In this document: positions 1 through 64,000 of the stretch, piece by piece
Numbering within the stretch: position 1 is the stretch's first letter
Layout of the letters: each line of letters opens with the position of its first letter
Source of the DNA: Mustelus asterias
Lineage: Eukaryota
Assembly: GCF_964213995.1 (NCBI RefSeq)
Contig: NC_135830.1
Span: 9,362,001 to 9,426,000, forward strand
Reading direction: 5' to 3'
DNA length: 64,000 nucleotides
Notes under the pieces: generated by a model
Databases searched by the model: none
What the model was told of the DNA's origin: nothing
The model's input: only the letters and a program-made list of their open reading frames with translations
Program-made: the position numbers and the translations under genes

Positions 1-78
1 TACTTCCAACATGTTGCGAATCTGATTTTGAAATTCTCGCTTGTTTGACCTTTCACCATTGGAACATCTTTTTTCCAG

Positions 79-383
79 ATCTGAGTCATGGAAACGCTAT
101 TAACAGCTGCTATTCTCAGGAGTTACGACAGAAGGAGAAGCGGTGACTTTAAACTTCATCTATAATCCTGCACCGAGCGACAGCAATTATTTATACTGCT
201 ACCGGCAACATTCCTGAAACAAAGCCAGAGCTTATTCTGATAAAATACGCGGGAGGTTCAGCGATGAGACAGGTTTTGCCAAATACTTCTTTTGGAAAAT
301 TTAACAGCTTGACAAGAAAATTCACTTTACCCATCTCTGGGCTGTAACTGAGAGGCACTGCAATTTATTTCTGCTCCCTGAGG
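79..383 (+). pseudogene. T-cell receptor alpha/delta-like V segment pseudogene (V exon; leader lies upstream of the window)
   Basis: Splice acceptor TTTTCCAG (71-78). Pieces read EGEAVTLNFIY..NYLYCYRQH/PETKPELIL..TAIYFCSLR. The first Cys and the WYRQ Trp are mutated and there are frameshifts. A degenerate RSS follows (TTCAGTG 386-392). Confidence 0.75.
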
Positions 384-474
384 CATTCAGTGATAAAAAG
401 ATAAATTCACGGTAGGAAACTCTCGCCTCTTGGCAGGACAGAAGCTGCCAATGTACATTATAGCATCGGTGGAA

Positions 475-690
475 TAGAATCATGGAATCCCTACAGTGCA
501 GGCTATTCACAAAGGGGCAAATTAGCACGGCCAATCAACCTAACCCGCACATCATTAGACTGTGGGAGGAAACCGGAGCACTCGGAGGAAATCCACGCAG
601 ACACGGGGAGAATGTGCAAACTGCACACAGACAGTGACCCAGGTCCCTGGAGTTGTGAGGCAGCAGTGCTAACCACTGAGCCACAGTGTG
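475..690 (-). mobile_element. tRNA-derived V-SINE (HE1-like) copy
   Basis: Reverse complement of the V-SINE core (TTGCACATTCTCCCCGTGTCTGCGTGG..TCCGGTTTCCTCCCACAGTC), with a tRNA-like head and a CR1-like tail. Confidence 0.8.
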
Positions 691-939
691 AAAAAAAAAA
701 CGATTCATACAATCTGACAGTCGTTTGCGGTAATTTAATATTTAATCTCTATCTGTCTTTCGTCGGTGCAAGTTACCCCGAGTCGCCCACATATTCTGAA
801 TTAAATTTCATGAAATTTAAACTCATTTGCCGGAAGGGGGCATGAGGAGGTTGGTTCAGTTGTTGGTTTGATTGTCGTAATGGGTAAGAGGTTGTGTTCT
901 TTTCATCTTTAGTAAAAGTGAACGTTATTGTCAAAGCTG

Positions 940-2981
940 CATTTTTTGAAGAGGTAACCAAGAAGGTAGATGAGAGCAGTGCAGTTGATACTGTGTACAT
1001 GGACTTTAGCAAGGCCTTTGACAAGGCACCGCATGGCAGATTGTTGCATAAGGTTACATCTCACGGGATCCAGGGTGAGGTATCTAAATGGATACAAAAT
1101 TGGCTCCTTGACAGAATAAGAAGTTTAACAACACCAGGTTAAAGTCCAACAGGTTCATTTGGTAGCAAAAGCCACACAAGCTTTCGAGGCTCTGAGCCCC
1201 TTCTTCAGGTGAGTGGGAATTCTGTTCACAAACAGAACTTATAAGACACAGACTCAATTTACATGAATAATGGTTGGAATGCGAATACTTACAACTAATC
1301 CAGTCTTTAAGAAACAAAACAATGGGAGTGGAGAGAGCATCAAGACAGGCTAAAAAGATGTGTATTGTCTCCAGACAAGACAGCCAGTGAAACTCTGCAG
1401 GTCCACGCAACTGTGGGAGTTACAAATAGTGTGACATAAATTCTGATTCTAGGATCGCATGATAAAGACTCAGGAGGAAAAAAGCAGAAATATTTATGTG
1501 AAATAGTGTGACATAAACCCAATATCCCGGTTGAGGCCGTCCTTGTGTGTGCGGAACCTGGCTATCAGTTTCTGCTCCGCGACTCTGCGCTGTCGTGTGT
1601 CGCGAAGGCCGCCTTGGAGAACGCTTACCCGAATATCAGAGGCCGAATGCCCGTGACCGCTGAAGTGCTCCCCAACAGGAAGAGAACAGTCTTGCCTGGT
1701 GATTGTCGAGCGGTGTTCATTCATCCGTTGTCGCAGCGTCTGCATAGTTTCCCCAATGTACCATGCCTCGGGACATCCTTTCTTGCAGCGTATCAGGTAG
1801 ACAACGTTGGCCGAGTTGCAAGAGTATGTACCGTGTACCTGGTGGATGGTGTTCTCACGTGAGATGATGGCATCTGTGTCGATGATCCGGCACGTCTCCA
1901 CATCCTTGACAGAAGCCAGAGGGTGGTTGTAGAGAGTTGTTTTTCAAACTGGAGGCCTGTGACCAGCAGTGTGCCTCAGGAATCAGTGCTGGGTCCACTG
2001 TTATTTGTCATTTATATGAATGATTTGGACGAGAATATAGGGGGCGTGGTTACTAAGTTTGCAGATAACACTAAGGTTGGTGGCATAGTGGACAGTGAAG
2101 AAAGTTATCTCCAATTGCAACGGGATCTTTATCAATTGGGCCAGTGGGCTGACGAATGGCAGGTGGAGTTTAATTTAGACAAATGCGAGGTGATGCATTT
2201 TGGTAGATTGAACCAGGGCAGGACTTACTCAGTTAATGGTAGGGCGTTGGGGAGAGTTACAGAACAAAGAGATCTTGGGGTGCATGTTCATAGCTCCTAG
2301 AAAGTGGTGTCACAGGTGGACACAGTGGTGAAGAAGGCATTCGGCATGCTTGGTTTCATCGGTCAGAACATTGAATACAGTAGTTGGAATGTCTTGTTGA
2401 AGTTGCACAAGACATTGGTAAGGCCACACTTGGAATACTGTGTGCAATTCTGGTCACCCTATTATAGAAAGGATATTAGTAAACTAGAAGAAGTGCAGAA
2501 AATATTTACTAGTATGCTACCGGGACTTGATGGATTGAGTTATAAGGAGAGGCTGGATAGACTGGGACTTTTCTCTCTGGAGCATAGGAGGCTGAGGGGT
2601 GATCTTATAGAGGTCTATAAAATTATGAGGAGCACAGATGAGCTAGATAGTCAATACCTTTTCCCAAAGGTAGGGGATTCTAAAACGAGAAGGCATAGGT
2701 TTAAGGTGAGAGGGGAGAGATACAAAAGTATTCAGAAGAGCAATTGTTTCACTCAGAGGGTGGTAGTTGTCTGGAACAAGCTGCCAGAGGTAGTAGTAGA
2801 GGCGGGTACAATTTTGTCTTTTAAAAAGCATTTAGATAGTTACATGGGTACGATGGGCATAGAGGGAGATGTGTCAAATGCGGGCAAGTGGGATTAGCTG
2901 AGGGGTTTAAAAAAATGGGCGGCATGAACAATTTGGGCCGAAGGGCCTTTTTCCATGCTGTAAACCTCTATGACTCTATGA
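940..2981 (+). mobile_element. 5'-truncated, degenerate CR1-clade LINE (RT domain and 3' tail), interrupted by a Penelope insertion
   Basis: ORFs 894-1142, 1923-2300 and 2304-2897 carry the CR1 RT motifs YMDFSKAFDK, VPQESVLGPLLF, KFADNTK and RPHLEYCVQFWSP. Tail (CTATGACT)n near 2968-2981. Confidence 0.9.
1117..1902 (-). mobile_element. Penelope-like element 3' fragment (GIY-YIG endonuclease and terminal repeat)
   Basis: ORF 1494-1901 NVVYLIRC..WYIGET..LRQRMNEH..GLNRD is a GIY-YIG domain. Flanked by the 12-bp direct repeat TCCTTGACAGAA (1105-1116, 1903-1914). Confidence 0.9.
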
Positions 2982-3149
2982 TTTCCCATCACTAATTGCC
3001 TTTGTAAAATTGATAGTGAGCTGCCCTCGTGGACTGCTGCAGTCCATGTGTTGTAAGTATATACACAAAACTCTTAGAGAGGGAGCTCCGCATTTTGACC
3101 TAGAGACAGTGAAAGGAAAACGATATAGTTCTAAGTTCTAGCCCTTCGC

Positions 3150-3485
3150 CTCTTGAGAGGTGCTGGTGGGCTTTCTCATATATAGCGCCGGCGTGGATGG
3201 ATCAGGACGAGTTGTTGGTGATCTGGACATCGAGAAACCTTGAAGCTCTCGACCATTCCCACTTCATCCCCGTTGATGTCGATAGTGCATGTCCTCCACT
3301 ACGCTTAATGAAGTCGATGACTATCTCTTTCGTTTAACTGACATTCAGGGAGCGACTACTGTCCTCGCACCAGTTCACCAGATTCTCCATCTCTTTCCTG
3401 CCTCATCATTGTTCGGAATCCGACCCACCACGGTGGTGTCATCAGCAAACTTGAAAATTGAGTTGGAGGGGAATTTGGCCATACA
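3150..3485 (-). mobile_element. Degenerate non-LTR retrotransposon RT fragment
   Basis: Minus strand reads NSIFKFADDTTVVGRIPNNDEA (RT FADD motif). Confidence 0.65.
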
Positions 3486-3700
3486 TTCACTGTTTCATTC
3501 ATTGTTTCCCTTCTCTGACTCCGCTGTACAGATTGAGCAGCTAAAGGACCAACGTTGGAATTATTCCACAGAGAGTACTCAGGTTAAGATGAATAAAATC
3601 ACCTTTCACTCCGCGTGGAGGGTAGGAATTGAAGATCCAAGGAGTTTGATATTATTGGTTGAATCGTTCGCATATTTGTTTTAGATGATTCAATGTCAAC

Positions 3701-3728
3701 TGATGACGCACGCGGCGAAGAACCAATC
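3701..3728 (+). promoter_or_regulatory. Putative V-gene promoter elements (CRE half-site and CCAAT box)
   Basis: TGACGCA (3704-3710) and CCAATCAG (from 3723), about 100-125 bp upstream of the leader ATG. Confidence 0.45.
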
Positions 3729-3828
3729 AGAAGAATAGTGGGTGTTGCTCACCCCCTTCTCAATTCTTGAGTGAAAACTTTCAGCCTCAGCCCATTGCTG
3801 TTGACTGTGCTATGAGGTCTCTGAAAAC

Positions 3829-4772
3829 ATGTCTCCTGTCACTTTGTGTTTATTCCTCACAGCGGCTGCTCTGTTAACCGGTCAGTTCACAAGTTTCACA
3901 AAGCTGTGTTTCATATATTTACCACACATGGCATCATCACATCGGTAACAATGGATTGATCTTAAATTAACCCTCACCACTTTACCGCCACACAACCTGT
4001 GACAAACAGTGGACTTGAAAACCTATGGACAGTTGTCAGTTTCCCCTAATTGCAGGAAACGCTAGAGGGGAACTGAACCCGATAGATGGCGCCAATTGTG
4101 CATTCCAGAAATCTTATTATTCGAATCAAATATAATCAAGTTATAATCCCAGAGATGTTGGAAATATGTTTCACTTTCGTTGCACCAAGTTATTTATCCG
4201 GCTGTTGCGCAGGGCAAAATGCAGATTCGGTGTGATAAACGTAGTTGATTGACATCGTTTAATTTGTTGTTACTCTGAATACTTTCAGGATATTGTGGAG
4301 GAGACTCTGTTACACAGACACCAGCTGCAGTCACAGTGAGTGAAGGACGTGACGGTCAGTTGTTCTGTAACTTTACAGCTACAACCAGCGACGACCCAGC
4401 GATTAGCCAGAAAATAAGAGAAAGTGTCAACATTTTAAAATCATCTAATCTTCCCTTGTGATTTTAATACAATGCCAGCAAATCTCAAATAACATCTTAC
4501 CGGAGTTTGTCAGACTAGCTAAGTATTTCTCAAGATTTGTACTGCAGACATTAGGCTTTCTGGTAAAATTCACGTATTCTATTCTGGTATCGTCAGTATC
4601 CCAGCGGGTCCATGGAGTTTCTGTATCAGAAAAGTAGATACAGTGGGAACACAGAAAGATTCCGAGGGGACCGTTTCTCTGCAGAGTTTGGCTTTATGAA
4701 GAGCACCATTCCGCTGAATGTGTCTAAGATAGAGCTGGCAGACTCCGGGGTGTATTACTGCGCACTGAGACC
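3829..4772 (+). pseudogene. TCR alpha/delta-like V gene segment (leader exon 3829-3880, V exon 4289-4772), disrupted by a ~175-bp insertion in CDR1
   Basis: Leader MSPVTLCLFLTAAALLT with a phase-1 GT donor at 3881. Acceptor TTTCAG ends at 4288. V exon reads GYCGGDSVTQTPAAVTVSEGRDGQLFCNFTATTSDDP [insert with stops] ILFWYRQYPSGSMEFL..DSGVYYCALR. Confidence 0.9.
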
Positions 4773-4811
4773 CACAGAGACACAGAAATGGGCTGAACCT
4801 GTACAAAAACT
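4773..4811 (+). other. 23-bp-spacer recombination signal sequence (RSS)
   Basis: Heptamer CACAGAG (4773-4779), an exactly 23-nt spacer, and nonamer ACAAAAACT (4803-4811), directly after YYCALR. Confidence 0.9.
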
Positions 4812-6260
4812 GTCAGAGCATTACTCAACATTCCAATGTGGCAGTTGAGTGAATCATTATAGAATATTTATATGCCGACTTACCTGATGTCACACAATGT
4901 GTTTAATGTCACTGATACGATGAATGAAAAAAACACAAGCCAAGTTGGCCCTCACCATGGTCCTTCAAACAACATTATTATGGATAGCCTGTTTCAGGAC
5001 GTTTATTCTTGGGTAGTTATTGACTAGAGCAACTCTACTGCTCTTCTTCGAAATAGTGTCCTTGCGCACTATCACGTCCATCTGAGAAGGCAGTCGGTGC
5101 CCTCGATTTAACATCTCATTCGGTACCTTTGACAATTCACCATCCGCTGCGGAGTGCACGGCCGCATCTGAATAGCTCCTGCGACGAGAGTCTCCTCAAA
5201 TCTTCTGCTTCATAGGCGGTAAAAATAACAACGGAACCTAGCCTGGCAAGCGTTGTGCGTAGATTAGCGCGTATATTGTTAATTCTGAGGTATTTACACT
5301 GTTTTGACAATTAATATATAGTTTATATTTACACATGCCGGATTGATGCAACGGTTAATCGAGGTGATCAGCCTGATAACTGAGAGATAGATAGGAGCAA
5401 CCTCTCGATGCCTCAGTCACTTTCCATCAGCGTCACCCAAGTACCTTCTGGCATTGTTTTTCCTGAAAGAATCCGTGTGTCTTGTGGGGAGGAAAGAATC
5501 TCGGAATAGACTGAAGACTGAATCCTGGATATCCCGGGAGTTAGTGACTGTTCATCAACCCAATCATGGATTAAAATAAAGAAACGGAAATTTAAAGCAG
5601 CGGCCGGATAACATGTTTAACCTTTGGAATCAACTATTACTCTTCAAGTGAAATAAAAGTTTTTTTTACTGGTCTAGCGTCCTTGATGGATTCTGGACAT
5701 CTGAAAGCACTTTACAAATCATGGAAGTTTATTACCAGTGCAGCCGCTGTGTGTGCTGTTTGAAACATTATTTATACAGAGGACACGGGGCATTGTGGAT
5801 CACCGCCACAAAGAGTTGTCTCTCTGACGCTCATAGCGAAATGAAGAGATTTGTAAGTCCTTGTATTTTCTGGATACTTTGTGTTTGTGAACAATCGTAA
5901 CCAAAATCTTACATCACATGCATGGGAACCCGCACGACCTCTCTCTCACAGACATACCCTCCCTCTCTCTCTTTTGCTGTCCTTCTCACTGATCAACGCT
6001 ATTAATTAGAAACATTGCGCTGATTTTTTCCTTCAGTAAACCCTGTGACCATGCACCATGAAATGCAATCGTTTGCAAAGTTCACTCTCCAAGTCTCCTT
6101 TGCCATAACATTGACAATTCATCGACGGGTGCTTGTCCTAAATATGCCACTGTTCACAGTGAAGTGTCACATCACAACATTATTTCCTGTAATTTACAGC
6201 TGTCACCTGTGAGAGCGGTGAACTGCAGTTTTAGGTACTTTCGGTCAAATAAAAGTTTCT

Positions 6261-6277
6261 GGAGCGCCACCTAGTGG
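6261..6277 (-). promoter_or_regulatory. CTCF-like binding motif
   Basis: Minus strand CCACTAGGTGGCGCTCC matches the CTCF core consensus. Confidence 0.6.
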
Positions 6278-6803
6278 AATGATCTGCGTAAACCCAATTA
6301 TTCTCGAATACTGCAGCATACTAAAATATTACCATGCCAGATTATTACGGATGTTATTGTTTTTATTTTATTATTCCTGATGCTTATGCCTTTTTCATAA
6401 TTTCACTTTTGTTACGCTTACTGTTTAATATTAATTCCGACATTATTTTCCTAGTTTGCTGCCAACCGAGGAAACCAAAATTGAAACAGTACCATTTAAA
6501 TCTCGAACGAATGTATGAACAGGGGGTATATTTACATAATTGGCATGTGTTGTTGTTTTAAAATCTGGATTTCATTGGGACCTTGGCGGATTCATATCGC
6601 TAAAGCAAGCTTCGTGATCCAGAGTGGCTGAGGCATTGCAATAAATCGGCAGTGTTTAAGATAAAAGTGGAATTGGCTCTCATGTATACGTTCATTGCAT
6701 TGCAACAATAACAATATTTGCAAGAATAATGCGGCAGAGTCTTGTAACAACATATTTCAGGAACTTGAGAATTCGGTGATTTTCCAGGAATTAGCCTCAC
6801 ATA

Positions 6804-6820
6804 GCCACCAGATGGCGGTG
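6804..6820 (+). promoter_or_regulatory. CTCF-like binding motif
   Basis: GCCACCAGATGGCGGTG matches the CTCF core consensus. Confidence 0.6.
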
Positions 6821-6956
6821 TCTCACCATGTTTGTTTGTTTACTGCAGCGGGTACTGGAACGATAATATTGTGGTTCTGCAGCTAGTCTAGTATTCCAGA
6901 GAGACAAGTGGCTGTCCGAAATCACCCTTTCCTTATCACGTGTTATGTTATATAAG

Positions 6957-7531
6957 ACTATATAACTATTTGCAGCTCTTTAAGACCCTGGTCAGACCAC
7001 ACTTGCAGCACTGTGCTCAGTTCTGGTCGCCTCATTGCAGGAAGGATGTGGGAGCCATAGAAAGGGTGCAGAGGAGATTTACAAGGATGTTGCCTGGGTT
7101 GGGCAGCATGCCTTATGATGACAGGTTGAGTGAGCTCGGCATTTTCTCCTTGGAGAGACGATGGATGAGGGGTGACCTGATAGAGGTGTATAAGATGTTG
7201 AGAGATATTGATCGAGTGGATAGTCAGAGGCTTTTTCCCAGGGCTGAAATGGTTGCCACTAGGGGACACAGGTTTAAGGTGCTGGGGAGTAGGTACAGAG
7301 GAGATGTAGGGGTAAGTTTTTCACTCAGAGGGTGGTGGGTGCGTGGAATGGGCTGCCAGCAACGGTGGTGGAGGCGGATTCAATAGGGTCTTTTAAGAGA
7401 CTTTTAGATAAGTCCATGGAACTTAGTAAGATAGAGGGTTATAGGTAAGCCTAGTAATCGCTAAGGTGGGGACATGTTCGACACAACTTTCCTGTATTGT
7501 GCTGTAGTTTTTCTATGTTTCTATGTTTCTA
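6957..7531 (+). mobile_element. CR1 LINE 3' fragment
   Basis: LVRPHLQHCAQFWSPH..RGDLIEVYK motif and a (TTTCTATG)n tail. Confidence 0.85.
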
Positions 7532-8140
7532 TATTATGTTATTTTATTTCTCCATCTGGAATTCCTGATTCAATTTTGGACATTGCGTTTATCTCACTGT
7601 ATAGCTTTCTGTTTGTCGTGTTCACAGCCTTCTTGTCTCTCTTTGTTTCTTCACCGTTTCTTCATCGAATTCCCTTCCTGCCTCCGCCTCTTTTTCACTC
7701 CGTGTCAGTCCCACTATTTATCTCTGTTTCTCGCTCATTTCTATCATTCCGCTTCCTCTTTACCTCCCCAAATCTCAATCAGTCTCTCCCTATCTATGTA
7801 CCTATATCTACCACGGTCTCTGCTTTTGATTCACTCACTGTCTTTCCATTTACTTAGCTTCAATTCTTGTGTCGTATTTCTCCTTGCGACATGTCAAATA
7901 TCAAATATTTTCCACAGCTCTTTTATAACAATATCTTTAATTTTAAAAACAATGATTATTTCAAACTCATCTTCACGTTATGTTCATGTATTCGACAAAA
8001 ATGGGACAGAGGAAACGTTTCCCAGGGCAGTACCTGTTGCTCTCGACTTGCTAATAATTTGGGTTCATTTTAAATCAGAGCAATCTACAGGTAGGTTTGG
8101 AAATTCCAGGTTTTCCCCTTCTGCCCAGCTGTTCCCTTTG

Positions 8141-8179
8141 TCACACTGCACGAGGCTTCCTCTGCTTCTGGTCACTGTG
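8141..8179 (-). other. Degenerate 23-RSS of the minus-strand V
   Basis: Perfect heptamer CACAGTG (8173-8179, minus strand) abuts the V end. The nonamer position after a 23-nt spacer is non-consensus (GCAGTGTGA). Confidence 0.6.
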
Positions 8180-8706
8180 TCTCTCAGTCCGCTGGAATAA
8201 ACCGCGCTGTCAGACAGCTGCAGCTCACGTGGTGAAATTTCCCTGCTTTTTCGAAGTGTTCAAAGATGCAGCAAATCGAGCCCCCACGCCCTCTGCTCTG
8301 ACAACATCTTCGTAACTGGAGATGTAGATCAAGAATGTGGGGACTATATCCAGGTCCTGGTGGTAAAACTGAAAAGAATATGCAGCCGCTGTGGTCGAAT
8401 AGCTGAAATCAATACACACCGATTCTCCTTCAAACCTTATCGCTGTAACCGGACCCTGGGAGACAAAACCTGCAGCACTCACACCTGCAAAAAAGAATAG
8501 AAATACGAAACTTAATTTTTCTTATCACTTTGTCAGAAACAACGGGATTTAGGTAATTGAATATATTACAAATAGATGGAAAAACAGTTCAATGGAAAGA
8601 TTTCTATGTCAGTATCGCGAGCAAGCGGCAGAATGTGCAACTTGGGAACAGTTAAAAGAGTTGAAGCTGTGAGGAACTGGTAAAGACTAACACACAAAGT
8701 CTTCAT
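8180..8706 (-). pseudogene. TCR alpha/delta-like V pseudogene (leader ~8650-8706, V exon 8180-8484)
   Basis: Leader MKTLCVSLYQFLTASTLLT with the donor lost. Acceptor TTTTTGCAG. V exon VSQGPVTAIRFEGESVCIDFSYST..FQFYHQ..RFAASLNTSKKQGNFT, a frameshift, then ELQLSDSAVYSSGLR. The conserved Cys and Trp residues are mutated. Confidence 0.85.
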
Positions 8707-8795
8707 AGAGATGATGCTGGATCTGAACTCAGTGAGTTCAAGCTCCATATTTAGTTCAGGGTTCAGAAAATGTTGAGAAATATCCGGCCTCAAGC

Positions 8796-8910
8796 GATTG
8801 GCTCGTTCCTGACAGAGCCAGCGGGAGACACCCAATCAGCTCACAGATTCATTACCCTCCATTTCATCCAATCAGCTCAGAGTGCCTTCGCTCACCAATC
8901 CATGACGTCA
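8796..8910 (-). promoter_or_regulatory. Putative V promoter: perfect CRE and several CCAAT boxes
   Basis: TGACGTCA (8903-8910) and several CCAAT/ATTGG motifs, 90-200 bp upstream of the leader ATG at 8706. Confidence 0.5.
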
Positions 8911-9739
8911 GACGGAGGAGCCTTAATTGCCCTCCATTTGAGAGGACATTTAAGGATCAACCACATTACTCTGGCTCTGGAGTCACATGTCGGCCAAACC
9001 AGCTAAGGATGGCAGATCTCCTTCCCCCATGACATTAGTGAACCGGATGGGGTTTTGCAACAGTCGTTAATGGTTTCATGGTCATCATTACACTTTTAAT
9101 TCCAGATTAATCACATCAAAACCTGAAAAATGTTCAATCTGAGAGCTGGAGTTTCTTCATGCTGACGTTAATAATCTCCATAATTTGCTGCTTTTGAATA
9201 TTCCGATATGTGTCAAATGAACTAATATTGTTTCAGGCACAGAGTCAGTTCCTTCATTTCTCCAGGATAGGAGCAGATTAATTGCTAACCTGTCACTGGC
9301 TGTCACTCAATGCTTCATCTTTATTATTTTCTCCTTTCTAACTGTCTAGATCATTTCATTGCTTGGACCTTCAGCTATTCTCTTGAACTTATGCCTTCCA
9401 AAATGTCTTTCCAAGCCTTGGGAACCGGGGAAGGCATTGATAACACATCCGGGTCAGTAAACACAAAACACGGCCGTGATGTGCTGGACCCCATCATTGA
9501 GGGTGGGGATGTTTGTGGAGCCTCCCCTTCCCGTGGTTCCACTTTGGATAGAAATCAGTGAGGTCTGAGAGCGGTTTTCTATTTTTCATATACTAGTAAA
9601 ACAAATGAACTGATAAACTTGTTGAAATCCTCTTAAAACAGCATTGTAATAAAAAGACAGAACTTCAAGGAAAACATATTAAATTAAAATATTTTCCCTA
9701 TTTATACTCTTAATTCCTTGAACTGGGAAATTATCAACG

Positions 9740-10235
9740 CAGTCAAACTGGGGAGAGGTCATTCACCGTCGCGAAGGGTGGAGATGGATTTAATCAGTTG
9801 TCCCTTCTGTCAACACACCAGCAAGTTCATACTGGGGAGAAGCTGTTCTGATGTTTTAAATGTGCGAAGGAATTTGCTTACTCATCTGACCCGCTGGCAC
9901 ATGAATGAGTTCACACAGAGGAGAATGCAGTCACCTGCTCTGTTTGTGGGAAAGGATTCGCTTAGTCATCCCAGCCCACTAAGCATAAACTTGATCACAG
10001 AGATCAGGGTCCTTTTAAATTTTCTGATTGTGAAAAGAGCTTTAAAACAAGAAGTATATGTGAATACAACAACAGCTTCAGACTGGAGTGAGACGGTTCA
10101 TATACCCGGAAAGTGGGAAAGGATTAATTCAGTCATCCGATCTGCTCACACACCAACAACGTCACACCAAGGAGAGGCCGTTCACCTTCTCTGAGTGTGG
10201 GAAGGGATTCCAGCCACTTCCTGGCACACACAAAT
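9740..10235 (+). pseudogene. Degenerate tandem C2H2 zinc-finger gene relic
   Basis: About six decayed HTGERPF-C-x2-CGKGF linker units at ~84-bp spacing (e.g. CACACCAAGGAGAGGCCGTTCACCTTCTCTGAGTGTGGGAAGGGATTC), with stops and frameshifts. Confidence 0.75.
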
Positions 10236-10239
10236 GAGC

Positions 10240-10823
10240 GGAGGACATTGCAGACATGACGGCAACGGTTGAACGGACACTGCACAACAATCGCCAGGCG
10301 GGAGTGTTCCCTTCCAGTTGGGGAGCTCTTCAGCAGTCCAGGACATTCAGCCTCCAGTTTTCGGGTAAGCGTTCTCCAACGCGGCCTTCAAGACATATGG
10401 CAACGCAGAATCGCCGAGCAGAAACTGATAGCCAAGTTCAACATGCATGAGGACGGCCTTAACCGGGATCTTGTGTGAATGTCGCACTACTTGTAACCCT
10501 TACCATACTGCCTGGGTTTGCAAAATCCTACGAACTGACCTGGTTTGAGACAATTCACACCCCTTTAAATTATAATTGTCCCTCGCTCCACTCACACTTC
10601 GCACCTATACAAACTTGATTATTTACTTTATAGTTACCTATAAAGACTCATATTAAATCACTCTTCACATACCAATCTGTAACTATCTTGCAGTTGTGTC
10701 TTTGATTATATATTCTGTGCTTGCGAACTAACCTTCACGCACCTGATGAAGGAGCAGCGCTCCGAAAGCCCGTGATTCCAAATAAACCTGTTGGATCTTA
10801 ACCTGGTGTTGTGAGACTTCTTA
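10240..10823 (+). mobile_element. Penelope-like element 3' fragment
   Basis: ORF 10269-10478 (SLPVGE..RRIAEQKLIAKF..DGLNRD) is homologous to the 1494-1901 GIY-YIG tail. It ends in the same terminal repeat (..AACCTGGTGTTGTGAGACTTCTTA). Confidence 0.85.
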
Positions 10824-11184
10824 CATTGCTGCAGTTACTCACGCCCAGGACTGAACTTGGAGGTTAATCCTGATGTGTGTAAGGAATGTGTGCGAGCCGC
10901 TCTCTTCCATGGTTCAGAGCTCCGAGACACGGAAGAGAAGCTCCTTTGCAATTGTGTTCGGAGTCAGGAGAGCAATGTTGAATACTGCAAACGTGCTGTA
11001 AAATCAGAGGTTGGTGTAAAATTGGGCTGTTCCTGAGAGTGAAATGGCAGGTTTAAGTTTCCAGACTGAAAATGTTTGTGTGACTTTCCTGAATCTACTA
11101 ATGTAAGGAACATCAAGTTACATTTCACTCTGGAACTTTGAACCATTCTGTTTTGGTTGAAAATATTTTGTTGAAAATGTTGAA

Positions 11185-11330
11185 AATAAGATGGGTATAA
11201 AGCGATATGGGCCAAATGCCGGCAATTTGGATTAGCTTCGGGTTTTAAAAAAATGGCGGCGTGGACAAGTGGGGCCCAAGGGCCTGTTTCCATGTTGTAA
11301 ACCTCTATGATTCTATGACTCTATGACTCT
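11185..11330 (+). mobile_element. CR1 3' UTR/tail fragment
   Basis: Near-copy of 2850-2981, ending in (CTATGACT)n. Confidence 0.7.
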
Positions 11331-11721
11331 TTCTCCCACCTTCAATTGACTTCAATGTGATGGAAACTGAATGTTGGAACCTGTCAACATTTGAAATATA
11401 TTTACAAATGATTGGAGGGTTTCTTCCAGATGGATCTTTCTCTGTTCTTTCTACTGGTAGCGTTAGAAAACATACTTTCTCCTGTGAATATCCAGCTGGA
11501 ATATTCGGCACTGATGTGTTTCCTTGTTCATCTTTTTCACTCGAAATATTGAATATTTTGGTTTCAGACAGCAGATAATCAAACTCCCAGCAATAAGACC
11601 ATAAGACATAGGAGCGGAAGTAAGGCCATTCGGCCCATCGAGTCCACTCCACCATTCAATCATGGTTGATTTCAACTCCATTTACCCGCTCTCTCCCCAT
11701 AGCCCTTAATTCCTCGAGAAA

Positions 11722-14544
11722 TCAAGAATTTATCAATTTCTTGAAGACGCTCAACGTCTCGGCCTCCACAGCCCTCTGTGGCAATGAATTCCACAGACCT
11801 ACCACTCTCTGGCTGAAGAAATTTCTCCTCATCTCTGTTCTAAAGTGACTCCCATTTATTCTAAGGCTGTGCCCCCGCGTCCTAGTCTCCCCTGCTAATG
11901 GAAACAACTTCCCTACGTCCATCCTATCTAAGCCGTTCATTATCTTGTAAGTTTCTATTAGATCTCCCCTCAACCTCCTAAACTCCAATGAATATAATCC
12001 CACGATCCTCAGACGTTCATCGTATGTCAGGCCTACCATTCCTGGGATCATCCGTGTGAATCTCCGTTGGACCCGCTCCAGTGCCAGTATGTCCTTCCTG
12101 AGGTGCGGGGCCCAAAATTGCTCACAGTACTCCAAATGGGGCCTAACCAGTGCTTTATAAAGCCTCAGAAGTACATCCCTGCTTTTGTATTCCAAGCCTC
12201 TTGAGATAAATGACAACATTACATTTGCTTTCTTAATTACGGACTCAACCTGCAAGTTTACCTTTAGAGAATCCTGGACGAGGACTCCCAAGTCCCTTTG
12301 CACTTTAGCATTATGAACTTTGTCACCGTTTAGAAAATAGTCCATGCCTCTATTCTTTTTTCCAAAGTGCAAGACCTCGCACTTGCCCACGTTGAATTTC
12401 ATCAGCCACTTCTTGGACCACTCTCCCAAACTGTCTAAATCTTTCTGCAGCCTCCCCACCTCCTCAATACTACCTGCCCCTCCACCTATCTTTGTATCAT
12501 CGGCAAACTTGGCCAGAATGCCCCCAGTCCCGTCATCTAGATCGTTAATATATAAAGAGAACAGCTGTGGCCCCAACACTGAACCCTGCGGGACACCACT
12601 TGTCACCGGTTGCCATTCTGAGAAAGAACCTTTTATCCCAACTCTCTGCCTTCTGTCTGACAGCCAATCGTCAATCCATGTTAGTACCTTGCCTCGAATA
12701 CCATGGGCCCTTATTTTACTTATCAGTCTCCCGTGAGGCACCTTGTCAAAGGCCTTTTGGAAGTCAAGATAGATAACATCCATTGGCTCTCCTTGGTCTA
12801 ACCTATTTGTTATCTCTTCAAAGAACTCTAACAGGTTTGTCAGGCACGACCTCCCCTTACTAAATCCATGCTGGCTTGTCCTAATCCGACCCTGCACTTC
12901 CAAGAATTTAGAAATCTCATCCTTAACGATGGATTCTAGAATTTTGCCAACAACTGAGGTTAGGCTAATTGGCCTATAATTTTCCATCTTTTTTCTTGTT
13001 CCCTTCTTGAACAGTGGGGTTACAACAGCGATTTTCCAATCCTCTGGGACTTTCCCTGACTCCAGTGACTTTTGAAAGATCATAACCAACGCCTCCACTA
13101 TTTCTTCAGCTATCTCCTTTAGAACTCTAGGATGTAGCCCATCTGGGCCCGGAGATTTATCAATTTTCAGACCTTTTAGTTTCTCTAGCACTTTCTCCTT
13201 TGTGATGGCAACCATATTCAACTCTGCCCCCTGACTTTCCTGAATTGTTGGGATATTACTCATGTCTTCTACTGTGAAGACTGACGCAAAGTACTTATTA
13301 AGTTCCTCAGCTATTTCCTTGTCTCCCATCACTAGATTACCAGCGTCATTTTGGAGCGGCCCAATGTCTACTTTTGCCTCCCGTTTGTTTTTAATGTATT
13401 TAAAGAAACTTTTACTATCATTCCTAATGTTACTGGCTAGCCTACCTTCATATTTGATCCTCTCCTTCCTTATTTCTCTCTTTGTTATCCTCTGTTTGTT
13501 TTTATAGCCTTCCCAATCTTCTGACTTCCCACTACTCTTTGCCACATTATAGGCTCTCTCTTTTGCCTTGATGCATTCCCTGACTTCCTTTGTCAGCCAT
13601 GGCTGCCTAATCCCCCCTCTGATAACCTTTCTTTTGTTTGGGATGAACCTCTGCACTGTGTCCTCAATTACTCCCAGAAACTCCTGCCATTGCTGTTCTA
13701 CTGTCTTTCCCACTCGGCTCTGCTTCCAGTCGATCTTTGTCAGTTCTTCCCTCATGCGCCTGTAATTACCTTTATTTAACTGTAGAACCTTCACATCTGA
13801 TTCTGCCTTCCTTCTTTCAAATTTCAGACTGAATTCTACCATATTATGATCACTGCTTCCTAAGTGTTCCCTTACTTTCAGATTTTTTATCACGTCTGGC
13901 TCATTATATAACACTAAGTCCAGAATAGCCTGTTCCCTCGTGGGCTCCATCACAAGCTGTTCCAAAAAGCCATCCTGTAAACATTCAATGAATTCCCTTT
14001 CTTTGGATCCACTGGCAACATTATTTACCCAGTCCACCTGCATATTGAAATCCCCCATGATCACTGTGACCTTGCCTTTCTGACATGCCCTTTCTATTTC
14101 GTGGTGCATTTTGTGCCCCTGGTCCTGACCACTGTCAGGAGGCCTGTACATAACTCCCATTATGGTTTTTTTGCCTTTGTGGTTCCTCAACTCTACCCAC
14201 ACAGACTCCACATCGTCTGACCCTATGTCGTTTAGTGCTATTGATTTAATTTCATTTCTAATTAACAAGGCAACCCCGCCCCCTCTACCCACCTCTCTGT
14301 CTTTTCGATAGGTTGTGAATCCCTGGATGTTTAACTGCCAGTCCTGAACCCCCTGCAACCACGTCTCTGTGATGCCTACCACATCATACCTGCCAGTCAC
14401 AATCTGGGCCACAAGCTCATCTACCTTGTTCCGGACACTGCGGGCATTTAAATATAGCACCTTTAATTCCCTATTGACCGTCCCTTTTTGTTTTCGTAGT
14501 GTGGTGGACCTTGGTTTACTGAGCCTTTTCAGACACTGTGTCAT
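11722..14544 (-). CDS. CR1 ORF2: APE endonuclease and reverse transcriptase (940 aa; extreme C-terminus frameshifted)
   Basis: Motifs LNARS, GITETW, GDFN, SDHN (APE) and YLDFQKAFDKV, GVPQGSVLGP, KFADDTK (RT). The expected tail IDKFLISRGIKGYGERAGKWS lies in another frame. Confidence 0.9.
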   Translation of the reverse strand: MTQCLKRLSKPRSTTLRKQKGTVNRELKVLYLNARSVRNKVDELVAQIVTGRYDVVGITETWLQGVQDWQLNIQGFTTYRKDREVGRGGGVALLIRNEIKSIALNDIGSDDVESVWVELRNHKGKKTIMGVMYRPPDSGQDQGHKMHHEIERACQKGKVTVIMGDFNMQVDWVNNVASGSKEREFIECLQDGFLEQLVMEPTREQAILDLVLYNEPDVIKNLKVREHLGSSDHNMVEFSLKFERRKAESDVKVLQLNKGNYRRMREELTKIDWKQSRVGKTVEQQWQEFLGVIEDTVQRFIPNKRKVIRGGIRQPWLTKEVRECIKAKERAYNVAKSSGKSEDWEGYKNKQRITKREIRKERIKYEGRLASNIRNDSKSFFKYIKNKREAKVDIGPLQNDAGNLVMGDKEIAEELNKYFASVFTVEDMSNIPTIQESQGAELNMVAITKEKVLEKLKGLKIDKSPGPDGLHPRVLKEIAEEIVEALVMIFQKSLESGKVPEDWKIAVVTPLFKKGTRKKMENYRPISLTSVVGKILESIVKDEISKFLEVQGRIRTSQHGFSKGRSCLTNLLEFFEEITNRLDQGEPMDVIYLDFQKAFDKVPHGRLISKIRAHGIRGKVLTWIDDWLSDRRQRVGIKGSFSEWQPVTSGVPQGSVLGPQLFSLYINDLDDGTGGILAKFADDTKIGGGAGSIEEVGRLQKDLDSLGEWSKKWLMKFNVGKCEVLHFGKKNRGMDYFLNGDKVHNAKVQRDLGVLVQDSLKVNLQVESVIKKANVMLSFISRGLEYKSRDVLLRLYKALVRPHLEYCEQFWAPHLRKDILALERVQRRFTRMIPGMVGLTYDERLRIVGLYSLEFRRLRGDLIETYKIMNGLDRMDVGKLFPLAGETRTRGHSLRINGSHFRTEMRRNFFSQRVVGLWNSLPQRAVEAETLSVFKKLINS

Positions 14545-14678
14545 ATTTTGTGAGATGGGGACTATCGTAACCTTTCCTGAGCGCTGTCTTTTCGTGATTT
14601 TTTGTAATCCTAAGCAGCTACGCTTCCCACTGATTCCTTCACCTCTTGGTTCCCTGACTTTCCCTTCCCCCCCAATCT

Positions 14679-15635
14679 CTAGTTTAAAGTCCTATTGACC
14701 ACCCTATTTACTCTCTTCGCCAGAACACTGATCCCAGCTCGGTCCAGGTGGAGACCATCCCAACGGTATAGGTCCCCCCTGCCCCAAAACTGATGCCAGT
14801 GTCCCATGAAAAAGAACCCCTCTTTCCCACACCACTCTTTCAGCCACGTGTTAACTTCCCTTATTCTTGCCTCCCTATGCCAATTAGCACGTGGCTCGGG
14901 CAGTAATCCGGAGATTATGACCCTTGAGGACCTGTTTTTTAATTTGAATCCTAGCTCTTTATAATCTCTAAACAGGTCCTCTTTCCTAGACTTGCCTATG
15001 TTGTTGGTACCAACATGGACCACAACAACTGGATCCTCCCCCTCCCTCTCCAGTATCCTTTCAAGCCGGTCAGAGATGTCCCGCACCCTAGCACCGGGCA
15101 GGCAACATACCATGCGGGACACTCTATCCTGCTCACAAAGGATACTATCTATCCCCCTGATAATAGAATCCCCTCCAACTACAACTTGCCTATTTACTTC
15201 CTCCCCTTGAATGGCCTGCTGAACCATGGTGCCTTGGTCAGCTGACTCATCCTTCCTGCAGCCCTGTTTGCCATCCACACAGTGAGCAAGTGCCTCGTAC
15301 CTGTTGGACAGGGTCAAGGGCTGAGGCTCCTGAGTTCCTGACTGCTGGTTCCCTTTACCTGCCTGACTTGCAGTCACACCCTGCTGTCCCTGGCCACTGG
15401 CAGGATTAAAACTATTTACTCTGACAGGTGTGACTGCCTCCTGAAACACAGTGTCCAGGTAAGTCTCCCCCTCCCGGATGTGCCTCAGTGTTTGAAGCTC
15501 AGACTCCAGCTCATCAACTCTGAGCCGGAGTTTTTCAAGCAGCCAACACTTACTGCCGATGTGGTCGCTGTAGCTCGCAATGGGATCTGCCAGCTCCCAC
15601 ATCAAGCAGCTCAAGCACATCACCTGACCAGCCAT
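14679..15635 (-). CDS. CR1 ORF1: coiled coil and SGNH/GDSL esterase-like domain
   Basis: GDSIIR, CLPGA, VHVGTNN and DGLH esterase blocks, and an N-terminal Cys/coiled-coil region. Confidence 0.9.
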   Translation of the reverse strand: MAGQVMCLSCLMWELADPIASYSDHIGSKCWLLEKLRLRVDELESELQTLRHIREGETYLDTVFQEAVTPVRVNSFNPASGQGQQGVTASQAGKGNQQSGTQEPQPLTLSNRYEALAHCVDGKQGCRKDESADQGTMVQQAIQGEEVNRQVVVGGDSIIRGIDSILCEQDRVSRMVCCLPGARVRDISDRLERILEREGEDPVVVVHVGTNNIGKSRKEDLFRDYKELGFKLKNRSSRVIISGLLPEPRANWHREARIREVNTWLKEWCGKEGFFFMGHWHQFWGRGDLYRWDGLHLDRAGISVLAKRVNRVVNRTLN

Positions 15636-16149
15636 CTCTAATTAATTAATTAGTTTAATTTAAGTTTACGAGTTTAGCTGTGTTTTTTTTAAATTTGGGG
15701 CAGATTTGCTATCAACCAATCAGATCACAGCTTCCCTCTGACGTCACTTTTGAAGAAAGAAAAAGTGGAAAACAGGAAGTTACCGTTAGGTTTTTATACT
15801 CACCCAGAGACTGCTCCTCCTCCTCCGAACAGCTCCCGAAACTAGTCTATTACTGACTTTATTAACAGCACTGCAATAATACAGGGTAATTCCAAATTAG
15901 TTCCATTCCTTAATGAAGTATTTAAATGATGGCATCCATTTGTATTTCAGAGTCAGTAACATAGGAATGGTGTACTGGTCTTTAATTTCGATACAATTTT
16001 AATTCAATGTTCCTTCTTTCAATATCCTTTCCACCACTTCCCCGTTACCTGATTAATTTGAGATACCAGCAGACACAATGTAAATCACAGTTGCTGTGGG
16101 CAATTGACGTGTTTGTGGCGTCAGTTTCCGAATATCAGTGCATCGCAGC

Positions 16150-16221
16150 GTTGCTGTAGTGTAGTGGGTATCACGGTCGCTTTACACGCAAAAGGGTTCC
16201 TGTTGGATCTGGGGCAGGAAT
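16150..16221 (+). pseudogene. tRNA-Val-derived pseudogene
   Basis: GTTGCTGTAGTGTAGTGGGTATCACGGTCGCTTTACACGCAAAAGG resembles vertebrate tRNA-Val. The T arm is decayed. Confidence 0.7.
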
Positions 16222-16887
16222 ATTTACCAGAAAAACAGAAATTTCTGGAAAAACTCAGCCGGTATGATAGCATCTGTGGGGAGAGAGTGGAACCAACATT
16301 TCAAGTCTGGATGACCCTTCGTCAGACTTCTTGATTCGACACAATGGCTCGATTCTCTCATCACAAGTGCTGGCAGACCTGCTGAGATTTTCCATTATTT
16401 TCTGTTTGTGTTTCAGGTTCCAGCATCACTAGTACTTTATTTTTACAAAAACATTTCCAAATGTTATCAATTTCAGAGTGATTGGGCTTTCAGAATTTTT
16501 CGCACATTTGTCACGAAACTGACCTGTGGATCATTTTCAAACAACGAACGTTGCAGTACAATTATCACTTTCGCTTCCGATGGTTCGAAACAGGAAAGAA
16601 ATATTTCCAAATATTTTACAATTCGGAGTGAGGGAAAAGTTTCGTAATTCAGTGGCAGTGTAAACGGTAAAATCTGACCTATTACCAGACAGATTTTACC
16701 TTGCAACAACATCTCAATCGTTCGTACTTTGCAGTCTTAATTCACAAGAGATGTTCCACACCCAGAAGCACGCTGCACCACTATCCAAAGCACTGCGTTG
16801 CTTTCAAAGGCAATCTCTCCTCTTAAAAGGTTGCACACTCTCACTCGATGATGGTGAAATGTGACAGACAAATAGATAGATAGCGAG

Positions 16888-16889
16888 GT

Positions 16890-16931
<42 letters not shown>

Positions 16932-17240
16932 TGAATAGANNNNNNNNNNNNNNNNNNNNNNNNNNNNNNNNNNNNNNNNNNNNNNNNNNNNNNNNNNNNN
17001 NNNNNNNNNNNNNNNNNNNNNNNNNNNNNNNNNNNNNNNNNNNNNNNNNNNNNNNNNNNNNNNNNNNNNNNNNNNNNNNNNNNNNNNNNNNNNNNNNNNN
17101 NNNNNNNNNNNNNNNNNNNNNNNNNNNNNNNNNNNNNNNNNNNNNNNNNNNNNNNNNNNNNNNNNNNNNNNCCAACGGACGGACGGATGGATGGATGAGG
17201 AGAGGGAGAAGGACGGACGGAGGAATGAACGGACGGAAAG
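16888..17240. repeat. (AG)n and (GGAC/GGAT)n microsatellites flanking an assembly gap (N 16940-17171)
   Basis: Directly visible in the sequence. Confidence 0.95.
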
Positions 17241-17286
17241 GAACATTTCACTGACTGAGAATAAGTAACATTCACCTTAGTTCAGC

Positions 17287-19992
17287 CTATGCGCAAAATT
17301 TTAAAAAATTAACAAATTGTTTGAGTGGATATTTCACCAAATTCTTTAACTCGGCTCTGATTTTACTCTGGGTCCCAGCATAAATCAATGGGTTGATGCA
17401 GGAACACAAAAACAGAAGCATATATCCAGTTTCCTCAAGATTAAATGTATTACTGAAACCAGAACCTGAGAAATAAGTAACTTTCGCAATTCGGACATAG
17501 ATGATAGTTATAAAAAATAACAAGTATAACAGGATGAAATTTCCCGAAATGGTGAAGAGTAAAACAATGGACTTTTTCCGCTTCTCCACCTCTGGGTCAC
17601 TCTGATTCTTTCCATTGTTCTGGGCCCGGAGTCTCCTGCGGGCTCTATTGGCCGCTAGAATGTGTCTTACAGTAAGAGCATTCAGCAGCAAAATCAAAAT
17701 GAATGGAAGGATAGGAGTTACAATACAACGCATCAAGTCATAAGCAGCCCAGAAAGGGGATGTGTAAAATATTAACTTTACATTGCAGAACCAGGGTACA
17801 TCGTCAATTATGTACAGGGGTTCATAAACAAAGTACACAAAGACATTTTTTACACAGGCGAGTGTGGACACGATTCCAATGACCCACGTGGCCACATTTT
17901 CATTACAATATTTAACTTTGAGCTTCTGGCAACAAATAGCCACAAATCTATCAAACGTGAAAGCGACGGTTAACCAGACAGAGTTGTCCATGGCGGTAGA
18001 ATGTAGGACTGTACGGACGCTGCAAACTGGTGTGACAGACAAGAAGCTCAATGGAAAAAAGATTCCCGCAATCCGGTTTAATATTACAGCAGATATTATG
18101 TGCAGGAGATCCACCACCGCTATGGAAACAAGGTAATACGTGATACATCTGGAGAGACCACAACTTTTTCTTGCGAGGACCATAATCACTGCTGTGTTAG
18201 CTGTAATAGAGGGAAAGAGATTGTGAGAATTTGTGCATGACGAAGCATGGGAAGTGGAACATTCATCGCAACAAAACAATCCATGATGTTGAATTCTGTG
18301 TGATAGTTGCAACATTTATACCTGATCTCAGGGACACTTGTTTCTGCTTAATAACAATATCTTTATTAATAATAAGGAATGTTAACGAAAGTGATTGCAT
18401 TTTTAATGAGAACTGAGAGAGGAATAATGCGAAATGGAAAGCATATCAAAACCAAAACTGAATAATTAAATGCACAATACAATGACATGTAAACAACTAA
18501 TTAAAACATATTGGAGAAGATAAATTGGAAAATATCCAATAATAAGTGCGGAAGTTAATATGGTCACGGATTATATTTCAATGGGTATTAAATATGGATC
18601 CATGAATGACAGCAAAATTATTTACTTTTGGAAACGTTTGCAGTGAATTTTCTCGAATAAATCCTCAAACAAAGGCAAATAAAAGGACAATTGTTAGCAG
18701 TTGTCGGAACTTGCAGATTTAGGAAGCAGCGCCAAGACTGAATTGTATCCCTGATAATCATCTGAAATATCCGGTGAAATATAAAACGAGAGATTTAACG
18801 AGTTATTTTGCTTGACTCTTTGCAGAGAACAGAACAATTTGAAACGATACTGGGATCTGGGACAGAAAGGAATCAAACAATCAGGAGCAGCAAATGTGAA
18901 ATAGGATTCCCGGGCGGAGCCAATGAGTGTTTGGCACTGGGACAAGGCACAAATTGTTGTGAGTTCGGGATTAATAACAATCATTCATCAAGGATAACTG
19001 TTTGCATTATTTCAGCCTTCTACATATCCATCCCTGACGTTCGGTCAGAACATCCCATCCATGCCCTTCTGTCTGCCCTGTCCCTGTAATCCCGCGCATT
19101 TACCATTGCTAATCCAACTAACATACACGTCCATGGGCATTAAGGTGCTTCTTTACGCGGCAAATCTACATAACTTGCGCAGTTTTGTATTCTGGGCACC
19201 TGGAGAAAACCCTCACGCACACATGCGAAGAATATGCAAACTCCACTCAGACAACACATCTCTGGAATTGACCCCCTGTTTATTGTGCTATGAGGCAGCA
19301 GTGCCAACCACAGTGTACCTCTGCTGCTCAATTTGAGAATTCGCCCAGAGGAATATTGTCAACGCCAACACAACAATCATAATAACTTTATAAACAACAA
19401 ACATAAATAACAAAACATAAATAACAACATTGAATTGTGTTTAACCATTATAACAGAACGGAAATGTAAATCAGAGTGAGTAACACAATAAAACCTCGAC
19501 TGTCAGATGTTACTGGTGAATGGGACAGTTTATATTACCAATTGATGAAATGGTACCTGTCACAGCACGGTTGTATAAGGTTAACACGGTGAAACCATGT
19601 ATTGAATGTGAAGGAACTACGGTGGGAAAGACGTAAAATTATACCGTTAAATTTGTTGAATTTATGGAATGAACATCGAAAAATTATGTCAGGGAATAGC
19701 TAAATTATAATGCCAAATAAGGAATTGTCTACTGAAGTCGAAACGGGACATTTTCGAGGAATACGTTAAAGGGCAGAAAACAGAACTTTGACGGGCAAAC
19801 CTATATCCCTTTCAATGAGAGGAGGAACTTGGTGCTGTTGAGATAAGGTGGTAATAAAGTGGAGGAATTAATGCAACCAAACAATATTTTTCGGCAGCAA
19901 CTAAATAACTGAGATATTTTACCTGAAACTCCGATAGCTGCTATGACTGGATAATAAATGGCAAATACGAGACCTTCTGGTATTCCATGCAT
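17287..19992 (-). CDS. Class A GPCR, GPR139/GPR142-like (exon 1 19923-19992, exon 2 17287-18200; 327 aa)
   Basis: Exon 1 MHGIPEGLVFAIYYPVIAAIGVS with a phase-1 GT donor. Acceptor TATTACAG. The spliced ORF is open (984 nt) with seven hydrophobic segments and the motifs CGLSRCITYYL, SVWLTVAFTFDRFVAIC and CINPLIY. Confidence 0.88.
19060..19325 (-). mobile_element. Diverged V-SINE copy in the GPCR intron
   Basis: Similar to 475-690. Confidence 0.65.
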
Positions 19993-20043
19993 TTCTCCCA
20001 GAAGCGCTGATCGCGGTCTGCACTACATTGAAAAATTGTCACA

Positions 20044-20049
20044 TTTATA
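20044..20049 (-). promoter_or_regulatory. TATA box of the GPCR gene
   Basis: TATAAA on the minus strand, about 50 nt upstream of the exon 1 ATG. Confidence 0.5.
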
Positions 20050-20136
20050 CGCGATGTCATGCTCCAGGGAGATAATTAGGTTGCTTGATCTTTCGCATTA
20101 ATTAAATTTAAAAGAACAAAGAGATTATTGCAACAA

Positions 20137-20236
20137 CGGCAAGGTGACACAATGGTTCGCCCTGTTGCCTCACAGCGCCAGGGACCCGGGTCCAATTCTG
20201 GTCTCCGGTCACTGTCTGTGTGGAGTTTGCACATTG
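20137..20236 (+). mobile_element. V-SINE 5' part (truncated)
   Basis: tRNA-like head up to GTGGAGTTTGCACATT, where it breaks off. Confidence 0.75.
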
Positions 20237-20327
20237 TAACCCGAGCCCTAACTCTAACCTTGACACTAAAACTAACCCCAACCCGAAATAACTAACTAAC
20301 CCGAAACCTAACATTAACCCTAACCCT
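20237..20327 (+). repeat. Degenerate telomere-like (TAACCC)n tract
   Basis: About 15 imperfect TAACCC/CTAACC units. Confidence 0.65.
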
Positions 20328-21376
20328 CGGTGACATAAAGCCAATAAAAAAAAACAAGAATACGGACTTTAAAAAGGGGAAAGGAAAGAATCCAAAATGA
20401 AACAAAGAAAATATTCCACCACTTAAAAAGCAAATAGTCTCGTCGACAGAGAATAATCTCTCTCTAAGCTACAGACAAAAAGATTCATTGCATCCCCCAG
20501 AACACAACACCACCCAGATGATACGAAGCACCCACCCCACGCTCCCCCCCCCCCCCCACAACACGACACGTACCCAAAACCATCAAAAAGACTCCTTGCC
20601 CCACAAATAAAACCCCACTACCCAAGCCCAACACCATTACAAAAGATGTCCCACCAACCCTCTGCTTGGTTCACCTCGACCCTCCCACTTTCCCCCTCAC
20701 GAATCAATAAGAAAAACCAGGAAGAAGCTTCTCTCCCTTACCCTCCACGCTCCTGACCAGACCATATACAAGGACGAGAGGCAGCCACACTTGAAGACTT
20801 ATTGACTGTCAGACACTGCCAAAGCCTCCAAAAAGAGACCAAGAGCCCACCACTGGCACAAAATATCACAGGGGAAAAAAGGAATATCCCTCCCCCACAA
20901 ATACCAGGAATGCAACGCAAGGACTGAACCAGGAACCAAAACATTAAAAGAGGTTACCACATAGGGCATAAGGGGACAACAGAGATTCGAAAGCAGAACC
21001 AAAAAAACAAACACCCGCCCATCCAAGCAAAAAAAACATCCTCAACCCGCCCTAATCACAGAACCATAGATTGAGGGAACACAAAACTGAGAACACAGCA
21101 CACCGTTTCCCTGTCAGTCAATGATTGGGAGGGGGTGAATTCAAAACCCACAGAGAACCAATGCGTTTCAACAGCTTCCTGTCACTCCAGGACAAGAATT
21201 GGCGCTATTTAAGCCCATATGCAGGACAGGTAGAGAGGGGAAACTTCCATTACCCGCAGAGGTAGCACGGAACACGAGCTGAACACAGAACACTCACTCG
21301 CCCCAAAATTGCTGGACGACACACTATCCCAAAAGGCCACGAAAAGCACACGAAGGACAGTGAGAACAACTCTCCC

Positions 21377-21418
21377 TTCCCTTGATGAAGCGTAAGGAAG
21401 CAGCGAAACCGGTCGGGA
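21377..21418 (+). ncRNA. Candidate minimal type I hammerhead ribozyme
   Basis: TTCCC-TTGATGA-AGC..GC-GAAA-CCGG-TC-GGGA: stem I TCCC/GGGA, core with a C3U variant, palindromic helix III, and a GUC cleavage triplet. Confidence 0.5.
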
Positions 21419-22062
21419 TGCAAGCTAAATAAGCAAGATTAAACCCCAGTTGGGTCTCTACTGGGGAGGAAAGGTAAGAATGGCCAGACACCATCCACAG
21501 CCAGCCTTGGAAGTGGGACGAATGGGAGCTAAATGTACCTCAGCTGGACCTGGTCTTGACACCCTACAGCCCTCGGGTGAGTGAACTTTCCACATCCACA
21601 CATAAATAAAGACTCTCAGACCGTGTGCCCTGGACACGGTCCGCGGATTGACATACGTTCACCTTAATCAATGGGGCTAATCCAAAACACATAGGGACCT
21701 AAAAGAACGGTAGAAATAATCGACTCGGCGAAGTGTAAACCACTAAAACAAAATATAAATCTGTATTTCTTTCCAGTAAGATATAAAATGCAGGACACAA
21801 TGGCCACATGGCGACTCTGTACAATCCACGGGCAGATCTCGGAAAAATATCAATCATTAAGTATTCAATCACCCGAATCAGTAGGACAAACCTGGACACA
21901 GGATAGCTTGTCCCAACTAACAAACGGGCTCTCCCTTAAACATGCGAATGTCTATATTCTTTGAATCACCTTGAACAATGGAACGAACCCTGGTCACAGA
22001 ATAACACACAATAACTGACAAATGAAAGTCTCCAAAGAAGGGCAACAACTAAGCCACTGGAT

Positions 22063-22300
22063 CAAAGAACAAAGAACAAAGTACAAAGAACAGTACAGCA
22101 CAGGAAACAGGCCCCTCGGCCCTCCAAGCCTGCGCCGCTCCCTGGTCCAACTGGACCAATCGTTTGTATCCCTCCATTCCCAGGCTGCTCATGTGACTAT
22201 CCAGGTAAGTCTTGAACGATGGCAGCGTGCCTGCCTCCACCACCCTACTTGGCAGCGCATTCCAGGCCCCCACGACCCTCTGTGTAAAAAACATCCCTCT
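22063..22300 (-). mobile_element. CR1 3' fragment
   Basis: FFTQRVVGAWNALP motif and an (AAAGAAC)n tail. Confidence 0.8.
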
Positions 22301-22344
22301 GAGACTTTAAAATAATAAAATACATGTGAAATCATTAATTTATG

Positions 22345-22600
22345 GGCCCGGACGGTGGCACAGTGGTAAGCAGTGCTGTCTCACGGCGTCAGAGACCCGG
22401 CTTGACTTGGACCATTAAGCAGAGTTTGCACGTTCTCCCCGTGTCTGCGTGAGTTTCCTCCAGGTGCTCCGGTTTCCTCCCACACTCCAAAGATGTGTAT
22501 GTTATGTGGATTGTCCGTGATAAATTCTCCCTCAGTGTACCCGTTCACAGTAACTTAATTGCATCGTTAATGTAAGCCTATTGGGACACTAATTAAAAAA
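22345..22600 (+). mobile_element. V-SINE copy
   Basis: tRNA-like head and V core AGTTTGCACGTTCTCCCCGTGTCTGCG. Confidence 0.75.
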
Positions 22601-23689
22601 TAAATAAACGGTCACAGAAGTAATTTCTGGACTGCCAAACGTTCTTGCCTCATGACAAACCCATAAACCACCCAAATAAACGAGGATGCCCCTAGACTCC
22701 CTCGCTCCGCCAACCAATGCCTCCACACCAATCCGACACATACCACCCGAATCCACACAACACCATCCTGCCCACCACAACATAAAACACTCAGAAATAA
22801 AAGGTCACTCCATCCCAAGTGGTCCGGGAGCCCCCTCATCCCGTCCACCCTTGGAGACACACACGGGAGGCGAAAGTGTCAAGGCATGGGAAGACAACAA
22901 ACCACCCTTCAAACCACAACATAACCACCAATTTTCTGATCAGGAAAGCCCCAAGAATTCCCCCCACAACCTCCTGAGCTGCCCTCAGAAGCCCAGCTGC
23001 TACCACCAAACCACCCCCCACCCCCCTCCTCCCCCCCCCCCCCGTCCGTCTGCCCAGAAAGCAAAAAGCAGAGTCTCACTCAGCAACAGACACAAAACCT
23101 CCCCAGCCAGGAAAGCCACAAAAAACTCTCCAGCGCACACATTACCTTAAGATTTACGCCAAACCCACAGAAACACAGAAACCCCAAACTCACCGTCCCC
23201 TCCCCCAACACACACGACCTCAACAACTACCTCCCCCCAACCACCTAAAATACGGCAGAACTCGACCATCACTCTGTCTTCCTCCTCTCCCCCCACAACC
23301 CCATCTTAATTCCAGTCACACGAGATTTTAATTGCATTTGACTGCGTTATTTTAAACACTTTGTCGGCGTCGCCATTCACAACTAACAAGAGTAATCATA
23401 TTCATTTTTAAAAAAGGAAAAGGTCCAGGAGACAAGAATACAATAAGCCAAAATATAAGGGCAAGGGATCACAAGGGGCATCAAGGATTGGACGTGGGCT
23501 GAAAGCAAAATGGCAAAAAACAAAGAAAAGGGGACATGTCCTTTCTCTGTCCGACTCCAAAAACCTAACCGATGGTTTCCTTCAATCCACAGGAACCACG
23601 ACTCTCATCGCCCTAATATTTGTTTAAATTGTGAACGATAACTCAGTGGGTGACATCGGTAGGGAGACTCCCTGCCCTCTGTGTCTTTT

Positions 23690-24000
23690 CTGACACTGTG
23701 GCACATTAGGTAGCATTGCTGGCTCACAGCGCATTGGTGCAGAATTCAATACGGGTCACTGTCTGTGTGGAGTTTGCACATTCCCCCCGTGTCTGCGTGT
23801 GTGGAGAGAAACCGAGCTCCCAGCGCACAATGCAAAGGTGTGCGGGTTAGGTTGATTGACCATGTTGCATTGCCCGCAGTGGCAGGGAGCAAACAGGGAA
23901 CATATGTGGAGTTACGGGGATAGGGCCTGTGTGGGATTGTTGTTGGTGCAGACTTGATGGGCCGAATAGCTTCCTTCTGTACTGTAAGGCTATCTATGTT
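23690..24000 (+). mobile_element. V-SINE (HE1-like) copy
   Basis: V core and CR1-like tail. Confidence 0.75.
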
Positions 24001-24198
24001 TCTGCCACTGAGCTCTTGGTATTCTGAGCAATCGTCCTCTGGGGCTGATGCAATGACGCCAGGAGAGTTATTCGCTGCATCGTCTGCAACGTGATTATGG
24101 TGGAATTTGGTGAATTTCTCTCAGTGTACCACGTTCTGAGGATTTTGATTAAAATGCCCTTGAGTAAAAACAATCAGCGGCTTCAGCAAAGAAAAGCA

Positions 24199-24270
24199 AG
24201 ATCCCACCAAGATCGAAACTTGAATCGCTGGATTCAGAGTCCAGAGTTCTGGCCATTACAACACAGAACC
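24199..24270 (-). pseudogene. tRNA-Gln(CTG) pseudogene
   Basis: Reverse complement GGTTCTGTGTTGTAATGGCCAGAACTCTGGACTCTGAATCCAGCG.. has an intact anticodon arm and a mutated B box. Confidence 0.75.
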
Positions 24271-24469
24271 CAGAAGCCAGCTGCAAGTGGTCACTCAAAG
24301 CACGTGACCCCTTTCATTCAATGTGGCAGCAACAGCAGGAAGGTCAAATCCTTTAAGCGGCCATTTGCAGCCGGCTCCAATGTTGGAGGCTCTCTGGTCC
24401 AATGGTGAGCACTCTGAACCAGACTGATCCTTGCTTTTCTTTGACGTTGCTGAGGATTGATTTGAATCT

Positions 24470-24797
24470 TAGAAACCCGACAAGCACAGAAAGAGGCCAT
24501 TTGGCCTATCGAGTCTGCACCGACCACAATCCCACCCAGGCCCTACCCCCACATATTTACCCACTAATCCCTCTATCCTACGCATCGCGCGACACTAAGG
24601 GCAATTTTAGCATTGCCAATCAACCTAACCCGCATATCTTTGGAATGTGGGAGGAAACCAGACTACCCGTAGGAAATCCACGCAGACACGAGGAGAATGT
24701 GCAAACTCCACACAGACAGTGACCCAAGCCGGGAATCGAACCCAGGTCTCTGGAGCTGTGAAGCAGCATTGCTAACCACTGTGCTACCGTGCCGCCC
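24470..24797 (-). mobile_element. Full-length V-SINE (HE1-like)
   Basis: Head GGGCGGCACGGTAGCACAGTGGTTAGC..GGTTCGATTCCC, V core and tail. Confidence 0.85.
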
Positions 24798-24984
24798 TAT
24801 TTGTTGATGGACATTTCGTTTAAATTTCTCACAAAGCAGGAATGCGGACGACAATTTTGTCAGCCTGTTCAGCTGCTATTACAATGCACACTGCTGAGCC
24901 TCTGGCGACAGATGCCTGCAACATCAGTGTTTTTTTTTCATCTTTTCGCGACTCTTTAATTTTTTTGTTGAAAGAAAGGGGCAG

Positions 24985-27953
24985 TTGGTGTCACACAACC
25001 ACAACCATTCACACAACCGGGTCCAGATAAAAGCTGGAATAAGGACACTTTGCCTGAATGCACGCAGCATTCGGAACAAGGTGAATGAGTTGATGGTGCA
25101 AATCAGCACAAGTGGGTACGATCTAGTGGCCATTACAGAAACGTGGCTGAAAGGTGACCAGGACTGGGAGATGAATATCCAGGGGTATCAGGCGTTTAGG
25201 AAGAATAGACAGGAAGGAAAAGGTGGTGGGGTCGCGCTATTAATAAGAGATAATATCAGGGTAGTACTGAGGGATGACATAGGCTCTGAGGAACAAAACG
25301 TGGAATCATTATGGGTAGAGATGAGGAATAGTAGAGGGAGAAAGACACTAGTAGGTGTGGTATATAGGCCCCCAAATAATAATGTTGAGGTAGGGAGTGC
25401 TATAAACAAGCAGATAAGGGATGCGTGTAAAAACGGAACGGCAATAATCATGGGGGACTTCAACATGCACATTGACTGGCAGACTCAAGTCGGTAAGGGT
25501 GGAATGGAGGAAGAGTTCTTAGAATGCTGTCGGGATAGTTTCCTTGAACAGCATGTTACGGAACCGACGAGGGAACGAGCTATTTTGGATCTGGTATTGT
25601 GTAACGAGGTAGGTAGAATTAAGGATCTTATTGTGAAGGACCCTCTTGGGTCTAGTGACCACAATATGGTCGAATTTCTGATTCAGATGGAAGAGGAGAA
25701 AGTTTGGTCTCAAACCAGTGTCCTCTGTTTGAACAGAGGGAAATATGATAGGATGAGGGATGAATTGGCTAAGGTAGACTGGGAGAGCAGGCTGGCAGGT
25801 AGGATAGCTGAGGAACAGTGGAGGATTTTTAAGGAGATCCTTTTCAGTTCTCAGCAAAAATATATTCCAGCAAAAAACAAGGATTGTAAGAAAAGGGAGA
25901 ACCAGCCGTGGATAACGAAGGAAATAAAGGAGAGTATTAAAATAAAAACAGCTGCGTACAGAGTGGCCAAAAATAGTGGAGAAACAAGTGATTGGGAAAA
26001 ATTTAAGAAACAACAAAGAGAGACTAAGAAAGCGATAAAGAAAGGAAGGATAGACTATGAAGCTAGGCTAGCAATTAATATAAAAAATGATAGTAAAAGT
26101 TTTTATAAATATATAAAAAGGAATAGAGTGGCTAGAGTGAATGTTGGACCCTTAGAGGATGAGAGGGGGGAGTTAATAGTGGGAAATGAGGATATGGCTG
26201 AGTCTTTAAATAAGTTTTTTGTGTCGGTCTTCACGTGTGTCGGAGGACACAAATAGTTTGCCAAACATTAACGATAGAGGGTTGGCAGCAGGAGAAATAC
26301 TTAATACAATTAATGTTACCAGAGAGGCAGTGCTGGGTAGACTAATGGGACTGAAGGTGGACAAGTCCCCGGGTCCGGATGGAATGCATCCCAGGGTATT
26401 GAAAGAAATGTCAGAGGTAATAGTGGATGCGTTAGTGATTATTTATCAAAACTCGTTGCATTCTGGGGTAGTGCCGGTTGATTGGAAAACGGCTAATGTT
26501 ACGCCGCTGTTTAAAAAAGGAAGGAGACAAAAGGCGGGTAACTATAGGCCGGTCAGCTTAACGTCTGTAGTAGGGAAAATGCTGGAATCCATTATTAAAG
26601 AGGAGATAGCAGGGCATCTGGATAGAAATGGTTCGATCAATCAGACGCAGCATGGATTCATGAGGGGAAAGTCGTGCTTGACGAACATGTTGGATTTTTA
26701 TGAAGATGTGACGAGGGCGGTTGATGGAGGAGAACCGGTGGATGCGGTGTTTTTGGATTTCCAAAAGGCGTTTGATAAGGTGCCCCATAAAAGGCTGCTG
26801 AAGAAGATTAGGGCACACGGAGTTGGGGGTAGTGTGTTAAAGTGGATTGGGGACTGGCTATCCGACAGGAAGCAAAGAGTCGGAATAAATGGGTGTTTTT
26901 CCGGTTGGAGGAAGGTAACTGGTGGCGTGCCGCAGGGATCGGTACTCGGGCCGCAACTGTTTACCATTTATATAGATGATCTGGAGGAGGGGACGGAGTG
27001 TAGGGTAACGAAGTTTGCAGACGACACAAAGATAAGTGGAAAAGTGAATCGTGTGGAGGACGGAGAAGATCTGCAGAGAGATTTGGACAGGCTGAGTGAG
27101 TGGGCGAGGATATGGCAAATGGAGTATAACGTTGACAAATGCGAGGTTATACACTTTGGAGGAAATAATAACAAATGGGATTACTATCTCAATGGAAACA
27201 AATTAAAACATGCTACCGTGCAAAGGGACCTGGGGGTCCTTGTGCATGAGACGCAAAAGCCCAGTCTGCAGGTACAACAGGTGATCAAGAAGGCAAATGG
27301 GATGTTGGCCTATATTGCGAGGGGGATAGAATATAAAAGCAGGGATGTCTTGATGCACCTGTACAGGGCATTGGTGAGGACGCAGCTGGAATACTGTGTG
27401 CAGTATTGGTCCCCTTATATGAGGAAGGATATATTGGCATTGGAGGGAGTGCAGAGAAGGTTCACCAGGTTGATACCGGAGATGAGGGGTTTGGATTATG
27501 AGGAGAGGCTGAGGAGATTGGGTTTGTACTCGTTGGAGTTTAGAAGGATGAGGGGGGATCTTATGGAGACTTATAAGATAATGCGGGGGCTGGATAGAGT
27601 GGAGGCGGAGAGATTCTTTCCACTTAGTAAGGAAGTTAAAACTAGAGGACACAGCATCAAAATAAAGGGGGGTCGGTTTAAGACAGAGTTGAGGAGGAAC
27701 TTCTTCTCCCAGAGGGTGGTGAATCTCTGGAATTCTCTGCCCACTGAGGTGGTGGAGGCTACCTCGCTGAATATGTTTAAGGCGCGGATGGATGGATTCC
27801 TGATCGGTAAGGGAATTAAGGGTTATGGGGATCAGGCGGGTAAGTGGTACTGATCCACGTCAGATCAGCCATGATCTTATTGAATGGCGGGGCAGGCTCG
27901 AGGGGCTAGATGGCCTACTCCTGCTCCTATTTCTTATGTTCTTATGTTCTTAT
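24985..27953 (+). mobile_element. Young 5'-truncated CR1 LINE (ORF2 only, one frameshift near 26240)
   Basis: ORFs 24985-26256 (APE) and 26219-27853 (RT), and a (TTCTTATG)n tail. Confidence 0.93.
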
Positions 27954-27992
27954 TGGGCTGGAGTCCGGCAATTATTGATCAATTGTGTGAGT

Positions 27993-28047
27993 TTCTCTCT
28001 CTCTCTGTGTGTGTGTGCGTGTGTGTGTGTGTGTTTGTGTTTGTGTG
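27993..28047. repeat. (CT)n(GT)n microsatellite
   Basis: Directly visible in the sequence. Confidence 0.85.
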
Positions 28048-28101
28048 CCTGTGCATAGGTGCGTTTTGGGAGACCAGAGTGTCTTATATCAGAGTGCTGT
28101 C

Positions 28102-28170
28102 GGTTCCATGGTGTAACGTTTCACACTCTGGACATTCGCCATCCGGACAATTGTTTAAATTGGGACAGGT
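28102..28170 (+). pseudogene. tRNA-Gln-derived relic
   Basis: GGTTCCATGGTGTAAC..CACTCTGGAC 5' half. The 3' half is decayed. Confidence 0.55.
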
Positions 28171-28412
28171 GGGTGACTGAATGGCACCCGTAGGTGGACC
28201 CCTGTCCGCTGTGGCTTTTCTGCCTCTCAGCGCTTTTTATTCTGGAGCAACCGTCCTCTGGGCCTGATGCAATGACGTCATTCGTTGTATCATCTGCAAA
28301 GTGATTGCTGTGGAATTTGCCGAAATTACCTGTGTTTAGATTCCGACTTTCTGGGAATTTTAAATAAAAGTCCCTTCAGCAAAATCATTATCGGCTTCGG
28401 TAAAGGAAGGCA

Positions 28413-28484
28413 AGGTTCCATCGAGATTTAAGCTCGGATCAACGGATTCAGAGTCCAGAGTGCTCACCATTACAACATCGATCC
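28413..28484 (-). pseudogene. tRNA-Gln(CTG) pseudogene
   Basis: Reverse complement ..GCACTCTGGACTCTGAATCCGTTGATCCGAGCTTAAATCTCGATGGAACCT. Its flanks are paralogous to 24000-24330. Confidence 0.75.
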
Positions 28485-28949
28485 AGGAACATCGCCACCA
28501 GCTCCAAATGAGGACACACAAATAGTTTGACCTCTTTCATTCAATTACCCGTTTTATCCACCTGTCGTGCGACATTCAGGGACCGCTATACATGCTCACC
28601 AATGCCCCTCTGAGATTCCCAGGGTCCTGCGTTTATCATATATTCCCTTGCCTTGTTTGCCCTGCCGGAGCACATCACCTCACACTGATCCGGATCGAAT
28701 TCCATTGGCAATAGACCAGCCTATCTGACCAGGTCATCGATATCCTTCTGTGAACCAAGATTACCTGCGCCCTATCTACCACCTCGCAAATGTTTGTATC
28801 AAACGCTAATTTATTGCTCAAGCCTCGAACATTCAAATCGAAATCACTCATGCAAACCGCAGATGCAAGAACACTGATCCCTTGGGGCCCTCAGGAGACA
28901 TACTCTTCCACTCTGAAAACCTGTCACAACCATCACCGTCTGCTCCCTG

Positions 28950-29875
28950 CCATAAGAGGTCACAAGATATCGGAGCAGAATTAGGCCATTCGGCCCATCG
29001 AATCCACTCCGCCATTCAATCATGGAGGATATGGTCCTCATCCGCATTTTCCTGCCTTCTCCCCAGAACCCTTCAACCAATTAAACATCTGTCTCATTCC
29101 TCCTTAAATTTACTCACTGTCCCAGCATCCACTGCACTTTGGGTTAGCGAAGTCCACAGGTTCAAAACCCTTTGGGAGAAGTAGTTCCTCCTCAACTCAG
29201 TTTAAATTTGCTACCCCTCATCCTAAGTCCATGACATCTCGTCTTAGAATGCCCCAACAGCCGAAGCATTCGTTCCACGTCTACCTTATCCATGCCTTTT
29301 ATCATCTTGTACACCTCAATTTGATCTCCCCTCATTCTTCTCAATTCCAGAGAGTATAGGCCGAAACTGTTCAATCTCTCTGCATGCGACAAACACTTCA
29401 TCTCTGGAATCAATCTTGTGAACCTCCTCTGAACTGCCTCCAATGCCACGACATCTTTCCTCAAATAAGCGGAACAAAACTGCGTACAATACTTCAGGCG
29501 CGGCCTCACCAATACCTTGTGTAGTTGCAGCAATACTTCCTTGTCTTTATATTCTATGCCTTTAGCTACAACTGCCAACATTCCTCTCGCTTTATTTGTC
29601 TGCTGTCAGCATGGCAGATTCCTGTGACTCATGAACGAAGACGCCCAGATCCCTCTGCACCGGAGTATCCCAAAGTCTCTCTCCATTTAGATAGTAAGTC
29701 GTCTTCCCATTTTTCTGATCAAAATGCATGATTTCACACTTATTCACCTTAAACTCCAGCTGCCACATTTTCACCCACTCTCCTAACCTACTTTTTTCAT
29801 TAGTAAGTTTCTTATTTCCTCCTTGCAACTTACTGTCCCGCCTATTTTTGAGTCATCTGCAAATTTGGCGATGTT
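28950..29875 (-). mobile_element. Degenerate CR1 3' fragment
   Basis: ORFs 29192-29581 and 29592-29828 carry CR1 RT C-terminal motifs. Confidence 0.85.
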
Positions 29876-29884
29876 GCCTTCATT

Positions 29885-30380
29885 TCGAGTTTATTCAGGA
29901 GGAACATCTCATTCAGCATATGAATGTTCCGACGAAAGAGGGGGAGAAACTTGATCTCCTCTTGGGAAAAAAGGAAGAGCAGGTGACACAAGGAGAGTTA
30001 GGGGTCACTTTGGGACGAGTGACCATAATTCCATTAGTTTTAAGATAGCTATGGAGAACAATAGGTCTGGCCCAAAAGTTAAAATTCTAAATTGGGGCAA
30101 GGCCAATATTAATGTTATCAGACAGGAACTTTCAAAAGTTAAGTGGGGAATTTGCTGGCAGGCAAAGAGGCGTCTGGTAAGTGGGAGGCTTTCAACAGTC
30201 TGTTAACCAGGTATCAGGACAAGCACATTCCTCTTAGCGTGAAGGGCAAGGCTGGTAGAACGAGGGAATGCTGGATAACTGGCGATATTGAGGCCCTGAT
30301 CAAGAAGAAGAATGAGATAAATGTCATACACCGGCAGCTGGAATCAAATGGATCCTTGAAGAATATAGAGGGTGTAGAAA
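29885..30380 (+). mobile_element. Degenerate CR1 ORF2 internal fragment
   Basis: PTKEGEKLDLLLG and RECWITGDIEALIKKK. Confidence 0.7.
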
Positions 30381-31435
30381 CACTAGGTTAAAGTCCAATC
30401 AGTTGACGTGGTCGCACGAGCTTTCGGAGTACTGCTCCTTCATCAGGTGAGTGGAGAGTTGGGTTTAGAAACAGGGCATAGAAAGACACAGACTCAATTG
30501 CAAGATAATGGTTGGAATGCGTGTCTTAACAGCGAATCAAGTCTTTACAGGTACAGACAATGCGAGTGGAGAGGGGGACAATGAAAGGTTAAAGCAGTGT
30601 GAATTGGCTCACGCCAGGCCAGTTGGTAGGGTATTGCAAGACCAGGTCAAATGGTGGGGGTTACAAGTCGTGTGACATGAACGCAAGGTCCCGGTTGAGG
30701 CCGTTCTCATGTATGGAATTTGGCTGTCAGTTTCTGCTCAGCGATTCTGCGTTGTCGTGCGTCTTGAAGGCCGCCTTGGAGACCGCTTACCCGAAGATCG
30801 GTGGTTGAATGCCCTTGACTGCTTAAGTGTTCCCCGACAGGAAGGGAATACTCTTACCGGGTGATTGTCGAGCGGTGTCCATTCATCCGTTGTCGTAGCG
30901 TCTGCATGGTCTCGGCGATGTACCATGCTTCAGGATATCCTTTCCTGCAGCGTATGAGGTAGACAACGTTGGCCGAGTTGCATGTGTATGTATCGTCCAG
31001 CTGGTGGATTCTGTTCTCACGTGTGATGGTGGCATCCGGGTCGATGATCCAACACATCTTGCAGAGGTTGCCGTGGCAGGGTTGTGTGGTGTCGTGGTCG
31101 CTGTTCTCTTGAAGGCTGGGTAGTTTTCTGCGAACAATGGTCTGTTTAAGGTTGCTCTGTTTTTTGAAGGCAAGTAGGGGGCGTGGAGAAGGCCTTCGCG
31201 TGATATTCGTCTTCATCGATTGTACGCTGACGGCTCCGAAGAAGATGTCATAGCTTCTCCACTCCGAAGATGTCTTGGCTTCTGCACTCTGGGGACGTAA
31301 TGGAGGAGGAAGGGCACTCTGACGGCCGTGTCCCGTCCTTGTCTTCTGAGGAGGTCGGTGCGTGTTTTTGCTGTGGCGTGTCGGAACTGTCGATCGATGA
31401 GTCAAGCGCAATATCCTGTTCTCACAAGGGCGTCT
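30380..31435 (-). mobile_element. Penelope-like element fragment
   Basis: ORF 30854-31411 (CNSANVVYLIRC..WYIAET), and a terminal repeat containing a hammerhead motif at 30415-30449. Confidence 0.88.
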
Positions 31436-31518
31436 GTCAAAAACGACACCGCACAGATTCCGACGTTCAACCCGAGCTGTTGGACTTCAGCTCCAAGGAC
31501 AAAAACTTGCATCAACTC

Positions 31519-31600
31519 TGGCAGCGGTGGGATTCGAACCCACGCCTCGAGAGAGACTGGAGCCTAAATCCAGCGCCTTAGACCGCTCGGCCACGCTACC
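31519..31600 (-). tRNA. tRNA-Leu(TAG)
   Basis: GGTAGCGTGGCCGAGCGGTCTAAGGCGCTGGATTTAGGCTCCAGTCTCTCTCGAGGCGTGGGTTCGAATCCCACCGCTGCCA. Intact A and B boxes, and a T5 terminator about 14 nt downstream. Confidence 0.95.
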
Positions 31601-32629
31601 ACACAGGAAGGTGTGCTAATCATGTCGTTCCATTGCATTAATACTGAAATATATCAAAACCCGTGGAGTTGGGATGGGCCATGACGAAATCGTAACCGAA
31701 TCAGATGATCCTGAAATGTGTAGCAAACAAAAATCATCTCCAGTCAGAAACACAATGAGCTGCAGCGAAGGGCCGGCTCCATTTAAACTGTCCTTAACCT
31801 CGTCTGTCTCCCAGAAAGGACAATATGGCTTCCTGTTGAATTTGCTCAGGGTCTTCACTTGAGAAAGGACAGGACACAAGGCGAAACTGAGATTTGTGCG
31901 TTCTGCCGGGAAATAACTGATATTTGTTTTCACGGCTTGGAGGAGAGCAATAAATCTTCATTTCCTGACCTGCAATCAAAACAGCAGTGAAAGTTTCAAA
32001 TTCTAACCACCAGACCAACGTGCAGCGTGTTTTGCAATTTGCTTTGCCCACGATCCTTTTGTTATTTCAATTTCCACGCCAGACCACTTGCACCACAAAC
32101 TTCTCCTGCAAAATGGCACCTTCCGTTTCAACACCAGAGAAGTGTTCAGCCAATTACAGGAATAATTCTACGACAGTTATCGCGTCCGCCTCCCACGGTA
32201 TGAAACTGGGCAGATTTTCTTTTCCAAATCATTTTCATTGCAGACTGAGGGAAAAGTTATTTTATTCATATATTTGCACATTTTAATTAGTCTGATGGGT
32301 TTCCCATGCATTTTCTCATTGTGAAGTCAGGGGTCACTCCTTAAAAAGGACAGACGGTAAGGATCGGCACAGAAAACAAAGGAGGATGGATTATTTGACA
32401 CAAGGACTGATGGACAAGGAGCATTGAGCTGGTGATGGCGGAACTCGGGTGTTCCAATGGTGCAAAGTCATCGTTTTCACGACCATGGACTCGATGGCAG
32501 GTGACAAATGTGGAAATAAACAGCGTTTTTTTTTTTAAAATGAGGAACCTGTCGATTGTGTGACGGAAGAGGAGGAAGATAATGGCTAAAATGACGATGA
32601 TCCGCTGATTGGGAAAGTCACTGTCAGCT

Positions 32630-32701
32630 TCCCTGCTGGACCAGTGGTTTGGATTCGGCACTTTCATCACTGTGGACAGGATTGAGTTCCCAGCCAGAGA
32701 G
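32630..32701 (+). pseudogene. tRNA-Glu(TTC)-derived pseudogene
   Basis: TCCCTGCTGGACCAGTGGTTTGGATTCGGCACTTTCA.. with a decayed 3' half. Confidence 0.65.
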
Positions 32702-32982
32702 TAATTCGGTTGTATTGCTGTGTGAACTGACACCGTGAAATACAATCCCTCATTGAATGAAACCAGACCTGGCAGCGTCTGTGGAGTGAGAAACAAAGCT
32801 AATCTTGCAGCTGGATCATTCATCAAAGCTGGAAAAGTCGGAAATGTAACAGATGGAAAACAACAGCTTGGCTATGATTCCAAAATATTGTGAGGGGCTT
32901 GAGGGGCGAAATGTTCCATCCAAAATCTCAATTATATTCTAACCCGTTGCCGGTATTACTCCGAGCAATAGTTACCTTCGAT

Positions 32983-33067
32983 TGTTAGTGGAGCCCCGCA
33001 TGGTCTTAATTACTATAGTTAAGCTTCAATATCTGAATTTCTGTGGGTTCAAATCCCACCACTGCCA
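32983..33067 (+). pseudogene. tRNA-Leu-like relic
   Basis: The 3' end GTGGGTTCAAATCCCACCACTGCCA is intact and the 5' part is decayed. Confidence 0.5.
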
Positions 33068-35609
33068 AAAAGTGCAGCTCGTTTGTCTTTTCAGCAAATG
33101 GCATTTTGTAAGGAAGAAAAAGCAGGGATGAAAGGTGCAGCGTGACCTTCTGGAACAGAATGTTCACTTTTGTTGCTGTCACTATTCAATGATTCAATGG
33201 ACACATTGACACCGGTTGCAGCGATGGCCAAGCGGCATTTGAAATTATTGTTTACTCACAGAGATTTGAATCTCACCCAATGCACTGCTCAGCATTCATT
33301 CCTTTAGAATTAATTATTCTTTCAATGGAATCAAAATCTTTCAAATATTCCCATCTGTTTTTCCTACTTCACTTCGCATTCCTTCATTTCTGTTCATCAG
33401 CTAGAATTCATCAGAACCCCAGCCAGAAATGGAAGAAAACTGAACCCAGTTGGTGACATCCTTGATCTAAGGATGTTTGTGTCTCGTCAGCCCTCTGTGA
33501 CTCTCTGTGTCTGTATGTGTTCCTCTGTGCACCAATGTGATTCAGTTCCCAGAAGGGGTGAACACATTTTTTACCATCACAAACTGCGTTCACTTATTCA
33601 TATACCTCAACGGCAAATGGTACAGAGAATAACAACATGTTTGAAAGTTGCGAGAAAGATTGACTGATACAGGCTTTTTTTGACTGGCTATTGCATATTG
33701 ACTCAGTGGCCGTGTGTTACACAGCAGTGGATGATTGAAATTTTCACTGATCAACATTTAAACAGACAGTGGATTCACTCGGTGTGATGGTGCGTTCCAG
33801 TTCTATATCTACAACTACAGCATCAATTTCTATCAGTTACTGTGAGTCCCAGATTTCTAATAGGTTGGAAATATACAGCAGCATGATCTAATATACCTCG
33901 TTTTAATTGAAATGAATATTCATCGATCGATTTGTATGACAACTTAGTGAATATCAGCAAGACTGGCAAAGTTTGGACAGTATTTCCCTGATGCAGAAGG
34001 ACACAAAGTATATCAATATTGGGAACATAAGTTGAAACAGTAATAGAGGGGGTCTATTTGGCGCAGGATGCTCTCAAACCTCCTCCCTTTCAGTTGCAGC
34101 AACTTTCCTGAACAATTTTCCAACAGAAATCCTGCGGCAGTTTAAATTCAGCGTTTCACTGCCTGGATCCAATTCAATTCCCATTCTCGATGCTGTGCTA
34201 ATTGCTGTAACTCGCAATCAGTTACTGGTTTGCAAAGAGTCATATTGGACTCGGAAACTTAATTCTATATCTTGCTCCACATTTGTTGCAAGCCCTGTTG
34301 AGAACTTACAGCACTTTCTGCTTTTATTATAACATGAATAATAGGAGAAGAAACAGACCACTCAGTCCATCGGGACTGTTCCGCAATTCAATACCATCTT
34401 GATTGATCTTGGGCTACAACTCAGTTTTTCCACCATCTCCCCTTATCGCTGAATTCCCCAAGAGACCAGAAACCTGTTTATCCAACCTTAAATGTGCTCG
34501 ATGATGGGGCGTACATAACTGTCAGGTACAGAGAATGCCAAAGATTCTCAGCCCTTTGAGTAAAGTAATTTCTCCTTATCTTAGCCCGAAATGATCAGCC
34601 CCTTATCTGTGCCACAGTGGGTTAGATTCCCCGACCAACAGAAAAAAAAACTATCTCCCAGCCTCCATCCCATCAAACCTAATCAGAGCTGTGTAGGTTT
34701 ACTGAGATCGCCTCTTATTCTTCTAAACTCCAGAGAATATCATCACAGGACAAATCCCTCACCCCAGGGAGCAATCTGGTGAATCTTCTCTTTACCGTTT
34801 CCAATGCAAGCACGTCCCTTTTTAAAATTGACTGTCACATCTGCAGAGAATATTCAACATGTGGTCTCAACTAACCCCGTGCAACAGCAGAAACACCTCG
34901 TTATTCTTGACGAGTCTGACCAGCCTATTTTACAGTTTTTCCTTATCCACGCTGCTTTTGTTATTTTAATTTTCGCGCCAGATCACATTCACCACAAGCA
35001 AGTCTCTACCGCAAAATGGCACCTTCTGTATGCACCACAGTGATGTATTGTGTCCATTACAACAGACATTCCACGCACAGTTATTACTTTCGCTTCCGAC
35101 GGTTCAAAACTGGACAGAAACCTTTTCAAATATTGTCGTTGCAGAGTGAGGGAAAGGTTTAATAATTCAGTGTGAACGCTAAAATCTGACCGATTTACCA
35201 TCCACATGTTAGCTTACATCACCATCTCTATCGTCAGCGCTTTGCAGCCTATCACTGTCTTTCTGCTACTATATTTGTTCTTGACCTGTTGCAAATGTGA
35301 CCTTTCCAGCTGTGATGTAGACATGCAAACCTCACTCGGTTGATTTTATTTTTAATAGTTTGCCGAGAGCAAAATATAATCGTTTCCTGAGCGGGAATTG
35401 AAACCAAACAACACTGGGGTCGTGCTGAACACAACCCACTGGACATCCAAGGTCACGGGTGAAATGTGTTTTTCAAATTGACTTACCATACACCTCTTAA
35501 TATGTCCAGTTTGGATGGAACATGGACTGCTTCAGCTAATGATAACATCGAATGAGTTCGCTGGGACATGAAATCGAAAGTGAGGTAAAATCGTCCCACA
35601 ACATGCTGA

Positions 35610-35985
35610 AGTGATCGGGGTATATAAAATTCTAAAAAGAATTGATAGATTGAACGTTGACGAAATGTTTCTTCTCATGGGGCAATGGAGAACAACAGGT
35701 CAAATATATAGGTTGAGAGGCGGTCGATTTAAAACTGAGATGAGGAGGAACTACTTCTCGCAGAGGGTCGTGAATTTGTGGAATGCATTTCCCCATAGCG
35801 CGGTGGAGTCTGAATCTTTAAGTGTTTTCAAGGAGGGGACAGATACATTCCTAATAATAAAAGGGATGAGGGGATATTGGAACAGATAGGGAGGTGGATT
35901 TGAGACCAGTCATGAACTGATTGCATGATGGTTCAGGCTCGAAGCACTGAATTTGCCCAGTTCTGCTCCTAATTCTATTTCCTAA
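35610..35985 (+). mobile_element. Old CR1 3' fragment (paralogous copy at ~44480-44855)
   Basis: YRLRGGRFKTEMRRNYFSQRVVNLWN. Confidence 0.75.
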
Positions 35986-36415
35986 GTGTAACTTTCAATT
36001 TTCAAAACCCACCAACTCATCACTGTGGCTCCAATGTAATCTACGTACATTACATCCACAGGTTCCCTTTCATCCACAACACAACTGCGTCCTGTAAAGG
36101 ACTTGGGAATGGCCCCATTCTGTGGTGTAATTACTTTAAAATTCTTTGTTTCCCTCAGTTAAGCTCTCCTGATTTACACCCGGCCAGAGTTCTCCCCTCT
36201 TGTTATGCTGCTGGATAACACTTGTTTAAAACTTCCTACATTTCTTACCATGCCCCGTAGTAATCAAAGATTATGGAGCTAAAATATGAGATTTGTTTTC
36301 CTATGTACACAAGCTGTCTGACTTCCTGAGTTTTTCCAGCATTTTCACCTTTCACTGCAGAAATCTGTGCAGCTTTGAATGGCAATGGAAATATTTTCAT
36401 TGCACAACTTCCCCA

Positions 36416-36497
36416 GCCGAAGGGTATGATTCGGGCTGAGGATGTTAACATCATCAACTTGCGAGATATCCCGGGTTCAAAGGCCGAGCGAGAGCTC
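36416..36497 (+). pseudogene. Decayed tRNA-Pro paralogue with a 17-nt insert at position 37/38
   Basis: GGGTATGATTCGGGCTGAGGA[TGTTAACATCATCAACT]TGCGAGATATCCCGGGTTCAAA. The 5' acceptor strand is deleted. Confidence 0.65.
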
Positions 36498-37334
36498 TCA
36501 TTCAGCTGTCGTTTCGTATTGGACAATTCAAAGGTTTTGTAAATGTATTTGCAGTGCAAGCGGTGGGATTGGTTTACGTGGGATATGGTTTGAGAACCTG
36601 AGCACACAGTGCAGGCAATCTATCAACACAACACTCACACAATTAAATCAAGACATTAAAAGGTGAATATACTTGTGGCCACTCACTTGATCTCTGGTCA
36701 CCAGTTTAAAGGACCCCATGTTTGTTGGTTCAGGCAGCTGGCTGTGTGTATATTGTTATTCATTCATGAGTTGTGGATGTGTACCCCACTCGCTATTCCT
36801 GTTTTTCATTGTCTCTATGTATCTCCCTCAGAATCTGTCAGTGTCTCTGACTGTGTTTTTATTACGTTGACCGATTTTGATCCTTGCTGTCTTCATTCAT
36901 TCGCTGTCTCTGTGCATCCGAGCTTCACGGAATTGATTTCTGCGTTTCTCCTGGTAGCAGAGATTCAGTGGGATGAGTCTGTTCGCTCTGGAGTTTAGAA
37001 TAATCAGAGGTGATCTTATTGAAAAGTCTGAAACTGGGAAACAGTTTGACAGTGTACATGCTGAGAGGCTGTTCCCCCCAACCCTGGCTAGTTTATTATG
37101 AACAAAAAAAAAGGTGAATTGTTTAAGAGGATTTTGGAATGTTTGGGAGAGGTGAAGCTGAGCATTGCAAGATGTGAATGATGTAATTGATGATTGAGAG
37201 GAAGGGATAGGAACCTTGAGGATTCTGTAGGTCGATTCATTGAACTTTGAAATCAGAGCAAGCATCGACACCAGTTGGAAAAACAATTTTTGTCTCCATA
37301 CATTTTAGGTTATGGAAACCAACCTGATCCATGT

Positions 37335-37407
37335 GCTTGGCGAGCTCAGTCGGTAGAGCATATGACTCTTAATGACAGGACTGTGGGTTCGAGCCTCACG
37401 TTGGGCG
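37335..37407 (+). pseudogene. tRNA-Lys(CTT) pseudogene
   Basis: GCTTGGCGAGCTCAGTCGGTAGAGCATATGACTCTTAATGACAGG..TTCGAGCCTCACGTTGGGCG, with acceptor and anticodon stem mismatches. Confidence 0.8.
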
Positions 37408-38964
37408 TCATTTTCCCCATTCTTGGGTGAATTCCCGATCTTCGTTCCTCCAGAAGTGTCACCGCTCAAACTGAGTCTTTCTCCTTTCGACGTTGTTTAT
37501 CTCACAGTTGTGGGTTTGTGACTGAAAACTGCCTCCTGTTCACTGGAAGGCGGAGAGTTTAGCGCTTAACTCAGCGACAGGTTTTGTTCTCATTTATTGT
37601 GAGATTCAAAACCAGATCGGCGCGATTGTGTCAGTGGGAACAATAATCATCTCCATTGTAATTCAATCACTCCAGCCTTCCATCCTATCAAAAGACCGTC
37701 TGTCCTTTCCTCCTCTCCCTTTCTATTTTCCTTGATTCTGTGCGTGTTTGTAAATCATTAAATCACCAATTTCTTCCAGTTAGGGTCAAAGATCAGCAAC
37801 CTGAATCATTCACTCTCTTTCCCTCTCCACAGAAGCTGTTGAAGCTGATGCGTGCTTCTAACATTTTCTGTTTTGAGGTGGGATTTGCAGCAACTACAAT
37901 ACCTTGTTTGGGATCACAGTGGATCACTTTTCTCTGACTGAATCTTACCTGTTTGAACAGTTAAAGGGCTGCGGTTTTAAATAATGAGACACCAGAATAT
38001 GTCACCCTATTTGACATGAAATGAAACAAAATGAGAATTAATCATTTCATAAAATGCTGCGAATGCAATATATATTTCATTGTCAATGCCAGCATTTGTT
38101 ATTCACCCCTATTTCCCACTGAACTGAGTATTTTGCTGGGCCATTTCAGAGGGCAGTTAAGAGTCAATCACATTGCCTTGGGTTTGGAGTCCAATGGATA
38201 CCAGAAAGGGGAAGGATGGCAGATTTCCTTCTGCAAAAGGTCCAGATGAGTTTTCATGACAATCAGAAAACAAGCTTCATTACTGAGACGAGCTTTCACT
38301 TCCGTTTCAGTTCTAGATTGTGGTGGGATCGGGACCTGTGAGCCTGGGCCACAGGATTCATACTCCACTGATTTTACCACTACGTCACCATCATCCCCGA
38401 AGGGTATAAGTGTAAATCCTTCACATGGAACAAACCGCTTAATTTCACATTGAAAAAATAAGATTTAAAGCAGTGTACTGTGGAAATCAGTGTCAGAGAC
38501 TCAGGATACCGGGGAATTGATGAGATATCGATTGCGTTCATTCAAAGACAGAAAAATGTGGTGAATGCTCAGTTTGAGTGATGAAGGAGCTGCGCTCCGA
38601 AAGCTAGAGATTCCAAATAAATCTGTTGCACTTTTAGCTGGTGAGAATTCTTACCGGGCACTGAAGGGCATTTGATTTACAATTCGCAAAAAGATGATTT
38701 TTATAAAATTAACAGCTTTCAGCAAATCGCACCGCAATCACATTGCAAACGGTGCAGTGGGTTACTCTCCTGGCCTCATTGCATCAGCTCCAGAGGACGA
38801 TTGCTCAAGAACACAAAAAGCTCAGCGATAAAGAGGTCGACGGCTTCATTCATCAGCGATTGACCGAGAGCACGATACCTTTCTCCGAAACCACACGCAC
38901 ACATGCATGCACGCACACACCCACGCACGCACACTTGCTCAATAATGCTCCGGCCACCTCAATT

Positions 38965-39036
38965 TCCTTGTTGGTCTAGTCGTTAGAATTCGCCGCCTTC
39001 AGTGCCATCGTCTGGGTTCAATTCCCGGTCAGGGAA
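38965..39036 (+). pseudogene. tRNA-Glu pseudogene (paralogue at 54938-55009)
   Basis: TCCTTGTTGGTCTAGTCGTTAGAATTCG..GGGTTCAATTCCCGGTCAGGGAA. Confidence 0.7.
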
Positions 39037-40171
39037 TGATGATTCATTGCTCTCGTGTAACACATGAATTAAGGAGAGTGGGTATTACTTCCTGATCCAA
39101 AACGGGAGCGATACTTGTGGCAGGTTGAACAGCAGGGAGGAAAAATCTGCCCCAATCCACAATCCTGTCAATTACCCACAACAATTAATATTTACATTAA
39201 GAAGTCTCACAACACCGGATCGATTTGGAATCAAGAGCTTTTGGGGCGCTAATAAAATGAAGCAAATTTATTTTATTATCGGAGCAATTGAACGAGTTGG
39301 ACTATAACATGATGTTGTGAGTCTTCTTATTGTGCCCATCCCAGTCCAACGTCCGTATCTCGACATCATATTTACATTGCAATTGCTGGCACCCCCTGTC
39401 AAAATGAGTGAGCTACCTTCTGCTGCATTAAATTTCACTGTAGCTCACCACATTCAAAGAGTAATGTTTGTTATAAACCTTATTGTAGTAAATCTGTTGA
39501 AACGATTCAGCTTATCACAGCTCCGCTTTCATCACACTGGAAGCTAATGTGAAAATATGAACAACTTCAAAGCTGAACAACGTGCACAAGATTGGAAGGT
39601 GAGTGCAACCGTGAGTAATTGGCACTGTGCATATTCCTGTAGTCAGTTTCTGGGAGAATCAGGAAGATGAAATTCTGGTGGTCCAGTGGTTAGGATTCGG
39701 CGCTTTCAGAGTCATAGATCGGCTTCGATATGCTAAGATTTAAAGTTTTTCATAATCCGTTCAACAAACCTGAATTGCTTCCTGATCGAAAACAGCTCTG
39801 TCAGAAGCAGTGCAGTTAGATCTATAATTCTGTGTCTGAATTGGAAATGTCACACGGGCAACAGTTTAAGAATAAACACAGATAGTGAACGGCCGTGATA
39901 GGCTGCAAAGCGCTGCCAATAGAGATGGGGATACAAATCTGTATGACAATGGGGTAGATTTTATCGATTAGGTTGACACAAATATCTCCTCGACCTGGAT
40001 CCAAATCTCAGCCAAATCACAAGAAAACATCTCGCTAACTTAAACACGAAGCTCTCCGACTTCACTCAGAAACCAGTAACTCTGAGACAAAGCGGGATGC
40101 AGTCTGACCACTCGATCCCCCTCCACACTTAATAAGAATATGCTGGATCCCGTGAACCAGCTTGCGACTGA

Positions 40172-40243
40172 GGGGGTGTAGCTCAGCGGTAGCGCATTTG
40201 ACTGCAGATCAAGAGGTCCTCGGTTCAAATCCGAATGCCCCCT
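40172..40243 (+). tRNA. tRNA-Cys(GCA), with some stem mismatches
   Basis: GGGGGTGTAGCTCAGCGGTAGCGCATTTGACTGCAGATCAAGAGGTCCTCGGTTCAAATCCGAATGCCCCCT, with a poly-T at 40262. Confidence 0.75.
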
Positions 40244-40880
40244 TCCTTGTCGAGCTGATCCTTTTTTTTCAATTGGAACTATCTTCCATTGGCTGCACAG
40301 CGCGTTGTGACGTCCAGCAACCGGGAAAGGCGCGACATAAATACAAGTCGGTCTTTCATTAATTATCTTTAATCCCAATCCTTTGGTTACTGACCCTCGT
40401 CAGTGGAAACAGTGTGTCCCTATCTGCTCTATCAAACAGCCCTTTTCCATGTGCACTATCTGCTCTAAATCTCAGGACTTTGCAATTATAAAAACAGCAT
40501 TCTGGTGAAAGTTTAACTCAGTCCTCATTCCACTGATCTTTGCCGACTTGCTGTGTATTTTCCTTATTGAACACATTTCAGGATGCGACAGACGGATTCC
40601 TGAGAAATCTGAGAAAGAAGGGGAGTGTGCAGGAAAATGGAAACCCAAGATCAAACATGGGTTAAAGTTTCGAGTTCAGTTATTGAGTTTAATAATATTT
40701 GATATATATAAATTGTTACAAATAAGATGTTGGAGATAAATGTTCAATAAACTAACGTCGGCTAACAGTAGAGGCAGAAACACACGATAAGTTTTTTTTT
40801 AGTGTTGCCCAAGGACTCAGTGACACTCAAAAACCGAGAGACAATGAAAGCAGATGGAGAGGAAAAAAAAGTGAAAGCCC

Positions 40881-40904
40881 CGTCTCTGGATGGTCTCGAA
40901 CCAT

Positions 40905-40937
<33 letters not shown>

Positions 40938-40954
40938 AATTGCGCCACAGAGAC
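40881..40954 (-). tRNA. tRNA-Asn(GTT)
   Basis: GTCTCTGTGGCGCAATTGGTTAGCGCGTTCGGCTGTTAACCGAAAGGTTGATGGTTCGAGACCATCCAGAGACG. The stems pair and a T8 terminator follows. Confidence 0.92.
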
Positions 40955-41374
40955 TGACGCAACTGAAGGTTACATGGCATCCTAAATCAGGGTGACAGCG
41001 TGTTGGCTGCAAGTTAGACGCCAATTCAATTTTCACCAAACCTGACACAGAAAGACCAAATTATGGCATCGTTCAGAAATCTAAACATGTATATTTTATT
41101 ATTTTACCCCACAGTGTTGTTGTGGTGTAATGGTTCATCCCTTCTAACATGGAAAACGGCCGTTTGATAGAGCAGGGAGGGACAGACTGTTCCCACTGAC
41201 TGGGCTCAGTAACAGAGGACGGGGATTGAAGATCATGAAATATTTGCATTTATATAGAACCTATCCCGACCAGCGGACGTCACAAAGCACTTTCCAGTCA
41301 ATGAAGGGCAGTACCTTAATTAACATGTTTTACTTGTTTCCTTAAAGTTCTTGGTTATTTGAATAAAATAGCTT

Positions 41375-42010
41375 GTTATGGCTGATCTTGGGGTACAACT
41401 CAGCTTTTCACCCGCTCCCCATATCCCTGAATTCCCCGAGAGACCAGAAACCTGTCTATCCCAACCTTAAATGTATTCGATGATGGAGCTTCCATAACTG
41501 TCTGGCATAGAAAATTTCAAAGATTCACAACCATTTCAGTGAAGTAATTTCGCCTTATCTTAGGCCGAAATGATCAGCCCATTTTCCTGAGACTGTACTG
41601 CCGTGGGTTAGATTTCCCGACAAGCAGAAGAAATCTCTCAGCCTCCACCCTGTCAAACCCAATCAGACTTGTGTAGGTTTAATGAAATCGCCTCTCATTC
41701 CTCCAAACTCCAGAGACTTTCAGCCCAATTTACTCAGCCTCTCATCATACGACAACTCCCTCATCCCAGGGATCATCTGCTGAACCTTATCTGCACCGTT
41801 TCCAATGCAAATAAACCCTTTATTAAATGTGAATATCATATCTGCACAGAATATTCAACTTATGGTCTCAACAAAACTCTGTGCAACTGCAGCAACACCT
41901 CGTTATACTTGGACTCCAGTCTGCCGTCAATAAAGACTAAAATGGAAGTTTCCTTCCACTCATTGCCTGCACCGACATGCCAGCTTTATGCATTCCTTGT
42001 ACAAACGCAT
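41375..42010 (-). mobile_element. Old CR1 3' fragment (related copy at ~34330-34900)
   Basis: Decayed similarity to the 3' end of the 11594-15845 element. Confidence 0.6.
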
Positions 42011-42206
42011 CTATTCTATTCTCAATATCGACACGAACCTTTTTTAGCTCTTCAAATATGTCCTGCTCTTTCGATTTTTTTACGAAGAAGGACATATCTT
42101 TTCGCTTTCCAAAATCACACCCGATCTGAACCTCGACTTATCTCTTGTTTGACTTTTAGACTCTCTTCCCCTTTCCGACAGCTTCTATCAGCTAAACTTT
42201 GCCCGT

Positions 42207-42279
42207 AGGCTCCAGCGAGAATTGAACTCGCGACCCCTGGTTTACAAGACCAGTGCTCTAACCACTGAGCTATGGAGTC
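42207..42279 (-). tRNA. tRNA-Thr(TGT), with one acceptor-stem mismatch
   Basis: GACTCCATAGCTCAGTGGTTAGAGCACTGGTCTTGTAAACCAGGGGTCGCGAGTTCAATTCTCGCTGGAGCCT. Confidence 0.85.
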
Positions 42280-43232
42280 AAATGCTGCAAGAAGCTGCCA
42301 CTAAGTGCAGCATTATCCGTGGATTGAGGACCAGGATGGGGTTTGAGGACGGAGATTTTTGATGAATGTGGAAATGTCTGAGGTGGAGAGCCGGAAGTTA
42401 AAAGACAGAAGTTGAAAGTGACATGATTTGACATGTGTATTGTGTATGTACTTGACATGTATGTTGTGTGTGTCATGTGGTTCTTCTTCAGAGTTTATCG
42501 TTAATGTTACATCTCTGATTTTTCCAGCTCTGATACAAGTTCATCCAGCTGGACGATTTAGCTTGTTGTTACCTTCACGGACGCTGTTTTTATTGAATGA
42601 AGAAATGAACAAAAATTTATTCACTCCGTGACTGGGAATCGAAACCGCGTCACGGCGCCGACGCTGATCACTGGACCCTCAGTGACGCTGATGTGACAAA
42701 TATGGAGTGAGTTGATCATCTCTGCACCCATTGCTTCATTTCCGATAACTTTCTTATAAAAAAAAGTCACAATGAGGAGTGACGGGAAGCGCACATGACA
42801 GGATTTGAACCTCAGTTAGAAAATCCCAATCCATCCCCTGGGCCGGGACTGCAGTCTCAATGTTTGCAATCCTGCTGTTTAATTCGACAGACAGCCATTC
42901 AACCGGTGTTCCCGTTTGTATTCTCCATCGGAGCAGCTCCACTCCTCCCAGCTTTGACAAAGGGTCATCTGGACTCGAAATGTCAGCTTTCTTCACTGCT
43001 TACAGATGCTGCCAGACCTAGTGAGATTTTCCAGCATTTTCTCTTTTTGTTTCCGATTCCAGAATCCACGATAATTTGCTCCAGTCCTTCCACACTCGTT
43101 CCTTTACCTCAACAACTGTTTACATTGCTCTGTCGCTCCTCTTTCTTCATGCCAAAAACGACACGGCACAAACTCTTGCATTCAATCTGAAATGCTGGAC
43201 TTCAGCTGCAGGGACCAAAACTCAAACCCATT

Positions 43233-43315
43233 CTGGCAGTGGCTGCAGTCGAACACAACAACTCCGTAGAGACTGGACCTTCAGGTACGGACTTAGATTA
43301 CTCAGCTCCGTTACC
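43233..43315 (-). pseudogene. tRNA-Leu pseudogene, paralogue of 31519-31600
   Basis: Decayed Leu body. The flank 43155-43232 is homologous to 31440-31518. Confidence 0.6.
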
Positions 43316-45297
43316 ACGTATGCAGCTGTGCCCTTTACTGGTATTGTTATTGAAATTAGCAGCAAAGGAGCTGCAACAGTCCATCAGTTGGCTTGAGCCT
43401 GCTCCTTCACTGAATCAATTTATCCTGAACTGTGTAACAAGCAGGGATCACATCCAGTCAGAAACAGAATGAGCTGCAGTGAAGGACCAGCACCATTTAA
43501 ACTGCCCTTAACTTTGTCTGGTTCCCAATATCGTGCCAGAAATGACAAAAAAACCTCCTGTTGAATTTGCTCAGTCTTCACTTCAGGACACGAGGCGAGA
43601 TTGTGTTTTATATGTTCCACCAGGCAATAACTGACACTTGTTTTTACGGTTTGGATGAGAGCAACAAACCTCCATTACCTGACCACCAATCCAAACAGCA
43701 GTGAAAGTGTCAAACTCTAACCAACAGATCAGCTGCTTGTTGCCTGTTTGACAACTTGTTTTACACACACTGCATGTGTTGCTTTATTTTTCGCGCCAGG
43801 CCAGACTACATTCACCACAAGCAAGTCTCTGTTGCAATATCGCACCTTCTGTTTCCACCCCAGTGATACATTCAATTCGTGACAACAGACAACAGACATT
43901 CCACTTACAATTATTAATTCCACTTCCGACTGTTTGAAACGAGAGAGAACCTTTTCCAAATATTTCCATTGCAGCGTGAGGGAAAAGTTGAATAATTCAG
44001 TGTGAACGCCAAAATCTGATCTTTTTACCATCCAAATGTTACCTTACATCACCGTCTCTATTGTCAGCGCTTTGCAGCCTATCACTATCTTTCTGCTACT
44101 GTGTTTGTTCTTGACCTGTTGCGCATGTGACATTTCCAGCTGTGATGTAGACTTGCAAAACTCACTCGGCTCATATTAATAGATCTGCTTTCGATCAGAT
44201 AGTAAATCAGGTTATTTTTTAATAGTTCGCTGAGAGCTAAAAATAATCGTTCTCTGAACGGGAATTGAAAACAAACAACAATAGGGGAGTACTGAATACA
44301 ACCCACTGGACTCCCAGGGCCACGGGTGAACTGTGTTTTTCAAAATGACTTACCATATATCCCTTAATGTGTCCAGTTTGGATGGAACATAAGTGACTGC
44401 TTCAGCTAATGACAACACCGATTGTGCTTGCTGGGAAATGAAATCGACAGTGAGGTCAAATAGTCCCACAAGATGCTGAAGTGATCGTGGTATATAAAAT
44501 TCTAAATAGGATTGAAGAAAGTGAAATCTTTTTTCTTATGCGCAATCGGGAACACCATGTCAAATGTATAGGTTGAGAGGTGGTAGATTTAAAACTGAAA
44601 TGAGGAGGAACTGCTTCTCACTGAGGGTCGTGAATTTGTGGAATGCATTGCCGTATAGCGCGGTTGAGTCTGAATCATTAAATGATTTCAAGAAAGAGAC
44701 AGATATATTCCTGATAATTAAAGGGATGAGGGGATATTGGAACAGGTAGGGAGGTGGATTTGAGAACAGGGAGAGATCAGTCATGAACTGATTGCATGAC
44801 GGTTCAGGCTCGAAGCGCTGAATTTGCCCACTTCTGCTCCTAATTCTATTTCCTAAGTGTAAATTTCAATTTTTCAAACCCACCAACTCATCACTGTGGC
44901 TCCAATGTAATCTACGTACATTACATCCACAGGTTCCCCTTCATCCACAACACAACTGAGTCCTGTAAGGGACTGAGGAATGGCCCCATTCTGTGGTTTA
45001 ATTACTTTAAATTTCTTTGTTTCCCTCATTTAATCTCTCCTGATTTACACCCGCAAGAGGCCTCAAACCCTCTTGTTATGCTGCTGGATAACACGTGTTT
45101 AAAACTTCCTACATTTCTAAAAATTCCCAGTTGTTCCCAATGAAAGGTTATGGAGCTAAAATATAAGATTTGTTTTCCTGTGCACACAAGCTGTCTGGCT
45201 TTCTCAGTTTTTCCAGCATTTTCACCTTTCACTGCAGAAGTCTGAGCAGCTTTGGATGTCAATGGAAATATTTTCATTGAACAACATCCTCAGCAGC

Positions 45298-45389
45298 GGC
45301 TCGTTGGACGAGAGGTATGACTCGGGCCTGGGGAGTAAACATCTACAAACGTGCGAGCGATCTCGGGTTCACATGCCGGGCTCGATCCC
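45298..45389 (+). pseudogene. Decayed tRNA-Pro paralogue with an 18-nt insert at position 37/38
   Basis: GGCTCGTTGGACGAGAGGTATGACTCGGGCCTGGGG[AGTAAACATCTACAAACG]TGCGAGCGATCTCGGGTTCACATGCCGG. Confidence 0.72.
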
Positions 45390-46480
45390 TCAATCAGCTG
45401 TTGTTTCGTATTGGACAAGTCATAGGTTTTATAAATGTATTTTCAGTGCAAACGTTGGGATTAGTTTACGTGGGGTTTGGTTTGAGAACCTGAGCACACA
45501 GTGCAGGCAATCTATCAACACAACACTCACACAAGAAAATCAAGACATTAAAAGGTTAATATGCTTGTCGCCATTTACTTTATCTCTGTTCACCAGTTGA
45601 GCGGACCCCATGTTTGTTGGTAGAGACAGCTGGCTGTGTGATTATTGTTATTCATTCGTGGGTTGTGGATGTCTACCCCACTCGCTATTTCTGTTTTTCA
45701 TTGTCTCTATATATCTCCCTCAGACTCACTGACGATGTTTTTATTACATTGACATATTTTGCTCCTTGCTCTGTCCATTATTTCGCTGTCTGGGTGTAAG
45801 CGAGGTTCACTGGATTGATTTCTGCGTTTCTCGTGCGAGGAGAGAATCAGTGGGATGAGTCTGTTCGCTCTGGAGTTAAGAATAATCAGAGGTGATCTTA
45901 TTGAAAAGTCTGAAACTGGGAAACAGTTTGACAGTGTAAATGTTGAGTTCCCTCCACCCTGAGCTAAATTATTAAGAACAAAGAAAAATAGGGAGAATGA
46001 TGTAAGAGGAGTTTGGAATATTTGGGAGAGGTGAAGCTAAGAATTGGAAGATGTGAATAATGTAATTAATGATTCAGAGGAATGGATAGGGAATTTGGGG
46101 ATTCTGTCGGTGGATTCATTTTAAACTTTGAAATCAGAACAAGCTGAAGACACCAGATGGACAAACCGTATTTGTCTCCATGCATTTTAGGTTATAGAAC
46201 ATAGAACATAGAACAGTACAGCACAGAACAGGCCCTTCGGCCCACGATGTTGTGCCGAGCTTTATCTGAAACCAAGATCAAGCTATCCCACTCCCTATCA
46301 TCCTGGTGTGCTCCATGTGCCTATCCAATAACCGCTTAAATGTTTCTAAAGTGTCTGACTCCACTATCACTGCAGGCAGTCCATTCCACACCCCAACCAC
46401 TCTCTGCGTAAAGAACCTACCTCTGATATCCGTCCTGTATCTCCCACCACGAACCCTATAGTTATGCCCCCTTGTAATAG

Positions 46481-49048
46481 AACATAGAACATAGAACATA
46501 GAACATTACAGCGCAGAACAGGCCCTTCGGCCCACGATGTTGCACCGACCAGTTAAAAAAAAAACTGTGACCCTCCAACCTAAACCAATTTCTTTTCGTC
46601 CATGAACCTATCTACGGATCTCTTAAACGCCCCCAAACTAGGCGCATTTACTACTGATGCTGGCAGGGCATTCCAATCCCTCACCACCCTCTGGGTAAAG
46701 AACCTACCCCTGACATCGGTTCTATAACTACCCCCCCTCAATTTAAAGCCATGCCCCCTCGTGCTGGATTTCTCCATCAGAGGAAAAAGGCTATCACTAT
46801 CCACCCTATCTAAACCTCTAATCATCTTATATGTTTCAATAAGATCCCCTCTTAGCCGCCGCCTTTCCAGCGAAAACAATCCCAAATCCCTCAGCCTCTC
46901 CTCATAGGATCTCCCCTCCATACCAGGCAACATCCTGGTAAACCTCCTCTGCACCCTCTCCAAAGCCTCCACATCCTTCCTGTAATGTGGGGACCAGAAC
47001 TGCACACAGTACTCCAAGTGCGGCCGCACCAGAGTTGTGTACAGTTGCAACATAACGCTACGACTCCTAAATTCAATCCCCCTACCAATAAACGCCAAGA
47101 CACCATATGCCTTCTTAACAACCTTATCTACTTGATTCCCAACTTTCAGGGATCTATGCACAAATACACCTAGATCCCTCTGCTCCTCCACACTATTCAA
47201 AGTCCTCCCGTTAGCCCTATACTCAACACATCTGTTATTCCTACCAAAGTGAATTACCTCACACTTCTCCGCATTAAACTCCATCCGCCACCTCTCGGCC
47301 CAACTTTGCAACCTGTCTAAGTCTTCCTGCAAACTACGACACCCTTCCTCACTGTCTACCACACCACCGACTTTGGTGTCATCAGCAAATTTGCTAATCC
47401 ACCCAACTATACCCTCATCCAGATCATTAATAAATATTACAAACAGCAGTGGCCCCAAAACAGATCCCTGAGGTACACCACTTGTAACCGCACTCCATGA
47501 TGAATATTTACTATCAACCACCACCCTCTGTTTCCTATCCGCTAGCCAATTCCTGATCGAATTTCCTAGATCACCCCCAATCCCATACATCTGCATTTTC
47601 TGCAGAAGCCTACCATGGTGAACCTTATCAAACGCCTTACTAAAATCCATATATACCACGTCCACTGCCTTGCCCCCATCCACCTCCTTGGTCACTTTCT
47701 CAAAAAACTCAATAAGGTTAGTAAGGCACGACCTACCTGCCACAAAACCATGCTGACTATCACCTATCAATTCATTACTCTCCAAATAACTATAAATCCT
47801 ATCCCTTATAATTTTTTCCAACATCTTGCCGACAACAGAAGTGAGACTCACCGGTCTATAATTCCCGGGGAAGTCTCTGTTCCCCTTCTTAAACAATGGG
47901 ACAACATTCGCTAACCTCCAATCTTCTGGTACTATACCAGAGGCCAACGACGACCTGAAGATCAGAGCCAGAGGCTCTGCAATCACTTCTCTTGCCTCCC
48001 AGAGAATCCTTGGATAAATCCCATCCGGACCAGGGGATTTATCTATTTTCAGACCCTCCAGAATATCCTGCACATCCTCCTTATCAACTGTAATACTGTC
48101 TATTCTACTCCCCTGCAACCCAGTGTCCTCCTCAGCTATATTCATGTCCCCTTGCGTGAACACCGAAGAGAAATATTGGTTCAATGCTTCACCAATCTCC
48201 TCCGGTTCCACACATAACTTCCCTCTGCCATCTATAACTGGCCCTAAACTTGCCCTAACCAACCTTCTGTTCTTGACATACCTATAGAACGCCTTAGGAT
48301 TCTCTTTAACCCTATCCGCCAAAGTCTTCTCATGTCCCCTTTTAGCCCTTCTAAGCTCGCTCTTCAACTCCCTCTTAGCCAATCTAAAGCTTTCTAGTGC
48401 ACTACCCGAGTGCTCACGTCTCATCCGAACATAAGCCTCCTTTTTCTTTTTAACCAACAAAGAAACTTTTTTGGTGCACCACGGTTCCCTAGCCCTACCA
48501 ATTCCTCCTTGCCTGACAGGGACATACCTATCACAGACTCGCAGTAGCTGCTCCTTGAAAAAACTCCACATGTCGGACGTTCCCAGTCCCTGTAATCTCC
48601 TAGTCCAACCTATGTTTCCTAATTCTCTCCTAATAGCCTCATAATTACCCTTCCCCCAGCTAAAACCACTGGCCCGAGGTTCATGCCTATCCCTTTCCAT
48701 CACTAAGGTGAACGTAACCGAATTGTGGTCACTATCACCAAAATGCACACCAACTTCCAAGTCTAGCACCTGGTCTGGCTCATTTCCCAGCACCAGATCC
48801 AATATAGCCTCACCTCTAGTTGGCCTGTCTACATACTGAGTCAAAAAACCTTCCTGCACGCTTTGAACAAAAACTGACCCCTCTAACGAGCTAGAGCTAT
48901 AACAATTCCAGTCAATATTAGTCAAGTTAAAATCCCCCATAACAATTGCCCTATTACTTTCACTCCTAAGCAGGATTGACTCCGCAATCCTTCCCTCAAC
49001 CTCTCTAGAACTTTTAGGAGGTCTATAAAAGACTCCCAACAGGGTGAC
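46481..49048 (-). mobile_element. Nested 5'-truncated CR1 (inner element) with an uninterrupted ~820-aa ORF2 part
   Basis: ORF 46580-49054 (partial APE and full RT) with its own (ATAGAAC)n tail. It splits the outer ORF2 at RVDG/AITRGH. Confidence 0.92.
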
Positions 49049-51738
49049 CTCCATCCACCCGAGGAAATAGTCTTTGAACGTTCACTCTATCTATCCCCTT
49101 CATCATTTTATACACCTCTATTAAGTCTCCCCTCAGCCTCCTCCGCTCCAGAGAGAACAGCCCTAGCTCCCTCAACCTTTCCTCATATGACCTACCCTCC
49201 AAACCAGGCAGCATCCTGGTAAATCTCCTCTGCACTCCTTCCAGCGCTTCCACATCCTTCCTATAGTGAGGTGACCAGAACTGCACACAATATTCCAAAT
49301 GTGGTCTCACCATGGTCCTGTACAGTTGCAGCATAACCCCACGGCTCTTAAACTCCAACCCCCTGTTAATAAAAGGTAACACACTATAGGCCTTCTTCAC
49401 AGCTCTATCCACTTGACTGGCAACCTTTAGAGATCTGTGGATATGGACCCCAAGATCTCTCTGTTCCTCCACAGTCTTCAGAACCCTACCTTTGACCCTG
49501 TAATCCACATTTAAATTTGTCCTACCAAAATGAATCACCTCACATTTATCAGGGTTAAACTCCATTTGCCATTTTTCAGCCCAGCTTTGCATCCTTTCTA
49601 TGTCTCTTTGCAGCCTACAACAGCCCTCCACCTCATCCACTACTCCACCAATCTTGGTGTCATCAGCAAATTTACTGATCCACCCTTCAGCCCCCTCCTC
49701 TAAGTCATTAATAAAAATCACAAAGAGCAGAGGACCAAGCACTGATCCCTGCGGCACACCGCTAGCAACCTGCCTCCAATCCGAAAATTTTCCATCGACC
49801 ACCACCCTCTGTCTTCGGTCAGACAGCCAGTTGCCTATCCAATCGGCCAACTTTCCCTCTATCCCACACCTCCTCACTTTCATCATAAGCCGACCATGGG
49901 GGACCTTATCAAACGCCTTACTAAAATCCATGTATATGACATCAACTGCCCTACCTTCATCAACACACTTAGTTACCTCCTCAAAAAATTCTATCAAATT
50001 TGTGAGGCACGACTTGCCCTTCACGAATCCGTGCTGACTATCTCGGATTAATCCGCATCTTTCTAAATGGTCGTAAATCCCATCCCTAAGGACCCTTTCC
50101 ATCAATTTACCAACCACCGAAGTAAGACTAACCGGTCTATAATTACCAGGGTCATTTCTATTCCCTTTCTTAAACAGAGGAACAACATTCGCCATTCTCC
50201 AGTCCTCTGGCACCATCCCCGTGGACAGCGAGGACCCAAAGATCAACGCCAAAGGCTCTGCAATCTCATCCCTTGCCTCCCAAAGAATCCTAGGATACAT
50301 TTCATCAGGCCCAGGGGACTTATCGACCTTCAGTTTATTCAAAACTGCCAAGACATCCTCCCTCCGAACATCTATTTCCTCCAGCCTATTAGCCTGTAAC
50401 ACCTTCTCTTCCTCAAAAACATGGCCCCTCTCCTTGGTGAACACTGAAGAAAAGTATTCATTCATCACCTCGCCTATCTCTACTGACTCCATACACAAGT
50501 TCCCACTACTGTCCTTGACCGGCCCTAACCTCACCCTGGTCATTCTTTTATTCCTCACATAAGAGTAAAAAGCCTTGGGGTTTTCCTTGATCCGACCCGC
50601 CAAGGACTTCTCATGTCCCCTCCTAGCTCTCCTAAGCCCCTTTTTCAGCTCATTCCTTGCTAACTTGTAACCCTCAATCGAGCCATCTGAACCTTGTTTC
50701 CTCATCCCTACATAAGCTTCCCTCTTCCTTTTCACAAGACATTCCACCTCTTTTGTGAACCATGGTTCCCTCACTCGGCCATTTCCTCCCTGCCTGACAG
50801 GAACATACCTATCAAGGACATCCAGTATTTGTTCCTTGAAAAAATTCCACTTTTCATTAGTTCCTTTCTCTGACAGTTTCTGTTCCCAACTTATGCCCCT
50901 AATTTTTGCCTAATCGCATCATAATTACCCCTCCCCCAATTGTAAACCTTGCCCTGCCGTACGGCCCTATCCCTCTCCATTGCAATAACAAAAGACACCG
51001 AATTGTGGTCACTATCTCCAAATTGCTCTCCCACAACCAAATCTAACACTTGGCCCGGTTCATTTCCCAGTACCAAATCCAATGTGGCCTCACCTCTAGT
51101 CGGCCCATCCACATATTGTGTCAGGAAACCCTCCCGCACACACTGCACAAAAACTGCCCCATCCAAACTATTTGACCTACAAAGGTTCCAATCAATATTT
51201 GGAAAGTTAAAGTCCCCCATGACAACTACCCTGTGACCCCCACACATATCCATAATCTGCTTAGCAATTTCTTCCTCCACATCTCTATTACTATTTGGGG
51301 GCCTATAGTAAACTCCTAGCAACGTGACCGCTCCTTTCCTATTTCTAACTTCAGCCCATATTACCTCAGTGTGCAGATCCCCCACGAAGTGCCTTTCCGC
51401 AGCCGTTAAACTATCCTTGATTAACAATGCCACTCCTCCACCTCTTTTACCAGCTTCCCTACACTTAGTGAAACATCTATACCCCGGAACGTCCAACAAC
51501 CATTCCTGTCCTTGTTCTACCCACGTCTCCGTAATGGCCACAACATCGTAGTCCCAAGTACCAATCCACGCCCCAAGTTCATCTACCTTGTTCCGGATGC
51601 TCCTTGCATTGAAGTAGACACACTTCAACCCACCTTCCTGTCTACCAGTACCCACCCTTGACCCTGATACCTTCCCCAATACCTCACCACCCTCACTGAC
51701 TTCTGGACTACAACTCCCTTTCCCACTCCCCTGACAAA

Positions 51739-52665
51739 TTAGTTTAAACCCCCCTGAAGAGCCGTAACAAATTTCCCTCCGAGGATATTGGTGCCCCTCT
51801 GGTTCAGGTGCATCCCGTCCTGTTTGTACAGGTCCCACCTTCCCCAGAACGTGTTCCAATTATCCACGTATCTGAAACCCTCCCTCCTACACCATCCCTG
51901 CAACCACATATTTAACTGCACTCTCTCCCTGTTCCTCAACTCGCTATCACGTGGTACCGGCAACGTACCAGAGATGACCACATGTTTCGTCTTGGCTCTC
52001 AGCTTCCAGCCCAGCTCCAGAAATTCCTGCTTTAAATCCCCGTCCCTTCTCTTACCTATGTCATTGGTACCAATGTGCACCACGACTTGTGACTGTTTCC
52101 CCTCCCCCTTCAGAATCTGGAAAACACGGTCTGAGACATCACGGACCTTGGCATCCGGTAGGCAACATACCATCCGTGAGTCTCTTTTGCTGCCACAGAA
52201 CCTCCTATCTATCCCTCTAACTAACGAGTCCCCAATAACTATCGCCCTCCCGCTCTCCCCCTTTCCCTCCCGAGCCACAGAGACGGACACAGTGCTGGAG
52301 ATCCTCTCACTGCGGCTCCCCACTGGTATGTCATCCCCCTCAACCGTATCCAAAGCGGAATACTTGTTGCTAAGGGGAACGACCACCGGGGATCCCTGCA
52401 CGGACTGCTTCCTCCCAGCCCCTCTCACCGTCACCCATCTGTTTTCAATCCTCGGAGTAACTGTATTCCTAAAGCTTGTGTCTATGGCCATCTCTGCGTC
52501 CCTGATGATCCTAAGTTCATCCAACTCCAGCTCCAGTTCCCTAACACGGTTTTGGAGGAGCTGCAGATGGGTGCACTTCCCACAGGTGTAATCAGTAGGG
52601 ACACTGTCGTCGTCCCTCACCTCAAACATAGTGCAAGAGGAACATTGCACTGCCTGCACACCCAT
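51739..52665 (-). CDS. CR1 ORF1 (Cys motif, coiled coil and SGNH esterase-like domain)
   Basis: CSSC..CGKC, GDSLVR, VHIGTND and DGMHLN. Confidence 0.88.
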   Translation of the reverse strand: MGVQAVQCSSCTMFEVRDDDSVPTDYTCGKCTHLQLLQNRVRELELELDELRIIRDAEMAIDTSFRNTVTPRIENRWVTVRGAGRKQSVQGSPVVVPLSNKYSALDTVEGDDIPVGSRSERISSTVSVSVAREGKGESGRAIVIGDSLVRGIDRRFCGSKRDSRMVCCLPDAKVRDVSDRVFQILKGEGKQSQVVVHIGTNDIGKRRDGDLKQEFLELGWKLRAKTKHVVISGTLPVPRDSELRNRERVQLNMWLQGWCRREGFRYVDNWNTFWGRWDLYKQDGMHLNQRGTNILGGKFVTALQGGLN

Positions 52666-52858
52666 CCCCTCGAGATACCTTGCCAGTACCAGGTAGAAAG
52701 TGCAAAAATGAATTCAACTCACCCTTGCTCGCCCTTTCAGCCTAAGCCCTGTGAGCCAAAGTCTTATAGCTCACACTCTGCTTCCCACACACTACACTGC
52801 CCGCTCCCGACGCTGCCCGCTGTATACTGCAGCCTACCTTTTATACTTCACGCGCTTA

Positions 52859-53296
52859 AAAAACCCTTCCCAGACTCCTTTGCTGCCCACTTCTAGTTTT
52901 CACTTTAAACTTGAAAAACTGCTGTTAAAGTAAAGGCCAAAAAAATACACACACTAGCTGACTAATTAAATAAATAAACAATTCAATTAATCCAATTAAT
53001 CTCTTACCAGCACTGCTGCTTTCAATCACCCCTCTCAGCTTGCTCCAGTGGATCAATGAGGGGGAACCTCCCAGGTAACTGACTTTTAAAGTTAAAATAA
53101 AAACCCTTCCCAGACTCCTTTGCTGCCCACTTCTAGTTTTCACTTTAAACTTGAAAAACTGCTGTTAAAGTAAAGGCCAAAAAAATACACACACTAGCTG
53201 ACTAATTAAATAAATAAACAATTCAATTAATCCAATTAATCTCTTACCAGCACTGCTGCTTTCAATCACCCCTCTCAGCTTGCTCCAGTGGATCAA
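52859..53296. repeat. Tandem duplication in the CR1 5' UTR (two identical ~198-bp copies, 240-bp period)
   Basis: 52859-53056 equals 53099-53296. Confidence 0.9.
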
Positions 53297-53326
53297 AAGG
53301 GTTATGGAAAGGGTTTGCGTGCATGT

Positions 53327-53399
53327 GCCCGGCCAGCTCAGTCGGTAGAGCATGAGACTCTTAATCTCAGGGTCGTGGGTTCGGGCCCCACGTTGGGCG
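53327..53399 (+). tRNA. tRNA-Lys(CTT), probably impaired (U8C and A58G)
   Basis: GCCCGGCCAGCTCAGTCGGTAGAGCATGAGACTCTTAATCTCAGGGTCGTGGGTTCGGGCCCCACGTTGGGCG. Confidence 0.8.
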
Positions 53400-56300
53400 A
53401 CATTGATTGTTAAACTTTGCCTCATTCCTGGGTGAATTCCAGATCTCCGTTCCTCCAGAAGTGTCACCGCTCAAACTGAGTCTTTCTCCTTTCTGCGTTG
53501 TTTATCGCACAGTTGTGGGTTTCTGACTGAAAACTGCCTCCGGTTCACTGGAAGCGGGGAGTTCAGCGCTGAACTCAGCGAGAGGTTTTGTTCTTATTTA
53601 TTATGAGATTTAAACCCAGATCGGCGAGATTGTGTCGTGGGAACAATAATCATCTCCATTGTAATTTAATCACTCCAGCCTTCCATCCGATCAAAAGACC
53701 GTTTGTTCTTTCCTCCTCTCCCTCTCTATTTTCCTTGACTCTGTACTTGTTTGTAAACCATTCAATCACTAATTTTTTCCAGTTAGGGTCAAAGGTCAGC
53801 TTCCTGAATCATTCACTCTCTTTCCCTCTCCACAGAAGCTGTTGAAGCCGATGAGAGCTTCCAACATTTTCTGTTTTGAGGTGGGATTCGCAGCAACTAC
53901 AAAACCTAGTTTTGGATCACAGTGGATCACTTTTCTCTGACTGAATCTTACCTGTTTGAACAGTTGAAAGGCTGAGGTTTTAAATAATACGACACCAGAC
54001 TATGTCACCCTGTTTGACATGAAATGAAACAAAATGAGAATTAATCATTTCTTAATATGCTGCTAATGCAATATATATTTTGTTGTCAATGCCAGCATTT
54101 GTTGTCCATCCCTATTTCCCTCTGAACTGAGTATTTTGCTGGGCCATTTCAGAGGGCAGTTAAGAGTCAATCACATTGCCTTTCCTCTGGAGTCCCATGG
54201 AGGCCAGAAAGGAGAATGATGGCAGATTTCCTTCTGCAAGATGTGTTTTCATGACAATCAGAAAACAAAGCTTCGTTACTGAGACTAGCTTTCACTTCCG
54301 TTTCAGTTCTAGACTGTGGTGGGATCGTGACCTGTGAGCCTGGGCCACAGGATGCATACTCCACTGATTTTACCACGATGTCACAGTCTTCCCGGAAGAG
54401 TGGAAGTTTAAATCCTTCACATGGAATCAAACGACTTAATTTCACATTGAAAACAAACATTTAAAGCAGTGTACTGTTGAAATCAGTGTCGTACACTCAG
54501 GCTACCGGGGAACTGACGAGATATCTATTGCTTTCATTCAAAGACAGAAAAATGTGGTGAATCCTCAGCGTGAGTGATGAAGGAGCTGCGCTCCGAAAGC
54601 TCGTGATTTCAAACAAACCTGTTGCACTTTAACCTGGTGTTGTGAGAATTCTTACCGGGTCCTGAAGGGCATTTCATTTACAATTCGCAAAAAGATTATT
54701 TTTATAAAATTAACAGCTTTCAGCAAATCGCACCGCAATCACATTGCAGACGGTGCAGTGAGTTACTCTCCTGGCCTCGTTGCATCAGCCCCAGAGGACG
54801 ATTTCTCAAGAACACAAAACGCTCAGCGATAAAGAGGTCGGAGGCTTCATTCATCAGGGATTACCCGAGAGCACGTGACCTTTCTCCCAAATCACACACG
54901 CACACAATTGCTCAATAATGCTCAGGTCACTTCGATTTCCGTGTTGGTTTCGTCGATAGAATTCGCTGCTTTAACTGCCATGGTTTGGGTTCGATTCACG
55001 GTTAGGGAATGATGATTCATTGCTCTCGTGCAACACATGAATTAAGGAGAGTGGATATTGCTTCCTGGTCGAAAACGGGAGAGATACTTGTGGCAGGTTG
55101 AACAGGAAGAAGGAAAAATCTGCCCCATTCCACAATCCTGTCAATTACCCATAACAATTAATATTTACATTCGGAAGTCTTACAACACCAGGTCTATTTG
55201 GAGTCAGGAGCTTTCGGGGCGCTGATAGAATAAAGCAAATTGATTTTATTATCGGAGCAAATGAACCTGTTGGACTTTAACATGATGCTGTGAGACTTCT
55301 TATTGTGCCCACCCCAGTCCAACGCCGGTATCTCGACATCATATTTACATTGCAATTGCTGGTACCAACTGTCAGAATGAGTGAGTTACTTGCTACTGCA
55401 TTGAATTTCACTGTAGCTCACCACATTCAAAGAGTAATGTTTGTTATAAACCTTATTGTGGTAAATCTGTTGAAAACCTTCAGCTTATCACAGCTCCGCT
55501 TTCATCACACTGGAAGCTAATGTGAAAAGATGAATAATTTCAAAGCTGAACAACGTGCACAAGACTGGAAGGAGAATGCGATTGTGCATAATTGGCACTG
55601 TGCATATTCCTGTATTCAGTCTATGGGAGAACCAGGAGAATGAAATCCTCATGGTCCAGTGCTTAGGATTTGGCGCTTTCAGGGTCATTGATCGGCTTCA
55701 ATATGCTAAGATTTAAAGTTTTTGATATTCCATTTAACAAACCTGAGTTGTTTCCTGATCGAAAACAGCTCTGTCAGAAGCAGTGGAGTTAGATCTATAT
55801 TTGTGTCCGAATTGGAAATGTCACATGGGCAACAGTTCAAGAACAAACACAGATAGTGAAGGACAGTGATAGGCTGCAAAGCGCTGCCAATAGATCAGGA
55901 ATCTGTCTGTCCCAACCTGAAATGTGTTCAATGAGGGAAACACACAGCAAGTCGGCAAAGATCAGTGAAGTGAGGACTGAGTTAAACTTTCACCAGAATG
56001 CTGTTTTTATAATTGCAAAGTCCTGAGATTGGGAGCAGAGAGTTGACATTTGAGGCGTTTCAGTTCTTTGAGAGATGAATGCCTGCCGTGTTTTACAAGG
56101 TAAGTTTCACAGGATCAGGAATGATGAGATTGGTGGGTTTCGGAAATTAAAATTTACACGTGAACAGCTTGTTGGGACTATTTCATTTATCGTTGCCGTC
56201 TTGCGGTGTGTTTTATGTTCTGATAAAACCTGTATTTATAATACAAGCATAAGATGGTGGAAATTCTCAGCAGGTTTGGCAGAATCTGTGGACCCGCATC

Positions 56301-56886
56301 AAATTCGAAACACTTCCATTTGTCACCTGTGTTCCTGAAATATACTGATTATTGTGTTCAAAAAAACTGATAATACCTTTTCAAAACAGCTGTCCCATCT
56401 CGAAGTGTTCTTAAATATTAAGGAATCACATTATCTCACAGCCATGTGGCATTTACAATTCCCCAAAGCTTGAATAATATTCTGCAACTGCAGTCATGGA
56501 GAAAGAGATAAAATTCGGAACAAATGCTATTTTCTAAATCTTATGTTAGATCAATGACTCTGCCACATGGCTAAGGTTTTCAACAGAATTATAATTCTAC
56601 AAAGCAAGGATTTAAATTGCAATCAGACTGCACTGTTTGATATTCTAGGCCGGTCACATTGGTCATGAGCAGAGCTTCTGGATTGTAGGGGTTAACATGT
56701 TCATTTCATATACGAAAGGCTCCCCGATTTAAAATAAGGTCGAAACATAATTGAAATTAACATTTTTAAAGATTTTCCCCGATTCTAGATCGTTGTTGCA
56801 TATGAACTGAATTGGAGCAAACAAAATGTTAGTTTGTACTTCATCATTGATTGCAAAAATGCCCTGAGGGAGTATAGCTCATTGAT

Positions 56887-57812
56887 ATTAAGGGAATATA
56901 GCTTAGGGGTCGGGCATTTGACTGCAAGTCAAGACGTTTCTGCATTCAAATCGGATGCCTCTTTCCGCGCTTAATAGATTTTGTTTTCAATCTAAACTGT
57001 CTTTCATTGGCTGGAAAGCAGGAAAATGGAAACCCAAGGTCAAACATGGGTTGAAGTTTCGAGTTCAGTTATTGAGTTTAATAATATTTGAAATATATAA
57101 ATTGTTACAAATAATATGTTAGAGATAAATGTTCAATAAACTAACGTCGGCTAACAGTAGAGGCAGAAACACACGATAAGTTTTTTTTAGTGTTGCCCAA
57201 GGACTCAGTGGCACTCAAAAACCGAGAGACAATGAAAGCAGATGGAGAGAAAAAAAAGTGGAAGCGCTACCCTTGGATGTTTTCGAACCACCAACTTTTC
57301 CATTAACAGCCGAACGCGCTGGTCAATTGCGCCACAGAGACTGACACATCTGTAGCCCACGTGGCATCTTAAATCATAGTGTTAAAGTATTGGCTGCAAA
57401 TTCGATGCCAATTCAATTTTCACCAAACCTGACACAGAAAGACGAAATTATGGCATCGTTTACAAATCTAAGCATGTATGTTTTACTATTTTACCCCACA
57501 GTGTTGCTGTGGTGTAATAGTCAATCCCTTCTCCTAACATGGGAAAATGGCCGTTTGATAGAGCAGGGAGGGACAGATTGTTCCCACTGATTGGGCTCAG
57601 TAACAGAGGACTGGGATTGAAGGTCATGAAATGTTTGCATTGATATAGAACCTCTCCCGACTAGTGGACGTCACAAAGCGCTTTCCAGCCAATGAAGGGC
57701 AGTTTAGATTGAAAACAAAATCTATTAAGTGCGGAAGGAGGCATCCGATTTGAATGCAGAAGCGTCTTGACTTGCAGTCAAATGCCCGACCCCTAAGCTA
57801 TATTCCCTTAAT
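56887..57812. repeat. Inverted repeat with 133-bp arms (56887-57019 and 57680-57812), each arm containing a tRNA-Cys pseudogene
   Basis: The arms differ at 5 positions by manual alignment. Each contains GCATTTGACTGCAAGTCAAGA. Confidence 0.88.
57265..57341 (-). pseudogene. tRNA-Asn(GTT) pseudogene, paralogue of 40881-40954
   Basis: ..TTAACAGCCGAACGCGCTGGTCAATTGCGCCACAGAGAC with a decayed 3' half. Its flanks are nearly identical to 40630-41310. Confidence 0.75.
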
Positions 57813-58931
57813 GTCTAACCTCCGTTTTGTCGCTCCTTTGTCCTCTGTCTCGCGTGGTCTATGGTTATGTTTGTTCCTCTGTGTCCGTCACTATGCTTAC
57901 GTGCCTCATGGGCGTGGACATGTTTTTTACCATCACAAATTCTATTCACTTACTTTATAAACCTTCATGGTAAATGTACGGAACAGCAAGAAGTTTAAAG
58001 TTGTGAGATGAAATTGACCCTTTCTGTTATTTGTGAGTGGAGGGTGCTTATTGACTGAGTTACCGTACGTTCCATTGTGTAAAGTGATTAACATTTTTCT
58101 TTGATCAACATTTAAACAGACAGCGGATTCACTCGGTGTGATGGTGGGTTCCAGTTCTATATCTGCGATCACAGCATCAATTCATGCCACTTACTGTCAA
58201 CCCAATATTTCTAATAGTTTGGATGACCCAATATTTCTAACACGTTGGATGTTTAATCTAATTTACTTCGTTTTATATTTCATTATTTTCATCTCAGATC
58301 TATCTCCACCAGAGGCAAGTCTCTCTTTCAAAATGTTCTGTTCAGGTAGAACAGAAGTTAGTCCTTCATCCAATGGCAACAAGGATTACTTTTCGCTGCA
58401 GCATGAAAGCGGTAAAGAGATGAAATAGTCAGACAAGCTGCTCATGTGTTCCTCTCAATTTCCCAAATCCACCAACCTCATCACTGCAGCTCCTGTGAAA
58501 TCGCTGTACAGTACACCCACCGGCTCCCTATTATCCACAGCACACGTGACTTCTTCAAAGATTTTGTGCATGGTCTCATTCTGCGGTGCAAACATTCTAT
58601 GATACTCTGCTTTCCTCACGCTCAGACCATGGACTGTAAACAAGTTGTTCATTTATCTCTCTTGAATTGTACCCGGTCAGGGCCCTTTCCTGTTGTTATG
58701 TTTCCTCGCTCCTCCTGGATTTCACTTGTTTAAAACTTCATACATTTCCAAACTTTACCAGCTTAAAGGGTAAAATGAAATGTTATGAAGGTGTAAGAAT
58801 ACAGTCCTTTCCCTGTGTGCACTTGCTGCCTGGCTTCCTGAGTTTCTCCAGCGCTTCCAGCTTTCAGGGCAGCTGTCTGATCAGATTTGTATGACAATAT
58901 ATATCCGTATTTGAGGAGCTCCCGCAACAGC

Positions 58932-59021
58932 GGCTCGTTGGTCTAGGGGTATGATTCTCGCTTTGGGTGTTGTGATGTGCAAAGCTGCGAGAGGTCCCGG
59001 GTTCAATTCCCGGACGAGCCC
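58932..59021 (+). tRNA. tRNA-Pro(TGG) with an 18-nt intron (58968-58985)
   Basis: Exons GGCTCGTTGGTCTAGGGGTATGATTCTCGCTTTGGG and TGCGAGAGGTCCCGGGTTCAATTCCCGGACGAGCCC form a 72-nt canonical vertebrate tRNA-Pro. The insert TGTTGTGATGTGCAAAGC lies one nt 3' of the anticodon. Confidence 0.9.
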
Positions 59022-59677
59022 CATTGTTGTTGTTTGCAATCGCAAAGTCCTGTTCATTTCTTTGCCGTGCACACGGCAGGATGAGTTTTTCCGCGGTTTG
59101 GTTTGGGAAACTGACAACACAAGGAATCTGACAACACAAGGAATCTAACAACACAACGCACTCACAGGCAGTTCAAGATGTTTTCAAAAGTTGACTCTTC
59201 TTTTGGACCTTCTCTTTATCCCTAGTCAACAATTCAGAGGACCCAATGCTTGTGGGTTCCGGCCGCTGGCTTTGTGTACATTGTTATTCATTCATACGAT
59301 GTGGCTGACTCCCCCACGCACTGTCTATATCTGTCTCTCTTTGTTTCTGTGTAACGACCTCATTATTTTGCACTCTCTCAGTCTCTCACTGTGCCTCTAT
59401 CCACTTTCCATAGTGTGTTCTTGTTTCCCTCTATTCTCGCGCTGTCTGTGTAACGAAGGTTCAATGGATTGATTGCTGTGATGAGACAGTTGCCCTTGGA
59501 GGAGAGATTCATTGTGGTTACCCTTTTCTCTCTAGAGTTTGGAATAATAAACAGTGATCCCATTGACAAGTCTGCAACGGCGAGACTGTTTGATAGTGTG
59601 CATGCTGAGGGATTGTTTCCACCGCTCCCCCCAGTTCTCCTCCTCCCCACCCCCACCACCACCCGCTGGGGTAAACA

Positions 59678-59975
59678 CAGTACGAAGTCTCACAACACCA
59701 GGTTAAAGTCCAACAGGTTTATTTGGTAACACAAGCCACAAGCTTACGGAGCACTGCCCCTTCATCAGGTGAGTGGGAGTTGTGTTCACAAACAGGGCAT
59801 ATATAGACACAAACTCAATTTACAAAATAATGGTTGGAATGCGAGTCTTTACAGGTAATCAGGTCTTAAATGTACAGACATTGTGAGTGGAGAGAGGGTT
59901 AAGCACAGGTTAAAGAGGTGTGTATTGTCTCCAGCCAGGATGGTTGGTGAGATATTGCAAGCCCAGGCAAGTCGT
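59678..59975 (-). mobile_element. Penelope terminal-repeat fragment
   Basis: Homologous to 1117-1400. Confidence 0.8.
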
Positions 59976-60545
59976 TGACTATCTCTAATAATTCATTCCG
60001 TCTCTAAATGCCTGTAGATCCTGTCTCTCAAAATACCTTCCAACAACTTACCCATCACAGATGTGAGGCTCACTGGCCTGTAGTTCCCAGGCTTTTCCCT
60101 GCAGCCCTTTTTAAACAAGCACAACATTTACCACCCTCCAATCTTCAGGCACCTCACCTGTGACTATCAATGATTCGAACATCTCTGCTAGGGGACCCTC
60201 AATTTCCTCCTTAGCCTCCCACAATGTCCTGGGATATACTTCATCAGGTCCCGGGATTTATCCACCTCGATGCGCGTTAAGACTTCCAGCACCTCCTTAT
60301 CTGTAATATGTACAGTCCTCAAGACATCACTATTTATTTCCTGAAGTTCCCTAACATCTATGCTTTTCTCTACAGCAAATACTGATGAGAAATATTCATT
60401 TAGCACCTCACCCATCTCTTGTGGATCCGCACACAGATGATCTTGTTGATCCTTAAGAGGCCCTACTCTCTCCCTTGCTACGCTTTTGTCCTTTCTGTCT
60501 TTGTCGAAGCTCTTTGGATTCTCCTTTGCCTTATCTGCCAAAACA
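59976..60545 (-). mobile_element. CR1 ORF2 internal fragment
   Basis: KENPKSF..VGPLKDQ..LNEYFSSVF. Confidence 0.8.
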
Positions 60546-60624
60546 AGTATTTTGGCAGATAGGTTGCACATCTGCCTCATTGATGTGGTTGGTGGGTTAT
60601 GAAAATTGAAAGTTACACTTAGGA

Positions 60625-60900
60625 ACATAGGAATTAAGATCAGCAGTGGGCAAATTCAGCGCTTCGAGCCTGCTCCAGCATTCAATCAGTTCATGGCTGA
60701 TCTTTCCCTGGTCTCAAATCCACTGCCCCTTATATGTTAATTCATTTTGTATTGGAAATATGTCTGTCTCCTTCTTTAAATCTTTTTAATGATTCAGACT
60801 CCACCGTTCTATGGGGCAGCGAGTTCCAAAGATCGACGACCATTAGCAATAAGTAGTTCCCCAGCATCTCCGTTTTAAATCTACCGCCTCTCTACCTATC
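60625..60900 (-). mobile_element. Old CR1 3' tail fragment
   Basis: Reverse complement is similar to 35710-35985. Confidence 0.65.
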
Positions 60901-61199
60901 CATGTGACAGTAGGTTGGTTCTATTCCTTCCCCACAGATGCTGTCAGATCAGTTGAGATTTCCAAGCATTTTCTGTTTTTTGCACAGATTCCAGCATTCA
61001 TTGTATTTTGCTTTTTTGTGCAATTGTGACCTCTTGATCTCGATTGCCCAATAAGAAGAAACATTTTGTCTATGTTCACTCTATCATCCCTCGTAAAATT
61101 TTATGTAATTCGATCGCTTCAGCATCTTGTGGGACGATTTCGCCTCAGTGTCAATTTCATGCCCCAGCAAACTCCCAGCGACTGTATACCGCTGTGCCG

Positions 61200-62785
61200 C
61201 CAGCTAGCAGAGATGGCAGCGCAGTGGTATACAATCGGGAGTGAGTTGCCCTGGGAATTCTTAACATCGACTCTGTCGTCTCATGGCTTCAGGTTAAACA
61301 TGTGGAAGGAAACCTCTTACTGGATACCAGGTGCCGCCCTCCTTCGGCTCATGAATCAGTGATCCTCCATGTTGAAATACACTTGGAGGAAGCACTGAGG
61401 GTGGCAAGGGCACAGAATGTACTCTGGATGGGGGATTTCAATGTCCACCACCGAGAATGGCTCAGTCGCAGCAATACTGATCGAGCTGGTCGGGTCCTAA
61501 AAGATGTCACTGTTAGACTTGATCTGCAGCAGCTGGTGAAGGAACCAACAAGAGGAAATAACATACTTGACCTCATCCTTACCAATCTGCCGGCTGCAGA
61601 TGCAACTGTCCACGACGGTATCCGCAACAGTGATCACTGCATAATCCGTGTGGAGACGAAGTCCCACCTTTGCATTGAGAATAGCCTCCATTGTGTTATG
61701 TGGCACTATCACCGTGTTTAATGGGACAGACTTCGAACCGATCTCGGAACTCAAGACTAGGCATGCATGGGGCGTTGTGGGCCACGAACAGCAGGGGAAC
61801 TGTACTCCAGCACTATCTGCAATCTCATGGCCCAGAATATACCCCACTTAACCATTACCATCAAGTCAGGGAATCAACTCTGGTTCAACTGAGAGTGCAA
61901 GGGTGTTGGGGCGGTGAGGGGGGGGATGTGTGTGTGTGTGGGGGGGGGGGGGGGGGGGGGGGGGAGGGGGACGCGCAGGAGTAGCACCAGGCATACCAAA
62001 CTGTGAGGTGTCAACCTGGAGAAACTACCAAACAGGACTCTGTACATGCCAAATGGCAAAAACAATAAGTGATAGACAGAGGTAAGCGATCCCACAACCA
62101 ACAGATCAGAGCTAACCTCTTCAGTCCTTCCACATCCAGTCGTGAATGGTGGTGGACAATTAAACAACTCACTGGAGGAAGAAGATCCACAAATATCCTC
62201 ATCCTCACTGATGGTGCAGCCCAGCACCTCATTGCAAAAGATAAACCTGAAGAATTCGAAGCAATCTTCAGCCAGGAGTGTCGACTGGATGATCCATCTC
62301 GGCCTCCTCCAGTGGTCCCCAGCATCTCAAATGCTCGTCTCCAGCCAATTCGATGCACTTCATTTGATACCAAGAAACGGTTGGAGGCACTGGACACTGG
62401 AAAGGCAATGGAGCCTGATAACATTCCGGCAAAAGTACTTGTGCTGTCGAACTTACCGCTCCCCCAGCCAAGTTGTTCTCGGACAATTACAACACTGGCA
62501 TCTTCGCAACAATGTGGAAAATTGCCCAGGGATTTCCTGCACAAAAAAAGGCACGGCAAATCCAACTAGCCAATTATCGCCAAATTAGACGACTCTCCAT
62601 CATCTGTAAAGCGATGGCAGGGTCGTCAACAGACCTCCTCAGCAAAGCCCAGTTTGAGTTTCGCCAGGGTGACTCAGCTGCAGTCCTCATTTGACCTTTT
62701 GTTCAAACATGGACAATGGAGCTGAATTCCCGAGGTGAGCTGAGAGTGATAGGCCTTGACAACAAGGCCGCATTTGACCAAGTGT
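61200..62785 (+). mobile_element. Degenerate LINE (APE-RT) of a family distinct from the young CR1s; further pieces at ~63610-64000
   Basis: WMGDFNVHH, EPTRGNNILDLILTN, SDH, NYRQI and LDNKAAFDQV, with many frameshifts. Confidence 0.8.
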
Positions 62786-62832
62786 TTAAATTACCACGTG
62801 TAACTTGCGGCTATAAACTAAAGTTGAAAACA

Positions 62833-62905
62833 AGGCTCCAGCGAGGATTGAACTCGCGACATCTGGTTTACGAGACCAGTGCTCTAACCACTGAGCTATG
62901 GAGCC
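62833..62905 (-). tRNA. tRNA-Thr(CGT)
   Basis: GGCTCCATAGCTCAGTGGTTAGAGCACTGGTCTCGTAAACCAGATGTCGCGAGTTCAATCCTCGCTGGAGCCT, with a T4 terminator just downstream. Confidence 0.92.
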
Positions 62906-64000
62906 AATCCTTTGCAATTAGCTTGCAATAAATGTACAATAATCAGTGGAACAGACTGCATTTTCAGATGGAAATAGATATGCTTGAGCGGGAGAGCAGG
63001 GAGTTAGAATATGTGGCGATAAAGGGGCAGAATTTGACATGTGCCAGTTACTTCAAACGATCAATGTTTGCCGTGTGCCTGCCGATAAATTCTTCTTCTG
63101 AGCTTATACTTGTTGTTACATCTCTGACTTTTCCACGTCTGATACAATTCATCCAGTTTGAAGATTAACCCTTGTTTCTCCCTTCACAGACGATGTGAGG
63201 CCTAATTTGATTTAATGAAGAGTTAAACAAAAAAATGTTCAGCCCGTGACTGGGAATCAATCCCGGGCACGGCGCCGAATCCTGACCAATAGAAAAGCTC
63301 ATATGAGAGATTTGCAATTAGACCATAATCATCTATTTTCCCACTGCCTCATTTCATGTCATTGTCTAAACTTTGCCAGATAGTCACACAGCCAATCTAT
63401 CATTTATAAGCAATTACAGCAAATACGTGGCCAATCCACCTAACATGCACAACTGGACACTGTGGGAGGAAACTTGAACACCGGCAGGAAACTCAGGCAC
63501 ACACGGGGAGAACGTGCAAACGCCACACAATTACCGAAGGCTGGAATTGAAGCCGGGTCCCTGGCGCTGCGAAGCCACCGCGGCGCCCACTATGCGACAA
63601 TCACTTCCACTGCAGCGTTGATTGGAAGACAAAGATGTTTGTGGATACATTGGAAAAAACGAGAGCTCCCGGCACTGGCAATCTTCCAGCAATTTTAATG
63701 AAGCGTTGTGCTCCTGAACTTGCCGCGCTCCGAGTCAAGCAGTTTCAGTACAACTGCATCACTGGCAAACTGCAAATCAAATCAAGACAATTACCACCAG
63801 TCTGCTCTCGGTCATCAGGAATGTGATAGAAGGGGTGAACAAACATTGTGTCAAAAGCACTGACTTCGCAGTAACCAGCTAACAGTTAATCAGAGAAGTC
63901 TGAAATCTGCAACAAAGAGAAACCTTCTCCAGTCAGCCTTTGTTCACACATGGACAAAAGAGCTGTACTCCAGAGGTGTGACGAATGTGGTTGCCTGTGA

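What the first reader, a model, noticed from the sequence alone, without database searches (positions are those of the whole stretch)
58932..59021. Intron-containing tRNA-Pro(UGG) in a vertebrate, with an intact anticodon-intron pair
Seen: the exons rejoin into an essentially canonical 72-nt vertebrate tRNA-Pro. The 18-nt insert (58968-58985) sits at the canonical 37/38 site. Its 3' end CAAA-GC can pair with U32-U33-U34-G35 of the anticodon loop. This gives the U32:A anticodon-intron pair at the third-last intron base and a 3-nt bulge at the 3' splice site, the geometry recognised by the TSEN endonuclease. Established: well-supported vertebrate tRNA introns are essentially limited to Tyr-GUA, Ile-UAU, Leu-CAA and Arg-UCU, whereas Pro-UGG introns are typical of fungi. 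Inference: this lineage has an additional spliced tRNA family, which could yield circular intron RNAs or allow intron-dependent modification.
Basis: partly seen in the sequence, partly recalled or inferred. Interest (0 to 1): 0.88.

Follow-up and report, generated by a model that had tools for sequence, protein, structure and literature searches.

The report
Shark proline tRNA gene with intron
A shark proline tRNA gene carries a short intron at the standard tRNA splice position, an interruption that mammals have only in four other tRNA families, and it looks like a maintained gene rather than a wreck, though nobody has yet shown that it is transcribed and spliced.

Summary
Window 58932-59021 (+) is a tRNA-Pro(TGG) gene with an 18-nt insert (58968-58985) exactly between positions 37 and 38 (ARAGORN intron mode; Rfam tRNA 47.9 bits). 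The intron's bases -6 to -3 pair with G35-U34-U33-U32. This gives the U32:A anticodon-intron pair and a 3-nt bulge at the 3' splice site. A strict 4-bp helix in this register arises in 0.06% of intron shuffles.

The insert is not private to this locus. Two decayed Pro paralogues in the window (45298-45389, 36408-36496) carry a 17-18-nt insert at the same site, inside about 1-kb segmental duplicates whose flanks are about 30% diverged. This copy keeps all 20 tested stem pairs, which argues for selection.

The host is a shark. The same scan noted this before on other DNA of the same genome: 90 unchecked notes hold the words tRNA, Pro and intron, and their titles name TGG, AGG and CGG copies.

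Weak points: the first T>=4 terminator lies 65 nt downstream, and the canonical splice fold is 2.7 kcal/mol above the predicted optimum. I read it as a new member of a known kind. [quoted passage not shown]

The parts
58932..58967 (+). 5' exon of tRNA-Pro(TGG): tRNA positions 1-37 (36 nt, no position 17); anticodon TGG at 58964-58966, G37 at 58967
   Evidence: ARAGORN -i; Rfam tRNA alignment; sequence
58968..58985 (+). 18-nt intron at the canonical 37/38 site
   Evidence: ARAGORN -i reports i(38,18); cmscan treats it as an insertion in the anticodon loop; a single match in the window at up to 3 mismatches
58980..58983 (+). intron bases -6 to -3, complementary to G35, U34, U33 and U32 (58962-58965); the A at 58983 is the intron partner of the U32:A anticodon-intron pair
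   Evidence: sequence; energy of the structure with this helix; chance estimate; the same 4-base stretch stands at -6 to -3 in the decayed paralogue at 45298
58984..58986 (+). predicted 3-nt bulge holding the 3' splice site (last two intron bases plus U38)
   Evidence: follows from the helix above and the anticodon stem; inferred, not shown
58986..59021 (+). 3' exon: tRNA positions 38-73 with discriminator C at 59021; B-box-like T arm at 59000-59010
   Evidence: unique in the window at up to 3 mismatches
58896..58904 (+). A/T-rich TATA-like run about 28-36 nt upstream of the gene; the paralogues are also A/T-rich at the same place
   Evidence: sequence and alignment; a role in transcription is only inferred
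59086..59090 (+). first run of four or more T downstream (T5), 65 nt after the gene end; candidate Pol III terminator
58446..59623 (+). about 1.2-kb segment around the gene, homologous to 35986-37079 and 45081-45947: an old segmental duplication of a tRNA-cluster unit
   Evidence: blastn of 56000-64000 against the window, 65-66% identity; flank K2P distance 0.37-0.41
45298..45389 (+). decayed tRNA-Pro paralogue with an 18-nt insert at the same site (anticodon position now reads GGG; anticodon stem broken)
   Evidence: nhmmer E 1.1e-7; alignments
36408..36496 (+). decayed tRNA-Pro paralogue with a 17-nt insert at the same site (anticodon position reads AGG; 14 nt missing at the 5' end in the alignment)
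   Evidence: nhmmer E 2.3e-5; alignments

Best explanation
This is a genuine nuclear tRNA-Pro(UGG) gene of a shark, kept intact by selection and interrupted by a canonical 18-nt tRNA intron between positions 37 and 38. The intron was already present in the ancestral Pro gene before the old segmental duplications that produced the two decayed copies in this window. It is therefore a trait of a Pro gene lineage, not a lesion of one locus. Inferred mechanism: Pol III transcribes the gene from its internal A and B boxes and probably runs on to the T5 at +65. RNase P and RNase Z trim the ends. The tRNA splicing endonuclease (TSEN) measures from the mature domain and uses the U32:A anticodon-intron pair and the 3-nt bulge to cut after G37 and before U38. 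RTCB ligase joins the halves and may circularise the 18-mer. Modifications that need a normal anticodon loop, such as m1G37, would then have to follow splicing. Because vertebrate Pro isoacceptors differ essentially at position 34, one intron gain could spread to the TGG, AGG and CGG genes through anticodon changes and gene conversion. Shown here: the anatomy, the shared ancestry of the insert, and the intactness of this copy against diverged flanks. Inferred: transcription, cleavage, ligation and any function of the intron.
For: Gene and intron calls: ARAGORN -i and Rfam tRNA at 47.9 bits. The cloverleaf has 20 of 20 tested pairs standard. The features named as typical of eukaryotic tRNA introns in Phizicky and Hopper 2023 (passages) are all present in the sequence: the 37/38 site, short length, complementarity to N33-N35, and an A-I pair between C32/U32 and the antepenultimate intron A/G. 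A strict helix in register appears in 0.06% of intron shuffles. Two paralogues carry a 17-18-nt insert at the same site within homologous flanks. Flanks of this copy versus the paralogues have K2P 0.37-0.41. With 15% neutral change per site, only 0.65% of 50,000 simulations keep all 20 stem pairs. Dead tRNA copies in this cluster decay faster than their flanks: 21/78 versus 65/621 differences, Fisher p 1.6e-4; for an Asn relic, 14/74 versus 58/614. That makes the intactness of this copy more telling. The gene sits in a cluster of high-scoring tRNA genes. Unchecked notes of this scan report intron-bearing Pro(TGG), Pro(AGG) and Pro(CGG) genes on many other pieces of the genome. These are leads only.
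Against: No T>=4 run lies within 64 nt downstream; the first is a T5 at +65. Four of the six neighbouring tRNA genes have one within 19 nt. Orioli et al. 2011 (PMC3141230; only the start of the abstract seen in a listing) report that many human tRNA genes lack T>=4 within 50 bp. The predicted minimum-energy fold of the anticodon arm (-9.0 kcal/mol) buries both splice sites in a short helix. The canonical anticodon-intron fold is 2.7 kcal/mol worse, at -6.3. The whole pre-tRNA folds no better than shuffles (z -1.21). The intron is only 9/18 identical to that of the paralogue at 45298, so nothing beyond the 3' helix looks constrained. There is no expression or splicing evidence. Whether intronless Pro genes exist in this genome is unknown. 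Recent gene conversion from another copy could also explain the intact exons.
Confidence: 0.65

Rival explanations
1. The locus is structurally intact but silent or poorly expressed. It would be a redundant member of a decaying tRNA cluster that has lost its proximal terminator and is on its way to becoming a pseudogene like its two neighbours. The intron-bearing family may still be real elsewhere in the genome.
For: The first T>=4 is at +65, and the two decayed paralogues have a T4 at +38/+39 where this copy has none. The cluster holds several relics: Pro at 45298 and 36408, a Lys-like relic at 37335, and an Asn-like relic near 57268-57341. Two other high-scoring genes in the cluster also lack near terminators: Thr-TGT at +93 and Lys-CTT with none in 120 nt.
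Against: All 20 tested stem pairs, the anticodon loop, the T loop and the A-I helix are intact, although flanks differ by about 30% from the paralogues and dead copies here decay faster than their flanks. Distant terminators are reported as common among human tRNA genes (PMC3141230, abstract start only).
Confidence: 0.2
2. The insert is not a functional intron. The Pro-like copies with inserts would be a family of non-functional tRNA-like sequences, multiplied passively with tandem or segmental tRNA-cluster duplications, while intronless genes do the decoding.
For: The copies in this window spread by DNA-level duplication of about 1-kb units. The Squalomix preprint reports very large numbers of tRNA loci, including intron-containing ones, in sharks and links them to genome expansion (passages). 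The canonical fold is not the minimum-energy fold.
Against: A non-functional sequence would not keep a perfect cloverleaf and an in-register Watson-Crick A-I helix over a divergence of K2P about 0.4. The insert length (17-18 nt) and site are kept in all three copies. According to unchecked notes, intact copies exist for three anticodons on many chromosomes.
Confidence: 0.12
3. The feature is a tRNA-derived SINE head, or an assembly or sequencing artefact.
For: Shark genomes are repeat-rich, and this window is full of LINE reverse-transcriptase ORFs. An interspersed repeat starts about 650 nt downstream, at 59666-59969.
Against: Homology to the paralogues extends at least 330 nt upstream of the tRNA 5' end as well as downstream, which retroposition from an internal Pol III promoter would not give. 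No SINE body or tail follows the gene. Three independently diverged copies show the insert, which excludes a local assembly error.
Confidence: 0.03

Closest known systems
Mammalian intron-bearing tRNA families (Tyr-GUA, Ile-UAU, Arg-UCU, Leu-CAA)
   Same: Both have a short intron between N37 and N38, an anticodon-intron pair, and expected processing by TSEN and RTCB. The intron occurs as a property of gene families (PMC10275265 passages).
   Different: The isotype differs. Pro is not among the human families listed there (Tyr 13/13, Ile-UAU 5/5, Arg-UCU 5/6, Leu-CAA 5/7 genes). No splicing data exist for the shark gene.
Saccharomyces cerevisiae tRNA-Pro(UGG) genes, all intron-containing (10 genes; Yoshihisa 2014, PMC4090602)
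   Same: Same isoacceptor and same canonical intron position.
   Different: This is very probably an independent gain. Yeast splices in the cytoplasm with a different ligase, Trl1 (same review).
Lineage-specific tRNA intron gains and spread by anticodon switching in yeasts (L. thermotolerans Ala-UGC and Leu-CAG, K. lactis Gly-UCC; Yoshihisa 2014, section 18)
   Same: An intron appears in an isodecoder in one lineage only. It can spread to another anticodon by a change at position 34, and copies are homogenised by gene conversion.
   Different: Those cases are fungal. This would be a vertebrate case, and an old one (flank K2P about 0.4 between intron-bearing copies).
[quoted passage not shown]
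   Same: [quoted passage not shown] This locus is very probably one of that class.
   Different: The passages I read name no isotype, no intron anatomy and no evidence of function. Figure 3A and any supplements were not visible to me and may hold isotype counts.
Archaeal bulge-helix-bulge introns
   Same: A 4-bp helix with a 3-nt bulge at the 3' cut site.
   Different: The 5' site is not in a clean 3-nt bulge closed by a second stable helix. The inner pairs possible here are all weak wobble pairs. This is the looser eukaryotic bulge-helix-loop arrangement.

Membership tests
Canonical eukaryotic (TSEN-type) tRNA intron | [quoted passage not shown] | tested here: met
   ARAGORN -i reports i(38,18); cmscan places the insertion in the anticodon loop; definition from PMC10275265
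Canonical eukaryotic (TSEN-type) tRNA intron | Short length (14-60 nt in yeast, up to 133 nt elsewhere) | tested here: met
   18 nt; range from PMC10275265
Canonical eukaryotic (TSEN-type) tRNA intron | Intron complementary to N33-N35, extended by an A-I pair between C32/U32 and the antepenultimate intron A/G | tested here: met
   U32:A, U33:A, U34:A and G35:C with intron bases -3 to -6; 0.06% of intron shuffles reach this
Canonical eukaryotic (TSEN-type) tRNA intron | Both cut sites single-stranded (bulge-helix-loop) in the folded precursor | tested here: inconclusive
   The canonical conformer exists at -6.3 kcal/mol, but the predicted minimum for the anticodon arm (-9.0) pairs both cut sites. 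Thermodynamic prediction ignores tertiary structure and protein binding.
Canonical eukaryotic (TSEN-type) tRNA intron | Intact mature domain for the endonuclease's ruler | tested here: met
   20 of 20 imposed stem pairs are standard; full-length tRNA model match
Canonical eukaryotic (TSEN-type) tRNA intron | Intron shared by members of the gene family | tested here: inconclusive
   Both other Pro-like loci in the window carry it, but they are decayed. Genome-wide support comes only from unchecked notes.
Canonical eukaryotic (TSEN-type) tRNA intron | Precursor is cleaved by TSEN and the exons are ligated in vivo | not testable with these tools
Active Pol III tRNA gene | Internal A and B boxes | tested here: met
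   D-arm and T-arm columns match the tRNA consensus in the cmscan alignment. With the intron, the boxes are 18 nt further apart than in an intronless gene.
Active Pol III tRNA gene | Run of four or more T shortly after the 3' end | tested here: not met
   The first T>=4 is at +65. Neighbours: Leu +14, Cys +19, Asn +11, Thr-CGT +3, Thr-TGT +93, Lys none within 120.
Active Pol III tRNA gene | Transcript or Pol III occupancy observed | not testable with these tools
tRNA-derived SINE | Copies share sequence from the tRNA 5' end onward (tRNA head, body, tail) but not upstream | tested here: not met
   Upstream flanks are homologous over at least 330 nt (69-71% identity), as are downstream flanks
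tRNA pseudogene | Broken stems, lost anticodon loop or truncation | tested here: not met
   Not met for 58932-59021. Met for the paralogues at 45298 and 36408, which have a broken anticodon stem and a 5' deletion.

The most novel reading that the evidence does not exclude
In sharks the whole proline tRNA family (UGG, AGG and CGG) acquired one canonical intron long ago. A flank divergence of K2P about 0.4 between intron-bearing copies suggests on the order of 100 million years or more at slow shark rates, which is my own rough estimate. The family has kept the intron under selection. If so, tRNA splicing would be required for all proline decoding in these vertebrates. This would be the first documented gain of an intron-bearing tRNA family within vertebrates, and a natural system for asking why tRNA introns persist, for example through the ordering of m1G37 or position-34 modification after splicing, or through abundant 18-nt circular or linear intron RNAs.
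Probability: 0.35. Interest if true: 0.65.

Novelty: new member of a known kind. Interest (0 to 1): 0.5.

Why it matters
tRNA introns in animals are usually treated as a small, fixed set (Tyr, Ile-UAU, Leu-CAA and, in vertebrates, Arg-UCU). Gains of new intron-bearing families have been argued mainly from yeasts (Yoshihisa 2014, section 18). An old, selectively kept intron in shark Pro genes would show that the set can grow within vertebrates. It would give a dated example of how an intron spreads across isoacceptors that share one body. It would also widen the natural substrate range of vertebrate TSEN, the enzyme mutated in pontocerebellar hypoplasia. [quoted passage not shown] It also matters for annotation, because default tRNA searches miss or mislabel the gene.

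Tried and rejected
1. Paralogues by exact or near-exact pattern. Three patterns at up to 3 mismatches found only the gene itself (1 of 1 match each). The decayed copies appeared only with nhmmer.

2. Rfam at the gathering threshold on the whole window missed the gene: 8 matches, none at 58932. A permissive search of the local region found it.

3. Public runs. The 90-nt gene gave only 7 sampled words. All 24 listed runs held at most 2 of the 7, and none held half or more. No run could be said to hold the intron.

No other shark genome could therefore be examined. Cross-species conservation is untested.

6. SINE, artefact and private-lesion readings were rejected on flank homology and the shared insert.

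7. ARAGORN's tRNA-Leu(taa) with a 543-nt intron at 32428-33067 was rejected as spurious. It has no Rfam support.

8. Literature, seven counted paper searches:
- "tRNA intron" + "tRNA-Pro" + "vertebrates": 2 papers.
- "intron-containing tRNA" + "shark": 5 papers.
- A six-term search, at least 3 terms required: 96 papers, 20 listed.
- A six-term chondrichthyan search, badly designed: none of the 15 listed held "tRNA intron".
- "intron-containing" + "tRNA-Pro" + "tRNAscan-SE" + "fish": 4 papers, none relevant.
- "tRNA intron" + "shark": 10 papers, none relevant.
- A terminator search.
None of the texts I saw describes an intron in a vertebrate tRNA-Pro gene. Subscription journals (including Schmidt and Matera 2020), GtRNAdb and RefSeq annotation tables, figures, and supplementary files were not visible, and any of them may list such genes.

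Full report
**What is there.** Window 58932-59021 (+) reads as a tRNA gene whose anticodon loop is interrupted. ARAGORN without intron mode calls it an unassignable tRNA with a four-base anticodon. With introns allowed it calls tRNA-Pro (tgg) with an 18-nt intron after raw position 37. Rfam's tRNA model did not report it at the gathering threshold on the whole window: 8 matches, none here. A permissive search of 58850-59120 matched the whole model, positions 1-71, at 47.9 bits and E 1.6e-9, with 21 nt of the anticodon loop treated as an insertion. The exons are 58932-58967 and 58986-59021 and the intron is 58968-58985. The anticodon TGG is at 58964-58966 and the discriminator C is at 59021. 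An imposed cloverleaf (7 acceptor, 3 D, 5 anticodon and 5 T pairs) has 20 of 20 standard pairs. cmscan flags one non-standard D-stem pair, 13:22.

**Intron anatomy.** Intron bases -6 to -3 (58980-58983) are the Watson-Crick complement of G35, U34, U33 and U32. The antepenultimate intron base A therefore pairs with U32, and the last two intron bases plus U38 are left as a 3-nt bulge containing the 3' cut site. The 5' cut site after G37 falls in the remaining loop. Phizicky and Hopper (PMC10275265, passages read) describe exactly this arrangement for eukaryotic tRNA introns: complementarity to N33-N35, extended by an anticodon-intron pair between C32/U32 and the antepenultimate intron A/G, giving a bulge-helix-loop.

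This is more than chance would give if strict pairing is required. A strict helix in register appears in 0.06% of 200,000 shuffles of the intron and in 0.5% of 200,000 random 18-mers. With G-U pairs allowed the figure is 6-8%.

Thermodynamic prediction is less kind. The minimum-energy fold of the anticodon arm (-9.0 kcal/mol) pairs G36, G37 and the first intron base with the last two intron bases and U38, which buries both cut sites. The canonical fold lies at -6.3. The whole precursor folds no better than shuffled sequence, z -1.21. The last six intron bases could also invade the anticodon stem. Prediction ignores tertiary structure and the enzyme, so I count this as inconclusive rather than negative.

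**The insert is inherited, not private.** Pattern searches at up to 3 mismatches found only the gene itself. nhmmer found two diverged Pro-like loci, at 45298-45389 (E 1.1e-7) and 36408-36496 (E 2.3e-5), and both have an insert of 18 and 17 nt at the same place. Their flanks align with those of the gene on both sides. A blastn of 56000-64000 against the window shows that 58446-59623 matches 35986-37079 and 45081-45947 at 65-66% identity. These are old DNA-level duplicates of a tRNA-cluster unit.

In a three-way alignment, the flanks of the gene differ from either paralogue by K2P 0.37-0.41 (identity 0.69-0.71), while the two paralogues differ from each other by 0.11. The paralogues are therefore one old dead lineage that was duplicated later. 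They share a broken anticodon stem, and the anticodon position reads AGG in one and GGG in the other, against TGG in the intact gene. The same 4-base stretch stands at -6 to -3 in the copy at 45298, so the A-I helix looks ancestral. Otherwise the intron is only 9/18 identical between the gene and that copy, as expected for a weakly constrained tRNA intron. The intron thus predates a duplication whose neutral divergence is about 0.4 substitutions per site. It also occurs in copies that differ at position 34.

**Is this copy maintained?** If half of the roughly 30% flank difference fell on this lineage, 15% of exon sites should have changed. In 50,000 simulations at that rate, all 20 stem pairs stayed standard in 0.65%; the figure is 3.5% at a 10% rate. 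Dead tRNA copies in this cluster also decay faster than their flanks. Between the two Pro relics there are 21 differences in 78 tRNA-part sites against 65 in 621 flank sites (Fisher p 1.6e-4). An Asn relic near 57268-57341 shows 14/74 against 58/614. The intact state therefore points to purifying selection, or to homogenisation with functional copies, on an intron-bearing gene.

**Points against full function.** The 3' flank is T-rich but interrupted. The first run of four or more T is a T5 at 59086-59090, 65 nt after the gene. Leu, Cys, Asn and Thr-CGT in the same window have one at +14, +19, +11 and +3. Thr-TGT has its first at +93 and Lys-CTT has none within 120 nt. The two relics have a T4 at +38/+39 where this copy has none. 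Orioli et al. [quoted passage not shown] An A/T-rich, TATA-like run lies at 58896-58904, and the relics are also A/T-rich there. Its role is only inferred.

**Host and setting.** A 342-aa intronless GPCR ORF at 17290-18315 (-) has 1734 relatives at E<=1e-20. Of the 120 listed rows, 119 carry a source's name and each of those names a shark species: Mustelus, Chiloscyllium, Heterodontus, Scyliorhinus, Rhincodon, Hemiscyllium, Stegostoma, Heptranchias, Pristiophorus or Carcharodon. The best match is 72% identical. The remaining row, from a JGI metagenome, carries no name. The window is a cluster of tRNA genes (Leu-TAG, Cys, Asn, Thr-TGT, Lys-CTT, Pro, Thr-CGT) among LINE reverse-transcriptase ORFs.

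**What the scan noted before.** Ninety unchecked first-reader notes on this genome hold the words tRNA, Pro and intron, and none has been followed up. The titles shown to me, up to 8 per look-up, name TGG, AGG and CGG copies with 18-19-nt inserts at 37/38 on many other pieces. One note on this same window names the two decayed paralogues, and I verified that one. I could not read the other windows, so those notes are leads. If they hold, all three Pro isoacceptors carry the intron.

**Expression could not be tested.** The run search with the 90-nt gene had only 7 sampled words. 

**Comparison with what is known.** In humans, introns are reported in Tyr-GUA (13/13 genes), Ile-UAU (5/5), Arg-UCU (5/6) and Leu-CAA (5/7) (PMC10275265, passage). 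Pro-UGG is intron-bearing in budding yeast, with 10 genes (PMC4090602, passage). Yoshihisa's review (sections 5 and 18 read) argues that tRNA introns are gained and lost in single lineages. It also argues that an intron can move to another anticodon by a position-34 change, and that copies of one origin are homogenised, intron included. That is the pattern seen here. [quoted passage not shown] The text I saw names no isotype, and its Figure 3A and supplements were not visible. My other searches turned up no description of a vertebrate Pro intron. Subscription reviews and database tables were out of reach, so this is absence in what I could search, not proof of absence.

**Verdict.** The best reading (0.65) is a maintained shark tRNA-Pro(UGG) gene with an old, canonical, TSEN-type intron that belongs to a Pro gene lineage. 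The alternatives are a structurally intact but weakly expressed copy (0.2), a passively amplified non-functional family (0.12), and a SINE or artefact (0.03). It is a new member of a known kind, the canonical tRNA intron, in an isotype not reported for vertebrates in the texts I could search. Interest is moderate (0.5). It would surprise tRNA specialists somewhat and gives content to a published shark-wide count, but the mechanism is standard and function is unproven.

Noticed in passing
window 45298-45389 vs 36408-36496, and about 57268-57341 vs 40881-40954: Dead tRNA copies differ from each other two to three times more in the tRNA part than in their flanks. Pro relics: 21/78 against 65/621 differences, Fisher p 1.6e-4. 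Asn relic: 14/74 against 58/614. This is consistent with a raised mutation rate over tRNA genes (transcription-associated or CpG decay; that explanation is recalled, not tested).
   Followed up: partly
window 17290-18315 (-): An intact intronless GPCR ORF (342 aa, Pfam 7tm_1 in its relatives) belongs to a very large family: 1734 relatives at E<=1e-20. Of the 120 listed, 119 are named by their source and all of those are from sharks, mostly labelled 'probable G-protein coupled receptor 139'. The best identity is 72%. This looks like a lineage-specific receptor expansion.
   Followed up: partly
window 53327-53399 (+) and 37335-37407 (+): tRNA-Lys(CTT) scores 53.8 bits and has no T>=4 within 120 nt. 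A weak tRNA-like match (33.4 bits) about 0.9 kb after the Pro relic at 36408 has a 3' flank clearly homologous to that of the Lys gene. The duplicated unit therefore seems to be Pro followed by Lys. LINE ORFs at 46580-52665 separate the pair at 45298/53327.
   Followed up: partly
window 56884-57019 and 57680-57815: A 136-nt inverted repeat (95.6% identity) brackets a 90%-identical copy (57018-57703) of the Asn-gene region 40629-41312. It may be a rearrangement or a transposon-like structure carrying a tRNA relic.
   Followed up: no
window 32428-33067 (+): ARAGORN in intron mode predicts a tRNA-Leu(taa) with a 543-nt intron. There is no Rfam support, so it is probably spurious.
   Followed up: no
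window 16150-16222 (+) and 16940-17171: A borderline tRNA-like match (29.2 bits against a threshold of 29) lies near a 232-base N stretch.
   Followed up: no
window 59666-59969 and 63429-63578: Interspersed repeats of about 270-300 nt and about 100-150 nt have several 67-85% identical copies across the window in both orientations. They were not classified.
   Followed up: no
window 1494-2897, 11722-15635, 24985-27853, 46580-52665: Several LINE-type elements have long endonuclease and reverse-transcriptase ORFs (up to 940 aa) and an upstream ORF1-like frame. At least one looks full-length. Classified by eye only.
   Followed up: no
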